The translations under genes were made by a program, and so were the position numbers. Below, piece by piece: positions 1 through 64,000 of a DNA stretch of 64,000 nt. Source of the DNA: Magallana gigas. Taxonomy: Eukaryota. The DNA lies in NCBI RefSeq assembly GCF_963853765.1, contig NC_088855.1:36338205-36402204 (forward strand). Direction: 5' to 3'. The notes beneath the pieces were generated by a model. That model ran no database searches, was not told the origin of the DNA, and worked only from the letters and a program-made list of their open reading frames with translations. How positions within the stretch are numbered: position 1 is the stretch's first letter; each line of letters starts with the position of its first letter.

Positions 1-184
1 AATATAGGAAAGGAAAATGGCTATCAGTTTTAGTCCACCCTTGATTCACAATTTTTTCATGAAAAAATTATCTGACACCATGTTTATTTTCATCCCCTAA
101 AACAATGACATTACATGTTTGTGATGCAGTGTTTGAAAAAATGTAAATTACTTTGCACATGTAACTTAATGGTTTAAATTTCAG

Positions 185-380
185 ATTGAGGAGAGTATAC
201 TGGAGAGCCTTGCATGGAAGAGTGAGTCCCCTCTGTGGGATGCCATCAAGGAGAGCAGTGTGCCTGGCTGTGAAGATGTAGTGCTGCCCAATGAACAGGA
301 TGTGATGAAGACTACAGTCAAACACCCAGCTGTCATCAGGGTCACAGAAACCCAGCCCCAGCAACAGCAGCAAAGAAAGG
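185..380 (+). CDS. Rb: Retinoblastoma-family pocket protein, exon (spacer region; ...IEESILESLAWKSESPLWDAIKES...)
   Basis: Acceptor tttcag at 179-184, donor GT at 381-382. Translation aligns with the RB1 spacer '[21 protein letters not shown]'. Ends in phase 1. Confidence 0.75.
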
Positions 381-606
381 GTAAACACTGGCTTCTTCTG
401 GCCCAAGGTCCAGAAAACTTGGAGCTAGAGACCACTTTTGGTCTGTCTCACTCTTACAATAAATAAAGACTAAAATCAAAAGTGAGCTTGTCTGAATTTT
501 ATGGCGACAAGTCCTGCTATTCACTAAACAAACTCTGCCGCCTCTTAGAAAATGAAGGAAATCTACCAATGAAGATGAAGGTGACTAATGAGCATTGTTA
601 TTACAG

Positions 607-824
607 ATGTGCTGATGTCCCCACCTGCCGGTGTGTCTGCCGCTGACCGCTTTAGCTCCCCCTCTCCAGGAAGTGCCAAGCGGCGTCTTTTTAGTGTACT
701 GACCCAGCCACAAGAAACGCCGGTGTCATCAGCAGAGAATTCCTCAACAGACGGCAGTAGTTCATCTACAAAGACCACCCAGATTATTGCCTTCCAGCAG
801 GCACAGACAAATGACGGGAGACAG
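607..824 (+). CDS. Rb: Rb-family pocket protein exon (DVLMSPPAGVS...QQAQTNDGRQ)
   Basis: AG at 605-606, donor gtagat at 825. In frame with the previous exon. Resembles RB1 'DMYLSPVRSPKKKGST...'. Confidence 0.75.
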
Positions 825-912
825 GTAGATACAGTTTTGATTAACCATTTTATTTAAGGATGTATTAACTAATAAATTTGCATTAATAGATACATCTTTC
901 TTTCCATTGTAG

Positions 913-1023
913 ATATTAATTCCTGTCCATACTATAATTCATTCTGGAGCAAAAGATGACAAAAAAGAAACAACAAAAGCCAGACCCAAGAAAACAGGAT
1001 CATTGGCTTTGTTCTTTAGAAAG
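913..1023 (+). CDS. Rb: Rb-family pocket protein exon (…KARPKKTGSLALFFRK)
   Basis: tgtag acceptor, gtaact donor. 'TGSLALFFRKV' matches RB1 'KSTSLSLFYKKV' at the start of pocket B. Confidence 0.8.
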
Positions 1024-1134
1024 GTAACTGCAACTCACAAGTGCTTGGATCTGTTCCTTATACTTTTGTTGCAATTGTGAAGGATTGAGGTTAAACATTG
1101 AAAAAGATTTATTACACATGTATTCTTATTTCAG

Positions 1135-1314
1135 CTATATCATCTAGCAAGTGTAAGGCTACGAGATCTGTGTGAACAGTTGTATATTGATGATGTTGAC
1201 CTTCGGAAGAAAATGTGGACATGTTTTGAGTATGTACTTGTGAATCATGTGGAGCTGATGATGGACAGACACATTGATCAAATCATTATGTGTGCAATCT
1301 ACGTCATGGCAAAG
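1135..1314 (+). CDS. Rb: Rb-family pocket B exon (LYHLASVRLRDLCEQL...MDRHIDQIIMCAIYVMAK)
   Basis: Strong match to RB1 pocket B 'YRLAYLRLNTLCERL...[21 protein letters not shown]'. tttcag acceptor, gtaaat donor. Confidence 0.9.
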
Positions 1315-1504
1315 GTAAATCATGTAGATAGTATGAAAAATTACTGATTTATTCATAGCACATGCATCTGTAATGATAGCACTTAAATGTACTCTTGGTA
1401 TAAAGAACAGTTTTGGTCAACACATATTTATGCATTCCTTTCCCTTTTAATATTGTGACATGGGTTGCAAAATATTTCATTAAAATCTTGTTGCTTTTTG
1501 ACAG

Positions 1505-1576
1505 GTGTGTGACCATTCACAGTCTTTCACAGACATCATGAGATGCTACAGGTTACAGCCACAAGCAGAGAGTCAT
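1505..1576 (+). CDS. Rb: Rb-family pocket B exon (VCDHSQSFTDIMRCYRLQPQAESH)
   Basis: gacag acceptor, gtaagt donor. In frame. Aligns with RB1 '[26 protein letters not shown]'. Confidence 0.8.
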
Positions 1577-1749
1577 GTAAGTTCTGAACAGGAAAAAAGT
1601 CTTTCTTTTTTTCCTAATAGGTTAAGTTATTGGAACACTATAATGTAAATTCATAGCTTGCAACATTCATGATTGTACTTTTATCTGGTACAGCTTGGAT
1701 GTCAAGTAAATAGTTTGGATGCAATATGGTTTATTGATTTGGTTTGTAG

Positions 1750-1867
1750 GTCTACAGAAGTGTTTTACTGAAATGTCGTACAAGGCGAAAATCTGGAGGG
1801 AGTGATAGCAGCAAGAACGACACAAGTGGACAGTCTTCACCTGTCAATGTAGAGAATGTAGAGAAAA
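1750..1867 (+). CDS. Rb: Rb-family exon (VYRSVLLKCRTRRKSGGSDSS...VENVEK)
   Basis: ttgtag acceptor, donor AAA|GTAAGG. Ends in phase 1. Confidence 0.75.
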
Positions 1868-1955
1868 GTAAGGCATCCAGAAATACACAAATTCAGTTTT
1901 AGGAAAGTTAGTGCGTTAACAAGTAGCGTGTCTCAATTGTACTTTTTTCTTGCAG

Positions 1956-2110
1956 AGAGGTCAGAAAAATTATCCTCAATGCGCTCAACTAGTACTCTAC
2001 CCACCCCCCACCCAGGGAGCCATCCCCCAACCCCAACTATATTGGTGCACTCAGCGACTGGGAGTGAAGAGGGAGAAGAAAGAGGGGACCTCATCATGTT
2101 CTACAATAGG
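1956..2110 (+). CDS. Rb: Rb-family exon (KRSEKLSSMRSTSTLPTPHPGSHPPTP...GDLIMFYNR)
   Basis: tcttgcag acceptor, gtaatt donor. 'DLIMFYNRVF' resembles RB1 'DSIIVFYNSVF'. Phase-consistent. Confidence 0.8.
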
Positions 2111-2243
2111 GTAATTATAAAAATAAAATTTTTGTATGAGGTGTTCCATCGATAATCTGACATTTTGAACATGTTGTACTGGTTCCATTGATAATTATAT
2201 ATTTTGAACATTTTGAACTGTTTCATTTCTTGTGTATTTGCAG

Positions 2244-2303
2244 GTCTTTGTAGAGAAAGTAAAAAAGTTTGCCCAAAAATTCTCTGCTCAAAAGAACTCA
2301 AAG
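2244..2303 (+). CDS. Rb: Rb-family exon (VFVEKVKKFAQKFSAQKNSK)
   Basis: tttgcag acceptor, AAG|GTAAAA donor. 60 nt, phase 0. Confidence 0.75.
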
Positions 2304-2616
2304 GTAAAATTTTGTGAAAGGAGTATTCACTGAAATAGATTTTGATTTAACTTTACTTTCTTTCAGTATAGGTAGTGATGATAAGAAACATGAGGAAAAA
2401 TTTGTTCAACTAAATACTTGAAGACTTAAAGCTTAAACTATGAGTGGGAAAATTTTTTATGGATTCTTTAATGGTTATATAGGAATTGATTATTTTAGAA
2501 AAAAAAATGTCATCGAGGAAATACATGTACATTAAATTGTATCAATAACTAGTATTTCTGCATTTGTTTAACAGACTTGTGTCTAGTGCTGTATTAAATC
2601 ATTTTTTTTGTTTCAG

Positions 2617-2781
2617 GATATCCCACCACTATCACCTCTACCTGTGGTTAAAAGTCAGTCCGCTTCTCCTAGGAGAGTGTCCAGTAAACATTCTATATAC
2701 TTATCTCCGCATAAACCAACATTACATGCTACTCCAATGGCAACTGGTTTGTCATATTCTTTCCAGAAGAGTCCTGCAAAG
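2617..2781 (+). CDS. Rb: Rb-family C-terminal exon (DIPPLSPLPVVKSQSASPRRVSSKHSIYLSPHKP...)
   Basis: SP/TP-rich CDK-phosphorylation-type region resembling RB1 '[36 protein letters not shown]'. tgtttcag acceptor, gtaaat donor. Confidence 0.8.
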
Positions 2782-2941
2782 GTAAATTTTGATGTACTGG
2801 TACTTAAATTTAGTTGTTCTAGTAAATTTTTTAATTTTGTGTGTGCATATTTGAAAGGGAATGGCTTTAATGTTGTGATTTCTTTGTAAATTTTGATGAT
2901 TTTATAAAAGGTACTAATATATCTCTCCTGTTTTTCTGTAG

Positions 2942-3157
2942 GACTTGAGGGCCATCAATAACATGATAAAAATGAAAGACTTTAGAGAAGGTAAAAAACT
3001 TTTGGGTAAAAGGCAGCTAGATGTCCACATGGAGGAAGAGGATGGGCCTCAGACCAAGCAGCTGTGTACTGGCTTCTCCTTCCTGAAGCGGCTACAGAAT
3101 GTCAGCAGTGAGAGGCAGGAAGCCAGTATATTGAACCTGGATTACACCACCAAATAA
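2942..3157 (+). CDS. Rb: Rb-family terminal coding exon (DLRAINNMIKMKDF...ILNLDYTTK*)
   Basis: ttttctgtag acceptor. Stop TAA at 3155-3157. The basic C-terminal tail resembles RB1. Downstream AATAAA at 3356-3361. Confidence 0.8.
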   Translation, partial: DLRAINNMIKMKDFREGKKLLGKRQLDVHMEEEDGPQTKQLCTGFSFLKRLQNVSSERQEASILNLDYTTK

Positions 3158-3355
3158 ACACTAGCCTCAGTCCATTCATCGCAATGATGTCTGCTGATCT
3201 CATTTTCAATTTTCTTCTGAGGAAAGGAGCAACTCGGTATCCTGTTTTTCTCTATAATGCAATATCCTGCAAGTGGTAGTCCCAGACTTTAACATACATG
3301 TACTTCTACATGTATTTCAAACTGTTGAAATCTGTGCAATCTTTTTAATCAGCTA

Positions 3356-3361
3356 ATAAAT
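3356..3361 (+). terminator. Polyadenylation signal AATAAA of the Rb-family gene
   Basis: First AATAAA in the 3'UTR, ~200 nt after the stop. Confidence 0.5.
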
Positions 3362-5548
3362 TCTGTTAAATGTGGACTAGACTTGACACTGTGATGTACT
3401 CTGTAAGTGTACAGTCAAAGTTTTCTCATAATTCTGCAGGTTAAATCGGAATGGAAATCTTTTGTGAATAGTGCAAGACATTTTGTTGTATTTTTGTACA
3501 GTTTGTAAATATACTGTAATTGGCAGTATTAATCTGTATAGCCAGGGTTTTATATAAATATACATGTATATATTAGTATATTTAGACATTGTTATTATGA
3601 ATTTCTTTGGATGGATTTTATTTGTAAACTGAATATCTATCAAATTTTTAGCGGTTTATAAAATGTATTGATATTTTATTTTTAAGAAAATTCTAAGAAA
3701 TTTGTCATAACATAGCATTGTGATGATATCAAATTGGTACGAATGTATACAAATTTTGTGTCTTCTTGATGTTGTAAAATTTAAAACACAAAAATGAAAT
3801 GGAGCCTAGTAAACCAGTAGTGTCATTTCTGTGTCAGCAATCATGTTCTAAGTCATTACTAGGGTGCTAGATGTGTGCATTGAATTGTGAATGAAACATA
3901 AGGGATCTATTGTGTAATGCTGAAATTAGGTACAATGAAATATTTCTTTGGGAAAAATTGGTAAAAAATGTTAGTATAGGTATGGTGCTCTTTGTTTTAA
4001 TATATTTGATACAGTGCAAAATTTTTAAACAGTACCATAAATGATTTTTTTTGCATAATTTATGTGAATATTCAATAATATTATGTTGTGAATATGTGGC
4101 AAGCATGTATTGAATGGAATACAAAAGTGAAAGAATCATACAATAAATGTAAAACATTTCCACTTCGTCTTTTATCATAAATACTTCTTACTTCCACATG
4201 TAAAAAAAATAAATATGGTAAACTTTCAAATGCTTTCGTATATTTATATACCCACAGTCCTTCAAAATAGTGATATGCCCAGTTCAAAGTGATGTTTGTG
4301 ATCAAATGTACCTTGCACTAATTGAGTCTTGAAAGTTCCTAGTAGGCAAGTTTGATCAAGATTATCAGGAATAGGTATTCAGTTTAGACAATGGTTCACC
4401 TTACTTGTATGTATGCCATAGGTGTGTTCTGCAGAAAACAGAAAATGTCACTGGAAAAGTACTTCCAAATGGTGTGTTTGAAGGTAATACTTCAAGTCGT
4501 AGCGAATCTATTGCCATACATCCGGTAATTTTCGTGATGATCTAATTTTTCGCTTTTTTTCACAATTTCTTTTAAAACGCAAATAATTGAACACACAGAA
4601 ATTATATCCTGTATCATTTTCTATAACAAACTTTTAAAATTGCAAAAAATGACTGACACAAATTAAAAATGTTACATTTTCGCAAATTTTGTGACACGCA
4701 AAAAACCCCGGATATACCGTAGTTTGTCAGTTGCTGCAGATTCATTAATAAAGGTTTCAAAAAACAGTCTTGCAGCTTGTGACCACAAATATGCAAACAT
4801 AAAGATGCATTATGCATGTTCATGATGTTCCAGAGAGAAAGATGAATTGTTTACGAGAGAAGGTTGTATAATTTTTATGCAAATGTTATTTTAGCAATAT
4901 CTTTCATGAGAGAAGTGAATAGCATTACTCATTAAACAGAGTGAAGTTCAATGATTAAGCCCACTATTATTTGTTTCCAATGGTGAACTTGAAAGTACAT
5001 TGTACATGTATTCCTTGGTTAGTTATCTATTTCTTCCTTTACATTAAGAATGATGAAACTGTTAAAAATTAATTCAAATACATGTACATGTGCATTTACT
5101 GATTTTATTTAGAAATTCTTTGGATATACAGAAATTTCATTTTTTACACTTTATTGGCTTCTATTGAACCACAAAGATGGAAAAATCTGAAGAATTTGGT
5201 TTAATTATGGTATAGGCTGCAAGCATGCAGGTTTCCATAGTTTAAGACCAATGGGATCCAACCTAATGAATGAACACAATTTCAAGCAACTCCTGGTTCT
5301 TGAGGTTTGCCACTGGCCATGAGCAAATATATACCATGAACATAACTTGAGCAGTTGATATGGTAAAGGAATTCACTTCCTTTACTCATGCAAAATTTCC
5401 CTTGAAGTTGTAATGTTTGTGGTTCTCCTTGATTTCTTGTGAATTTTCTTCTCTCGCCAGAAGGAAGGGCCAGCTTCTATGATACTACTGGAGCCATCAA
5501 TTAGAGGATGTAGTCTCAGTACCTCTGGTTGTTTCCATTAAAGATATA

Positions 5549-5608
5549 TCACGTCCAATCTTCAATCCCCTTCTCTGTTATTCCAATCTTGGTCTTGCCA
5601 CCTGTTGC
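5549..5608 (-). CDS. RAD51D: RAD51D last coding exon (ATGGKTKIGITEKGIEDWT*)
   Basis: Minus-strand acceptor tttttgcacag. Stop tga is the reverse complement of 5549-5551. In frame with the upstream exon. Confidence 0.6.
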   Translation of the reverse strand, partial: ATGGKTKIGITEKGIEDWT

Positions 5609-5932
5609 CTGTGCAAAAATAAAAATTGAGATTTCTTCATCACTTTGTAATTACTGGTACTTTAAATTGTGGTGATGATTTTCAAAATGAAATCTCAATT
5701 ACAATGTATAATTGAAACTTTGAATACATGTACCTATTGCAAATTTATTTTGTTTTAAACAGAAAATTCGCCTTTTTTTTTTTTATACAATATCAATATT
5801 AAAATCAATATGAATTTAACTCGTGAAAGTTATCATTCTTGTTGGAGGGTCATATATTATATCCATAAAAATATTTATATTCAAAAAATTTAAGCATTCC
5901 TGCAAATAAATGCAAATTTTTTTTTTGTTTAC

Positions 5933-6076
5933 CAGCCTTGAGCTTTTTATCAACACAAGTTCTCTAACATTGGATTCTTGATCCTTAGGATGAGAAATAA
6001 GCAGACGACAATGGGGAACATGTGACCAGGTCTTCCCCAGACTGACTTTGCCATCTCCTATCACATTGTTAACAAC
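5933..6076 (-). CDS. RAD51D: RAD51D exon (VVNNVIGDGKVSLGKTWSHVPHCRLLISHPKDQESNVRELVLIKSSRL)
   Basis: Aligns with human RAD51D '[33 protein letters not shown]...ACLAKSSRQP'. Acceptor tttcag, donor CTG|GTAAAC. Confidence 0.8.
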
Positions 6077-6900
6077 CTGAAAGTAAGAAATTAAGTAGTT
6101 ATTTTTAGATAATAATTAAACAAGTGGAAAGCTGCCAGTGTAACAGCAAACAGGGTTTTTCTTTTATGTGAACTGTATCCACAATCCATGTCCACCCTGA
6201 ATTGATAAACGATACCTACCATATCCAGAGAAATGGAGTACCAATTTGCAATATTCTGCGAGAAAATGACCAAGTTCAACAGCTGGTATTTTTTTCCATA
6301 AATTATCAAAACTCAAAATCCAAGTAATGTGCACAATGACATCTCTGATATATGTAAATTTGATCTTGCAAAACAAGAACTTCCTATCTTGAAACCTGTA
6401 GGAGGAGTTATCCATACAATACAGGTGCCCCATATGCAATATTTTGCCAAAATTGACTAAGTTCAACAGCTTGTATTTTTTTCATTAATTCTCAGAAATC
6501 AAAATCCTAGCAATATGCATACCTCTGATATATGTACCATTGATCTGCAAAAGAGCAACTTCCTATATTAAAAACTGTAGGAGAAGTTATCCGAACAATA
6601 AGAGTACCCTTCTGGTAGCCGCCCGCCTGTTATTTTCACCATTTCAATATTAAACAGATTTTTCCGTTGAAAAACCCAGTTAAAAAAACACCCAGTAGTT
6701 ATAGGTTAATTTTTAAACAAGAAACTTCTATTCAAAATAACCAGTGTTTAAAATTTTAATTCTATTTTAATAGTATGTTTGTACATTGCAATTCCATGTA
6801 CCGTACATTACTAAATAGAATAAGTACCTGCTGTTTTTAAAACAGTGAAAATTGGCATGTACATGTATGTGTCCAAAAAAGGTAAAAAAAAAAGACCAAC

Positions 6901-6971
6901 CAGCACACACAGGCTGAAGTCTGCAGCCAGATGTCTAAGTTTGAGGGACAGCTGGACCATCAATCCATGAC
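6901..6971 (-). CDS. RAD51D: RAD51D exon (GHGLMVQLSLKLRHLAADFSLCVL)
   Basis: Aligns with '[25 protein letters not shown]'. Acceptor cttgttgtag. The donor is a weak gttggt, chosen by alignment length. Confidence 0.65.
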
Positions 6972-7665
6972 CTACAACAAGATATATATGTACATGTTAT
7001 AGATACCGGTAAGTGTTTATGCTGTCACAAAAGAATAAATACCCGGTACAAATAATAGAAAGTGTTTTCCAAGGATATGCCTGGTATATCCATTTCAGCT
7101 TTTACTTCTCTTTAACCATTAGTGTGCAATATTAAAGACAGTTAAATTTTGCAGGGATTGACAAACGCACTTTAAGAGCTTTTTTTTTTTTTTTATTTAA
7201 AAGTTATTAAAAATGTAAGAATCAAGAGTTTTTATAGAAAGCAAGTAAATCAACACACAGCTTACAGATTCTGTTTATATATTTAAAAGTTGCTGAGTAT
7301 AGCAGATAGAGCATTTCTAAATAACAAGATGCATGTAGCTATTTTACTTGCTCTTGCCAATCAAGTTGACAGTTACATTAGTGTACCATCAAAAATTAAA
7401 TTATTGAAATACTGTGGAATCATTAGAATTCGTTTTGGCTCAATTTTCGTGGTATTTGTGGGTAGCCCTCCCCCACGAATTTACACTCTCAACAAAAGCA
7501 AATTTAGAAAGAGTTATCTTTGTTACTGAAACTGAAAACCGACACATCCACGAAACTAGATCCCCACAAATAAGCAAAAATTCCACAATCCATGAAAATT
7601 GCCACCCACGAATTTAAATGATTCCACAGTAGTTTGAGACAGGTTTGAATGATTCGCAGATTTAC

Positions 7666-7756
7666 CATCCATTTGTTGTCCACCAAGGGAAGGGTAGATA
7701 ACTGCTGTGATACTGTCCACCACAAGTAGTTTGAGAGTATCATAAAAAGGATCCAC
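7666..7756 (-). CDS. RAD51D: RAD51D exon (VDPFYDTLKLLVVDSITAVIYPSLGGQQMD)
   Basis: Strong match to RAD51D '[24 protein letters not shown]' (Walker B region). Acceptor atttttacag, donor ATG|GTAAAT. Confidence 0.85.
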
Positions 7757-7816
7757 CTGTAAAAATAATTGCATGTACAGGGACTAAGCAATTAATTAAG
7801 TTTTCATATAGCAGAG

Positions 7817-7819
7817 CAT

Positions 7820-7853
<34 letters not shown>

Positions 7854-7954
7854 GAAGGATAATTGTGTTTGCCAGGGGGGGTCCGAGGCATATTTTCGCG
7901 ATAATTTTACTATGTAAATTTAATAAATTTTCATTTTCCAGGGGGGGTCGGGAC

Positions 7955-7984
<30 letters not shown>
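7817..7984. mobile_element. MITE (CATGCGCGGATC terminal inverted repeats, G/C-homopolymer hairpin core), copy 1, in a RAD51D intron
   Basis: 'catgcgcggatccag...ctagatccgcgcatg'. Internal 'cagggggggtcgggacccccccgaccccc'. Flanked by direct gcagag at 7811-16 and 7985-90. Confidence 0.7.
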
Positions 7985-7986
<2 letters not shown>

Positions 7987-8133
7987 AGAGTATTTGAGTC
8001 TTCATACTATAAAGATGATGTTCTGCAAAAGCTTATGTCATTATCATATCGGATTGGATCCATCTTATTCTTTGTAAACACCTTGCAATATAAAAATTAA
8101 AAATTAAAAAAGACATGTAAAACAGTTCAATAC

Positions 8134-8235
8134 CTTTTTGACCATTTTATCCTTGATTGTTTGTAATGCTGTCATTAGATGAAAAATGTCAAAAGCTTCT
8201 ATCACCTTCACTGATTGAAGAATGTGTTCTAAATG
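8134..8235 (-). CDS. RAD51D: RAD51D exon (HLEHILQSVKVIEAFDIFHLMTALQTIKDKMVKK)
   Basis: Matches '[25 protein letters not shown]'. Acceptor ttgtgctttcatag. Donor AAG|GTATTG. An alternative donor 9 nt upstream is possible. Confidence 0.7.
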
Positions 8236-8389
8236 CTATGAAAGCACAAAAAAAAAATCATAAATATAACTTGGAATTGATAGAACTGGAAGCATTATTG
8301 TCGGAATGTCCATTTATGGAACAAAGGGGTTGTAAGGTCAAATTTCAGGACTTCTTACTTACATGTATACTGTATAATTGATTACTTAC

Positions 8390-8515
8390 TTCCTCTCCAT
8401 AGAGAGATTCTGCTATTTCTGCGAGTCTGTCCGCCGAGAACCCCCCACATGTATCTATGAACACTACATTCTGCCTAGCCTTCATAACCACCGACACACA
8501 CAGGCTCAGGCAAAA
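8390..8515 (-). CDS. RAD51D: RAD51D exon (FCLSLCVSVVMKARQNVVFIDTCGGFSADRLAEIAESLYGEE)
   Basis: Matches '[37 protein letters not shown]' (Walker A flank). Acceptor caattag, donor GAA|GTAAGT. Confidence 0.85.
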
Positions 8516-8752
8516 CTAATTGTCAGAAAAGAAAATATGATGATGTGAATTTTACTACAGAAATTCTTATTGTCCTATAAGTACGATGAAGGCATAAAAT
8601 GAATAATCATAAAATATGCACTTCAATATATAAAGAATGTTTTGATATCATAATACATATATGAAACACATATTACAGAAAAATTTCTGTATCTCAAATA
8701 TTGGTTCCAAGGATATGACAAGTTTAGGCTGCATCCTGGGTTAAATTCTTAC

Positions 8753-8834
8753 CTGTGTTTTACCTGAAGAAATTTCCCCAGCAATCTCTGTGACTTCTGA
8801 TGTATACAGTCCCCCATCCAGTAACTCGTTCAGT
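8753..8834 (-). CDS. RAD51D: RAD51D exon with Walker A motif (KLNELLDGGLYTSEVTEIAGEISSGKTQ)
   Basis: Matches '[27 protein letters not shown]'. Acceptor atgttttag, donor CAG|GTAAGA. Confidence 0.85.
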
Positions 8835-9049
8835 CTAAAACATATTTTTACAAACGGTATCCTTTTATTCGTTGCATCAACATGATGTGGCTAATACACA
8901 ATAAAAGTTTTTCATATGATTAGGAAAAAATATATTTCTCATTTCATCATTGAAAATAATATCATTTATTTCCATCACTAATTTTATTTATAGTGTTTAT
9001 AGTTGTTATTGAGAAATATTACATAAATAATTGAAACATTAAATTTTAC

Positions 9050-9168
9050 TTTTCAGCTGGTGTTGGTATTATTGATGATGATGCAATCGTTGTCAGGTAG
9101 AAATCTGAACAATTCACAGGGAATGTAGAAAACTGAGCCAATAAAAGTCTTCTGATGATGACAAGGTC
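9050..9168 (-). CDS. RAD51D: RAD51D exon (DLVIIRRLLLAQFSTFPVNCSDFYLTTIASSSIIIPTPAE)
   Basis: Matches '[40 protein letters not shown]'. Acceptor cttatcttcag, donor AAAA|GTAAAAT. Confidence 0.8.
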
Positions 9169-9652
9169 CTGAAGATAAGATTTTAAAATATTGAAGATAA
9201 TGTTTCATATCATACAATTCTCCAACACACTATATTGGTAGTAATTATTAATTTAAAGAGAGGAGCTCGGGTCAAATGCTGCAGATCAGTTAATCCGAGA
9301 TTCCTCTGACTCTTACGTCCGATTTTATATTGTGACAATGACATGGCCCCTCCACATGTCACAATATAAAAGCAGGGGTTAGAGTCAGAGGAATCATGGA
9401 TTACATATAAGTTCCCTTTCATCTGTTTTTATCAATTGATGCCAATAGTTTATACTTGCCTCGGAATTGTAAACAGGTAAATTAATTGTTGATAGCACCT
9501 GAGTAGGTACACAACTGTCAAATCCTCAAGGACAAAGATCAGACTTGCTGATTGAGAAGGAGATGCAAGACTAGAGATGTTGGGTTTGGAATTTTATGAT
9601 AAAATAGGAGAAAAAAATTGATATACTTTTGACACATTAGTGTATAACTAAC

Positions 9653-9796
9653 CTTATATGGTAAAGAAGTTTCAAGAGCGAGACCTTCCAAATCTGTTTT
9701 TATTAGGTCAACAACAGTTTTAACACCAGCAGATCTAAGTTTCGAGACAACATCCTCTGATAATTGTGGACACAAATTCGGACGAACGGCTGACAT
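9653..9796 (-). CDS. RAD51D: RAD51D first coding exon (MSAVRPNLCPQLSEDVVSKLRSAGVKTVVDLIKTDLEGLALETSLPYK)
   Basis: ATG is the reverse complement of 9794-9796. Aligns with the human RAD51D N-terminus '[48 protein letters not shown]'. Donor gttagt. Confidence 0.85.
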
Positions 9797-10069
9797 GACA
9801 GTTTTGTTTTTGGCGCCAAATTATAGTTTGTCGTTCTCGAAGGGAATAAATAATTCCGAAAAAAATGCTTACTTTGAATTTTGAATTTTTCTCCAACATT
9901 CTTATTATTGAATTTTTTCTTCAAAATTTGATCCGTAAAAAAGTTTTGAACATGAAAATACTGTGATTTTATTGGACTAGTTAGCTTATGTAAATTTTCA
10001 TAAGATAATTACTGAATACAGATGTTTGTGAATATATAGTGTCCTATCTTCTATACAAAACTGAGCTGA

Positions 10070-10450
10070 ACAGTTTCACAGTTTACATTGTAAATAAAGA
10101 TTATTGACAAATAAACTATATTTAAAGATTTGTTTACTGTATATTTGATTTGTAAAAACAAACTAAAATGTTGTAAACTATAGTTTGTGGTTAACGTAAG
10201 TAATGGATTTTGCTGCTAAATATATAGATTAAACACTGTTAAATTTACATCTGCAAAGTATAATTTTACATTCGTCAACTATAGTTAAAAGATGTTGTTA
10301 ATCTTTGTTTCTCAAACCATAAAATTATATTTATCAGATTTGCTATCAAATTAACTATGTTTTACAGATGTGAAATGTAGATTAATGTTGCTTACTAAAT
10401 TACTATAGTTTTCACTCTGTAAACTATAGTTTATTGCACATAAACCTGGA
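10070..10450. repeat. Satellite-like array built on 'aactatagtt(a/t)ac' motifs, flanking the foldback element
   Basis: Repeated 'ctatagtt' cores every ~30-50 bp. Related to the array at 62130-62620. Confidence 0.55.
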
Positions 10451-10516
10451 TAGTTTAAAGACTGTAAAACAATATTTTTATTAAATAGTTCTTTTTGTGA
10501 AGTTTATCTGCCATAC

Positions 10517-12012
10517 TACGAAAGCCCATTGAGCTCATTTTCGTAGGTAAAAAAAAATATTTTTTTCGCGAATAAACGCGAAACTTTCGCGATATAACGC
10601 GTTAGTTTTGCAAATAAACGCGAAACTTTCGCGATATAACGCGAAACTTTCGTGAATAAACGCGTAACTTTCGCGAATAAACGCGAAACTTTCGCGAATA
10701 AATGCGTAACATTCGCTAATAAACGCGAAACTTTCGCGATATAACGCGTAATTTTCGCGATATAACGCGAAACTTTCGCGAATAAACGCGTTAGTTTCGC
10801 GAATAAACGCGTAAGTTTCGCGAATTAACGCGAAACTATTATATAAATATTGTCATTTCATACAGAACACATATGAAGAAAAACGATAGAAAACAAACAC
10901 ATTTTAAGTTTTAATATAATAAAATACTTATTATTCATTATCATTATAATATCCGTGTTACGTTGATTTCTGAAGACAAAATTATCTTTTTTGCATATAG
11001 ATATGAATAAATCTGATAAAACTTTATCATTACATTTTTATATGTTATATGTCCAAAGTAGATAATAAGTTTGAGCATCATATTACGATTTTCAGTTGTT
11101 CGCCGACCCTGTGTTCGAACAGGCATTCATTGATGATCTTTTTCTTATAAAATTGATATAAATTTAACCGCCACAAATCTTTTAAATCTTAGTATTAATT
11201 TTTAAATGAAATATGTGATAAATTTGGAGGACGAATTTACGTCATCTAGATTTGAACAAAAGCTTGAAAATTTCAATTCACAGCTTGACTTATCTCTCTG
11301 ATATAAAACTAGACGTTAAGTTATGTTGCAGCGATAGAATATATATTATAACCTTTTAAACAATGATATCCTTTAAATTCTAAAATGATACCTAATGAAA
11401 CGTTTAATTCGAATTAAAATTGTTATAATTAAAATATGTTGCTGCCTCATTTTCAATAATACAGCGCCCATTAGAATGTGAGAAGCGCGATGCATTATAT
11501 GTTCTTTGAAAATCAGTACTAAGATTTTAAAGATTTCCTACGTTTGAATTTATGTTAATTTGTATAAGGTTAAATCTAATTCATTTACATCTTTATATAA
11601 TATTATTTTGTTTTATTTAAATTAATATATTTGTTTTCAGTAATTATTCTTCATAGGGTTTCTTCTATGAAATAACAATATTTATATTTAAGTTTCGCGT
11701 TTAATCGCGAAAGTTTCGCGTTTATTCGCGAAAGTTTCGCGTTTTTTCGCGGTTTTTTTCGCGAAACTAACGCGTTATATCGCGAAAGTTACGCGTTATA
11801 TCGCGAAAGTTTCGCGTTTATTCGCGAAACTAACGCGTTATATCGCGAAAGTTTCGCGTTTATTCTCGAAAGTTACGCGTTATATCGCGAAAGTTTCGCG
11901 TTTATTCGCGAAAGTAACGCGTTTATTTGCTAAACTTACGCGTTTAATCGCGAAAGTTTCGCGTTTTTTCGCGAAAAAAATAATTTTTTTACCTACGAAA
12001 ATGAGCTCAATG
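10517..12012. mobile_element. Foldback-like non-autonomous element with ~330-bp inverted terminal arms
   Basis: Left arm 10517-10840 and right arm 11690-12012 are inverted complements. Each arm begins 'tacgaaagcccattgagctcattttcgtaggt' and consists of ~20-bp tandem subrepeats (cgcgaaactttcgcgaataaa). The ~850-bp AT-rich centre has no significant ORF. Confidence 0.7.
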
Positions 12013-12411
12013 GGCTTTCGTACCATACACTACATCAGAGACATAAATAACATTGCTATTTATATATCTGACTGCTTAAAGTAATTTTTTAAAATTTCCA
12101 GGCTAAAAGAGAACCCTATTATTCTATCAGGTGTAACTTGTGTATACATAATTACATTGACACTTGTATGTACAAGTATTTTTTTCTCAATAAGGATTGA
12201 GTGACATTTTCTTTTTACACACAACAGCAGTTGAGGTGTGGCATTGGATTCAAATAAAAGATTTCAAACAGATTTTGATCAAATTTTATTACATTGAATA
12301 AAATTGAACACAAACACATTTTCAAACACAAAAAATTACAATCATTTTCAGTTATACAAGTATATGAATATAAAAAAGATATGTACATTTACTTAGAGTG
12401 AAAATTAATGT

Positions 12412-12561
12412 CTACTCCCAACTTTTCGTAACATTTAAATGTTCTAAGTATTTCTTCATAGATACATCAGTAGGCCATGCCTTTTGTTTTTTGGCCTCCT
12501 TTATAGCTTCAAACTTGGCCTGAGGTTTTCCTAATGCTTTCATGGCACCATGTTCTTCCTC
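12412..12561 (-). CDS. Terminal coding exon of an unidentified small lysine-rich protein (EEEHGAMKALGKPQAKFEAIKEAKKQKAWPTDVSMKKYLEHLNVTKSWE*)
   Basis: Clean minus-strand acceptor (tcattgtag). Open frame to stop tag (reverse complement of 12412-14). In phase with the upstream exon. Confidence 0.55.
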   Translation of the reverse strand, partial: EEEHGAMKALGKPQAKFEAIKEAKKQKAWPTDVSMKKYLEHLNVTKSWE

Positions 12562-13706
12562 CTACAATGAATTCAGCCTGATTAAGTACGTAGTAAATTT
12601 GAGAACCCCAGTTTAATAACATATTACTTAGTCCCTGTGTCTGTCAAAGGACTTTGTGCAGTTTGGTCAAATATCTGCCCCCGATTTAAACCAATTTTTA
12701 AATAGTATCATATAAAAATAAAATCTTCACAAATCATTGTATGGAGGATGCCTATAACTTTAATCTTGATTTTAGTCATCATTGCTCATTCACTATTTAT
12801 TTATGACGTCACCTAAATGACCTATTTCCCACAAATTTGCGAACAAATTAAAATATTCTCATTTTTGCTCTATATTTTGCATTCGGAAGTAAAGAGCGCA
12901 GGTCTCCTCAAGTGCGATTTAAACATTTTTTCTTCAGATAGTTATACACATTATGCTAAAATATGGTACTTGAGCAAGCCTGCGCTCGATGTTTCCTAGT
13001 CGAAAAACCATCGGAAAACACCCATATTTTGCTACAAAACATCAATTTATCAAAATAATGCAATCTTCATGACGTCATTTCTACATTATGACGTCACTGT
13101 GGTGATAACCTTTTACACCTTTATTTCCAATATGATTTTAACTATCTTTCACCTTATTTTTAAAGCTCTTTCTAAAACTTTGATTTTGGGGCCAAAAAAT
13201 GCATAAAACCGCACATAGTCCTTTGCTACATGTATTCACCTTCTTAAAATTTTGGTTTAATTATATAATGCAAAATTAATACTGCAGTGAACATTTTTGC
13301 AGCATGAAGAAAATAAAATTTTTAAACTATCATGAAAAAAAAACTGCAATATCATTTTTCTTGATTACCACATATTTATTTCTCAAAATTTCTTGAATAC
13401 CAGGTAATGTGGAATTATTAATTACTTTGACTAAGTTTTGATTTTAAATACTTTTTTTTCTTAATTGGGACATTTGCTACCGTATCAGGAATCTGTCTTG
13501 ACCTTAAACAAAAGGTTAATCCTGGGTAAATGATGAATTAACAAATACAGGTACATGAGTATTTACACTGCACAGGTACATGTACATGCAAACAATATTC
13601 CTGTACAGATTCATTCTAATTTATAAGATGAAAAACTAAAATGAAACATACTGTACATAAATGTCTCTCTGGAAAAGCAGAAAAGATAACCAATGAAAAC
13701 ACCTAC

Positions 13707-13818
13707 CTCTGTAATGTATGGATTTTGTAAAATTTTCACATTGGATTCCTCTCTGATAAATGACTTGACAGCTTTAGCTTTCTGTTTTGAAGTAATGACT
13801 GGCAGATATCGATGTTTG
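13707..13818 (-). CDS. Internal exon of the same unidentified gene (KHRYLPVITSKQKAKAVKSFIREESNVKILQNPYITE)
   Basis: Minus-strand acceptor ttttttattag, donor GAG|GTAGGT. The frame continues into the 12412-12561 exon. Further upstream exons were not located. Confidence 0.5.
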
Positions 13819-14207
13819 CTAATAAAAAATATATATACTAAAATTAAACACTTAATATTTTAGAAAACACTCATATTTACTTCAGTCTCTCCCTATGGTT
13901 ATATTAGAATATTATACAGCAAGTGTCTTCCAAAAAAAAATCATACACTCTACACAATATATGTACTGTAAGTCGTTTTAATTCCACAGTGTTAAAATTT
14001 CACGATTTCTAATTAAGTACCAATCGCGATGATTTTAATTTCACACTGCTAGAAAATCAATTGATCAGAATATAGGCATTAAAACGTTTTTCGAAACTAA
14101 TCGTAGTATTCACGATGGGTTTAATTTTGCGAGAAAATGATGAATCGCGAACATTGTGAAATTAAAACCATCGTGATTACTTGCCAATCTACAGACTGTC
14201 CTAGTTT

Positions 14208-14290
14208 GGCAGATAGCTCAGTTGGTAGGACACCTGACTAGAGATTCAGAGGGTCCAAGTTTGAATCCAGGTCTGGTCTGTCATTATTTC
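14208..14290 (+). other. tRNA-like sequence (probable tRNA-derived SINE head or tRNA pseudogene)
   Basis: 'GCAGATAGCTCAGTTGGTAGGAC' (perfect D-arm consensus) followed by a degenerate anticodon arm and 'GGTCCAAGTTTGAATCCAGG' (T-arm-like with mispaired stem). No clean cloverleaf. Confidence 0.4.
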
Positions 14291-15129
14291 TCCCATCCCA
14301 TTTTAAATACATATTTAGGACTAAATCTAGCATATCTAATTATTTTATTCCAATCTGGAATTGTTCAGTTTTTATTTTTTATCTTAAATGGAGACTGGAG
14401 AGAACTAATATGGGCTTTTTTTTGCCTGCAGAACGATTCATATTCATTTATATTCTCTGTACAGTATATTTCTGAATAAAATATTTCTTAAACTATTATT
14501 TTTTATGATTGCTGCAGAATTGTAGCTCTATGGGGAATTTAGGTTGACATATAGCATTGAGCTACAGTTCCATTCATACAAAAAACTGTGTATCTATGTG
14601 CACAAAAAGTTGTGCACAGTTTTGGACTTGTAAAACTAATTTCGGAATATCTTCTGTAAATACTTTCATACCAAAAAATTCCTGAGAGATTTTACTACAA
14701 CTCACTCCTTTACTTGCCTCAAATGCTAACAGACCTTGGAAAGTGAATTAGTTTAAATTCATGTCGGGATCAAGACTCACAATTTTTACCTGTAAACACC
14801 ACTTCACTTAATAGGGCTATAGTGATGATAGAAATGGCATTAAAAGTAAAATGTCTCAGGAATTTTTTGTATGAAAATTTTCACAGAATCCATCCCTTAA
14901 TTAGGTGAATAAGTCCAAAACCCTATGTGACATTTGGTGCGCAATAAAGTGAATAAATATACAGTTCTTGTATAGATGGATCTGTAACTCTATGGTCTAT
15001 CAACCCATATTTCCTATAGAGCTACAGTTCTGCAGCTGTTTTGTCACCCAGTTACAAACATAGACTTCCCTGTCTGTAGTCAGCATCCCTGTCTGTAGTC
15101 AGGAAACTTGCATCTTAAAATATAGACAT

Positions 15130-15303
15130 CTTCACAGGAACTACGGTACTGCTCTCTTGCAGGGCAAATTGGTATTCTTTGCCGAAGTTTTAGTAGGTAG
15201 ATAATTAAATGACGTAATTGAAACAATTGATGTTATGTCATGTTTCACCAAATTATGTCATTTTGCCATGCAAGAGCGATACTGTAGTTACCGTGAAGGG
15301 GTC
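15130..15303. mobile_element. MITE copy 1 (TIR ...cttcacaggaactacggtactgctctcttgcagggcaaa)
   Basis: ~40-bp inverted termini. AT-rich 95-bp core containing 'gacgtaattg'. Confidence 0.65.
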
Positions 15304-16020
15304 TATTGGTCATCAAACACATTCCGGCAATCTGATATCAGTACCTAGGTTGCATGAATGGCAAGACCAAAATTTTGACTTGTGATGAACACAACACAAA
15401 TCATATTTAAAAATACCTCATATCCTAACCATACTATTATTCATATAAAGTATACCATATTTGCACATGTACGTTAACAACATTTTTTATTTGTGTATAT
15501 GATTTATCATATAAGAATATATAGATCTTATAACGAACAATTCAATACTGGCTTTTAACATTTCTTCACATAGACGTTAACAACATTTTTTATTTGTGTA
15601 TGTGATTTATCATATCTTATAACGAACAATTCAATACTGGCTTTTAACATTTCTTCTTCTCAATTACAAGCATGTCCATCATTGATCGACACAGCTTATA
15701 AATATATGAAAAAGTATAGATACCCTGACGTCATTAACCCAGGCCATTTAGGTCTCTTTTTGAAATACTGCAGCACCCTTGTTAGTTGCATGTTCTTGAT
15801 CAAAGGTGAAAGTAAAAATTTGTGAACTCGTTTACAATCTATTCGTAATGTCAAAGTTCCAAGTAATGTAAACGTAAACAAATGTGAAAATTCTTAATTT
15901 TATAAAGTTTACAGGTTAAAAATATATCTATAGATAAAATCTAAAGTGGAGAAAGACAAGAAAAAGAAATATATTGAACAATTCTACGTACGGTTTAATA
16001 GTGACTGTATTACAAAAAAA

Positions 16021-16108
16021 ATGGCTGCGCCCTTGCTGAGGCACCTTTCGCGAACCAATGTTATTGCAAGACGCACAGTTTTGGCGTTCTCAAAACACAA
16101 CAACGACA
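16021..16108 (+). CDS. MRPL44: MRPL44 exon 1 (MAAPLLRHLSRTNVIARRTVLAFSKHNND; mitochondrial presequence-like)
   Basis: ATG followed by an Arg/Leu-rich presequence. Donor CA|GTATGT. Confidence 0.75.
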
Positions 16109-16257
16109 GTATGTAGTCATATTTAGAAGTTAATATGATAAGATAAATGAAAGCAAACCAACTCTTCAAAATATTTAAAAAACGCAACTCAACTGTAGTT
16201 GATTTTTTTTATAGATTTTCTACCTGAATTTCAGAATTTTCGTTTGTTTACTTACAG

Positions 16258-16375
16258 TGCAATGTCGTTACTTACGGAATTCCAAATCACTACCGCCTTA
16301 TTTAAAAGAACAAGTAGAAAGAAGAACAAAGGTTGGACCAGAACCCAAGAGGCATCCATCAGCTTTTGGCTGCTG
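16258..16375 (+). CDS. MRPL44: MRPL44 exon 2 (MQCRYLRNSKSLPPYLKEQVERRTKVGPEPKRHPSAFGC)
   Basis: Acceptor cttacag, donor tgctg|gtaat. It splices in phase to the next exon, giving '…CWNYDAELFAFGKRL' (human '…[15 protein letters not shown]'). Confidence 0.75.
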
Positions 16376-17455
16376 GTAATTAGGAAAACAAAGATATAGA
16401 ATGTTCTATCGTTAAAATGACAGATGTCCTACGGACCTGGTTTAACGATAGATTTCGTCCCATACACTCACTTCGTAGCAAATTAAAAAAATTAAATCGT
16501 GCTGTATCTCGCCTAAATTTTCATATGATTGGTCTCAAATACCTACAATGTTTTATAATCCCATATTTCCACATTTTTGCAACGAATTCACTTCCACTTT
16601 TAACATCACGTTTGAAAATTCCCTGTTAATGGTTGTCATGTTCATGATAAAATCTGAGACATTCTGAGTGCGATTTTCGACAAAATGGCAGGCAAATTCA
16701 AACGAGTATTTTAACAAAATGCGTTGGTATGTCTCATTAGATAGATATTTTGTGGACTAAACTACATATGCATGTTCAAAAAGGTTTGTAATGTATAAAA
16801 ATTTGTTTTTCCCCTGCAGATTATTTTTTACAGACTTAAAATCGACGCAAAGCTGATCCGCTTCGCGGCTGCTACATTGCAAGTATATGGGACGAATTCT
16901 TACTGTGACCTGAGCGTAGCCTGGTCACGGTAAGATTATTCTTTCTAAGGAAAACAGTGAATACTATGACCAAAAAAAAATTAATCATATAAGAAGATAA
17001 GACTTATCTTAACTGATTTTTTGCCATTCTTTCTTGTAGGTTAAGGAAACATGCCTTAATTGTATGATTAACCTTTTTTAATGAAAAAGAACAATGGCGA
17101 ATATGATGACGAACATATATAATTGGTTTCTGACTGTCTAAACATGTATACTGATTCAACTTTGGGCATTTTTTAAAAACTATTATTTCTGAAAAATTAG
17201 ACTCATGTTTAGAATGTATGGATGATGAAAGCTGTCTAAGACTAAGCAAAACAAAGTTTGAGGCTTTTTGGCCCTTTTTATATTCCTTGGTGGTTGATAG
17301 AACTCAGAAAATGCATTAATATTAATTCCATGGTAATTGTTCAGAATGAATGATGTTCATTCTTTTGAATGACCTTTTATTCAAGCCTTATATTTTTCAT
17401 TTTATGAAGAGCATTTTTATGAACAGAATTTTTAAACATAAAAATTTCATTTCAG

Positions 17456-17542
17456 GAATTATGATGCTGAGCTTTTTGCATTTGGAAAGAGACTTGGGGA
17501 AGATTTTGATGTTGACATCCTGAGAGAGGCTTTCATTTCTAG
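17456..17542 (+). CDS. MRPL44: MRPL44 exon 3 (WNYDAELFAFGKRLGEDFDVDILREAFISR)
   Basis: Strong match to human MRPL44 '[31 protein letters not shown]'. Confidence 0.9.
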
Positions 17543-17916
17543 GTAATGAATGGGGATCTACATATTTAGTACCCATGTATTTCAAATACAAGTGAGTCAT
17601 TGTGACTTGCTTTTAGTTTTGAAAAGTCTTTCTATCAAAATTTGAAGCTTCTGTACAAATTCTGTATGATCTAACTGGTATAACAATTGAAAATAACTTA
17701 AGAGTTTAGATACAAGTAATCATTCATGTCAGGAAGTGTCAAGTAAGTATTTAGTCTTGTTTTTTTAATATGACAAATATTGATCGCTTTTGTAGTGTAA
17801 GTTTTAATTTGTGAAGATAATTGGACATATAAAAACATGTATCAATCTTCTTTAAGTTATAACCATGGGTTCTTAGTTAGAGGTGAAGATAGTTATTAAA
17901 ATTACTTTGTTTGTAG

Positions 17917-18011
17917 ATCATATATTGAAATGGAAATAGAGGAAAGAAAAAAGGTTGGTGTGAAAACACAAATTCCTGATACATCTTGCAATGAAGAGCT
18001 ATCAATAGAAG
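17917..18011 (+). CDS. MRPL44: MRPL44 exon 4 (RSYIEMEIEERKKVGVKTQIPDTSCNEELSIE)
   Basis: tttgtag acceptor, gtatga donor. Phase-consistent. Aligns with 'CYIKSEEAKRQQLGIEKE...'. Confidence 0.8.
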
Positions 18012-18220
18012 GTATGACTCGAGGAATACCTGTAATTACTCAAATTATTCTATCCATTATTTATCCACCAAAATTATTTTATACTTCTTTATGTTTAATT
18101 CATGTATATGATTTTATTTATCAATATGAATTGTTGTTGGTTGGTTTCCTACCTGCAATAAAACTCCCTGTACATGTTCATATGATTAATATTTTTTACT
18201 TTTATTTCTTTTTATTGCAG

Positions 18221-18296
18221 GAAAACAACTTATTCAAAAATATTTGAAGGCATACCTAAGATTTAATTTTCCTTACATGTTTGAGGAAGGAATATG
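18221..18296 (+). CDS. MRPL44: MRPL44 exon 5 (GKQLIQKYLKAYLRFNFPYMFEEGI)
   Basis: ttattgcag acceptor, gtaaga donor. Aligns with 'TQFLEDEYPDMPTEGI'. Confidence 0.8.
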
Positions 18297-18603
18297 GTAA
18301 GAGTCTGTTTCATTTTTTTTTTTACTAAATATACATGTGAATGATTGAATTTTGCATAAAGTGAAATTGTCAAGAAATTTGGAGAGAAAAAAACTAGTAT
18401 CATTGTCTATTTTGATAAGCTACAACAAAGTTAATTTAATTGATCTGATCTAATATCATCTTTTATAATTCATTGTATCATTACTAAATGTTTTTGTGTT
18501 CTTCTTTATCACTCTTTAAGATTATGAATTGATATGTATAGAAAACTAATTGTTGGATAAAAAAATCAGTTCCTATCCAAAATGTACATGACTTTAATTG
18601 CAG

Positions 18604-18688
18604 TGCCATTTGTGAATATCTAATGACAACAGAAATATTAGCCAGTGTTGGAAAGTTAATAGGAGTGAGGGACTTGATCCAGTCGAAG
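18604..18688 (+). CDS. MRPL44: MRPL44 exon 6 (CAICEYLMTTEILASVGKLIGVRDLIQSK)
   Basis: aattgcag acceptor, gtattc donor. Aligns with 'VVCHVARNLAVEQLTLS'. Confidence 0.8.
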
Positions 18689-18822
18689 GTATTCATTACA
18701 TGTCTGCAAATTTTTAAATGTCTGCACTTTCATTGTACAGCAACCCATGTAGTTTGATACAGACTTTCGCTCTCTCTAGAAAACCATTGTTCTTTACTAA
18801 GAAAATTGTTCTTGACTTCCAG

Positions 18823-18894
18823 CATTATCCTCCAACAGATGAGGAAATGGTTGACACATTTATGGCTGTTGTAGCTGCTGTAGCAAAAAGCCAG
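18823..18894 (+). CDS. MRPL44: MRPL44 exon 7 (HYPPTDEEMVDTFMAVVAAVAKSQ)
   Basis: cttccag acceptor, gtatgt donor. Aligns with '[24 protein letters not shown]'. Confidence 0.8.
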
Positions 18895-19128
18895 GTATGT
18901 ATCACTTGGCTGTTGCTCTTCATCAAGAAATGTTAGAAGATATTGAATATTTAAAAAAATCATTTGCAAAAAAAACCCAAAAAAAAACAAATCCAAGAAT
19001 AATTGTTACCATTTTGAGGCAAGTGCAAGACTTCACTGTTTCTGTAAATGTGGAAATTTTTGCAATAAATGATGTACATTTATTTGTATTTTTTAAAAAC
19101 ATTTGACTAATTTTGTTTCTTAAAACAG

Positions 19129-19277
19129 ACGGAGGAGAGGGCTGGGGCGTTCGTAGTGGACTTTCTGGTCCCACGTCTTGTGGGGAAGGACATCAACGAG
19201 ATGTGGAAGTTAGATAACCCCATGGGATTGCTCAGTGCTGTCCTTCAGTCCAGAGGAATGGCAAGCCCAGAATCCAG
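19129..19277 (+). CDS. MRPL44: MRPL44 exon 8 (TEERAGAFVVDFLVPRLVGKDINEMWKLDNPMGLLSAVLQSRGMASPESR)
   Basis: Strong match to human '[49 protein letters not shown]'. Confidence 0.9.
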
Positions 19278-19605
19278 GTACTGTATGCCGTACAAAATAA
19301 AATCTTATACCGTATTGAGAGGGGGGGGGGGGTTGTCATTAAGAAGTACACATACATGTAAAAGGATGGATAGGGAAAAAGAAATTTTGAATCTTTACCC
19401 ACAAATTTAAAACTTTACGGTACTTGTACTTAAGCTACCTCTCTAAAATGGAATTTACCTGTAACTGATAGGTATATGTAATGATTACAACTAAAGAACT
19501 TTTACAATTACAATTTTAAAACCTTTGTATCATAATTTTTTTACTGATGGTTGTATACCCCAGGAAATGTTGGGCATGAAATAGATAAGTGTTGTCGTTT
19601 TGTAG

Positions 19606-19688
19606 ACTTCTGTGGCAGACTGGATGTTCCTCCATTATGTCCCTTTATCATGTTGGAATCTACAGTGATAAGGAACTAATTGGGAGAT
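19606..19688 (+). CDS. MRPL44: MRPL44 exon 9 (RLLWQTGCSSIMSLYHVGIYSDKELIGR)
   Basis: Matches '[29 protein letters not shown]'. tttgtag acceptor, donor AT|GTAAGT. Confidence 0.85.
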
Positions 19689-20284
19689 GTAAGTCTACTT
19701 AACCACATTCTTGTAGGGTTTTTTTTTGGTTAAATTCAAACAGAGGTGCGAAATATTTATTTGTTTTTTAAAATATTAACTTATTTAATTTTGGAAAGCT
19801 TAAGAATTGTAACATCTTCCTCCACAAAAAGTGCAAAAAGAACTTTAAATAAATGTTTATTAAAGATGTTTGATGGTATATTCTGGGTGCATACATTTAT
19901 GCATAAAACTAGTTTTATTTAGGATGAGGTAGAATGATTCCTAGAAAACAGCTTTAGGATTGGTTAATTTGATATACATTTTGATACCGTAGATTTATTA
20001 TTTTACACGAGTACTTAATTCCACAATCGTTTTGCATCAAATCATGAGAATATAAAATTGCCAACACTGAATATTTATCATAGTTTCATTTAGCTTACAT
20101 CTGTCCGCAAAATGAAAGTGATATTTTAAAATCCGCAAGATGTACAATGGAATTCTCACAATTTTTACGGGGATATTAATCTCTGCATTTAATTAGGAAT
20201 CTACAGTAGATGGGCAATTGTGCCTTACATGGATTCTTTGTGAATTTCTCTTGTGAATTTCATGTGAAAAGGGAATTCACTTAA

Positions 20285-20650
20285 TGCTGGTTATGTTCAT
20301 TTTTTCTGCAATGATCGCTACCTTTATACCTGCATGAATCATCAAAGTTTATTTTTATTTTTACATCTGTCTTTTAACAATTTAATGAATTGATTGTAAA
20401 GAGTTAGTAAAAGTAACTAAATAATTGTTAATGTAAGAGTATAACAGTATGATAGTATCAGTTAATAGATAGAATAAAGAGCCGATTCTTCTTATGTATT
20501 ATATTGTGTCTTACATCATCATGATTATTTCATGCAGTCCATGATTTTTCTCCAGTTGTTAAAGGTTTAGACTGATCAATAAACTGGTTAGAGCTGGATT
20601 CTGTAGACTTCAGTCCTGTCAGTTTCTATAGAGCCATGAATCACAATCTG
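20285..20650. repeat. Dispersed composite repeat family, copy 1 (in an MRPL44 intron)
   Basis: Shares 'tttttctgcaatgatcgctacctt...catcaaag...ttaacaa(a/t)ttaatgaattgattgtaaa' and 'catgattatttcatgcagtccatgattt...' blocks with the copies at 41283 and 55389. Confidence 0.6.
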
Positions 20651-20773
20651 TTTTTGTATTAGATAGAGGAGAAAATACTTGGTAGATGTAAAAATATGAA
20701 ATTCATGAGAAAATTTTGCAAGAAATTCATGTGGAGTGAAACTCATGCAAGGCAAATTTTGCTGTGAAATTAA

Positions 20774-20952
20774 CCCCTTCACAGTATCTGCGGTACTACT
20801 CTTTTGCAGGGCAAAATGACATAATTTGGTGAAATATGATGTAACGTCAATTGATTCATTTACGTCATTTAATTACCTAGCTACTAAAATTTCGGCAAAG
20901 TATATCAATTTGCCCTGCAAGAGAGCAGTACCGCAGTTATCGTGAAGGGGTC
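20774..20952. mobile_element. MITE copy 2 of the same family, in the last MRPL44 intron
   Basis: 'accccttcacagtatctgcggtactactcttttgcagggcaaa ... tttgccctgcaagagagcagtaccgcagttatcgtgaaggggtct'. Confidence 0.65.
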
Positions 20953-20986
20953 TATGGAATAAATGAGATGTATTGTTGTATTTCAG

Positions 20987-21198
20987 CCCCAGGTGAGACG
21001 CTTACAATAGCTGAAAAGCAAGCTGCAAAGGAAGCCCTAAAAAACCTGATGAAATCAGACGACAGTCGACCGCCATTTCTATCTAGCTCGAAAGTACCAC
21101 TCAAATCATTGGATCTAGAAAAGAAAAATCCCAGTGCGGACCTGTTATTGAAACTTTACTCCCAGTCAGACACCAGTGCTCAGAGAGCAACTAAATGA
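20987..21198 (+). CDS. MRPL44: MRPL44 terminal exon (SPGETLTIAEKQAAKEALKNLMKSDDSRPPF...RATK*; dsRBD-like tail)
   Basis: tatttcag acceptor. In phase. 'GETLTIAEKQAAKEALKNL' resembles 'GETVLVAEEEAARVALRKL'. Stop at 21196-98. Confidence 0.85.
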
Positions 21199-23708
21199 CA
21201 GGATAAAGATCATTTGATTGTACTCTCACTCAATTTAATCAATAAAATAATACCTTTTTTTCAGTCTGATTATTTTAGATGCAACAACCTTGGATGTAAC
21301 TTCATGTTCAGATTTGTTTGGCTAAAAACAGATGATGTAATTTAGACTGGAGAAATATCATGTGTATGGTGTAAACATAAGACTGGTCATGCAGTTCCTA
21401 TATTCCCCAGACAAGTCATGTGATTCCTGTAAACCATAGAAAATCCAGTCATGTAATTCCTGTAAAACATGGCTAAGGTATTTGATTCCTTAAATTAAAC
21501 CATACAGCAGTCATATTCCTGTAAACCCAATGCAAAATTTGATTCCTGTAAACCTTTGTAGTTTTTATCGAGAGAAGTTACATGTTCGTGATTTCCGTAA
21601 ACTTAACACAAGTTATACCTTAGGCTTTATAAACCTGAGACAGATTATTTGATTCATAGTTTGGGCAAACCTAGGATAAGTCACGTGATTTATGTTTACA
21701 AATTCTTCCTGTAAACCAGAGACGTCTTTACGAGCCCTGTAAATACCAGATTTGTTCTTGTCTTTATCCTGCCATACTTTACATGGCTAATTTTAAAGCT
21801 TTCAATCTGCTTTATATTAAAATTATTTAGCATACATTTGACGTGATTCAGTTTTCCATATTAAATTTTTCAAAATGGCCTGGTTATATACTCTGACGAA
21901 TGTCCTAAGCTACGAGCCTGATTTAAATACTTAGACCATCGTAGCTTCTTGAGTTTACACTCTAAATAACATCAATACCCTAAGCACCCCTGCGAATGTG
22001 TTCGGAATGTTTCCTTTATCGTAGCTAAGTATGTAATAAATCCAGAGATGCTCGAATGAAAGTTCACGAGACTTCACCGAGATTTGTTCAGTTCCTGTGA
22101 AATTTTGAGCGGAAGTGTAAGTGTTCGGATGATATTCTCAAAATACGTAAGTTCTGGTCATTTTTCATATCATATCCTACTTTGATTTATGTTGAAACAT
22201 GAAAATCTGTTAAGATATATGTTTTATTTCATCCTCTAGAGGTTATTTAAACTAAACAATAATATTTAGAACAGAGTTATCGTTCGTGTTCAACCACTCT
22301 ACACGTGGTTGAAAGTATAAACATTGGTTGCCTAATAAAATCATAGCCATGTTTGATGCTTTTGGCGTGCAATACCATGCTTTAAAAAAAAAGAATGGGT
22401 GTTTGGTTTGCATAAAAACTTAGTATATCGAGCTATGTTCAAGGAATATTCTGCATGAAATATTATAGTCTGTTTTACAATTGATGCTATTACTAGGTCA
22501 GGCGCGGATCAAACATTAATCCTAAAAGGGGAACCGTTACTAAGCATGTTAATTGTTGCAATAGCAGAAAAAAATTATAATTTCTATTTACATATTTATT
22601 TCTAGAACTCGTTTTATCCTCTAATTAATGAAGATAAAGTTTAAAATCAATAAATGCCTAGATTTTACATTTGACCTCAAGTACCTATAAATTCTAAGAA
22701 ATAGAGTATCATCATGAGGCACAATTTTTACTGCGAATCTAAAAGGGTCAAATAAAACCACCTGGTCTAAATTTAAAGGACACTAACATTCGCAGGGGTG
22801 CTTTAGTCACTCTTTAGATGAATATGACGTGTCACGTGACCTTGGTCAAGAACGCTATTAGCCTTTTATATACTTTTTCAGCCCATTTAGAAGTCGCACT
22901 ACAATGAATCACAATGTCGGGCGAGAGTATGAAACTTGTCGTTCATTTGCTATTGTATGAATTAGATGGTGAATAGATAATGAATGAATAAACTGATTTT
23001 TTATTCCCATCTGAGCGTGGTTATTTGATTTCCCTAGATGGACTGCGATAATTTTGGAGCTGTTTGAGTTATGGTTAAACGTACAGTTCAGCCAGGGAGC
23101 GGCCGTAGTACTACTGTTACTCGAACTAAGCGTTATAGATCGCAAATTAACTCTTTTTTGTTTGCGCCTCTCTGATGGATGCGATTTGATCCTAGACGAA
23201 AGCGTTATTTTGTTTTCCCATTAATCCCCGGTAATAAAATTGTTGTGAACAATGATGATAATGTGCATATTGTTCCAATCCAGTGCGCCCGTCATCCCAC
23301 AATGGCCCATTACAATAATCCCCAGAAACAATATACTGTATATTTCAGAATACTTGGAATCGCCGCCACGCCTACTGAACTAATGGCCATTTCATTCCAC
23401 GGGTTCGCACTTTTCTGTAATTTTCGGCGTATATTTCCTTATAAATGTTCGTATTCAAACCGCGTGGATAATCTGCTTTCTCTCTCTCCTCATTGATATG
23501 GAGACAGAATATCACCATTGCACATTTGACGACAAGGGATCGATTTAAGGTCGCGCATACAAACGTATTCGTTGATTCATTCTGAAAAAGGAAATAAATA
23601 GATATTTTTTGTGTGTGTTGTTCTTTTTCTTGGCTACAAAACCCCATCTAACCTTTCGTTGACTCCATTTTTTTTTAAAAACATAAACAAGATTTAAGGA
23701 ATAAGGAA

Positions 23709-23850
23709 GCATTCTTTGAGTATTATGAGGTAATAATTTGGGTCCGGGCGTGATCAAATCCAATACAACCCGAAGGGCTTTATGATAGATTTGATCACGG
23801 CCCCGACCAACATTATCTTCTCATAATTTTCAAAGCATGATTCCTTATTA
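23709..23850. mobile_element. Small hairpin MITE (~140 bp), copy 1
   Basis: TIR 'aagcattctttgagtattatgag ... ctcataattttcaaagcatgattcc'. Internal inverted repeat 'gggtccgggcgtgatcaaatc / gatttgatcacggccccgacc'. Confidence 0.6.
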
Positions 23851-24758
23851 CTTATAGTTATATTATTATCAGCAATTGTACGATTAAATGATTGAATGTA
23901 AATAAGCAAACCCCGTTTGCGCCCCAAATAAACGTCATTTGAATTTATTGGACTATATTGTACGGAATCGATAGGTAGTGTTATTACAAGCAAAGGCACT
24001 GAAAAATGTAAATATTTGAATGTAAAGCATGCATTCCGTCATTTCATAGAAGGTATATTTCCCGTTTTATTGTATAACTACAGTAAAACACGGATATAGC
24101 GAAAACTCGGATATGGCGAAGTTTTTTTGAGTCCCCTATAAAACTCTTAACAAATCTTTGCAAAATTTTACGGTTAAAACGAATTCGGATGTATCGAATT
24201 TTCGGATATAGCGAACTGATTTTGAGTTCCGTAGAGGTGAATGATAACGAAATTAACACTTTTATAACGAATTTCTTTACAGTTATAAATGTTTTCACTA
24301 CCATTTAACATAAAAGTTTGAATGAATTTATTTTCACATAAATTCTTCAATTCACAATCCGATTATTATCAAAGGAATGTATTTTCATTCTAAGCCTCAA
24401 TAATTAGTAAAAATTGACGTCTGCTGAAAGATTATGACATGTATATAACAATTCCAATACATTTTCTTGTGATTTCTATCCATCGAAGCAAAAAATGCAT
24501 CGTATCACCATTCACAATTCCAGTCGTTCTATTCATTGATCTGGAGACAAAAGGAATTGCGAAGACCTGTTAAATGCATTGTAGCGTTCCCCCTTTTTTT
24601 TTAAACAGTTAGGTTAAGTTTATGTTATATCTGTTTCAAAACATTTTGTTGTTTGGAGCTTTTTCAAATTTTGGAGCTTGAAATTTATCAAAAAATACGA
24701 ATCTTAAAAAAGATATAAATTCATGACGCGGCGATGTCATGTACTAGTGTCATGTTGT

Positions 24759-24792
<34 letters not shown>

Positions 24793-26092
24793 CATATTAC
24801 AACATGCCACTAGTATATATTATGATAAAAATATCAATGTCTTGTTAAATGTTCAACGAAATTTAATCAAAATTTTAATTCAAATTAGAATTTTGACAAG
24901 AAATTTTGATAAGAAAAATTTTGATGTGTCATTTTATACAATACAGCGACAGTAAGAAGCGTGGTGCACAGTGTGACATTACTTTTGGATCAACCCGTGT
25001 AACTCTTGTTTTTTGTAAAACTACAACATATGCTTTTTAGCGATAAAAATGCACATTATATCTAAAACATCTGATGTATAAATCAAATGAATAGTGTTAA
25101 TGTATATAAACCTCGGTGGTGCAATGATGCAATAGTGAACTGTATGGCCCTATCAGGATTCCATACAAATTGTATATTTGTTGTCAGGGGAATGAATTAT
25201 AAATTTGTATTAATGATTTATAAAATTAAATTTTTATCATTTATTTTCCCAATACTACATTAGTAGTATGAAACATTTTTAAATTTTGAAAACAATCAGT
25301 TTGACATAGTTTAAGCAATTACAAGTCTGCATGCCAGTAATTAGAACAGATACTCATCAGAAGTAAATTGACTAGATGGGTAGGTGGGAATTGAGAATTT
25401 TAGAATATTTGCAGAGTGCAATAAACAGTATTGTCATGCCACGCTCCCACTTGCTACTACAAAAATGGAAATCCACTTGTTTTTACACGACTCAGTGAAA
25501 GCATCTCTTTAGCCCAGTATTGACTACCCCACGGATCAATTGTCATTGGCTATCAGTCAGGAGTCAAATCAGGTAAGTCTAGCTTGTTCATCTCCGCTAA
25601 CAAAACCTTTTTTTGCACTTAAATTATCATTAACACCCTGCTCTTTATCATTAGAAACTGCTGTTTAAATTAAGTATCGCAAGTTTTATTTTCATAAAAC
25701 ATTGCGCGGAAACTTAGGTGGGGATTTTATTTTAAAATAAGTTAAAGAAATGCCTTAATGATACCTGTTTAGGTTTTGTGGCCGCCAGAGAGTTTCATTT
25801 CCACCAAAAGTGCCGATTTATGACTCGACGCGAGATTGTTGACCCTGTTTTCAGCAAGCCATAAATTGTCCTTCTTGCATTGTTGTTTGTTTCCACCCCC
25901 ACCCCCACCCCCAAATACTGTACGTGACTCCGTCTAAAATTTTGGTAAGTAGGCATGAAAAATGGATTTTTTAAGGAAAACAATTAGCTCTAGTGGGAAT
26001 TTTTTTTAATCATAAACGTCTATCAATTAGACTGTGAGTTTGTATAACTGTTAAAACTTCCTTACCACATTTGTAAGGACATCGAAAAATTC

Positions 26093-26233
26093 CATGCGCG
26101 GATCCAGAAAATTCTCCAGGGGAGTCCGGTAGTTCGTTGAGTTTTCCCGGGGGGGTAGGGGGGGGGGGTCTGAGATATATTTTTGATAAGTTTATAATGT
26201 TCCCCCTGACCCCCTCTCTAGATTCGCGCATGG
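26093..26233. mobile_element. MITE of the same CATGCGCGGATC family, copy 2
   Basis: 'catgcgcggatccagaaaattctccagg...(G)n...ccccctgaccccctctctagattcgcgcatgg'. Confidence 0.7.
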
Positions 26234-26401
26234 AAAACAAATAATATTAGGACACATTCACTATCAACTTCCTCTCCTGGCCAGGACTACTTTGTGTTGA
26301 TGTTATAGACGGTTACTGATTACTTACATGCTGAAAGTGAAGCATGATATCAAGGATTGTTCTACAGATGTGTCTGTATCCTTGGTGAAAGTAGTCCAAT
26401 T

Positions 26402-26471
26402 CATGCGCGGATCTAAAAATGGTGGGGTTGGGGTTTGGTGAGTTCCGACACCCCCCCCCCCCCCCCCCCCC
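26402..26471. mobile_element. Truncated copy of the CATGCGCGGATC MITE family (one terminus plus a poly-C tract)
   Basis: 'catgcgcggatctaaaaatggtggggttgggg...gacac(C)22'. Confidence 0.5.
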
Positions 26472-26619
26472 GTGTGAAACGTGTAATAAAGAAAAACGAG
26501 GATTTGTTCAGATAAAGTGACCAAAATGTCGTTAACAACAAATATTATTCACTTAATAAGTAATGGCAAATATATCTATATTTGGATATAGCAAGATAAA
26601 ACACTTCATTTGTTGTAAA

Positions 26620-27935
26620 TGTACCCTTCTAAGACCGCGGAAAATTAACTGGCAAGATTGGAAATATACAGCTTACGTCAATTTCACCTGTTTCAGTCAA
26701 AACATTTGAAATGGGCGGGAACAACTTCATGCGGACGTCTGAGAAAACATTGGATTGAAACTAGTTATATAAAGTGTATTTTCAATCCACCTCAGCATTT
26801 CTAACTTGCTGCATAAGTTAAATAGACCGAAAAACTTTTATTTAGTATCAGCAAAGCAATTGATAACGACTTTTTTATCATCACTAAGTAAATATATAAT
26901 CAGAAAATATAGGAGGATCCAAAATTAGAGATATTATACGCAAAGCAAAGCTGTGTCCGATGACTTCAGAGAATCAATCGTAACAAGTATGAAATCAAGT
27001 GGGGCCATTGTTGAAACGGGTTTTATTCCCAGAAGAGAATAATTTAATTGAAATAGAATAATTCAAAATTATACCCAGATAAAAATTGTCTTTTTTGCAA
27101 AGTATATTTGTACGTTTGCGCGTTAATTGTTTATCAAACTAAACATTAATTTGTGATGACTTATATTCTGGTGCCCGTTTCTCAAAAAGGCGTAAATCTG
27201 GGCCTAAGTTAGTCCGACTAACAAAGTTGTGGATCAATTTTCCAATTCATAGTACATGTAGTACCCGAAAGTACGCATGTTATACTTTACCACTGAATGT
27301 GCATAGTTCAAGCTGTTCATGACATTTTATATTAATAAAAGTAGAACAAATGCCTATACTCTTCTTAGCATAATGAAATTTTAGAGAAAAACAGTTGATA
27401 TGAAAGCGGCATATATAAGAGGTTTCAGAGACCAAATATGTGACAATTAAATGCATTGTAGATGATATTGAGGCACAATTTTACATATTAATTGAACGAA
27501 ACAATACATAGAAATTAACTTCAATGTTCGTGTAAACTTCAAATATTTATAGAATACAGGGACAAGGTACAGTGGATATGCCCCAATACGTCTGCAGAAT
27601 GAGAAGTATGCTTCATAGACACTGTGAATGAATAAGTGTTGGGGTTTTCTCATACTTGCTGATTATATACTTATTGATGATATAGAACGTTTATCAATCA
27701 CTTTGCTGATACTAAATAAAATGTTTTCGATCGCTTTAATTCATATAGCTAAGCAAGTTAATTAGAAATGCTGGGGTGGGTTGAAAATACAACGATAGTT
27801 TCAATCCAATATTTTCTCAAACGTCCGCGTTAATTTGTTCCCGCCCATATCAAATGTTTTGACTGTAACGGGTATAATTGACGTAAGCTGTATATTTCCA
27901 ATCTTGCCAATTACTTTTCCGCGGTCTTATAAGAA
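26620..27935. mobile_element. Non-autonomous DNA-transposon-like element with ~280-bp terminal inverted repeats
   Basis: 26620-26900 is the inverted complement of 27650-27935 (e.g. 'accgcggaaaattaactggcaagattggaaatatacagcttacgtcaatt' versus 'aattgacgtaagctgtatatttccaatcttgccaattacttttccgcggt'). The ~750-bp centre has no transposase-sized ORF. Confidence 0.65.
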
Positions 27936-28967
27936 ATTGAAATATCTATTGGATTTACCTTTGCACAAATTTGGCATTATCCCCCATTTTTCCCTGCATA
28001 GTTACTTTTCCAATGTCTCCTTCAATGTTAATTTATCTTAATTAGAAAAAATGTATTTGTGCATAAAATATACAGTTCATTGATTAAAAGTGTGTGTTCT
28101 CTTACGGTTTTCCAAAAAGGAACCTTTTGCAGATAAATTGTAAATATATCAGAAATGTGCATATTACTAGGATTTTGCTTTCTAAGAAATTATGAAAAAA
28201 ATACTATCTGTTAAACTCAGTCATTTTTGGGCAAAAATATTGCATATAGGGTACCCCTTTTCAAGATAGGAAGTTGCTGTTATGCAGATCAGTTTTACTT
28301 ATCAATGATTTTGTATTAAATTTAAGTTGTTACTAGTATCGACATTGATGTTGGTTCAAGTTGGTTTGCATATCTTTAAAAGAACTAATGTCATTCGATT
28401 GAGCTCTGGTCAAATAAAAACCGTTTTTAAAATAGTTTGAGTTCTGTACGTTCTTCAGATCATAGGAATCGTTTGACAGGGTAACGAATCAATCAATGTA
28501 GTAAAACTTTGAATGAAAAAAAATGTAAGCAAATCACTGAATTTAGAAATTCTACCAAGGCGAAACTATTTTTCATCGAACACACAGGAGTAACGGCCTC
28601 CACATGCTTTATCAAACGCATGCTAAACCCTTTGGGTCACAAAAGGTGTCTTAATGTGAATTCCGTGTCGTTAATGAGTCCATTGTATACCCCCAACAGC
28701 TGAATATCGAAAATATTAATTTGTTGCCAGTGTTATTTTTCAACATTCAATGAATCCGACCTTTCCTTGTGTCTTATGACGGTATTTTGGATACAGGACT
28801 AATTCTATTCAACTGCTCCAAAGAAAGAAATATCTCATAATATCAAAAAACATTTTTAATAATATGAACTTTCAATTACTAAAAGTAACCAAATCTAAAA
28901 ATCGAAACAATATTATAAACCCACAGCTTTAGATACAATTCTGATCTATAATCAAAATATTCCATTA

Positions 28968-28970
<3 letters not shown>

Positions 28971-29024
<54 letters not shown>
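28971..29024. repeat. (CT)n microsatellite
   Basis: Direct observation. Confidence 0.95.
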
Positions 29025-29323
29025 ATTTCTTCCATTAATGAAACAAAGATTGGAAAAGATTGGAAAAGAATGAAAAATACCATGCAACAATTTTCAGTCT
29101 TAATCTTGTCAGCGCAACTGACTCATCTTATCCCCTCATCAGGATTTCATAAAATTTGAAGTTATTAAGGACATATATAATTAATGTACATATTGGGACT
29201 TCATATGGGAGTTATGCCCCTTTTATTTAAAATGGGGGAAAATTTGTGAATTTGCTATATCTTTTCTTTCGAAAGAAATTTACATTTACATCTGTTACAT
29301 GTTTTTTTCTTCTTTTCAGGATC

Positions 29324-30442
29324 ATGTCAAGATTAAAGAAAACTTGCGTCCTGTTAGTTGTAGGTTTTTATCTTGGCTACATGTTCACATCTAGGACTTA
29401 TGAAGACACGGTGGATAGACTGAAACAAACTGTGGCGTTATATCTGCGGCGAACAGAGGCCGTTTTCAACAATGTAACCGCTTACCACAACAATTCATCG
29501 CCCTATCGCACCATGATATCAAATAAAAAAAATAACCACTTCACTTTAAGTCAGCTATCGCACAGAGCACAAGGCAGCGATGGTTGGAATTTAGTATTTA
29601 GCAGGAATCGGACGATATGGAAGGTCCAGCCTAGTATGTGCAGCAGAAATACCACTGGATTCTATCGCTCCAAACTCAGAACAAATGTTGGCTCGACGGC
29701 CATTTATATATATGACCCGAGGAAGGATATATGGGTTAGCAGGGAAATCATCAGGTATGGAAGTTGGGAGGGAAAACATATAAATCTTATACTGTCCTTA
29801 CTACAGCAGGATCCAGATCTACACTTTGTAGACATTGGTTCCAACGTGGGTGTGTTTACTTTAGCGGTCGCCCTGCTTGGGCGACGTGTGCTAGCGGTAG
29901 ACGCCCTCGCGATGAACATCATGCGACTGTGCTCCTCTGTGATTGAAGGTAACTTTACCGATAGTGTTCAAATTGTGTACAATGCATTTTCTGATGTCTA
30001 TGAAACAGTATCACTCGGAATGGATGAAAATAACGTTGGAGGCACGTTTGTGGCTAAGGATAAAAATACCAACAAAGTGATCGGAAGTAGGGTCGTTGGG
30101 AATTATGGAACCGTTCAAACAATACGATTAAACGATGTTTTATCTTTACCTAGATTTGACTTTAGAAAAGTGATAATGAAGATTGATGTTGAAGGCTATG
30201 AAAACAAAGTTTTCAAAGGCGGCGAAACATTTTTCGATAAAGTCGATGTACGGGCAGTTCTTATGGAGTGGCAGTGGCTTAAAACCGGAAACGCTGGGCA
30301 AGAAATTATCAATTTCATGTTACTTAAAAATATGGAACCGCATGTTCCCGAACAAAACCCTCGGCCATTAAAAACTCAGGACCGTGGCAATTGGCCCAAT
30401 GATATTTTATGGAGGAAAAAACCTTTAATAAAAACGAGATGA
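29324..30442 (+). CDS. FkbM-family (Methyltransf_21-like) SAM-dependent methyltransferase, type II membrane topology, single coding exon (paralog 1)
   Basis: 372-aa ORF from ATG 29324, the M of MSRLKK. It has a short basic N-tail followed by a hydrophobic anchor TCVLLVVGFYLGYMF. Motif I 'FVDIGSNVGVFTLAV' and 'IDVEGYENKVFKGG' match the FkbM pattern. It is paralogous to the 31903 and 39557 ORFs. The upstream part of the track ORF (29246-29323) lies behind a splice-acceptor-like ttttcag|g at 29318. Confidence 0.8.
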   Translation: MSRLKKTCVLLVVGFYLGYMFTSRTYEDTVDRLKQTVALYLRRTEAVFNNVTAYHNNSSPYRTMISNKKNNHFTLSQLSHRAQGSDGWNLVFSRNRTIWKVQPSMCSRNTTGFYRSKLRTNVGSTAIYIYDPRKDIWVSREIIRYGSWEGKHINLILSLLQQDPDLHFVDIGSNVGVFTLAVALLGRRVLAVDALAMNIMRLCSSVIEGNFTDSVQIVYNAFSDVYETVSLGMDENNVGGTFVAKDKNTNKVIGSRVVGNYGTVQTIRLNDVLSLPRFDFRKVIMKIDVEGYENKVFKGGETFFDKVDVRAVLMEWQWLKTGNAGQEIINFMLLKNMEPHVPEQNPRPLKTQDRGNWPNDILWRKKPLIKTR

Positions 30443-31902
30443 TCCATTTTATTGTTCTTTTTGATAGGATTTTGATTTTGGATTATAATCAGGGAAAGTA
30501 GTATTAAAATACTTAGAAAATAAGAGGTTAAGCGCATTTTCCCATTATTTCGCCTACACTCGTGTTTGAACGGAAAGTAACTGTTACTATAAATAAATAC
30601 AGCTGTCGCAATATGATTTTCGAAACATAGGTATTTATTATATAATGGTGTATGTAATCATTGCTTTGTTATAAATTCAGGAAACCTTCATCGAGAAATA
30701 AAGTCATTTGATATCTGAACCGTGATAACTTCCGGCATTATGCAGTGAATGTATTAGTGTAAATACTAGTAGTGTATTTATGGTGTCAGTGAAGAGATCT
30801 ATTTATATTGGATATGCGTATACTAAGAATTAAACAAGAAAATTTGAAGGAAAAATCCAGCAGATTTAATCACTCTATTCTTATTATGCTTTAAGTGAAA
30901 AGAAAAAAATATTAATCGATCAAGCGACCGCAAAATAAAAAAGACCTAGGCATTACCACTTGGCCACTGATAAAACACTAAAGAATGCCTTTTTGATATT
31001 TGTGCGTATATACATGATTGTATTGGAAAAGCTACTAATTTATTGAAATATATGCGTAGTTTTCAGTACAAAGACCAAGTTGAACCAAAAATAAATTCAA
31101 TGTAAAAGTGTACTACAAAACCTGTAGAGCAAAATTTTAGTTGGATATCTTTGGTTCAAATAGTCAAAAATCCACCTGTAAACTATTTTCCTATATATCA
31201 TTAACAATACCTGATTATTTTAATGATGTCGTATACAATACTAGGGCTCCTTTCAAATGGTAAATGTGTAATTTTCCTTTTTGAAAAAAATATACTTTAA
31301 CTAAATGTTGTACATCATATTCAAAATGCCTGATGTTTGCAAAAGCGCTACATATTGAAGGCGTGCAGTAGTGCCTCCTTCCTCCTCTTATTTGATTACA
31401 CATAAGATATCGGACACTAAAAAAACACGATTTTACTGTATACATTTGGTACGATTAGAGACGATACCAATCAAAATCAGGATCAAGGAAATACCTTTGT
31501 TCTTCCGATTATTTGCTAAAGTTATTTCAGCTAGACAGCCGGAAACCACGTGGTTTTCTTTATCGGCAGAGATAACGTATACCCTACATAGCAAAGAGCG
31601 GCACACATGTCTATATTCGGTAAGATCACATGTTTTCTATGTACCGGTTACCCCGAAAAAGCCTGTCTCTCAGCATAAACGACACCAATTTTCTGTAAAT
31701 CTTTTTGTAAGACTTTTAATTGTGATTGCATTAAATATATGATCGTTTGACTTTCTTATGGCCAGTCGATGAATTGTCGAACGGTGTTGATAAGGCTTCG
31801 TTACACGTGGAGCATATCTATGTTGTCGGGCAGGTGAGACTCCTTGCAGTACTGTAGATTTATCAGAATACGTTTTGTTTACATTTACAGAACGCACCCA
31901 CG

Positions 31903-32910
31903 ATGAAATTCAACTTGGCCGTCAAAATCGGCTGCTTGGGGTTCTGTTGCTTCATCGTGGGATGGATGCTCGCTATCCAGCAATGTCCTCACGCACAGAG
32001 ACTCTTTCCGATGTTTGATCCGGTATTTAAAAACACAGAGGCTCCGATAACGACGAAAAAACCGGTGTCTCAGGAATACTTTATTTATCACAGAGATGAA
32101 ACTAAATGGAATCCATGCAATATAACATGCAAAGATACATCAAAGTTTTTGAAAACAACTTTACACACAAGTGCTGGAGACACGCCTATTTTCGTTTACT
32201 CTTCCACTGAAGATAAACATGTAAGTGGAAGTTTAATACGAGATGGAAGATGGGAGCCTCAATTTGTTGATCTTATTTCTAACCTTCTTAAAGAAGATCC
32301 TGATCTCCACTTCATAGATCTCGGTACCAATATAGGGGTTTTTGCTTTATCCATAGCAAAGATGAATAGACAGGTCATAGCAGTGGACGCTTTAGCTATG
32401 AATGTGGAGAGATTGTGTGCTTCCATCAATGCGGGAAACTTTACAAAGAACATAAAACTGGTGCATAATGCTTTGTCAGATGTCCGAGAAGTGGTAAGTC
32501 TTGGTAAAGATAAAGGAAACGTTGGTGGAACATTTGTTGCCAAAGACAAGAATCCGAATAAAGTTAGAGGAAGTGACGTCGGGGGCAGCTACGGGTCCGT
32601 GCAGACGGCGATGCTTGACGACATCTTGGAACTTCCGGGATTTTCGGTGAAAAAAGCTGTTATGAAAATAGACGTAGAAGGGTACGAGAATAGAGTGTTT
32701 AAGAGTGGCAATAAATTCTTTGAACGTGTCGATGTGACAGCGGTGCTCATGGAGTGGATGTGGCTAAAAACCGGCCCTGCAGGCCAAGAAATCGTTGAAT
32801 TTTTTAAACGTCATAATTATGAAGCAACTGTTCCTACGGACAGGCGTGTTTTGCCTATTAATCAGCGAGAATTTTGGCCAAATGATGTATTATGGCGCAA
32901 AAAAGTTTGA
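31903..32910 (+). CDS. FkbM-family SAM-dependent methyltransferase, type II membrane topology, single coding exon (paralog 2)
   Basis: 335-aa ORF. N-terminal anchor 'LAVKIGCLGFCCFIVGWMLAI'. Motifs 'FIDLGTNIGVFALSI', 'VAKDKNPNKVRGS', 'IDVEGYENRVFKSG', 'VLMEWMWLKTGPAGQEI'. It is preceded by a 57-nt intron-like segment (31834-31888, gtgagac...tttacag) ending 14 nt before the ATG. Confidence 0.8.
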   Translation: MKFNLAVKIGCLGFCCFIVGWMLAIQQCPHAQRLFPMFDPVFKNTEAPITTKKPVSQEYFIYHRDETKWNPCNITCKDTSKFLKTTLHTSAGDTPIFVYSSTEDKHVSGSLIRDGRWEPQFVDLISNLLKEDPDLHFIDLGTNIGVFALSIAKMNRQVIAVDALAMNVERLCASINAGNFTKNIKLVHNALSDVREVVSLGKDKGNVGGTFVAKDKNPNKVRGSDVGGSYGSVQTAMLDDILELPGFSVKKAVMKIDVEGYENRVFKSGNKFFERVDVTAVLMEWMWLKTGPAGQEIVEFFKRHNYEATVPTDRRVLPINQREFWPNDVLWRKKV

Positions 32911-33769
32911 TAGACTTGTCTTTAGGGTCTTTCACATTCCCTTACGCCGAAGGTTCTGTTGTTTAAGTTAAGTTTATTGACTTTTTTTTGGAAAAGCAGC
33001 TTAATTACCTGTGGTTATATCTCGTCAAGACTATCACTTGACATAACTTCTCTAAATAACCAAGCTTGAGATTGTAAATATTTGTTTTTGATTTACAACC
33101 ACATTGTAGTATTAAACGATCACCAAGTTAAGCACCAAATTTTTGGGCAACAGTTAATAGGTATAAAACCAAGAACATGGAATATTTGTTTTTGGATAAA
33201 CTTGATAAAGATATTATGCATATAGAATACTTGGGTTCTGGTTCCATATATATTTACCATCGCATTTTTGTCAACAAACGAGCCATAATTCAAGTCATCG
33301 AGAACGCGTTGACCCAAAGATTAGAAGTTCAAGTTCTCTTCCATTAGATATTGGTGCAATGAATAATGCTAGTCAAATCAGATACTGTGTAAGCGTGTTT
33401 TTAAATTTTACTTTAAACTTTAAAAAAGTTGGTGCTGTGGTTGATTTTTTGACACAAACCCAATGTTGCAAATATGTTGACAATTTCATTAGAATCGGAA
33501 GTTCTCTGTTATTTCAGCTTTTTGTCGACGTAAATGGCCGAGTTTGTTATTAATTAAGCTGCTGGATTTAGGCTGCAGTGTGTTTAACTTACCTCAAATG
33601 TATTTGTCAGTATGATATTAACAATAGAAAATAATCACAGCAGACGACATCAGCAATTTAAAGAGGGATCAGAGTTAGTTGCAATGCAGGCATCTGATTT
33701 TCAGCAATCCGAACTAATAGCATCAGTGTTATATATGAGACAGATCTCAGTGGGAATAGGTGTTAAACC

Positions 33770-34000
33770 CAACGACCGCTGGTTCAAGTCCTGTTGTGGT
33801 CCCTTGATGCTGTGTGTTGTGCACTTACACAAGGCACTTTTTCTACATTGGCTCAGTCCACCCAGCTGAAATTGGGGAACGGCTTACGCCGGGAGTTAAC
33901 CTGCGAAGGACTGGTGTCCCATCCAGGGGGAATCGGTGACTCTCACCCATCCGCTTTGCTTAACGGAAACCGACCCGGGGTGTAAGCAGCGACCTTTTGA
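33770..34000 (+). mobile_element. Possible SINE-like element
   Basis: tRNA T-arm-like 'ggttcaagtcctg' followed by a GC-richer body ('ccacccagctgaaattggggaacggcttacgccgggagttaacctgcgaagg') that is atypical for the surrounding AT-rich DNA. Confidence 0.3.
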
Positions 34001-35496
34001 GTCTTTATGTCAGAGAATGATTTAACCAACTTATTATGTACCATAGTTTTAAAGTTTTAAGCACATTGGGTTGAAGTATGATTATTTTTTTTTATCATAT
34101 ACTGTAACATGGTTGGTACATGTACATTTACAAGTGCGTGTGTTTATAAATTATTTTAAGCATGGCCATGAAATTGTAAGTGTTTTAAGGTTATGAGTAA
34201 TGTTAAGAGTTTTACGAATTTTATTGTTTTGCAGTTGTTCAATGGTAGCTCATGACAATTTTTACATGAATGTTTAGTAAAACGATTTACAATTCTACTT
34301 AATCAATAATTTGTAAGCTACTTAATTTATATATATTGGAACAATCATGTTTTCCAAATAAGTAGATCTTAGTTTATGAAAAATTATAAGTGCATTATAT
34401 ATCGGTGAACGCGAATCTGGTTCTGATTCATTATGAGACTACATTCAGAGCGGACAAAAGTTTTAGTTATCATATTTTATCACAAGGTCTAAGACGTAGG
34501 AAATATTTTACGTGAAATGTAAATAACTATTTTATTTATAATCTGTGAGCGTTTAAAAATCGGGATTCAATTCTATATTCAGTAACAAGCTTATCTGTTT
34601 ATTTTTTTAATTGAATCATTTTTACATAAATATAAATGTGGAAAAAGAGAGTATAATACTCGATTCCGGATTTGACGCACAATTGTCAAGACTTATATAC
34701 TATATATGTATCTTGTAGTTGAAAAGAAGACTTATGTTGGGCTTTTCTTTTATAAAACAATATTTCCCAAAACTCCCTTTTAACGATGTTTAGAGGGTTT
34801 ATATTAATTGAAGTATTTTGGCGTTCGCCAACTATAACGTACAATTAACGTGAAATTAGCTTTCAAAAGTGTTCTGACTAATAAAGAATAAACCCACGTT
34901 CATATTTTAACTTATTTTTTCAAAAATTTTGTTATTTAAAACGATTCGTTCGAACTCCGAGCGTATGGAAGACAAAACCATATATTTAGGTTTGTTTTTC
35001 CTAATTCCTTTTTTCTTCTTTCCTGTCGCATACGCTTTGCATGTTCTGTAAAACTCAACAAAAATTATTTTTTATTCACACCAACTGTTCCAAATCTGTA
35101 GAAAAAAAGACACCGATTTGTGGGTGTATTTTGGTGTTAGCTTTATTTATAACTTTTAAAAAAAAAGAATTGTCTTGTATTATAAACATTTGACACAGTC
35201 AATAAATCTCCATTCTTGTATTACTTGGGTCGAATAAACCCTCTACATAAATGTACGTTTTTGTATTTTGTAGATCAAATTTAATAAATGTTTACTTTTT
35301 TGAGATAAAAAAAGTAGCGAGGGTATTCTTTGAGTAAATAAAAAACAAAAAAACCCAGAGAAATCAATCTATTCTGAATTTATTGAAAGTGACTGAAATT
35401 AAAATAAAATTGTATAAACACTTTAAGATTCAAATTTTATTTTCTCTCAATCTGATTAAAATTAGACTCGTAAAACCGTTCCTATACAGTACACTA

Positions 35497-36462
35497 GGCT
35501 ATAAGCGTATCGTAAAGGAGCGCTATAAGAGTATTGTAAAGGAGCGCTATAAGTGTATCGTAAAGGAGCTCTATAAGTGTATCGTAAAGGAGTGCTATAA
35601 GTGTATCGTAAAGAAGCACTATAAATATATCGTAAAGGAGCGCTATAAGCGTATCGTAAAGGAGTGCTATAAGCGTATCGTAAAGGAGTGCTATAAACGT
35701 ACCGTAAAGGAGTGATATAAGCGTACCGTAAAGAAGCGCTATAAGCGTATCGTAAAGGAGCATTATAAGTGTATCGTAAAGGAGCGCTATAAGTGTATCG
35801 TAAAGAAGCACTATTAGTGTATCATAAAGGAGCGCTCTAAGTGTATCGTGAAGGAGTGCTATAAGCGTATCGTAAAGGAGCGCTATTAGCGTATCGTAAA
35901 GGAGCGCTATGAGCGTATCGTAAAGGAGTGCTATAAGAGTATCGTAAAGGAGTGCTATAAGTGTATCGTAAAGGAAAGCTATAAGCGTATCGTAAAGGAG
36001 CGCTATAAGCCTATCGTAAAGGAGTGCTATGAGCGTATCGTAAAGGAGTGCTGTAAGAGTATCGTAAAGGAGCGCTATAAGTGTATCGTAAAGAAGCACT
36101 ATAAATGTATCGTAAATGAGCTCTATAAGCGTATCATAAAGGAGTGCTATAAGCGTTTCGTAAAGGAGCACTATAAATATATCGTAAAGGAGCGCTATTA
36201 GCGTATCGTAAAGGAGCGCTATAAGCGTATAGTAAAGGAGCATTGTAAGTGTATCGTAAAGGAGCGCTATAAGTGTATCGTAAAGATGCACTATTAATGT
36301 ATCGTAAAGGAGCGGTACAAGTGTATCGTAAAGGAGTGCTAAAAGCAAATCGTAAAGGAGCGCTATAAGCGTATCGTAAAGGAGCATTATAAGTGTATCG
36401 TAAAGGAGCGCTATAAGTGTATCGTAAAGGAGTGCTATAAGCGTATTGTAATTAAAGGAGCG
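35497..36462. repeat. 24-bp minisatellite, ~40 tandem copies (consensus gtatcgtaaaggagcgctataagc)
   Basis: Directly visible periodicity. It creates the artefactual 328-aa 'LIALLYDT'n ORF on the minus strand. Confidence 0.95.
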
Positions 36463-37278
36463 CTCATTTGTTCTTTCCACACCATTTTAACATATGGTAC
36501 ATGAGAACAATGATGCAATATTACAATGTACAATGTTCATGTGCATGATGCAATGCTACAATGTACATGTACATATTAATTGCCAGTCAGTTTTTTCAGT
36601 TATGTGCCAATTATAAACTGTTAGATTCATAAACTCTGCTTACCAACTCAGGAAAAAATAATACTAGTATTCAAAAGTGAATGTGTTAAAATATTGTATA
36701 TCAGAAATGTAACTTATCAATGTTAAGAGTTAATGTTATATAAATTTGAATCATTCATGCATTAACGATTCAAGTTGCAGTTGTATATATGAAGTGACTT
36801 AAAGGTCCAAGGGGCCGGGTGCAAATTACGATTTTTCTAGACATATACTATGTATTACATATCGTATAGGCACAACGTAACTATAATAAACAATTAGTTA
36901 CATACTTACTGTGTCAAAAAGGCAGTTTATAAAATTAGTGAAGCAACTGCACAATTTACTAACACCCAACTTATAGCTTCTCCTCATTTATACAAAAGTT
37001 TGACCTGCTTTCTAACTGTTTGGTTTTTATTTTAATAAAACTTGATATTGATAAGTTTAGTCGAAACTTCTGGCCCACAAACCATAATGATATTGGACAA
37101 CTGTTAATACCTACTCATTCCAAATCTAGACTTTCTGAAATAAAATAAAATCCGTTATTAACAAAGTAAAAAAAAGGACATGTATATGGATAACCTGTTA
37201 GACGGAGAAAAATCAAAGAAATAAAATGTCATGTAATTCACCCTATGGACCCTAAACTGTTGAAATTTATCACTGTGT

Positions 37279-37301
37279 CCCCCCCCCCCCCCCCCCCCCC
37301 C
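37279..37301. repeat. Poly-C homopolymer (~23 nt)
   Basis: Direct observation. Confidence 0.95.
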
Positions 37302-37708
37302 ATTGTCTTCACAAAATGTTTAAGAATTGTGCATTTTAGGTAAATATATTAAGAATTATTTTGTCATCAGAAAACTCCATGTATAAACTGAAGGTTCTTT
37401 TTCCGTTTACAATTATATTAATGTTAATATCAATTCTCATGTGTATGGCTGTGAGCTGTATAGCTGTTGACCAATAAACAATACAATACAATAATGCAAT
37501 TTTTTTCCAAAAGAAAGGTAGAAAAAATATATTTGAAAAAGGAAGGACGTTTCACTTTGGAAGGATGTAAAGAATGATAATAATTGCAGACTTTGTTACC
37601 TCCCGGAAGAGATATTTACTTTCAATTTTAAAATATTTGTTTGGGTTTATTAAATAATATCTTTCGACAAGAAAAACAAATATGCAAAATGTTTATATGA
37701 ACCGGACT

Positions 37709-37851
<143 letters not shown>

Positions 37852-38400
37852 CTGTGACACTGGTTTAACATTAGTTATTTAGTTTGGTGAGAGTTATTTC
37901 TCTTTTTACAGAGTAATCGTACCCGAAAGTGATATTGACAAAGTCAAGTTGACAAACCAGGAAAGCCATTCAAATGGAAAATTTCGTAAGTAAGCATGGT
38001 AATTTAACACTCTAACAAGAAATCAAACTGAAATTCTTAACTACTTTTTACATAGGCTCAAGTATAAGGGCTTTTTGATAAACGAATGTTGTCTTTAAAA
38101 CACTTGAAAATAATTATATTTTTAATTTCATTGAGTGTATACTCTAAACGTTATTTCAAAATCACACAAGCAAAAAGTGAAATGAAAAGGTATAGATTTT
38201 AGAATGATATAATAAGATAACTCTTCAGAAAAGTTCAAGATACAAAATGCCTGGCTTCTCATGTTATCAGGCATTTTAATTTGGTTCATTTCATTTTCAT
38301 TGTTACCTAGCAATGCGCATTTATAAACAGATAAATGATTCAATGTTGTTTATTTACTGAAAACCTTAAAATCAGCTATCAAAAATTCATGTTCTTCTTT

Positions 38401-38565
38401 ATTGTGTAAATTACACAAGAGGATTGGAAACAAGTTCTCGCAACTTACATGTTCCTCTCCTAATGATAATATATACTATGACAACTGTATATATTATCAT
38501 TAGGAGATTGATATGCAAGTTGCAAGAACTTGTTTCCAATCCTCTTGTGTAATTTACACAATAAA
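38401..38565. repeat. Long imperfect palindrome (arms ~75 bp, 12-bp spacer)
   Basis: 'attgtgtaaattacacaagaggattggaaacaagttctcgcaactt...' mirrored by '...aagttgcaagaacttgtttccaatcctcttgtgtaatttacacaat'. Confidence 0.8.
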
Positions 38566-39556
38566 ATATGTTCAAATCAAATCATGTTCTTCTCTTTTCA
38601 TTTCATGATGGATATCTATTACATCAGGAAATTGATATAAATCAATTCTACGATTTGATGAAGACTTTATTCGATTTTTTTTTTATAGATCTATATATTA
38701 CCAGATTACGATTGAATAATTCTTAAGAAAATTAACACACACAACACATTTACGGGTTAAGGTTTTTCGAAAAGTAAAAAACCAAGCAGTGTAATGATTT
38801 TACACTTATATTTAAAATTGAATAGGATTCAGCAGCAGGCAACAACCTATTCTAACCCTCTCTCTCTAAAAAATGTTGAGTAGGGCTTCCAAAATAAGTA
38901 AAAACAATTCACAAATACCATCAGACTAGAAAGAAAAAAAAAATCGATAGAAATTGAATTGTTCACACTTGGAAAGTTGTTGATAGCAAATACAACTAGC
39001 TGGCATCTAATTGCTACACAACAGGTAGATATACCTATTGATATAATCCCCGCTATTGTTTGGCACAATGGGACTGTACATAGAAAAGAGCGCATGGGTC
39101 AATAATAATTAACGGAGAATGCTTTAAAGGGTATACCGGCAGAAGGTTTGAGAGATTGGTCAACGAGGGTTAATATATAATCAAGTCGGAGCATGACTGG
39201 GGGTTTAAATCCATTTTAACCCTGTAGGATTATTAGTCGATGTAAGTGACCTTGTGTTTAGTTTAGTTTCTTTTGTGATCAAGTGTTCTTCATTAATACA
39301 CTTGTCTTCTTTCAAAAAGAAGCGTCCGGAAATGCCATCATTGGAAGGAAAAATCTATGTATCCTATTTTACATTAACAAGGAAGTGGATATTTTCACAC
39401 TTAATCTCTTCAGCATTTTAACTATGAAATCGTTGTGTCGTGTGTCTATTCAATTATGTTTCAATTCGGATTAAGTCGATTGGGAAATCTAATCAATTCT
39501 AAGTTAAAACTGCAACTTATTAGGTCAGTTAATTAGTTACTTGAAGCTTCTATAGA

Positions 39557-40762
39557 ATGGAATTGGATAAATTCTGGAAAGCCTTTTTGATGATTTGTGC
39601 TTTTACATTTGGATGGTTTTTGTGCAATATTGAAAAGGAGACTAATATTAATGTGTTACACCACGGTCAGACGATATTGAATGCTGGAATCCGAATATTC
39701 AAAGGAGGGACATCTGAAGAAACTAAGCAAAATTTAAATACAAGCATTTCAAAATTAAGATTAAGTACCAGTGTCCCAAATACTGAAAAAGGTGTTGGAA
39801 CTTCATTTAAAGGAAATCGAAACGGGAGTTTTTCAACTGAAAAACCTGTCGCCCAGAAAATCAAAGCAGCGATTAGAAATTCTACCCAAAACTCTCTAAT
39901 AACAAAGGCTATCACAACACCAGCTCCACAAATACTTCGATTGTACGCAAGGAACGCTCAGCAATGGACCAAGGACGATCACACTTGTAAAGCTCTGCCT
40001 AAATTTATGCAGGCTGTTCTTCGAACTTCGGCTGGGTCACTCCCAATCTTCATTCATAACCCAAAGGATGACATTCACGTTAGTAATAGTATTCACAAAC
40101 ATGGTTCCTGGGAAGGGGGTTACATAGAACTAGTCCTAACCTTTCTTAGACAAGATCTAGACTTGCAGTTCTTAGATCTTGGTGCCAATCTCGGTGTATA
40201 TTCAATGGCGGTGGCTAAATTCGGCAGGAAAGTCGTATCAGTTGATGCTTTATCTATAAACATTCAGCGCATGTGTGCAACAGTACAAACAAATCGTTTT
40301 GATAATGTGCAGTTAGTATATAATGCTCTGTCTGATGTCCGTGAAGTTGTGTCCCTTGGAGTAGATAAAGGCAATATTGGAGGGACGTTTGTGGCAAAAG
40401 ACAAAAACCCAAACAAAGTCAGAGGAAGTCGTGTTTCCGGTAGCTATGGCGATGTTCAAACTGCAACTCTAGACGACCTCCTCGAACTTCCGGGTTTTGA
40501 TTTGAAAAAAGTAATTATAAAAATGGACGTGGAAGGATATGAGAACAGGGTGTTTCGAGGAGGACAGAAGTTCTTCAAAAACGTCGACGTTAGAGCTGTG
40601 TTAATGGAATGGATGTGGCTCAAAACGGGTCCGGCGGGCCAGGAAATCATTGATTTCTTAAGTCGGCATGGATTCACACCGACCCGACCGGTACTAGCCC
40701 GGCAGCCATTACCTCTGAACCAGAGACTCTCGTGGCCAAACGATGTCTTATGGAGAAGATGA
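39557..40762 (+). CDS. FkbM-family SAM-dependent methyltransferase, type II membrane topology, single coding exon (paralog 3)
   Basis: 401-aa ORF. Anchor 'FLMICAFTFGWFLC'. Long Ser/Thr/Lys-rich stem. Catalytic domain 'FLDLGANLGVYSMAV...IKMDVEGYENRVFRGG...VLMEWMWLKTGPAGQEI' is about 65% identical to paralog 2. Confidence 0.8.
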   Translation: MELDKFWKAFLMICAFTFGWFLCNIEKETNINVLHHGQTILNAGIRIFKGGTSEETKQNLNTSISKLRLSTSVPNTEKGVGTSFKGNRNGSFSTEKPVAQKIKAAIRNSTQNSLITKAITTPAPQILRLYARNAQQWTKDDHTCKALPKFMQAVLRTSAGSLPIFIHNPKDDIHVSNSIHKHGSWEGGYIELVLTFLRQDLDLQFLDLGANLGVYSMAVAKFGRKVVSVDALSINIQRMCATVQTNRFDNVQLVYNALSDVREVVSLGVDKGNIGGTFVAKDKNPNKVRGSRVSGSYGDVQTATLDDLLELPGFDLKKVIIKMDVEGYENRVFRGGQKFFKNVDVRAVLMEWMWLKTGPAGQEIIDFLSRHGFTPTRPVLARQPLPLNQRLSWPNDVLWRR

Positions 40763-41282
40763 CACCAGACGACGAACAGTTTAAACGCTGTGCAATGTTG
40801 GTTAGGGAGAGGTCATGTTTCAGCAATTACTTAAATTATGGATAGTACCAGTTTTGAATAATAAATATTTTTTTGAAAATCTCACTTATATTTAGATGTT
40901 TACGTCGTGGTGGTTTATAACAATTATCGATTATTGTCCTTATCACAAGTGTCATTGTAAGTGGTACTTGCATTCGAAAGAAAAAAAAAGGGGGTGGGGT
41001 ATTGCTGTTACGATTCAAAGGTACATGTATGCATTTTTGGGGGGTAAAAAATGAATATTGTACAAGTTTTTCGACATACACTCACATAAACCCGTTTTCA
41101 TAATTTTCATATTGTTTAAAATTTCAAATATTTGTTAAAGTTTCTTTTATATTTTTGTAAAACGCTATCAATTTATACTGCATAGATGTATCACGCAAAG
41201 TCTTTTTTATTGCAATATAGTTGTGTGTTTTTTGTTATTAAGTCCGTTTATTATTTAAACAAAAAAATTCTTTCGCTGGTGA

Positions 41283-41700
41283 TTTATGCGGGATATGAAG
41301 ATGGCGACATAGCAGAAAAAATAAACTTTTTCTGCAATGATAGCTACCTTCATAACCCGCATGAATCATCAAAGAAAGCATTTTATTGTTTATATTTGCA
41401 TTTTTCTTTTAACAAATTAATAAATCGATCGTAAAAAGGTCAGAAAAATTTACCAAATTGTTGTTAATTTACATCAGTACGTTAGCCAAAAGAAACGGCC
41501 AAATCGTCTCATATGGGAATTTTAGACTGACATTATCATGATCATTTCGTGCAGTCTGATTTTTCTTAGGTCGCTGTAGGTTTCGACCAATCAATAAACG
41601 GGGCGTGTATACATATTTCAGCCTGGCTGATTTTATATTTCTATAAAGTTATGAATTAAGTTCCATAAGAAATAGAGGGAATTAAACTCGATGGATGTAA
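41283..41700. repeat. Dispersed composite repeat family, copy 2 (intergenic, between FkbM paralog 3 and actin A)
   Basis: 'gcgggatatgaagatggcgacatagcagaaaaaat...' plus the 'gccaaaagaaacggccaaatcg...gaccaatcaataaacggggcgtgta' block. Confidence 0.6.
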
Positions 41701-42426
41701 ATATTTTATAAAGAATCACAATCTCAAGAAAATGTACCATTATCAAAAATAAATTATAGGAGCTTTAAAAAATGTCCATTTTTAATTCCTGTACATTCTG
41801 GTCAATTAATTAAAAATTATATATTACCATTAGTAGATAAAGTCTTGCTTTATTTGTCAAGTAAATATTTAGCATTAGAACTCCTACCCTTTCCAAACAT
41901 TCAGTATTTATCTTTATTTTTACGATCGAACACGTCAATAAGATGTAGTGAAACTCGCCACAGATTCACATTCCGGATTGATTTTTAACGTATTTTATTG
42001 AATATTTCAATAGGGATTGGATAACAGGCACAACCTACAAATATCCGCTCCTTTGTCCTTCAATAATTTTAAATCTAAAGTTTAAAATTATTACATGCAA
42101 AATTATGTAATGTAATGACTTTTAACTTTAGATTGAAAGTAAATTACACTTTGTATAAGCAGGCCAAGGTATGCTCAGTGAGATAATTATCGAAATCCTG
42201 ATGACACTTTCGGGTAAAAACCAACGGGAAACAAAACCCGAACACAGGACTGTTATCTGTTTGAGATTTTCGATCGATATTAGAGCCATTTATTATTTCT
42301 ATGAGTTAAAAAAAAATTTAAGATGGCGATAACATATTACTGCTGTGTATGTATATAACGACATGCTTATCCTAGTATTGTGTCAAGTCTTAAAATTGAT
42401 CTAGAACGACGACTTCTACATGTACG

Positions 42427-42848
42427 CAGGCACGTAGCATCAGGGGGGGCCAGGGGGGGGCCTGGCCCCCCCACTTTTTCTCGGAGTAACAATTTTTTTT
42501 TAAATTTACATATAAAAAAATGAATTATAATGAGTTGGCCCCCCCACTTTTTTGGAAGTAATTAAGAAATTGATATGAAAATAAGGAAACGAGGAGTCAA
42601 ATTGAAGTTACTTGTACCCCCCCCCCCCCCACGGATTAGGAATTTCATGATTTGGAGGGAAAAAATTACGGTAGGGAATAATTTTTATATTTTGGAAGTA
42701 AAGTTTAGTCTACCCCCCCCCCCCCCCCCCCCACGGATTAGGATTTTGAAGATTTTTGGAAACTTTAAATTTCCTGGTTTTTTTTGCTTGTCAAGATTTT
42801 TTGGATGGGTCTGGCCCCCCCACTTTCAAAAACGATGCTACGTGCCTG
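42427..42848. mobile_element. MITE with perfect 15-bp terminal inverted repeats caggcacgtagcatc / gatgctacgtgcctg and internal poly-G/poly-C blocks
   Basis: Termini at 42427-42441 and 42834-42848 are exact inverted complements. Internal repeated 'cccccccccccacggattagga' units. Confidence 0.7.
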
Positions 42849-43736
42849 GTACGTACATCTTAATACCATTTTTGGAATTTATCTTGGGTGTAATTGGTTA
42901 AACTTGATACCAAAAAAATATATAAATAATAAAAAACATTTAAAATGGCCGTAGACGACGTTGCAGCATGATTATTGGCGCTGTTTTCGAGTAAAATACG
43001 CATAGATTGCGTCATCTTAGCCTAAATGTTAAAATGGCTCTATCATTCAAGCTGTTGTGTCGTCATTACAATAAATGCACTGATATTTATGAGAATGAGA
43101 GATATGAGACCAACCTACACTTTCTCCCTGTGATTTTTAAAATTCAAACATATAAATACTTGTAGTAAAAAGTTTTCTAGCTTACTTTCAAAATTCAATT
43201 AACTGCATCGATGTATCAATGAAAATATTTACCTATTTGTGGCGACAGAGAAAAAATGATTGTAATTTCTCAAATTTGGGAAATTATGTTTATTTAATTA
43301 AGAATTTTAAAAATTCAATTATTAAATGTTAAGACAATCCAACGCGGAAGTACTGAATCCCAAAAAATCAAGATATAATGGTTTTGTCAAAAATTTGACC
43401 AATTTGATCATTATCAATGTTGGTCATGTTGTTAAGAAATTTAATTTTCAAGCATAAAAATCCCACAAAACCCCACCAGCCATACAAAAATGGCATCAGG
43501 AACCTCACAAACGAATCGTGAAGCGACCCAACAATATCTAATAAGCTTGATATTGTCATCAGTGCTATCAAAGACCCCCTAAAGTAACCAAGGCAATATG
43601 AAACGTACATGCTTGAATCAAAACGATTTTTATAGCTAAAATTATCTGTAAACAATAAAGAGCTTCATACACATTAACACCGACAATGACACGTTAAAAG
43701 GCGATGGCGAAAGTGTAAAGACGAAGTAGCAATAGT

Positions 43737-43834
43737 GTCTTTTACTAATTAACAATTTTTAATTGTCAATAAGTCCATGACTATAATTAGTCATGGACTC
43801 ATTGACAATTAAAAATTGTTAATTAGTAAAAGAC
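43737..43834. repeat. Perfect 98-bp palindrome
   Basis: 'gtcttttactaattaacaatttttaattgtcaataagtccatgactataattagtcatggacttattgacaattaaaaattgttaattagtaaaagac' reads the same on both strands. Partially inverted flanks at 43714-43735 and 43835-43863. Confidence 0.85.
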
Positions 43835-44397
43835 AATAGCAGTACAAATCCTTCGTCTTAGCAACTTCAGACTTTGCACTTTCTCCTTTGAACCTTCGCC
43901 TTCGCATCTTCATTCTAAAGGCGAAAATGCGAAGGTCGAAGTGGCCCCAACGGAACACCATACATTTCACCTGGTAACATTATGCTCACTGACAATAACC
44001 GGAAAAGGCATGTAATTGTGTTCATAATTACGTTCGAGACAAGTCTGTTTAATGACATGACTGGTTTGGTAAAGCTTTATCCTGTGTTGGTCAACGGTTA
44101 ACACTTGGTGAGTTATTTTTAAATATGACTCTGGTATATCATATATTACTATAGCTTGTCTGATCGTCTTACTCTGGACTTCCTTTAAAGTTAATACGTG
44201 TATAGAGGACTACCCGGGTTAATTTCTGCCTAATGTGTAGTTGAACACGTCCTCAAATGTTCGACGGCATATACATACAAGAAGCTAAAGGAATGTTGAG
44301 CACTACAATTAAACTAAATATGAACCTGTTTGAACTTGGATTTGTAATTAGTGATTACAAAGAAGAGAAAAAAAACGCCTGTTAGAATGATTTCATA

Positions 44398-44523
44398 ATG
44401 GAGGATGACGATTTTGCCGCGTTAGTAATTGACAATGGATCCGGGATTTGTAAGGCTGGATTCGCCGGAGACGATGCTCCCAGGGCTGTGTTTTCCTCCA
44501 TTATTGGTCGACCCAGGCATACG
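44398..44523 (+). CDS. Actin A exon 1 ([42 protein letters not shown])
   Basis: Canonical actin N-terminus with substitutions (V6F, M16I, P32S). Donor ACG|GTATGT. Confidence 0.85.
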
Positions 44524-45048
44524 GTATGTTGAGTTCTTACTTTTAAACATTGCAAACGATCCAAACGCATGATTTCATGTACAGAAAGATGCAGAGTCAA
44601 ATAATGAAGCTTCTTAAACCCAGTCACTGAAAATACGAAAGTACGTTTTGCTGTTTCTGACTCTGCTTTTTTTCTCTCCTGAAATGAAGACTTTATAAGT
44701 AAAACGGAAATAATATACATGTATAACGTTGAATAAAATAGAATATGATATATAGTTACGTCCCAAACAATGAACTAATTTGAATGCTTCATGTAATACA
44801 CGCGTAAGGACGGTGTCGTTTTCTTTGCTGACCTGAAAGTATTTGTTTTGATTCCTTTGACATCACTCTTAAAAAAATTAACCTTTTTATAATATTAAAC
44901 TGGTAAACTCAGAAAAAATTATCATAGTAAAAGTCCTATTTTTGGGGGACATATTTTAACTGGAAATTTTATGCATATCAATTTACACCTTCTGTTTAAA
45001 CTTTTAATTAAATTAAACCTCAAGTAAGAGTATTAAAACAATCTTTGA

Positions 45049-46086
<1,038 letters not shown>

Positions 46087-47735
46087 TACTCTTTTAAAAC
46101 ATTTAGGATCAGTCGTGGTGTTAATTGATCTTTGACACTTGTAGGATTTGGGATATATAAGCAATAAGACTGACCAAGATGGTTTGAAACACATTTGAGA
46201 GATATTGCCTCATCAATTAGACAAAAAATTTACGCAATATACAATGTATAAAAATTAACAATGGTAACTGTTCAGATAATAAACAACACCTAAAATAAAC
46301 TTGTTGTCTTAATAAATTAAAATGCATCATTCCTTTGTTTTGAGTTGTACTTACAATGTTAGCAATTTCATTATATGTAGGGGGTCAATATCTAAAAAGA
46401 ATATTTTTTAATGAATGTAAAATTGCATGTACATGTAATATCAACTATTTCCATTGAGAGTTATCCCTCAATATTTACATTTACTAAGTATAATTCACTA
46501 TATTTCTTATGGAAATTGATTGTAATTCACAGCTGTATAGAAACTGACAAGACTTAAATCTTCGCGTTTTTCAAAAATAAAAGAATGTAAGTGATAACGT
46601 TTGTTAGTCTAGACTTGCTAAGGTTCTGCAGACAGCCGACATAAATCAAGAGAAAGCAGAGAAGTATTGGGCATTTTAACCTATGATTTAATTGGTCAGG
46701 GTTCAAATACATTTTTTTCTCAAAATTAATTCTAATAAACGAATAAACATACATAAGTTCGTCCATAAACCCTAGCAAGGATCGTGAAATTTGTTTTACA
46801 ACTTTTTTTGTTTTATGTTGTTGTCGTTGTTACTCTTCGTTTTCGCAACGGTTATTGAAATTTTAAATAATTTTGATTTAGAACATTTTTTTTAGAATGA
46901 GCCTTGCTGGGAAAGGGGATGGGGGAATATACTTCTTATTGATCTTTGACACTTGAAGGAGAATATCCCTTATTCGATTATAGAAATATATGCATATATT
47001 TTGATGAGGGGGAACATCATTATTATTCTCAATGTTGTTCATTTGGCTGTCCTGAGAGAGAAGGGGCGTGGTTCTCGACCTTATTCGCCGACTAAAATAT
47101 TGGATCTGTTGTAAATTTATATAATATAATTAATAAACCAAGTTTCTTTTTGGCAGGAAAGTGTTTTTGATAGCTTTTTTCATCTACTTAAATCTGCTGC
47201 GGAGTACCCGTGTTCATCGTTAGTTGTTTTTTCTATACCTCTTCCAGTACATTGATATATACCTTTACACATTCCGCGTTCAATAAGCAATGTTTACATT
47301 AGAATCAGGTCAGTATGAGGTCATGAACACGCTGTAAATGCAGATATATATATACTGGATAGCCTTTTGAATATCATAAGTATTATTATAAAAAATAATT
47401 CGTTTGTACTGTTATCTTGAAACAGATTTACAACCGGACATTTAAACATTTTAAAGCAGAGAAACGAATTGAATCAAAGTTACTGTTTTTTAACATAGTC
47501 GTATACAAATCGTTAAATAAAAAATCAATAAGTATAGCATATAAACCCTTTCCCCTGATAACAGCCTGTAGCGTAGCAAACACAAAATAAATAACGATAC
47601 CTTGATTAATCTTTGTTAGAAAATAGTAAGAAATACCAAATAAATAAATAAATGAATGGATAAATAAATACCCCCCCCCAAAAAAAAAATAACCCCAGAA
47701 AAAAACAAAATCAAAAAACAAAACAAACCCTCTCC

Positions 47736-47740
<5 letters not shown>

Positions 47741-47773
<33 letters not shown>
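47741..47773. repeat. (TA)n microsatellite
   Basis: Direct observation. Confidence 0.95.
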
Positions 47774-47777
<4 letters not shown>

Positions 47778-48178
47778 AATCTACAGTGAGTGAGTGAACT
47801 ACGGCGGCCCTTTCGACACATCTCTAAAACTACTTATGAATTTATACCTGAGTGTGATCCTCGCAGTTTTACCAATTTATAATCGTCAATGCAGATACGT
47901 GCTTTAACTTAACATTGTGAAAGTTTGATATTTATATAATTTGTGTCATTTGAAAACTTATATTCTGTTTATTGAGTTTATTGAAAGAAACCTCCAATCA
48001 GCGTGGACGAGGCCATGGGTTATTTACATTTCCAAGGAAAACTTTCGTCTAATGAAGCCTCGATAGACCCGTGCAGCATGTGAACTTTCTACATGTACTT
48101 CAACTTAGTTCTGGTGGTTGCCGATATACCTAAACCTGACTGTAACCACGTGTTCACCTGAGGGTTCTTAAACACCAC

Positions 48179-50161
48179 GTGCACCGGAACCGGGATGACT
48201 ATATAGACTTTTCCTTCATTTCATTATTTAATTTGTATATTTTTGTTTGTTTGGTTTTGTTTGGTCTTCTCGGTAATCTAAAGCCTGGAAAATCCCACGG
48301 TGAAGATGGAATTTTGAACGAATATTTTATTGAATTTCAAGACTATTTTATACCTATACTACATAATCTTTTTAATTGTATATTAAATACTGGTATTTTT
48401 CCCAGTACGTGGTCTTCCTCAATAATTATTCCAGTGTTTAAAAAGGGTGATTCTACAGACCCTAACAACTACAGGGGTATAAGTCTTGTTAGTAATATGT
48501 GTAAGTTATTTACTTCAATTTTAAACAAAAGGTTATTGGAATGGTCAAAATATAATGATGTTATAACGGATGCACAATTTGGTTTTAAACCAAGCTGTGG
48601 AACACGTGATGCTATTTTTGCTTTACATTCTATTATTAGTAACAGTCTATGTAAAAAGAAGAGGTTATATTGTGCGTTCATCGATTTTAAAAAAGCGTTT
48701 GATTCTATTGATAGACGACTTTTGTGGCTTAAACTTTCAAAGGTTGGCATTGAAGGAAAATTATTGTCAGTTATTAAAGCGTTATATCGTCATGTGAAAT
48801 CCTGTATTGGTGTTGATGGATTTTTGAGTGAATATTTTTGTAATAACCTAGGATTAATGCAGGGCGAAGTGTTATCACCTATTTTATTCAATTTATATGT
48901 CAACGATTTCGAAAATAGCTTTTTAAATGCCGGTTGTTTGTCTTACGAGTTATCTTCCCTAAATCTGTTTCTTTTAATGTACGCTGATGATATGGCCCTG
49001 TTCTCTGAATCTGTGGAAGGTTTACAATGTCTTTTGAATGAACTACATAGCTATTGTAATACTTGGAAAATGCATGTTAATGCGGAAAAGTCAAAAATTG
49101 TGGTTTTTAGAAACAATGGCAGAGTAAAAGATAGTGAGTGTTGGCATATTGGTAATGATGTTTTAGAAATTGTACAACAATTCACTTACTTAGGAATACT
49201 TTTCAACTTTAACAACAAGTTTACCAAAGCTGAAAAACAATTATCTGAACAAGGTAGAAAAGCATTGTTTGCGCTTAGAAAGAATATACGGGGAATGTCA
49301 TTTAATATAGAAACATTATTGTCGCTTTTTGATTGTTTTATTGGTGGAATTGTTAATTACTGTTCAGAAATATGGGGAAATAATATAGGTTGCAATATCG
49401 AGAAACTTCATACAGACTTCTGTAAACAAATTCTCGGAGTGAAGAAAAGTACAAATACTGCTTACTTATATGCTGAATTAGGCCGTGTGCCCCTTGTACA
49501 TTATAGAATGTTTAACATTATTAAGTTTTGGAAAAATGTCTTAATTAGTGACAATTGTATAATTAGACATTGCTACGAAGTTATGTATATTAATTGTGAA
49601 GAACACGGTTATAAAAACTGGGTTTTCTATGTAAAGAAAATTCTCATTGACCTCGGTTTTTTTGATATATGGTCTAACCAAAAAATAAACAATGGTATTT
49701 TACAACTTGTAAAACAAAGAATTTTTGATCAGGCAAAACAAGATAATTTTGCAAATGTTGAAAATTCAAAGAAATGTTCTTTTTACAAATATCTTATCGA
49801 TGGTATACATCTTCAATACTATTTAAGAAAATCTATTCCCATTAAATTACAGAAATATATAACTAAATTACGACTATCGTCACATCGCCTGGCTATTGAA
49901 ACTGGTAGATATAATAACACAAATAGAGAAAATAGATTTTGTCCACATTGCAAATCTAGTGTTGAAGATGAATTCCATTTTTTATTTGTTTGTCCTCTAT
50001 ACAGAACATTGCGCAGATTATACATGAAAGAATATTATTATAAAAAACCTTGTATGTTTAAATTAATTCAACTTTTTAATACTGACAATGTCAAAGATCT
50101 CTGTAATCTTGGCAAATTCATCTCAAAAAGTATGTTATTAAGGGACAACTGTATTACATAA
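48179..50161 (+). mobile_element. 5'-truncated non-LTR (LINE) retrotransposon, reverse-transcriptase ORF
   Basis: 660-aa ORF with RT motifs: N-terminal 'GKSHGEDGI' (GPDGI-like), 'FIDFKKAFDSIDR', 'QGEVLSPILFNLY', 'LMYADDMALF' (YADD). Also a C-terminal Cys/His motif 'CPHCKSSVEDEFHFLFVCPLY'. No endonuclease domain upstream. AATAAA-like tail near 50296. Confidence 0.85.
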
Positions 50162-51010
50162 TTGTAGTCTTTTGTTTTCTCAACCTGTATATGTAACAGT
50201 AAATGTTATTATCTGTACGTGCACAAGTTCTCCTGTAAATACACTACCACCTCATGTTATACATATGTCATACTGATAAGCTGTAAAGCTTAAAGAAATA
50301 AAGAATTGAATCTATATATATATAACCTTATCAAAACACGACTTGCGCAAGCAGTCGAGAGATCAGTACTACACCTGTCCCGAGTGTGTCAAGTCTAAAA
50401 ATAGTTCGGTCTAGAACGGAGACCTCTACATAAATGTAGATACCTTATTTGGATTTGGTTTTGAAGAATGTCGTCATTTCTATACATTTAAACATTACTA
50501 ATATATGTAAGAAAATACACGTACCTGAATCAACAATGAAAGTGTGATATATACATACATGTATTGATTTTACTACACGAATTTAAATATACTTTGCTCT
50601 GCTCTAATTTTATTTCATATATTTTTTTAATTTATTTTTTTTTTAAAGATTTCAATAATGAAACAATCCTGAATTATTTTACAAACCTTTTAAACTTTCA
50701 AATCGATATATTTTTTTTTCTTCATATATATCAAATTTTAAGGTTTATCAAAACAAAAACAAAAAGAGCAAAATTTCAATTGTTTTGCTCTGTTTGGTGA
50801 TTAAATTGTTAAGAGTCGATAAAGGCTTAAATGAAATTATCTTATCTTGAGTTGTTTCATGCTTCATACATTATGGTTTATTTTTAATTATGATTCTGAT
50901 AAAGCCTGGTTGACTTATAAACTGAACTTCCAAAAAAGGTAAAAATCACAAACAGCGCTCCATTCTGTTGTCTAAATATGGTATTGGATCATGAAAACAG
51001 AAGCACGTGA

Positions 51011-51256
<246 letters not shown>

Positions 51257-51694
51257 TAATAATTGATGTAAGTTGCAACCATGTCATACCTATGTTCGTA
51301 TAATAGGTAACATACAACCAAAGGGATAAAATCGTTTTTGTAATGCAACGAGAACGGAAAACGCCTAGCATACTTTTCACTTATTCTATTTCATTATTTA
51401 CCGAAAACAATAGAATAAAAAAGTTAATAATATTTGCATTTCATCTGGTAGCTCATGTTTCATAAAGCAATCTGATTGAAAAACTAAATAAACTATTTAA
51501 TTACATAACTAAGTGATAATGATTCAGTTTATGGTAATTTGATACTGGTAAACCGCAAATGAATGTTAACTGTATGAAAACCGATTTTTTATGACGGAAT
51601 TTATAAATCTAAATCATTTTACTCTGATAGGGTTTGTTAATTAATCAAAAATAAAGGAAAAGAAAAAAAATTCTAAATTGTTTATATTAAATAA

Positions 51695-52723
<1,029 letters not shown>

Positions 52724-55067
52724 TACTTACTGTTTAACCAGTTGACCTTTGAACCGATCTGAGATGTTTGTTGTAAATCATTTAGAATAGCAATTAGCTT
52801 ATCCAGAATGATTATGAAATGAACTTGATTGATTGATTCAAATATAATACAAATACACTAGTATGCAACTTACAAGTGATAGTATATAAAATATAATTAT
52901 GCATATTGTAACATGTATAATAAATAATGAAATCCCTGTTTATATCTGAATATCTGTAGAGATCTTTTCTGGTAAATACGAGATTATCAACTCGTAATAA
53001 TGAGATCTTTTTTCGTAATTACGAGATAATTAACTCGTTATTACGAGATCTTTTCTCGTAATTACGAGATAAAAATATTTTTTTTATTTGGCACTATTCG
53101 CTTTTCGTAGTTTACTGACCGACCGTCAGGATGATAACGATCTCCGAGACTAGACTATCAGCAATGTTCGATAACTCTAAATTATCTGGAATTTTTTATT
53201 TGTACCATAAATCTGACTTTTATGTAGACAAATCTAATAAGTCTTGTAGTGTTAATATTACGCTCAGGTGTTCAGCAAACTGCTTGGCTTAGTGGCTCCA
53301 CGGAGATTTACGTGTAACATAAAGGTAAAGGGGTTGGAGTCACCGATGTACCGGTACAACCGGGTTTTTTTTCTAATTTGATCTCAAGTTGTATATATTC
53401 ATTCCATAATATGCATCGTGGCCAAAATTGCCACAACTTCGTAAAATTCATGGATACAATCAAAAACTTTTCTTTTTATATTATTTCATTTATAAAGTTT
53501 GAAGGATAAATAAAATTTTTAAGATAAAGATTGAGGCAGATGTCGACCACCCAGCCCCCTTAGATCAATAGAGCGTTAAAGAAAATTTGTCTTCGTTATT
53601 TAATTATCTTTGATACGAGTATTGTTATTTTTTTGGGGGGGGGGGGTATTTTGTTTTTGTTTTTTATACTGTAAAAGACTAATGGTGACGAGTAAAAAAA
53701 GTATTTTATATGACGGCCGCCAAAATAAATATATACGTCATCAATGCATTTTTAAACAATCTTTATTCTCGTTGGAAAATAACTACATACGTAAACCTAC
53801 AAAGTTGCATGTTTCTACTTAGATAATTTCTATTGTTTCTTACAAAACAAGTCCTCCGATCGAAGTGGTGGAGCGAATGATATCAATTTCGGAAACAATT
53901 AAGAATATCTCCATATAGAAGTTCTCGATATTAAGTGTATAATAAACGCCTTTTTGGCGGCGCAGAATAAAATATTTCTTTTAATTTGGTACAAAGCGGC
54001 TTCCGTAGCGGTCGAAACATCCTGTTTGACTTTGAGTGTTTTCTTTTTCTCGGTAGACTCGGACCAACTCTGTAAACAATCGTCTGATACATAGTAAGTA
54101 CGTGTACTTATATATTTACAATACAATGAACACATCCTGTTTTCATGAGATAATAAGATAGGTCCGAACGAATTACTGGGGGATCCATTGAACAAATTTC
54201 AATGTGTGTATAATATATCATTTAATATTTGTGGTATGTTAGATGTAAACTTTTGTAATAATGTTATTCTAACTTGAATTTAAATTTTGAAATTTGAAAT
54301 ATAATATGTAAATCATATTATAACCGTTCGAGGATTAATTGATTAAGGTACTCTTAGATCTAGGCTTGTTTATATGGAATCTTTAAAGTGCCATAAACCA
54401 ATCGATAAACGCTTTTCCGCGTCATATGTTGCTTGTAAATTATAACTATGTACGTGTTTTGCAGCTTATTATATTAATATTTACAGGTGTTTACTATTCA
54501 AGTAAATATTAAAGCATTCTAAAATGGATCAATATGTTAATTCAACCTGTATACTCTCAAACATTACATTAGGTACGGAGTGAAAAAATGACAATTTGTT
54601 CACGATTATCACAATACTGTGTCACCAGACTGTATGGTGGATTAAAAAAAGACTACATAAAATTTTACAATATGGTGGATTAATTGATTCTTTGTAGAGC
54701 CATTTTATCAAGAGGCTGTACTTTCAGATGAAAATGTCTAGTTTGTTCACCAAAAACAGCAGTCAGATATTAAGAACATGAACCTTCTTTCAGATTTGCT
54801 TAAGTTTATAGAAATTCATCAATGTTCTTTGAATGTTGAAAACTTTCTGATCTATTTTGTGAAATGGATGCGGTTTCAACTAATCATGAATATAAAGCCC
54901 TCTATAAAGTCAGACAAGTGTTGCTGCAATCAGTGTATGTTCATATTTATTTGCTGATGACTGAATAGTTAACCATGAGTAGCATATGACACTAATACCA
55001 AATGTCCAAATTCTTGTTAAAACAACTCTAATTCTTCTCGTTAATCTTACGCCTACTCTACGGATGC

Positions 55068-55077
55068 TATAAATAAG
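55068..55077 (+). promoter_or_regulatory. TATA box (tataaataag) of actin-like C
   Basis: ~90 bp upstream of ATG 55167. Confidence 0.55.
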
Positions 55078-55166
55078 TTTTTACTTTTAGGCATCTCTCT
55101 TTAACCAATCTTGGAAATGTTGAATTGTGTAAATCGAAAACGAGATCAAGAAAAAACAAAGTTAAA

Positions 55167-55295
55167 ATGGCTGATAATGACAAAGTCACAGCGTTGGTTA
55201 TTGACAATGGATCCGGGATGTGTAAGGCTGGATTCGCCGGTGACGATGCCCCCAGGGCTGTGTTCCCACCCATCGTCGGTCGTCCCAAGCACACG
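55167..55295 (+). CDS. Divergent actin-like C exon 1 ([43 protein letters not shown])
   Basis: Same exon structure as actin A/B. TATA box at 55068-55077. Donor ACG|GTAGGC. Confidence 0.85.
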
Positions 55296-55388
55296 GTAGG
55301 CTATGCCAAGTTACAATTATAATATCATTAATAGCATCACATTCAATGATATAAAATGTTGTTATTTAAATAATGAATTCTTTCTTTG

Positions 55389-56345
55389 ATGATTCAAGCG
55401 GGATATGAAGGTGGCGACATTGCAGAAAAAATGTACAACCCACTGACGCGGTTTATGTAATTTTTTTCTGCAATGATCGATACCTTTAAATCTTAATCAT
55501 CAAAGAAAGCATTTTATTGTTTATGTTTACATCTTTCTTTCAACAAATTAATAAATTGATTGTAAAAAGTAAGTTAAATTAACTAAATTACATGTACTGT
55601 TAATGACTTAAAGAGACTTGGACACGATTTAAGATCAAAAATTTCATTTTTATTTTTTTTATGTAAAAAATGGTTTATAACGCATTTTAAATGATGGACC
55701 AAAATATTGATTGTTTTAGTCAAGTTACAAGCGAGATACAGACGAAAGAATTGGTTGTTATGTAAACAAAGCTCGAGTCTTATAGTTGTTTACAAAAAAT
55801 GTAATGAAGAGAATTACAATTTCTCTAACAAAACGACATGTAAAAACAATTTAAACTAATTCAGTATCTTCAACAAAAGAAAGATACATTTGACTGAAAC
55901 TTGCACCGATACAACACATATGTAAAAATGACAACATTCTGGCTTTGTTTACAAAACAAAGAATTATGAACTCTGTATCTTGCTTATAACTTAATATTTG
56001 ACTTTCAAATTTTGACAAAGCATTATAAACTTCTATATTTATCAGTATAAACATCGACAATGGAAATATCAAATTTGAAAATTTAAAGTCCAATCGTGTA
56101 CAAATCCCTTTAATGTACATCAGGACGTCCGCTAAAAGAAACGGCCAAATCGCCTCCTATAAATAGGAATTTGAGTCTGACATCATGATTATTTTGTGCA
56201 GTCCATGATTTGTCTAGGGTCGCGGTAGGATTCGACCAATCGATAAACGGGGCGTGTAGATTTCAGCCTTGTCAATTTCAGTCCTGTCATGAGTTATCCA
56301 TAGGTTTCCGTAAGAAATATATCGAATCATACTCGATAGATGTAA
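55389..56345. repeat. Dispersed composite repeat family, copy 3 (in the actin-like C intron), split by a ~540-bp insertion
   Basis: The two halves 55389-55570 and 56110-56345 match copy 2 in order. Confidence 0.55.
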
Positions 56346-56745
56346 AGATAATGAATTTGTTTGTTATACTTAGTAATTTCTGCAAGTATTTCATCATTAT
56401 CCTAAGATACACAAAATATAAACGCTAGAGAAGACACTGTACAGATAAATGTAAAACTGTTAACATCCATATGATTTGTTCTCGAATTCTTAAATTTTGT
56501 AAAATAATTTTAGTTGCTGATGTGACAGTACGTAGTATTAATCAATTTATAATTGAAATATGTTTATAACATATGCAAAAATTGTTATTATTATTGTTTT
56601 TCAAACACAGGGAAAGTCTCTAGAGCCCAAAAAGTAATTCGTAATTTTACTAACTTATATGGGGGAATTGTACACCAACAAAGTTTGTTTTCCCTTACTT
56701 TATCTTGGTTTAATCGCATTTTTTTTAATGTTGGTTACATTTCAG

Positions 56746-57747
56746 GGAAACATGGTTGGTATGGAGTTCAAGGACACGTATGTTGGAGATGAGGCCGAGG
56801 TTAAGAGAGGAATTCTCACACTTAGACCCCCCAGAGAACATGGCATCATCACCAATTGGGACGACATGGAGAAGATCTGGCACCACACCTTCTACAACGA
56901 ACTCCGTGTGGCCCCGGAAGAACACCCTGTTCTACTGACCGAGGCTCCGCTCAACCCAAAGGCAAACAGGGAAAAGATGACACAAATCATGTTCGAAACC
57001 TTCAATTCCCCTTCCATGTACGTTGCTGTTCAGGCCGTACTGTCTCTGTATACTTCCGGTCGTACAACTGGATTTGTACTCGATTCCGGAAACGATGTCA
57101 CCCACTCAGTGCCTATTTACGAGGGCCATTCCTTTCCCCACGCCGTTTTGAAACTTGATCTCGCTGGACGTCATCTTACCGATTATCTCGGGAAATTACT
57201 TACCGAACGAAGATATTCTTTCACAACCACTGCTGAAAGAAAAATCGTCTGTGACATCAAAGAAAAATTGTGCTACGTCGCCCTTGACTATGAAAAGGAG
57301 ATGTCATCCTCAATGACATCTTCTCTGGAAAAAAGTTATGAACTTCCAGATGGCCAGGTTATCACCATTGGCAACGAGCGGTTCAGATGTCCTGAGACTC
57401 TTTTTAAGCCATCCATGTATGGAGTGATGAATTCCAATATCCATGAACACATAAACAACAGTATCATGAAATGTGATGTGGATATCCATGAAGACATGTT
57501 CTCTAACATTGTGTTATCTGGAGGTTCAACCATGTTTCCAGGTATAGCCGATCGTATGCAGAAAGAAATCACAGCACTTGCTCCAAGCTCTATTAAAGTC
57601 AAAATCATTGCTCCACCCGAGAGGAAATACTCCGCCTGGATTGGAGGATCCATCCTGGGTTCTCTCTCCACTTTCGAAGATATGTGGATCAGCAAAGAGG
57701 AATACGATGAAAATGGTCCCTGCATTGTTCACAAGAAGTGCTTCTAA
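56746..57747 (+). CDS. Divergent actin-like C exon 2 ([40 protein letters not shown]...CIVHKKCF*)
   Basis: Acceptor catttcag. Roughly 75-80% identical to canonical actin, with a divergent D-loop and subdomain 4. Confidence 0.85.
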
Positions 57748-59161
57748 TACTTTTTGTGTGAACAAAGCAGGAGGGAGCGGTTACAGTTTGAGTGATCGAT
57801 TATGTAATGATTTTTATGAAATGAATAAATGATGCTTTGTATTTTGGAAACTTCATTTTTGTCATACTATAGTTTCATTAATGTTTTGTTGCTATAAATA
57901 GTTAAAGATTAAGTATATTTTACTGTTTCGAGAATGCAAAAATTCGTATACAATTGATATATCAACAAAACCTGTTACTAGATTTACTTCAGTGGATATT
58001 TGGTTTCGTGGACCGCATATGCAACAAAATCCACGAAAATTGACGTTTAACGAATATTAACGAAACCAGTAGTTGTCTCTTAATTTTTTAAGTAACTGCG
58101 TGCATGTAATTTACATGCACAGCATAAAGTGTTAATGTATTTTTACCACTAAATAAATCGATTTAACTCGACCGGGAAGATCTACTAGTAATACCAATAT
58201 TCTGCATATAAATTTTATCGAGTAAAAATATCAATATGAAATCGAGTCATGCACTTATGTTGTTATATGGACGAAAAATAAAAATGTGATTTGACTATAC
58301 AATCATCCTGATAAAGTATGGGTTCAATATTGTTCAAACTTTGATTACTGGGCCCCTAGGAGGGATTCAGAGTTTGATATTGGAAACAGTTTAGATTTTA
58401 ATTGTTCAAACCATGACTCTGTGTCCACTGAAGAGGTTTAAAAATCAGCATCAGAATAATTAGCATGTATAATGTGCAACTAAAGAGTATTCTTTCAAAT
58501 GCAATGCAATTTATAAAACCGTAAAGCAGTTGTTTTGGGACAGAGCAAAGATTTGGCGAATTCGGTCTTACGAGGTATGCCATTAATTTTTGCAAATATA
58601 ATTTTAATGTATCTTTTTTTTCTTCAATAAGTACTTTCTGTCAGGTATAGAAATGAGCAAAACTCATCATCACCATGACGGATAATACAAATTTAAAATC
58701 TGATCCCGACTTACACAGTTTAAAATTTTCAAATAAATAAAAAGTAAAAATATGCGCGAAAATAGTATACGTATAAGTAATCATTCTAAATTGCTGAAAC
58801 AACAATCTCTGAAACAATAAAAGGGGCTTAATGTTTAACCAAAAATATGTGGAGAGTGAAGAAAAATTGAAAACCTATAAAACAAGACCTACTCTACCAC
58901 ACTGTCCAGCTTTGTAAAATATGACCCAATAAAGCTGATTTTATCAGTTATAGATTATGCTGCTCAGCTGCCCATGAACCTCTCTTTTTGGGAATGCATT
59001 ATTATTATTGCATTGTTTCATATTTTGCACACTAGGAATCTTTTTCTAATGACTCGATCGGTATAAGTTGGATTATCTCTTTAAAATACATAAAATAAAT
59101 ACCATTGACCATATACGCCCAACTATGGAACCAGATCGCAAAAATTGACGTATCGATATTC

Positions 59162-59171
59162 AATATAAAAG
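59162..59171 (+). promoter_or_regulatory. TATA-like box (aatataaaag) of actin-like D
   Basis: ~110 bp upstream of ATG 59281. Confidence 0.4.
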
Positions 59172-59280
59172 AATTGTGCAATATTTAGTGTAGGTTTAAA
59201 TGGCTGAACATTTCCCCCAACATAGGGAATCTAATCAAGATTAAGAATTTTAAAATCCACCCTCAGCACAGTTTTAAAAA

Positions 59281-59412
59281 ATGGCCGACGACGAAGACGA
59301 AGTTGCTGCATTAGTTATTGACAATGGATCCGAAACGTGCAAGGTTGGATTTGCCGGAGACGATGCTCCAAGAGCCGTGTTTCCCTCCATTGTCGGTCAC
59401 CCCAAGAATACG
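59281..59412 (+). CDS. Divergent actin-like D exon 1 ([44 protein letters not shown])
   Basis: Phosphate-binding loop altered: GSGMCKAGF becomes GSETCKVGF. Donor ACG|GTATGT at the conserved position. Confidence 0.8.
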
Positions 59413-60033
59413 GTATGTTAATGGTACGTTACAATTTGAGTAATTTCTACCGTCTGCAAATAAAAAAAAAAATGTATGACATTTTGCTGGGTATATCATT
59501 CAGTGTAATAGGTCAAATGCAAAAACAATCGCATAATGTTGCCCTCTCAATTAGAATAGGTTCATTACTAGTAATTATCAGAACCTTGATATATCACAGT
59601 TAGTTAATTAATGTGGATCCGTGTTTGATCGAGAATGTTTTTTTATTTGCATAATTTCATCGATTTCATGCATTGCAGCTTAAATCAGTAAGCTTTTTAT
59701 TTTCAGGTTTATTATAAAAAACAGAGTCAGTTTTGTAAATCTTGTAAATCTCTATATAATATTTTAAATGGAAGAGAATTCTGTTTAAGACCAAAATGGC
59801 GTGTAACGTGTATGAAAGACTCTGTAATGTACGCAAATTCTAAACACAGTTATTTTATAGAAATAAAATATGGTTGACATTGATGTATTGATAGGTCGGT
59901 ATGCTGCTTATTCATTGCTAAGATACTATGATTTGACAATTATTACATGTCCCTTTCTCAAATACATCAAAACAACTCATGCGCATCCGGTATTTTCTGT
60001 TCATTCTAATTTTAAAGCAGTTGCTATTTTCAG

Positions 60034-61035
60034 GGAAACATGGTTGGTATGGAGTTTAAAGACACGTACGTTGGAGATGAGGCCAAGGTTAAGCGAGAAA
60101 TCCTTACCCTAAGACACCCCGCAGAACATGGCATCGTCACCAACTGGGACGACATGGAGAAGATCTGGCACCACACCTTCTACAACGAACTCCGTGTGGC
60201 CCCAGAAGAATGCCCTGTTCTACTGACAGAGCCTCCGCTCAACCCAAAGGCAAACAGGGAAAAGATGACACAAATCATGTTCGAAAAGTTTGAAACTCCC
60301 GCCATGTACGTGGCTATTCAGGCCGTTATGTCTCTGTTCGCTTCCGGTCGTACAACAGGAATTGTCCTCGACTCTGGAAATACTGTTACTAATACAGTGC
60401 CCATTTACGAAGGTTACTCCTTTCCTCATGCCACCAGGACACTAGATCTTGCTGGACGTCATCTGACCGATTACCTCATGAAACTACTTACCGAACGTAG
60501 ATATTCATTCACAACCAAAGCCGAAAAAGACATTGTCAGCGACATCAAGGAGAAATTGTGCTTTGTCACGAATGACTTTCAACAAGATATGGAGATCGAT
60601 TCATCCCTCCTTGAAAAAAGGTACGAACTCCCTGACGGTCAGCTCATGGTCATTGGCAACGAGCGATTTAGATGTGCAGAACCTCTATTCCAACCATCAC
60701 TCCTCGGAATAGAATGTTCTAGTATCCATGAAAGCATAAACAACAGTATCACGAAATGTGATGAGGATATCCGAAAAGACTTGTACGCTAACATTGTGCT
60801 ATCTGGCGGTTCAACTGTGTTTTCCGGAATTGCGGAACGTCTAAAGAAGGAAATCGCAGCACTTGCTCCCAGTTCTGTGAAAGTCAAGATAACTGCTCCG
60901 CCCGACAGGGAATACTCAGCCTGGTTTGGTGGATCGTTTCTAGCTTCTACCTCCATTTTCAAAGATATATGGATCAGCAAAGAGGAATATGACGAATACG
61001 GTCCCTGCATTGTCCACAAGAAGTGCTTTCAGTAG
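60034..61035 (+). CDS. Divergent actin-like D exon 2 ([40 protein letters not shown]...CIVHKKCFQ*)
   Basis: Acceptor ctattttcag. The most divergent of the four genes. Shares the '[17 protein letters not shown]' D-loop variant with gene C. Confidence 0.8.
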
Positions 61036-62129
61036 CTTCAGTCTGTGAGAGCATTTAGCAAGACCGATTGTTATACCCCTGTAAAACAGTTACCATATAA
61101 CTCTATACCAAAAAAGTCCAGCATTTTGACTGTTAGACTGGAACTGTTGGATTGGAACTGTTAAAATCGACTGTCATATTACACAAAACGAGTGATTAAA
61201 TTAGTAGGAGTATAACAAAACAGTTGTTTACTGGGGTCGAGGTTCGGCCTTGGGCAACAGTTTGTGAGCCGGTCCGACAGAGCAACTGTTGCCCTCGACC
61301 CGAGTAAACAACCCCCCCCCCCCCCAAAAAAAATAAACAACCCCTGTATACTGTTCTTCTGATCGGGTTGTGATATCTGCTGTAAACGCTCTATAATAAT
61401 ATTAATCTTACTTCATATAATAGAGCCATGGTTATAAAATGGCGATAACAAGGAATACTGTGACATATGAACCTGGCGAGGTTTTGAAATTTAATCAGCT
61501 GTGATTTACTGTATATTCATAATGTGCATGAAATTATTGTTTTATTAATACGTAGATTTGATATCTTCATGTATATTTTCATGAAAATTTTTCTCGAAAC
61601 ATTTTTTTGGGGAGAGTAAAACTTTATAAGCTGAAATGTAACAATGTGTAGTTATTTAAGACATCTTTATTTATAAAATTAGTTTCTGTGTCTAATTATT
61701 ATATAGAGGGAAATTTATACATCAAATACCCCCCCCCCCCAAAAAAAATAAAAAATTCATAGCTTATTGCAAACACAAACATTCAATCAAAAACACATTA
61801 TGTTCTATAGTTATAAAAAAACTACCATTAAAAGCGCTGTGATATTAATTTTACAAATGAATAAAAAAAAATACAATGAAATGCATGTGATAAATCTCAT
61901 CATATTTGGAATGTTGTTCTTTCTTTCTCTATACAGGAATTTTAGTGAAATTTTTTCAATACTTAAATCTTTTGTAGATGTCTTTTCATATACATGTAGT
62001 TCCTACTAGATGTATATGAAAAGACATCTACAAAAGATATTAAATGTTGTGTGTGATACCTAGGAACTTCCTAGGTATCACACACAACATTTAATGGTTT
62101 TATGATGTATCGGGGCAATACTTATGGAA

Positions 62130-62620
62130 CGCCAAATTCACAAAAATGGGCTAAACATAGTTTCACAGTCGATAAACTAGGTTTATCAGCTGTTAACTAT
62201 AGTTTACGGATCCTAAACTATAGTTAACGATTCGATAACTATAGTTTACATCTGTGAATCTATATTTCACGAATGTAAACTATAGTTTACGAATGATAAT
62301 CATAGTTTATCTCTCTGTAAAAAACGTTAACAATAGATTTTGCTGATAAATATAGATTCACATTTGTTAATTATAATTTACAATCGTAATATTAAACTAT
62401 AGTTAAGAGTTGTTAATTATAGTTTCACAAATCGTGAAACTACATTTATCAGACAAATTCACAGAAATGAGCTAAACATAGTTTCACAGTCGATAAACTA
62501 GGTTTATCGACTGTTAACTATAGTTTACGGAACTATAGTTACCGACGTTAATCTATATTTCACGTCTGTAAACTAAAGTTAACGCGAAAATCTATGTTTC
62601 ACATCTGTTAACTATAGTTA
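62130..62620. repeat. Satellite-like 'ctatagtt' array with a ~330-bp higher-order repeat
   Basis: 62130-62205 nearly duplicates 62458-62533 ('...gctaaacatagtttcacagtcgataaactaggtttatc...ctgttaactatagtttacgga'). Many short 'aactatagtt' units lie between them. Confidence 0.6.
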
Positions 62621-62645
62621 ACACTTAAAATATTAGTAATAAGAA

Positions 62646-62782
62646 ATCATTCTTTGAATATTATGGAGATAATTTCGGTCGGAGCGTGGTCAATCTATCG
62701 TAAAGCCCTTCTTTATTGGATTTGACCATCCCCAACCGAAATTATCCCCTCATAATACTCAAAGAATGATTCCTTGAATACT
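62646..62782. mobile_element. Small hairpin MITE, copy 2 (same family as 23709-23850)
   Basis: Same termini 'cattctttgaatattatggag ... cctcataatactcaaagaatgattcc'. Confidence 0.6.
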
Positions 62783-63117
62783 TAGTATGCAACAAAATAA
62801 TAGATTACGCATTTCATTTTATAAATAAACTGATTTATTCAAGCTCGCGGTTTCGCAGTAGGGGTCACATTTGGGATATTAAATAGTTTTCTGACGAAGT
62901 ACACTTGAAAGGATGACGTCATAAGGACACATGCAATTTGGAATAGTGACCAATACATGACGTAAGAGTTATTTCCAGTTAATAAGTACCAATCCTTCAT
63001 GACGTTTAGTCTAGTTGATGATTGGTGCAAGCGTACTTGTTTAATTGAGTTTTGAACTTCCGTAATAACAACCTGTAATTGAAAAATTTCGATTTAATCT
63101 TTTAGTCATAAGCGATA

Positions 63118-63118
<1 letters not shown>

Positions 63119-63178
<60 letters not shown>
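63119..63178. repeat. (CT)n microsatellite
   Basis: Direct observation. Confidence 0.95.
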
Positions 63179-63183
<5 letters not shown>

Positions 63184-64000
63184 ACCTTAAAGATAATCGT
63201 TGCTTTTCAACCAAAACATAAAATTATAAAAATACCGGTAAACAGAAAATCATAAAACTCCGGTGCATCAAAAAATGTTAAAATATGTTATTAAAAAGAA
63301 CATTTTACCGTAAAATTTTCTACTGTCGTTTTTAATTCCTCAATCTCTTCCACATACTTTGCCCACTCTGCTTCAACCATTGTCACGATGTAAAAATGTA
63401 CAAGCTTTGATACAAAACGACTGTGAATGTTATTGACGCATATTTGATAGTACCCTGAAAATACATGCAATGTTAAATTATAAATTGAAGGATAAACACA
63501 CAGGGCAACAATTTTCTTGCAAGCATAATGTTCACTGGAAAAACATACACACACGTGGTATGTCTAACAATTATATATTATTATTAGCATTATTATTATC
63601 ATTGTTTGGCATTTCAAATTACATTAAACCAATTTTATCGTGACTTCGATATAACCTAGTTTTACTGTAGAATCTGTTTAACCCACTGTGTACATACGAG
63701 GGTCAAGTAGCATTATTTTACTGTTTGAAGCTGTCTGCAGGGTATCTGGTAACTACGTGTATCTACTCACCCAAGAAATATTTGATAACCTTAATTACCT
63801 GTAACAGGGGCTTTATATTTAATGTTAGCCTCAGACTTATATATTATTTCTTGGATAACGTTGTTATACGCATCCTTGATGGAGAAGTCCACCATTCGAC
63901 TTCCGCCTCGCAAAACCTACAAAACACACCAGAAGTTTTTGTATTAAAAAAAACGATGTTACATTTGAAAAACAGAACTACTTTTGGGGTCGTGATTTGT

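What the first reader, a model, noticed from the sequence alone, without database searches (positions are those of the whole stretch)
29324..40762. Tandem array of three FkbM-family methyltransferase genes with type II membrane topology and a single coding exon: candidate uncharacterised glycan O-methylation system, possibly of horizontal origin
Three paralogous ORFs lie head-to-tail on the + strand (372, 335 and 401 aa). Each has a short cytoplasmic N-tail, one hydrophobic signal anchor, a variable stem (Ser/Thr/Lys-rich in paralog 3) and a C-terminal domain carrying the FkbM-family signatures. These include glycine-rich motif I 'DIGSNVGVF / DLGTNIGVF / DLGANLGVY', 'VAKDKNxNKV', 'IDVEGYENxVF' and 'VLMEWxWLKTG'. 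FkbM-family enzymes are classically bacterial O-methyltransferases acting on sugars and polyketides. The anchor-stem-catalytic layout is the hallmark of Golgi glycan-modifying enzymes. Every other protein gene in this window is intron-rich, yet each of these three is a single coding exon. At least two are nonetheless preceded by a short spliceosomal intron ending just 5' of the ATG (acceptor ttttcag at 29318; 57-nt gtgagac...tttacag at 31834-31888). This argues they are bona fide host genes, not contamination, and is the pattern expected for an anciently acquired bacterial or retro-copied gene that later expanded by tandem duplication. Methylated sugars such as 3-O-Me-Man and 3/4-O-Me-Gal are abundant on glycans of some invertebrates, and the responsible transferases are poorly defined. 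This cluster is a concrete candidate.
Basis: partly seen in the sequence, partly recalled or inferred. Interest (0 to 1): 0.85.

Follow-up and report, generated by a model that had tools for sequence, protein, structure and literature searches.

The report
Oyster membrane-anchored FkbM methyltransferase gene trio
Three neighbouring Pacific oyster genes encode membrane-anchored enzymes that look built to add methyl groups inside the secretory pathway, which makes them reasonable but untested candidates for the still-unidentified enzymes that methylate oyster sugar chains; the proposed bacterial origin is not supported.

Summary
The window is Crassostrea (Magallana) gigas. Three head-to-tail + strand ORFs (372, 335 and 401 aa) each pass the curated cut-offs for the FkbM methyltransferase family. 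Each has an N-terminal hydrophobic anchor, a fast-evolving stem and a strongly constrained catalytic domain (dN/dS about 0.06). All SAM-binding and catalytic motifs are intact. Two co-varying cysteines suggest a disulfide, and hence a luminal location.

The genes are already in databases as "uncharacterized" or "FkbM domain-containing" proteins. The triplication dates to the oyster stem lineage. The wider subfamily spans molluscs, a nemertean and a rotifer, and has a single coding exon in all except the rotifer.

Horizontal origin is not supported. Bacteria, giant viruses and protists are all equally distant (22-32% identity), no donor stands out, and FkbM domains are reported in other animals.

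Glycan O-methylation is the best-supported function but is inferred only. C. gigas N-glycans carry several regiospecific O-methyl sugars, and I found no paper that names an animal enzyme for them. No transcript evidence was obtainable. The 5'UTR intron of paralog 2 is supported by conservation in Saccostrea. The claim that all other genes in the window are intron-rich is wrong, because four actin genes downstream are almost single-exon. This is a solid, moderately interesting lead.

The parts
29306..29319 (+). Putative 3' splice acceptor (T-rich tract plus CAG) ending 4 nt before the p1 ATG
   Evidence: Read directly from the sequence. Not verified by transcripts or by orthologue comparison.
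29324..30442 (+). Paralog 1 (p1) coding exon, 372 aa plus stop; FkbM-family methyltransferase
   Evidence: ORF. PF05050 E 2.2e-11 and TIGR01444 E 5e-14. The 90%-identity cluster holds XP_052718012.1 of C. angulata. The unbiased allele comparison gives pN/pS 0.06-0.32.
29342..29389 (+). p1 N-terminal hydrophobic segment (residues about 7-22, after MSRLKK): signal anchor or uncleaved signal
   Evidence: Kyte-Doolittle 15-mer maximum of 1.99 at residue 8; sequence.
29594..30421 (+). p1 catalytic domain (residues about 91-366) with motif I DIGSNVG, VLAVD, NAFSD, KIDVEGYE and LMEW
   Evidence: tblastn paralog matches; motif positions.
31803..31833 (+). Putative non-coding first exon segment of p2, containing a CACGTG E-box and ending at the donor CAG|GT
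   Evidence: The ACACGTGG...GTTGYCGRGCA segment is conserved between C. gigas and Saccostrea echinata upstream of the p2 orthologue.
31834..31890 (+). Putative 57-nt 5'UTR intron of p2 (GTGAGA...TTTACAG)
   Evidence: Sequence. The acceptor ACAG lies exactly 12 nt before the ATG in both C. gigas and Saccostrea, and the interior is divergent. No transcript evidence.
31903..32910 (+). Paralog 2 (p2) coding exon, 335 aa plus stop; identical to XP_011448615.2 'uncharacterized protein LOC105343112 [Crassostrea gigas]'
   Evidence: dN/dS against the Saccostrea orthologue is 0.083 overall, 0.059 in the catalytic domain and 0.215 in the anchor plus stem.
31918..31977 (+). p2 signal anchor (residues about 6-25, AVKIGCLGFCCFIVGWMLAI)
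   Evidence: KD19 of 2.12 at residue 7 and KD15 of 2.39.
32080..32904 (+). p2 catalytic domain (residues about 60-334)
39557..40762 (+). Paralog 3 (p3) coding exon, 401 aa plus stop; its 90%-identity cluster holds UniProt K1QRE5 'Methyltransferase FkbM domain-containing protein', Magallana gigas
   Evidence: AlphaFold model with pLDDT 80 overall and above 90 in the domain. dN/dS against the Saccostrea and Ostrea orthologues is about 0.07 overall and 0.24-0.32 in the anchor plus stem.
39572..39628 (+). p3 signal anchor (residues about 6-24, FWKAFLMICAFTFGWFLCN)
   Evidence: The AlphaFold model has a helix at 2-29. KD15 of 2.12 at residue 9.
39698..39919 (+). p3 disordered Ser/Thr/Lys/Asn-rich stem (residues about 48-121) with three N-x-S/T sequons
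   Evidence: pLDDT below 50 at 48-73 and 75-121. Sequons at residues 61, 89 and 108.
39941..40759 (+). p3 catalytic domain (residues about 129-401): motif I DLGANLG (207), D230, NALSD (256), KMDVEGYE (322), LMEW (349), and Cys144/Cys240

Best explanation
The region is a tandem trio of ancient paralogues. They arose by triplication in the oyster stem lineage and belong to a Spiralia-wide family of secretory-pathway, N-terminally anchored, FkbM-type SAM-dependent methyltransferases.

Shown here:
- Family membership and a class I methyltransferase fold.
- Intact SAM-binding and catalytic motifs.
- Strong purifying selection on the catalytic domain, with a fast-evolving stem.
- An N-terminal hydrophobic anchor.
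- A co-varying cysteine pair.

Inferred:
- The short N-tail stays in the cytosol and the hydrophobic segment anchors the protein in Golgi membranes. The disordered, N-glycosylated stem holds the catalytic domain in the lumen.
- SAM is imported into the lumen by a Golgi SAM transporter of the kind that samt-1 is thought to encode in C. elegans.
- In the lumen the enzyme transfers a methyl group to a hydroxyl of a terminal sugar (GalNAc, Fuc, Man or Gal) on N-glycans, O-glycans or glycolipids.
- The three paralogues, together with further family members elsewhere in the genome, would each supply a different acceptor or position specificity.

The evolutionary origin of the family (ancient transfer or vertical descent) is unresolved.
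For: Family and fold:
- PF05050 and TIGR01444 hits above the curated cut-offs for all three proteins.

Active-site conservation:
- Across 111 divergent family representatives: motif I D/G/G in 111/111, an acidic residue at position 230 in 111/111, K322 in 110, D324 in 109, E326 in 107, E329 in 111 and E351 in 110.
- All of these are present in p1, p2 and p3.

Selection:
- Catalytic dN/dS is about 0.06, against 0.2-0.55 for the anchor plus stem.

Topology:
- A hydrophobic segment starts near residue 8-11 in all three proteins, and 93 of 111 relatives have one.
- The AlphaFold model has a helix at 2-29 followed by a disordered stem.
- N-x-S/T sequons are concentrated in the stem.
- Cys144 and Cys240 co-vary: 49 members have both, 58 have neither and 4 are mixed. 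This is as expected for a disulfide in an oxidising compartment.

Biological need:
- C. gigas N-glycans carry 3-O-Me-GalNAc, 3-O-Me-Fuc, 3-O- and 4-O-Me-Man and 3-O-Me-Gal, while O. edulis makes 4-O-Me-Fuc. The authors call this 'an exquisitely specific methylation process' and name no enzyme (PMC10301044).
- The glycan methyltransferases of C. elegans 'remain to be identified' (PMC7614267).
- Nothing newer turned up in the searches.

Family precedent for sugar substrates:
- FkbM-family genes lie in bacterial O-antigen clusters and flagellin-glycan islands, and one beside algal glycan genes (PMC10888714, PMC4875605, PMC5082852).

Age and orthology:
- There are three clean orthogroups across Crassostrea and Saccostrea, two of them also with Ostrea.
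- Saccostrea keeps p2 upstream of p3 on the same strand.
Against: - There is no expression or localisation evidence. Every public contig recovered was genomic.
- The FkbM prototype methylates a polyketide rather than a sugar, so family membership does not fix the substrate class.
- The p1 hydrophobic segment is short (about 15-16 residues) and could be a cleaved signal peptide. That would give a secreted enzyme rather than a Golgi-resident one.
- The cysteine co-variation is not corrected for shared ancestry.
- The family has many paralogues, so nothing singles out these three for any particular methylation.
Confidence: 0.55

Rival explanations
1. Same enzymes and same topology, but the substrate is not a glycan. 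They would methylate a secreted or luminal small molecule, a lipid or a protein, for example a defence metabolite, a pigment or toxin, or a shell-matrix or mucus component.
For: The founding member, FkbM, is a polyketide O-methyltransferase (family description; PMC12085832). Fold searches do not discriminate between substrates. An FkbM-domain gene is listed among the immune-responsive genes of a clam challenged with Vibrio (PMC9125321), which would also fit a defence-metabolite role.
Against: The anchor-stem-catalytic layout is typical of glycan-modifying Golgi enzymes. Oysters have several unexplained regiospecific sugar methylations that need several enzymes. FkbM-family genes are repeatedly associated with glycan loci. 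No natural-product biosynthetic genes flank the trio; its downstream neighbours are actin genes and a retrotransposon.
Confidence: 0.2
2. On origin: the family entered an early spiralian (or earlier animal) genome by horizontal transfer from a bacterium or a giant virus, gained a signal anchor and UTR introns, and then expanded.
For: The coding region is a single exon in molluscs and a nemertean. The subfamily, as far as named members show, is restricted to Spiralia, with a sharp score gap to everything else. PF05050 is most abundant in prokaryotes: 28,747 representatives at E<=1e-10 against 861 at E<=1e-30.
Against: No donor signal was found. The best prokaryotic hits are 22-32% identical, cover the core domain only, and are scattered over cyanobacteria, Bacteroidota, Verrucomicrobiota, Proteobacteria, Patescibacteria and archaea. 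Giant-virus hits are 20-31% identical. Ichthyosporean and dinoflagellate domains are just as close (83-103 bits), so a eukaryotic ancestry is equally possible. PF05050 genes exist in insects, C. elegans and amphioxus, where the gene has an intron. The rotifer member has an intron inside the catalytic domain. An intronless coding exon is, to my knowledge, common in Golgi enzyme genes. A recent or oyster-specific transfer is excluded by the orthology and age data.
Confidence: 0.3
3. The proteins are catalytically dead and act as type II membrane chaperones or cargo receptors. From memory, and not tested here, Drosophila Star is a type II protein whose luminal domain resembles this family.
For: Only the shared type II layout. 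No tool result supports it.
Against: The SAM-binding motif I, the acidic ribose-binding residue and the K-D-E-G-x-E motif are intact in all three paralogues and in 107-111 of 111 relatives. Catalytic-domain dN/dS is about 0.06.
Confidence: 0.04
4. Bacterial contamination or an assembly artefact.
For: None, beyond the intronless ORFs and a family that is mostly bacterial.
Against: The GC content of about 35% matches the flanks. Oyster actin genes and a retrotransposon lie downstream, and short-exon genes lie upstream, on the same sequence. The same loci are assembled in dozens of independent oyster resequencing samples. Orthologues are on chromosomes of C. virginica, Saccostrea and Ostrea, with synteny.
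Confidence: 0.01

Closest known systems
FkbM family of SAM-dependent O-methyltransferases (Pfam PF05050 Methyltransf_21; NCBIfam TIGR01444). The prototype is FkbM, the 31-O-methyltransferase of FK506/FK520 biosynthesis in Streptomyces.
   Same: HMM membership above the curated cut-offs, a class I Rossmann fold, motif I DxGxNxG, an acidic residue after strand 2, and the K-x-D-x-E-G-x-E motif.
   Different: The oyster proteins carry an N-terminal membrane anchor and a disordered stem, are eukaryotic nuclear genes, and share only 22-32% identity with prokaryotic members. The prototype's substrate is a polyketide. The only FkbM-annotated solved structure found (2py6) is no closer than generic methyltransferases.
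Bacterial and algal FkbM-family methyltransferases encoded in glycan loci: O-antigen clusters, flagellin glycosylation islands and the Ostreococcus chromosome 19 glycan genes. From memory, also the Nod-factor fucose 2-O-methyltransferase NoeI.
   Same: The same domain family, with a proposed role in methylating sugars of surface glycans (PMC10888714, PMC4875605, PMC5082852).
   Different: Those enzymes are soluble or cytoplasmic-face enzymes acting before export. Most are assigned from gene context only. The NoeI link is recalled and was not tested here.
Golgi type II glycan-modifying enzymes of animals (glycosyltransferases and carbohydrate sulfotransferases)
   Same: Short cytosolic tail, a single signal anchor, a variable stem, a luminal catalytic domain, a fast-evolving stem against a conserved domain, tandem paralogue arrays and, to my knowledge, often a single coding exon preceded by 5'UTR introns.
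   Different: An unrelated catalytic fold and cofactor: SAM rather than a nucleotide sugar or PAPS. Golgi residence was not shown here.
The samt-1-dependent glycan methylation pathway of C. elegans (putative Golgi SAM transporter; the methyltransferase is unidentified)
   Same: It establishes that animals methylate glycans in the Golgi lumen using imported SAM. It also leaves exactly the enzyme gap these genes could fill (PMC7614267).
   Different: It concerns a different phylum. It is not known whether the nematode enzymes belong to this subfamily, and an oyster samt-1 orthologue was not searched for.
Other metazoan PF05050 genes: amphioxus fkbmc, insect and C. elegans FkbM-domain proteins and, from memory, Drosophila Star
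   Same: The same Pfam domain occurs in animal nuclear genomes (PMC12905397, PMC4408594, PMC9137885).
   Different: Their relationship to the spiralian subfamily was not tested. None appeared among the named top representatives. The amphioxus gene has introns.

Membership tests
FkbM-family methyltransferase (PF05050 / TIGR01444) | Profile-HMM score above the curated family cut-off | tested here: met
   PF05050 scores 44.6, 42.9 and 58.1 bits against a cut-off of 22.7. TIGR01444 scores 53.0, 53.2 and 66.7 bits against 37.7.
FkbM-family methyltransferase (PF05050 / TIGR01444) | Class I (Rossmann-like) SAM-dependent methyltransferase fold | tested here: met
FkbM-family methyltransferase (PF05050 / TIGR01444) | Intact SAM-binding motif I (D-x-G-x-N-x-G), an acidic residue after strand 2, and the K-x-D-x-E-G-x-E motif | tested here: met
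   Present in p1, p2 and p3 and in 107-111 of 111 family representatives.
FkbM-family methyltransferase (PF05050 / TIGR01444) | SAM-dependent O-methyl transfer activity | not testable with these tools
   Needs an enzyme assay.
Golgi type II glycan-modifying enzyme (functional class) | Short cytosolic N-tail, a single N-terminal hydrophobic anchor, a stem and a C-terminal luminal domain | tested here: met
   The KD15 maxima of 1.99-2.39 fall at residues 8-11. In the p3 model, a helix at 2-29 is followed by a disordered stem. The p1 segment is short (about 15-16 residues), so a cleaved signal peptide cannot be excluded. No dedicated TM predictor was available.
Golgi type II glycan-modifying enzyme (functional class) | Signs of exposure to the secretory-pathway lumen (disulfides, N-glycosylation sequons) | tested here: met
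   Cys144 and Cys240 co-vary: 49 both, 58 neither, 4 mixed, with no correction for phylogeny. There are 2-6 N-x-S/T sequons per paralogue, mostly in the stem. This evidence is indirect.
Golgi type II glycan-modifying enzyme (functional class) | Golgi localisation and a carbohydrate acceptor | not testable with these tools
   Needs localisation and activity assays. Fold comparison gives no information on the substrate.
Horizontally acquired gene of bacterial or viral origin | The recipient clade nests within, or is clearly closest to, a specific donor clade | tested here: not met
   The best prokaryotic domains (85-94 bits), viral domains (up to 109) and protist domains (83-103) are all similarly distant from the spiralian profile, against 185-290 bits within Spiralia. 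The prokaryotic hits span many phyla. The scans were limited by their search patterns and no full phylogeny was built, so ancient transfer is not excluded.
Horizontally acquired gene of bacterial or viral origin | Patchy distribution in the recipient's relatives | tested here: inconclusive
   Named subfamily members come only from Mollusca, Nemertea and Rotifera. However, only the top 150 of 861 strong hits could be inspected, and PF05050 genes exist in other animal phyla.
Processed retrogene | An intron-containing parent gene, a poly(A) remnant and target-site duplications | tested here: inconclusive
   No intron-containing close paralogue was seen. The intronless coding exon is shared by molluscs and a nemertean, so any retroposition would be too old to have left such marks.

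The most novel reading that the evidence does not exclude
These three genes, with their family members elsewhere in the genome, are the long-sought animal glycan O-methyltransferases. Each paralogue sets one acceptor and position specificity, such as GalNAc-3-O, Fuc-3-O or Man-3-O. Gene gain and loss between oyster genera would then explain species-specific methylation patterns that modulate the norovirus-binding histo-blood-group antigens of oysters. Relevant differences seen here are that no p2 orthologue was detected in Ostrea edulis and that Saccostrea has an extra p3-like copy. C. gigas makes 3-O-Me-Fuc whereas O. edulis makes 4-O-Me-Fuc.
Probability: 0.2. Interest if true: 0.8.

Novelty: new variant of a known kind. 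Interest (0 to 1): 0.5.

Why it matters
O-methylated sugars are widespread on mollusc, nematode and planarian glycans. They are targets of innate-immune lectins, and in oysters they decorate the blood-group-like antigens that bind human noroviruses. In the literature I could search, no animal enzyme responsible for them has been identified. [quoted passage not shown]

This trio, and the Spiralia-wide family it belongs to, gives concrete and cheaply testable candidates. Each is a single coding exon, which is easy to clone, and each has a clearly delimited luminal domain for soluble expression. If confirmed, they would be the first animal glycan O-methyltransferases and a membrane-anchored eukaryotic version of a family known mainly from bacteria.

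If the substrate proves to be something else, the family is still a large, conserved and uncharacterised set of luminal methyltransferases. The horizontal-transfer angle does not add value as it stands.

Tried and rejected
1. Transcript evidence. I fetched 22 public contigs encoding these proteins, hoping some were spliced transcripts. All are colinear with the genome. The 398-419 aa variants are prokaryote-style gene calls on resequencing data. L009 and L010, which seemed to share transcript-like ends, merely carry an indel and have no poly(A). The 5'UTR introns therefore remain unverified by RNA.
2. Within-species pN/pS for p2 and p3. This is rejected as circular, because those contigs were retrieved by exact protein identity. 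Only the p1 values and the between-genus dN/dS are used.
4. Naming distant relatives. The word-indexed searches added few named taxa. The exhaustive search shows only 150 of its 861 strong hits and carries no names. The cluster look-ups named only some of them.
5. The prokaryote scan with alignment A3 failed for lack of a conserved pattern. It was repeated with A2.
6. Contamination and recent horizontal transfer were considered and rejected; see the rival explanations.
7. Pseudoenzyme (Star-like) was rejected on motif conservation.
8. No tRNA or Rfam family lies in 28-42 kb, and there is no DNA-level repeat between the paralogue flanks.

Full report
**What is there**

The window is from the Pacific oyster, Crassostrea (Magallana) gigas. 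Paralog 2 is identical to XP_011448615.2, 'uncharacterized protein LOC105343112 [Crassostrea gigas]'. The 90%-identity cluster of paralog 3 holds UniProt K1QRE5, 'Methyltransferase FkbM domain-containing protein', and that of paralog 1 holds a C. angulata protein.

Three + strand ORFs lie at 29324-30442 (372 aa), 31903-32910 (335 aa) and 39557-40762 (401 aa). A tblastn scan finds no other copy or fragment in the 64 kb. All three exceed the curated cut-offs of Pfam PF05050 and NCBIfam TIGR01444.

**Anatomy**

An AlphaFold model of paralog 3, built on a 26-sequence family alignment, shows an N-terminal helix (2-29), a disordered stem (pLDDT below 50 for 48-121) and a confident catalytic domain (125-401, pLDDT mostly above 90).

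All three proteins have their strongest hydrophobic segment at residues 8-11. The same is true of 93 of 111 divergent relatives. N-x-S/T sequons cluster mostly in the stems.

Two cysteines (144 and 240 in paralog 3) are invariant among the three paralogues. Across 111 relatives they co-vary almost perfectly: 49 have both, 58 have neither and 4 are mixed. That is the pattern expected of a disulfide, and hence of an oxidising luminal or extracellular location. The statistic is not corrected for shared ancestry.

**Are they working enzymes?**

The following residues are present in all three paralogues:
- Motif I (D207, G209, G213).
- The acidic residue after strand 2 (D230).
- The K322-x-D324-x-E326-G-x-E329 motif.
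- E351.

Each is also present in 107-111 of 111 family representatives.

Codon comparisons with the Saccostrea and Ostrea orthologues give dN/dS of about 0.06 for the catalytic domain and 0.2-0.55 for the anchor plus stem, with dS near saturation. This is the usual pattern for Golgi type II enzymes and argues against pseudogenes or pseudoenzymes.

An earlier within-species pN/pS calculation is circular for p2 and p3, because the contigs were chosen by exact protein identity. It is informative only for p1, which gives 0.06 and 0.32.

**Gene structure**

I could obtain no transcript evidence, because every public contig carrying these genes is colinear with the genome.

- Paralog 2: comparison with Saccostrea echinata supports the 57-nt intron. 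Both species have an ACAG acceptor exactly 12 nt before the ATG, a GT donor after a conserved ACACGTGG...GTTGYCGRGCA segment, and a divergent interior.
- Paralog 1: the T-rich acceptor is plausible but untested.
- Paralog 3: it shows no clear acceptor.

The single coding exon is conserved in Ostrea, Saccostrea, Mytilus, Pecten, Patella and the nemertean Lineus, where gene range equals coding length. The rotifer Adineta gene has an intron of about 52 nt inside the catalytic domain.

The upstream 29 kb contains only short ORFs. Downstream there are four tandem actin genes, each with about 90% of its coding sequence in one exon, and a retrotransposon ORF.

**History**

A distance tree resolves three orthogroups (p1, p2, p3), each with Crassostrea and Saccostrea members and two with Ostrea. 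Together they form an oyster clade next to a Mytilus gene. Saccostrea keeps p2 about 8 kb upstream of p3 on the same strand. The triplication therefore predates the split of these oyster genera.

An exhaustive profile search finds 861 cluster representatives at E<=1e-30 and 28,747 at E<=1e-10. The named members among the best hits are bivalves, gastropods, the nemertean Lineus and the bdelloid rotifer Adineta, and C. gigas has further paralogues elsewhere in its genome.

**Horizontal origin**

- The best prokaryotic matches are 22-32% identical over the core domain only. They are scattered across cyanobacteria, Bacteroidota, Verrucomicrobiota, Proteobacteria, Patescibacteria and archaea.
- Giant-virus and phage-contig matches are 20-31% identical.
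- Scored against one family profile, spiralian members reach 185-290 bits per domain. The best prokaryotic domains (85-94), viral domains (up to 109), ichthyosporean domains (83-88) and dinoflagellate domains (83-103) are all similarly remote. No donor stands out, and a eukaryotic ancestry is equally possible.
- PF05050 genes are reported in insects, C. elegans and amphioxus, where the gene contains an intron.
- To my knowledge, a single coding exon behind 5'UTR introns is also typical of many animal Golgi glycosyltransferase and sulfotransferase genes.

A recent or oyster-specific transfer, and contamination, are excluded. An ancient transfer cannot be excluded without a proper phylogeny.

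**Function**

The best explanation is that these are luminal, membrane-anchored, SAM-dependent O-methyltransferases acting on glycans. The support is circumstantial but coherent.
- The architecture is that of Golgi glycan-modifying enzymes.
- FkbM-family genes recur in bacterial O-antigen and flagellin-glycan loci, and one lies beside algal glycan genes.
- C. gigas N-glycans carry 3-O-Me-GalNAc, 3-O-Me-Fuc, 3-O- and 4-O-Me-Man and 3-O-Me-Gal, while O. edulis makes 4-O-Me-Fuc instead. That implies several regiospecific enzymes (PMC10301044).
- The oyster paper names no enzyme, and a 2023 C. elegans glycomics paper states that such methyltransferases 'remain to be identified'.
- Targeted searches found nothing newer.

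The main rival is a non-glycan substrate in the secretory pathway. It cannot be excluded, because the family prototype methylates a polyketide and the fold gives no substrate information.

**Verdict**

The genes are already catalogued as uncharacterised FkbM-domain proteins, so their existence is not new. What is not in the literature I could search is the description of a Spiralia-wide, membrane-anchored subfamily as candidates for glycan O-methylation.

I rate it a good, testable lead of moderate interest (0.5) rather than the 0.85 first given. The reasons are that the function is wholly inferred, the horizontal-transfer claim does not hold up, and nothing singles out these three from their many paralogues.

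Noticed in passing
window 45073-46086, 51698-52723, 56659-57747, 60040-61035 (+ strand): A tandem array of four actin genes, each with a long terminal exon encoding about 330-360 aa. The last two are noticeably divergent ([19 protein letters not shown]... against [19 protein letters not shown]...), and one has an N-terminal hydrophobic extension in its ORF.
   Followed up: no
window 48179-50161 (+ strand): A 660-aa ORF that looks like a non-LTR retrotransposon reverse transcriptase, lying between the first and second actin genes. This was judged by eye from the translation and was not run against Pfam.
   Followed up: no
window 35498-36451: A 24-nt minisatellite of about 40 copies (85% matches) in the p2-p3 spacer. 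It creates spurious long ORFs on both strands (TLIALLYD repeats), and most resequencing contigs break at it (35527).
   Followed up: partly
window 28972-29024 and 37713-37847: (CT)n microsatellites about 300 nt upstream of the p1 ATG and about 1.7 kb upstream of the p3 ATG. It is unclear whether they are promoter-associated GAGA-type elements or chance.
   Followed up: no
window 38398-38476 / 38487-38565: An inverted repeat with 79-nt arms (92% complementary, 10-nt loop) about 1 kb upstream of p3. It looks like a MITE or hairpin, and several resequencing contigs end or fold back here.
   Followed up: no
window 31804-31811; L024 about 1075-1082: A CACGTG E-box within the conserved putative non-coding first exon or promoter of p2, shared by C. 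gigas and Saccostrea echinata.
   Followed up: partly
L024:20525-21202 (Saccostrea echinata): A fourth, p3-like FkbM copy (66% identical to p3 residues 127-358) that runs off the end of the locus. It lies about 9 kb downstream of the p3 orthologue, beyond a single-exon B-box gene. The C. gigas window has no counterpart.
   Followed up: partly
L023 (Ostrea edulis p3 locus) and the hit lists: No O. edulis orthologue of p2 was detected among the annotated proteins or within 10 kb upstream of p3, although p1 and p3 orthologues exist. This may be a lineage-specific loss. It is interesting because O. edulis methylates fucose at C4 whereas C. gigas does so at C3.
   Followed up: partly
L026:2865-3818 and 10001-10954 (Lineus longissimus): The nemertean also has a same-strand tandem pair of single-exon family members, followed by a single-exon TRIM-NHL gene. 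The Saccostrea locus likewise has a single-exon B-box gene downstream. This is probably coincidence among expanded gene families.
   Followed up: no
P0139 (Chromosphaera perkinsii), P0201/P0304 (Effrenium voratum), P0129 (unnamed): Protist proteins with 3-5 tandem FkbM domains in one polypeptide, each scoring 70-103 bits against the mollusc profile. They show that related domains exist in an ichthyosporean and in dinoflagellates.
   Followed up: partly
P0125-P0128, P0172 (exhaustive-search representatives): Several very high-scoring hits are gene models with two or three family domains. P0172 has a cytochrome-P450-like N-terminal part ahead of the FkbM domain. I read these as neighbouring genes fused by gene prediction, which would mean tandem arrays of this family are common and often mis-annotated. 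The source genomes and the fusions were not checked.
   Followed up: no
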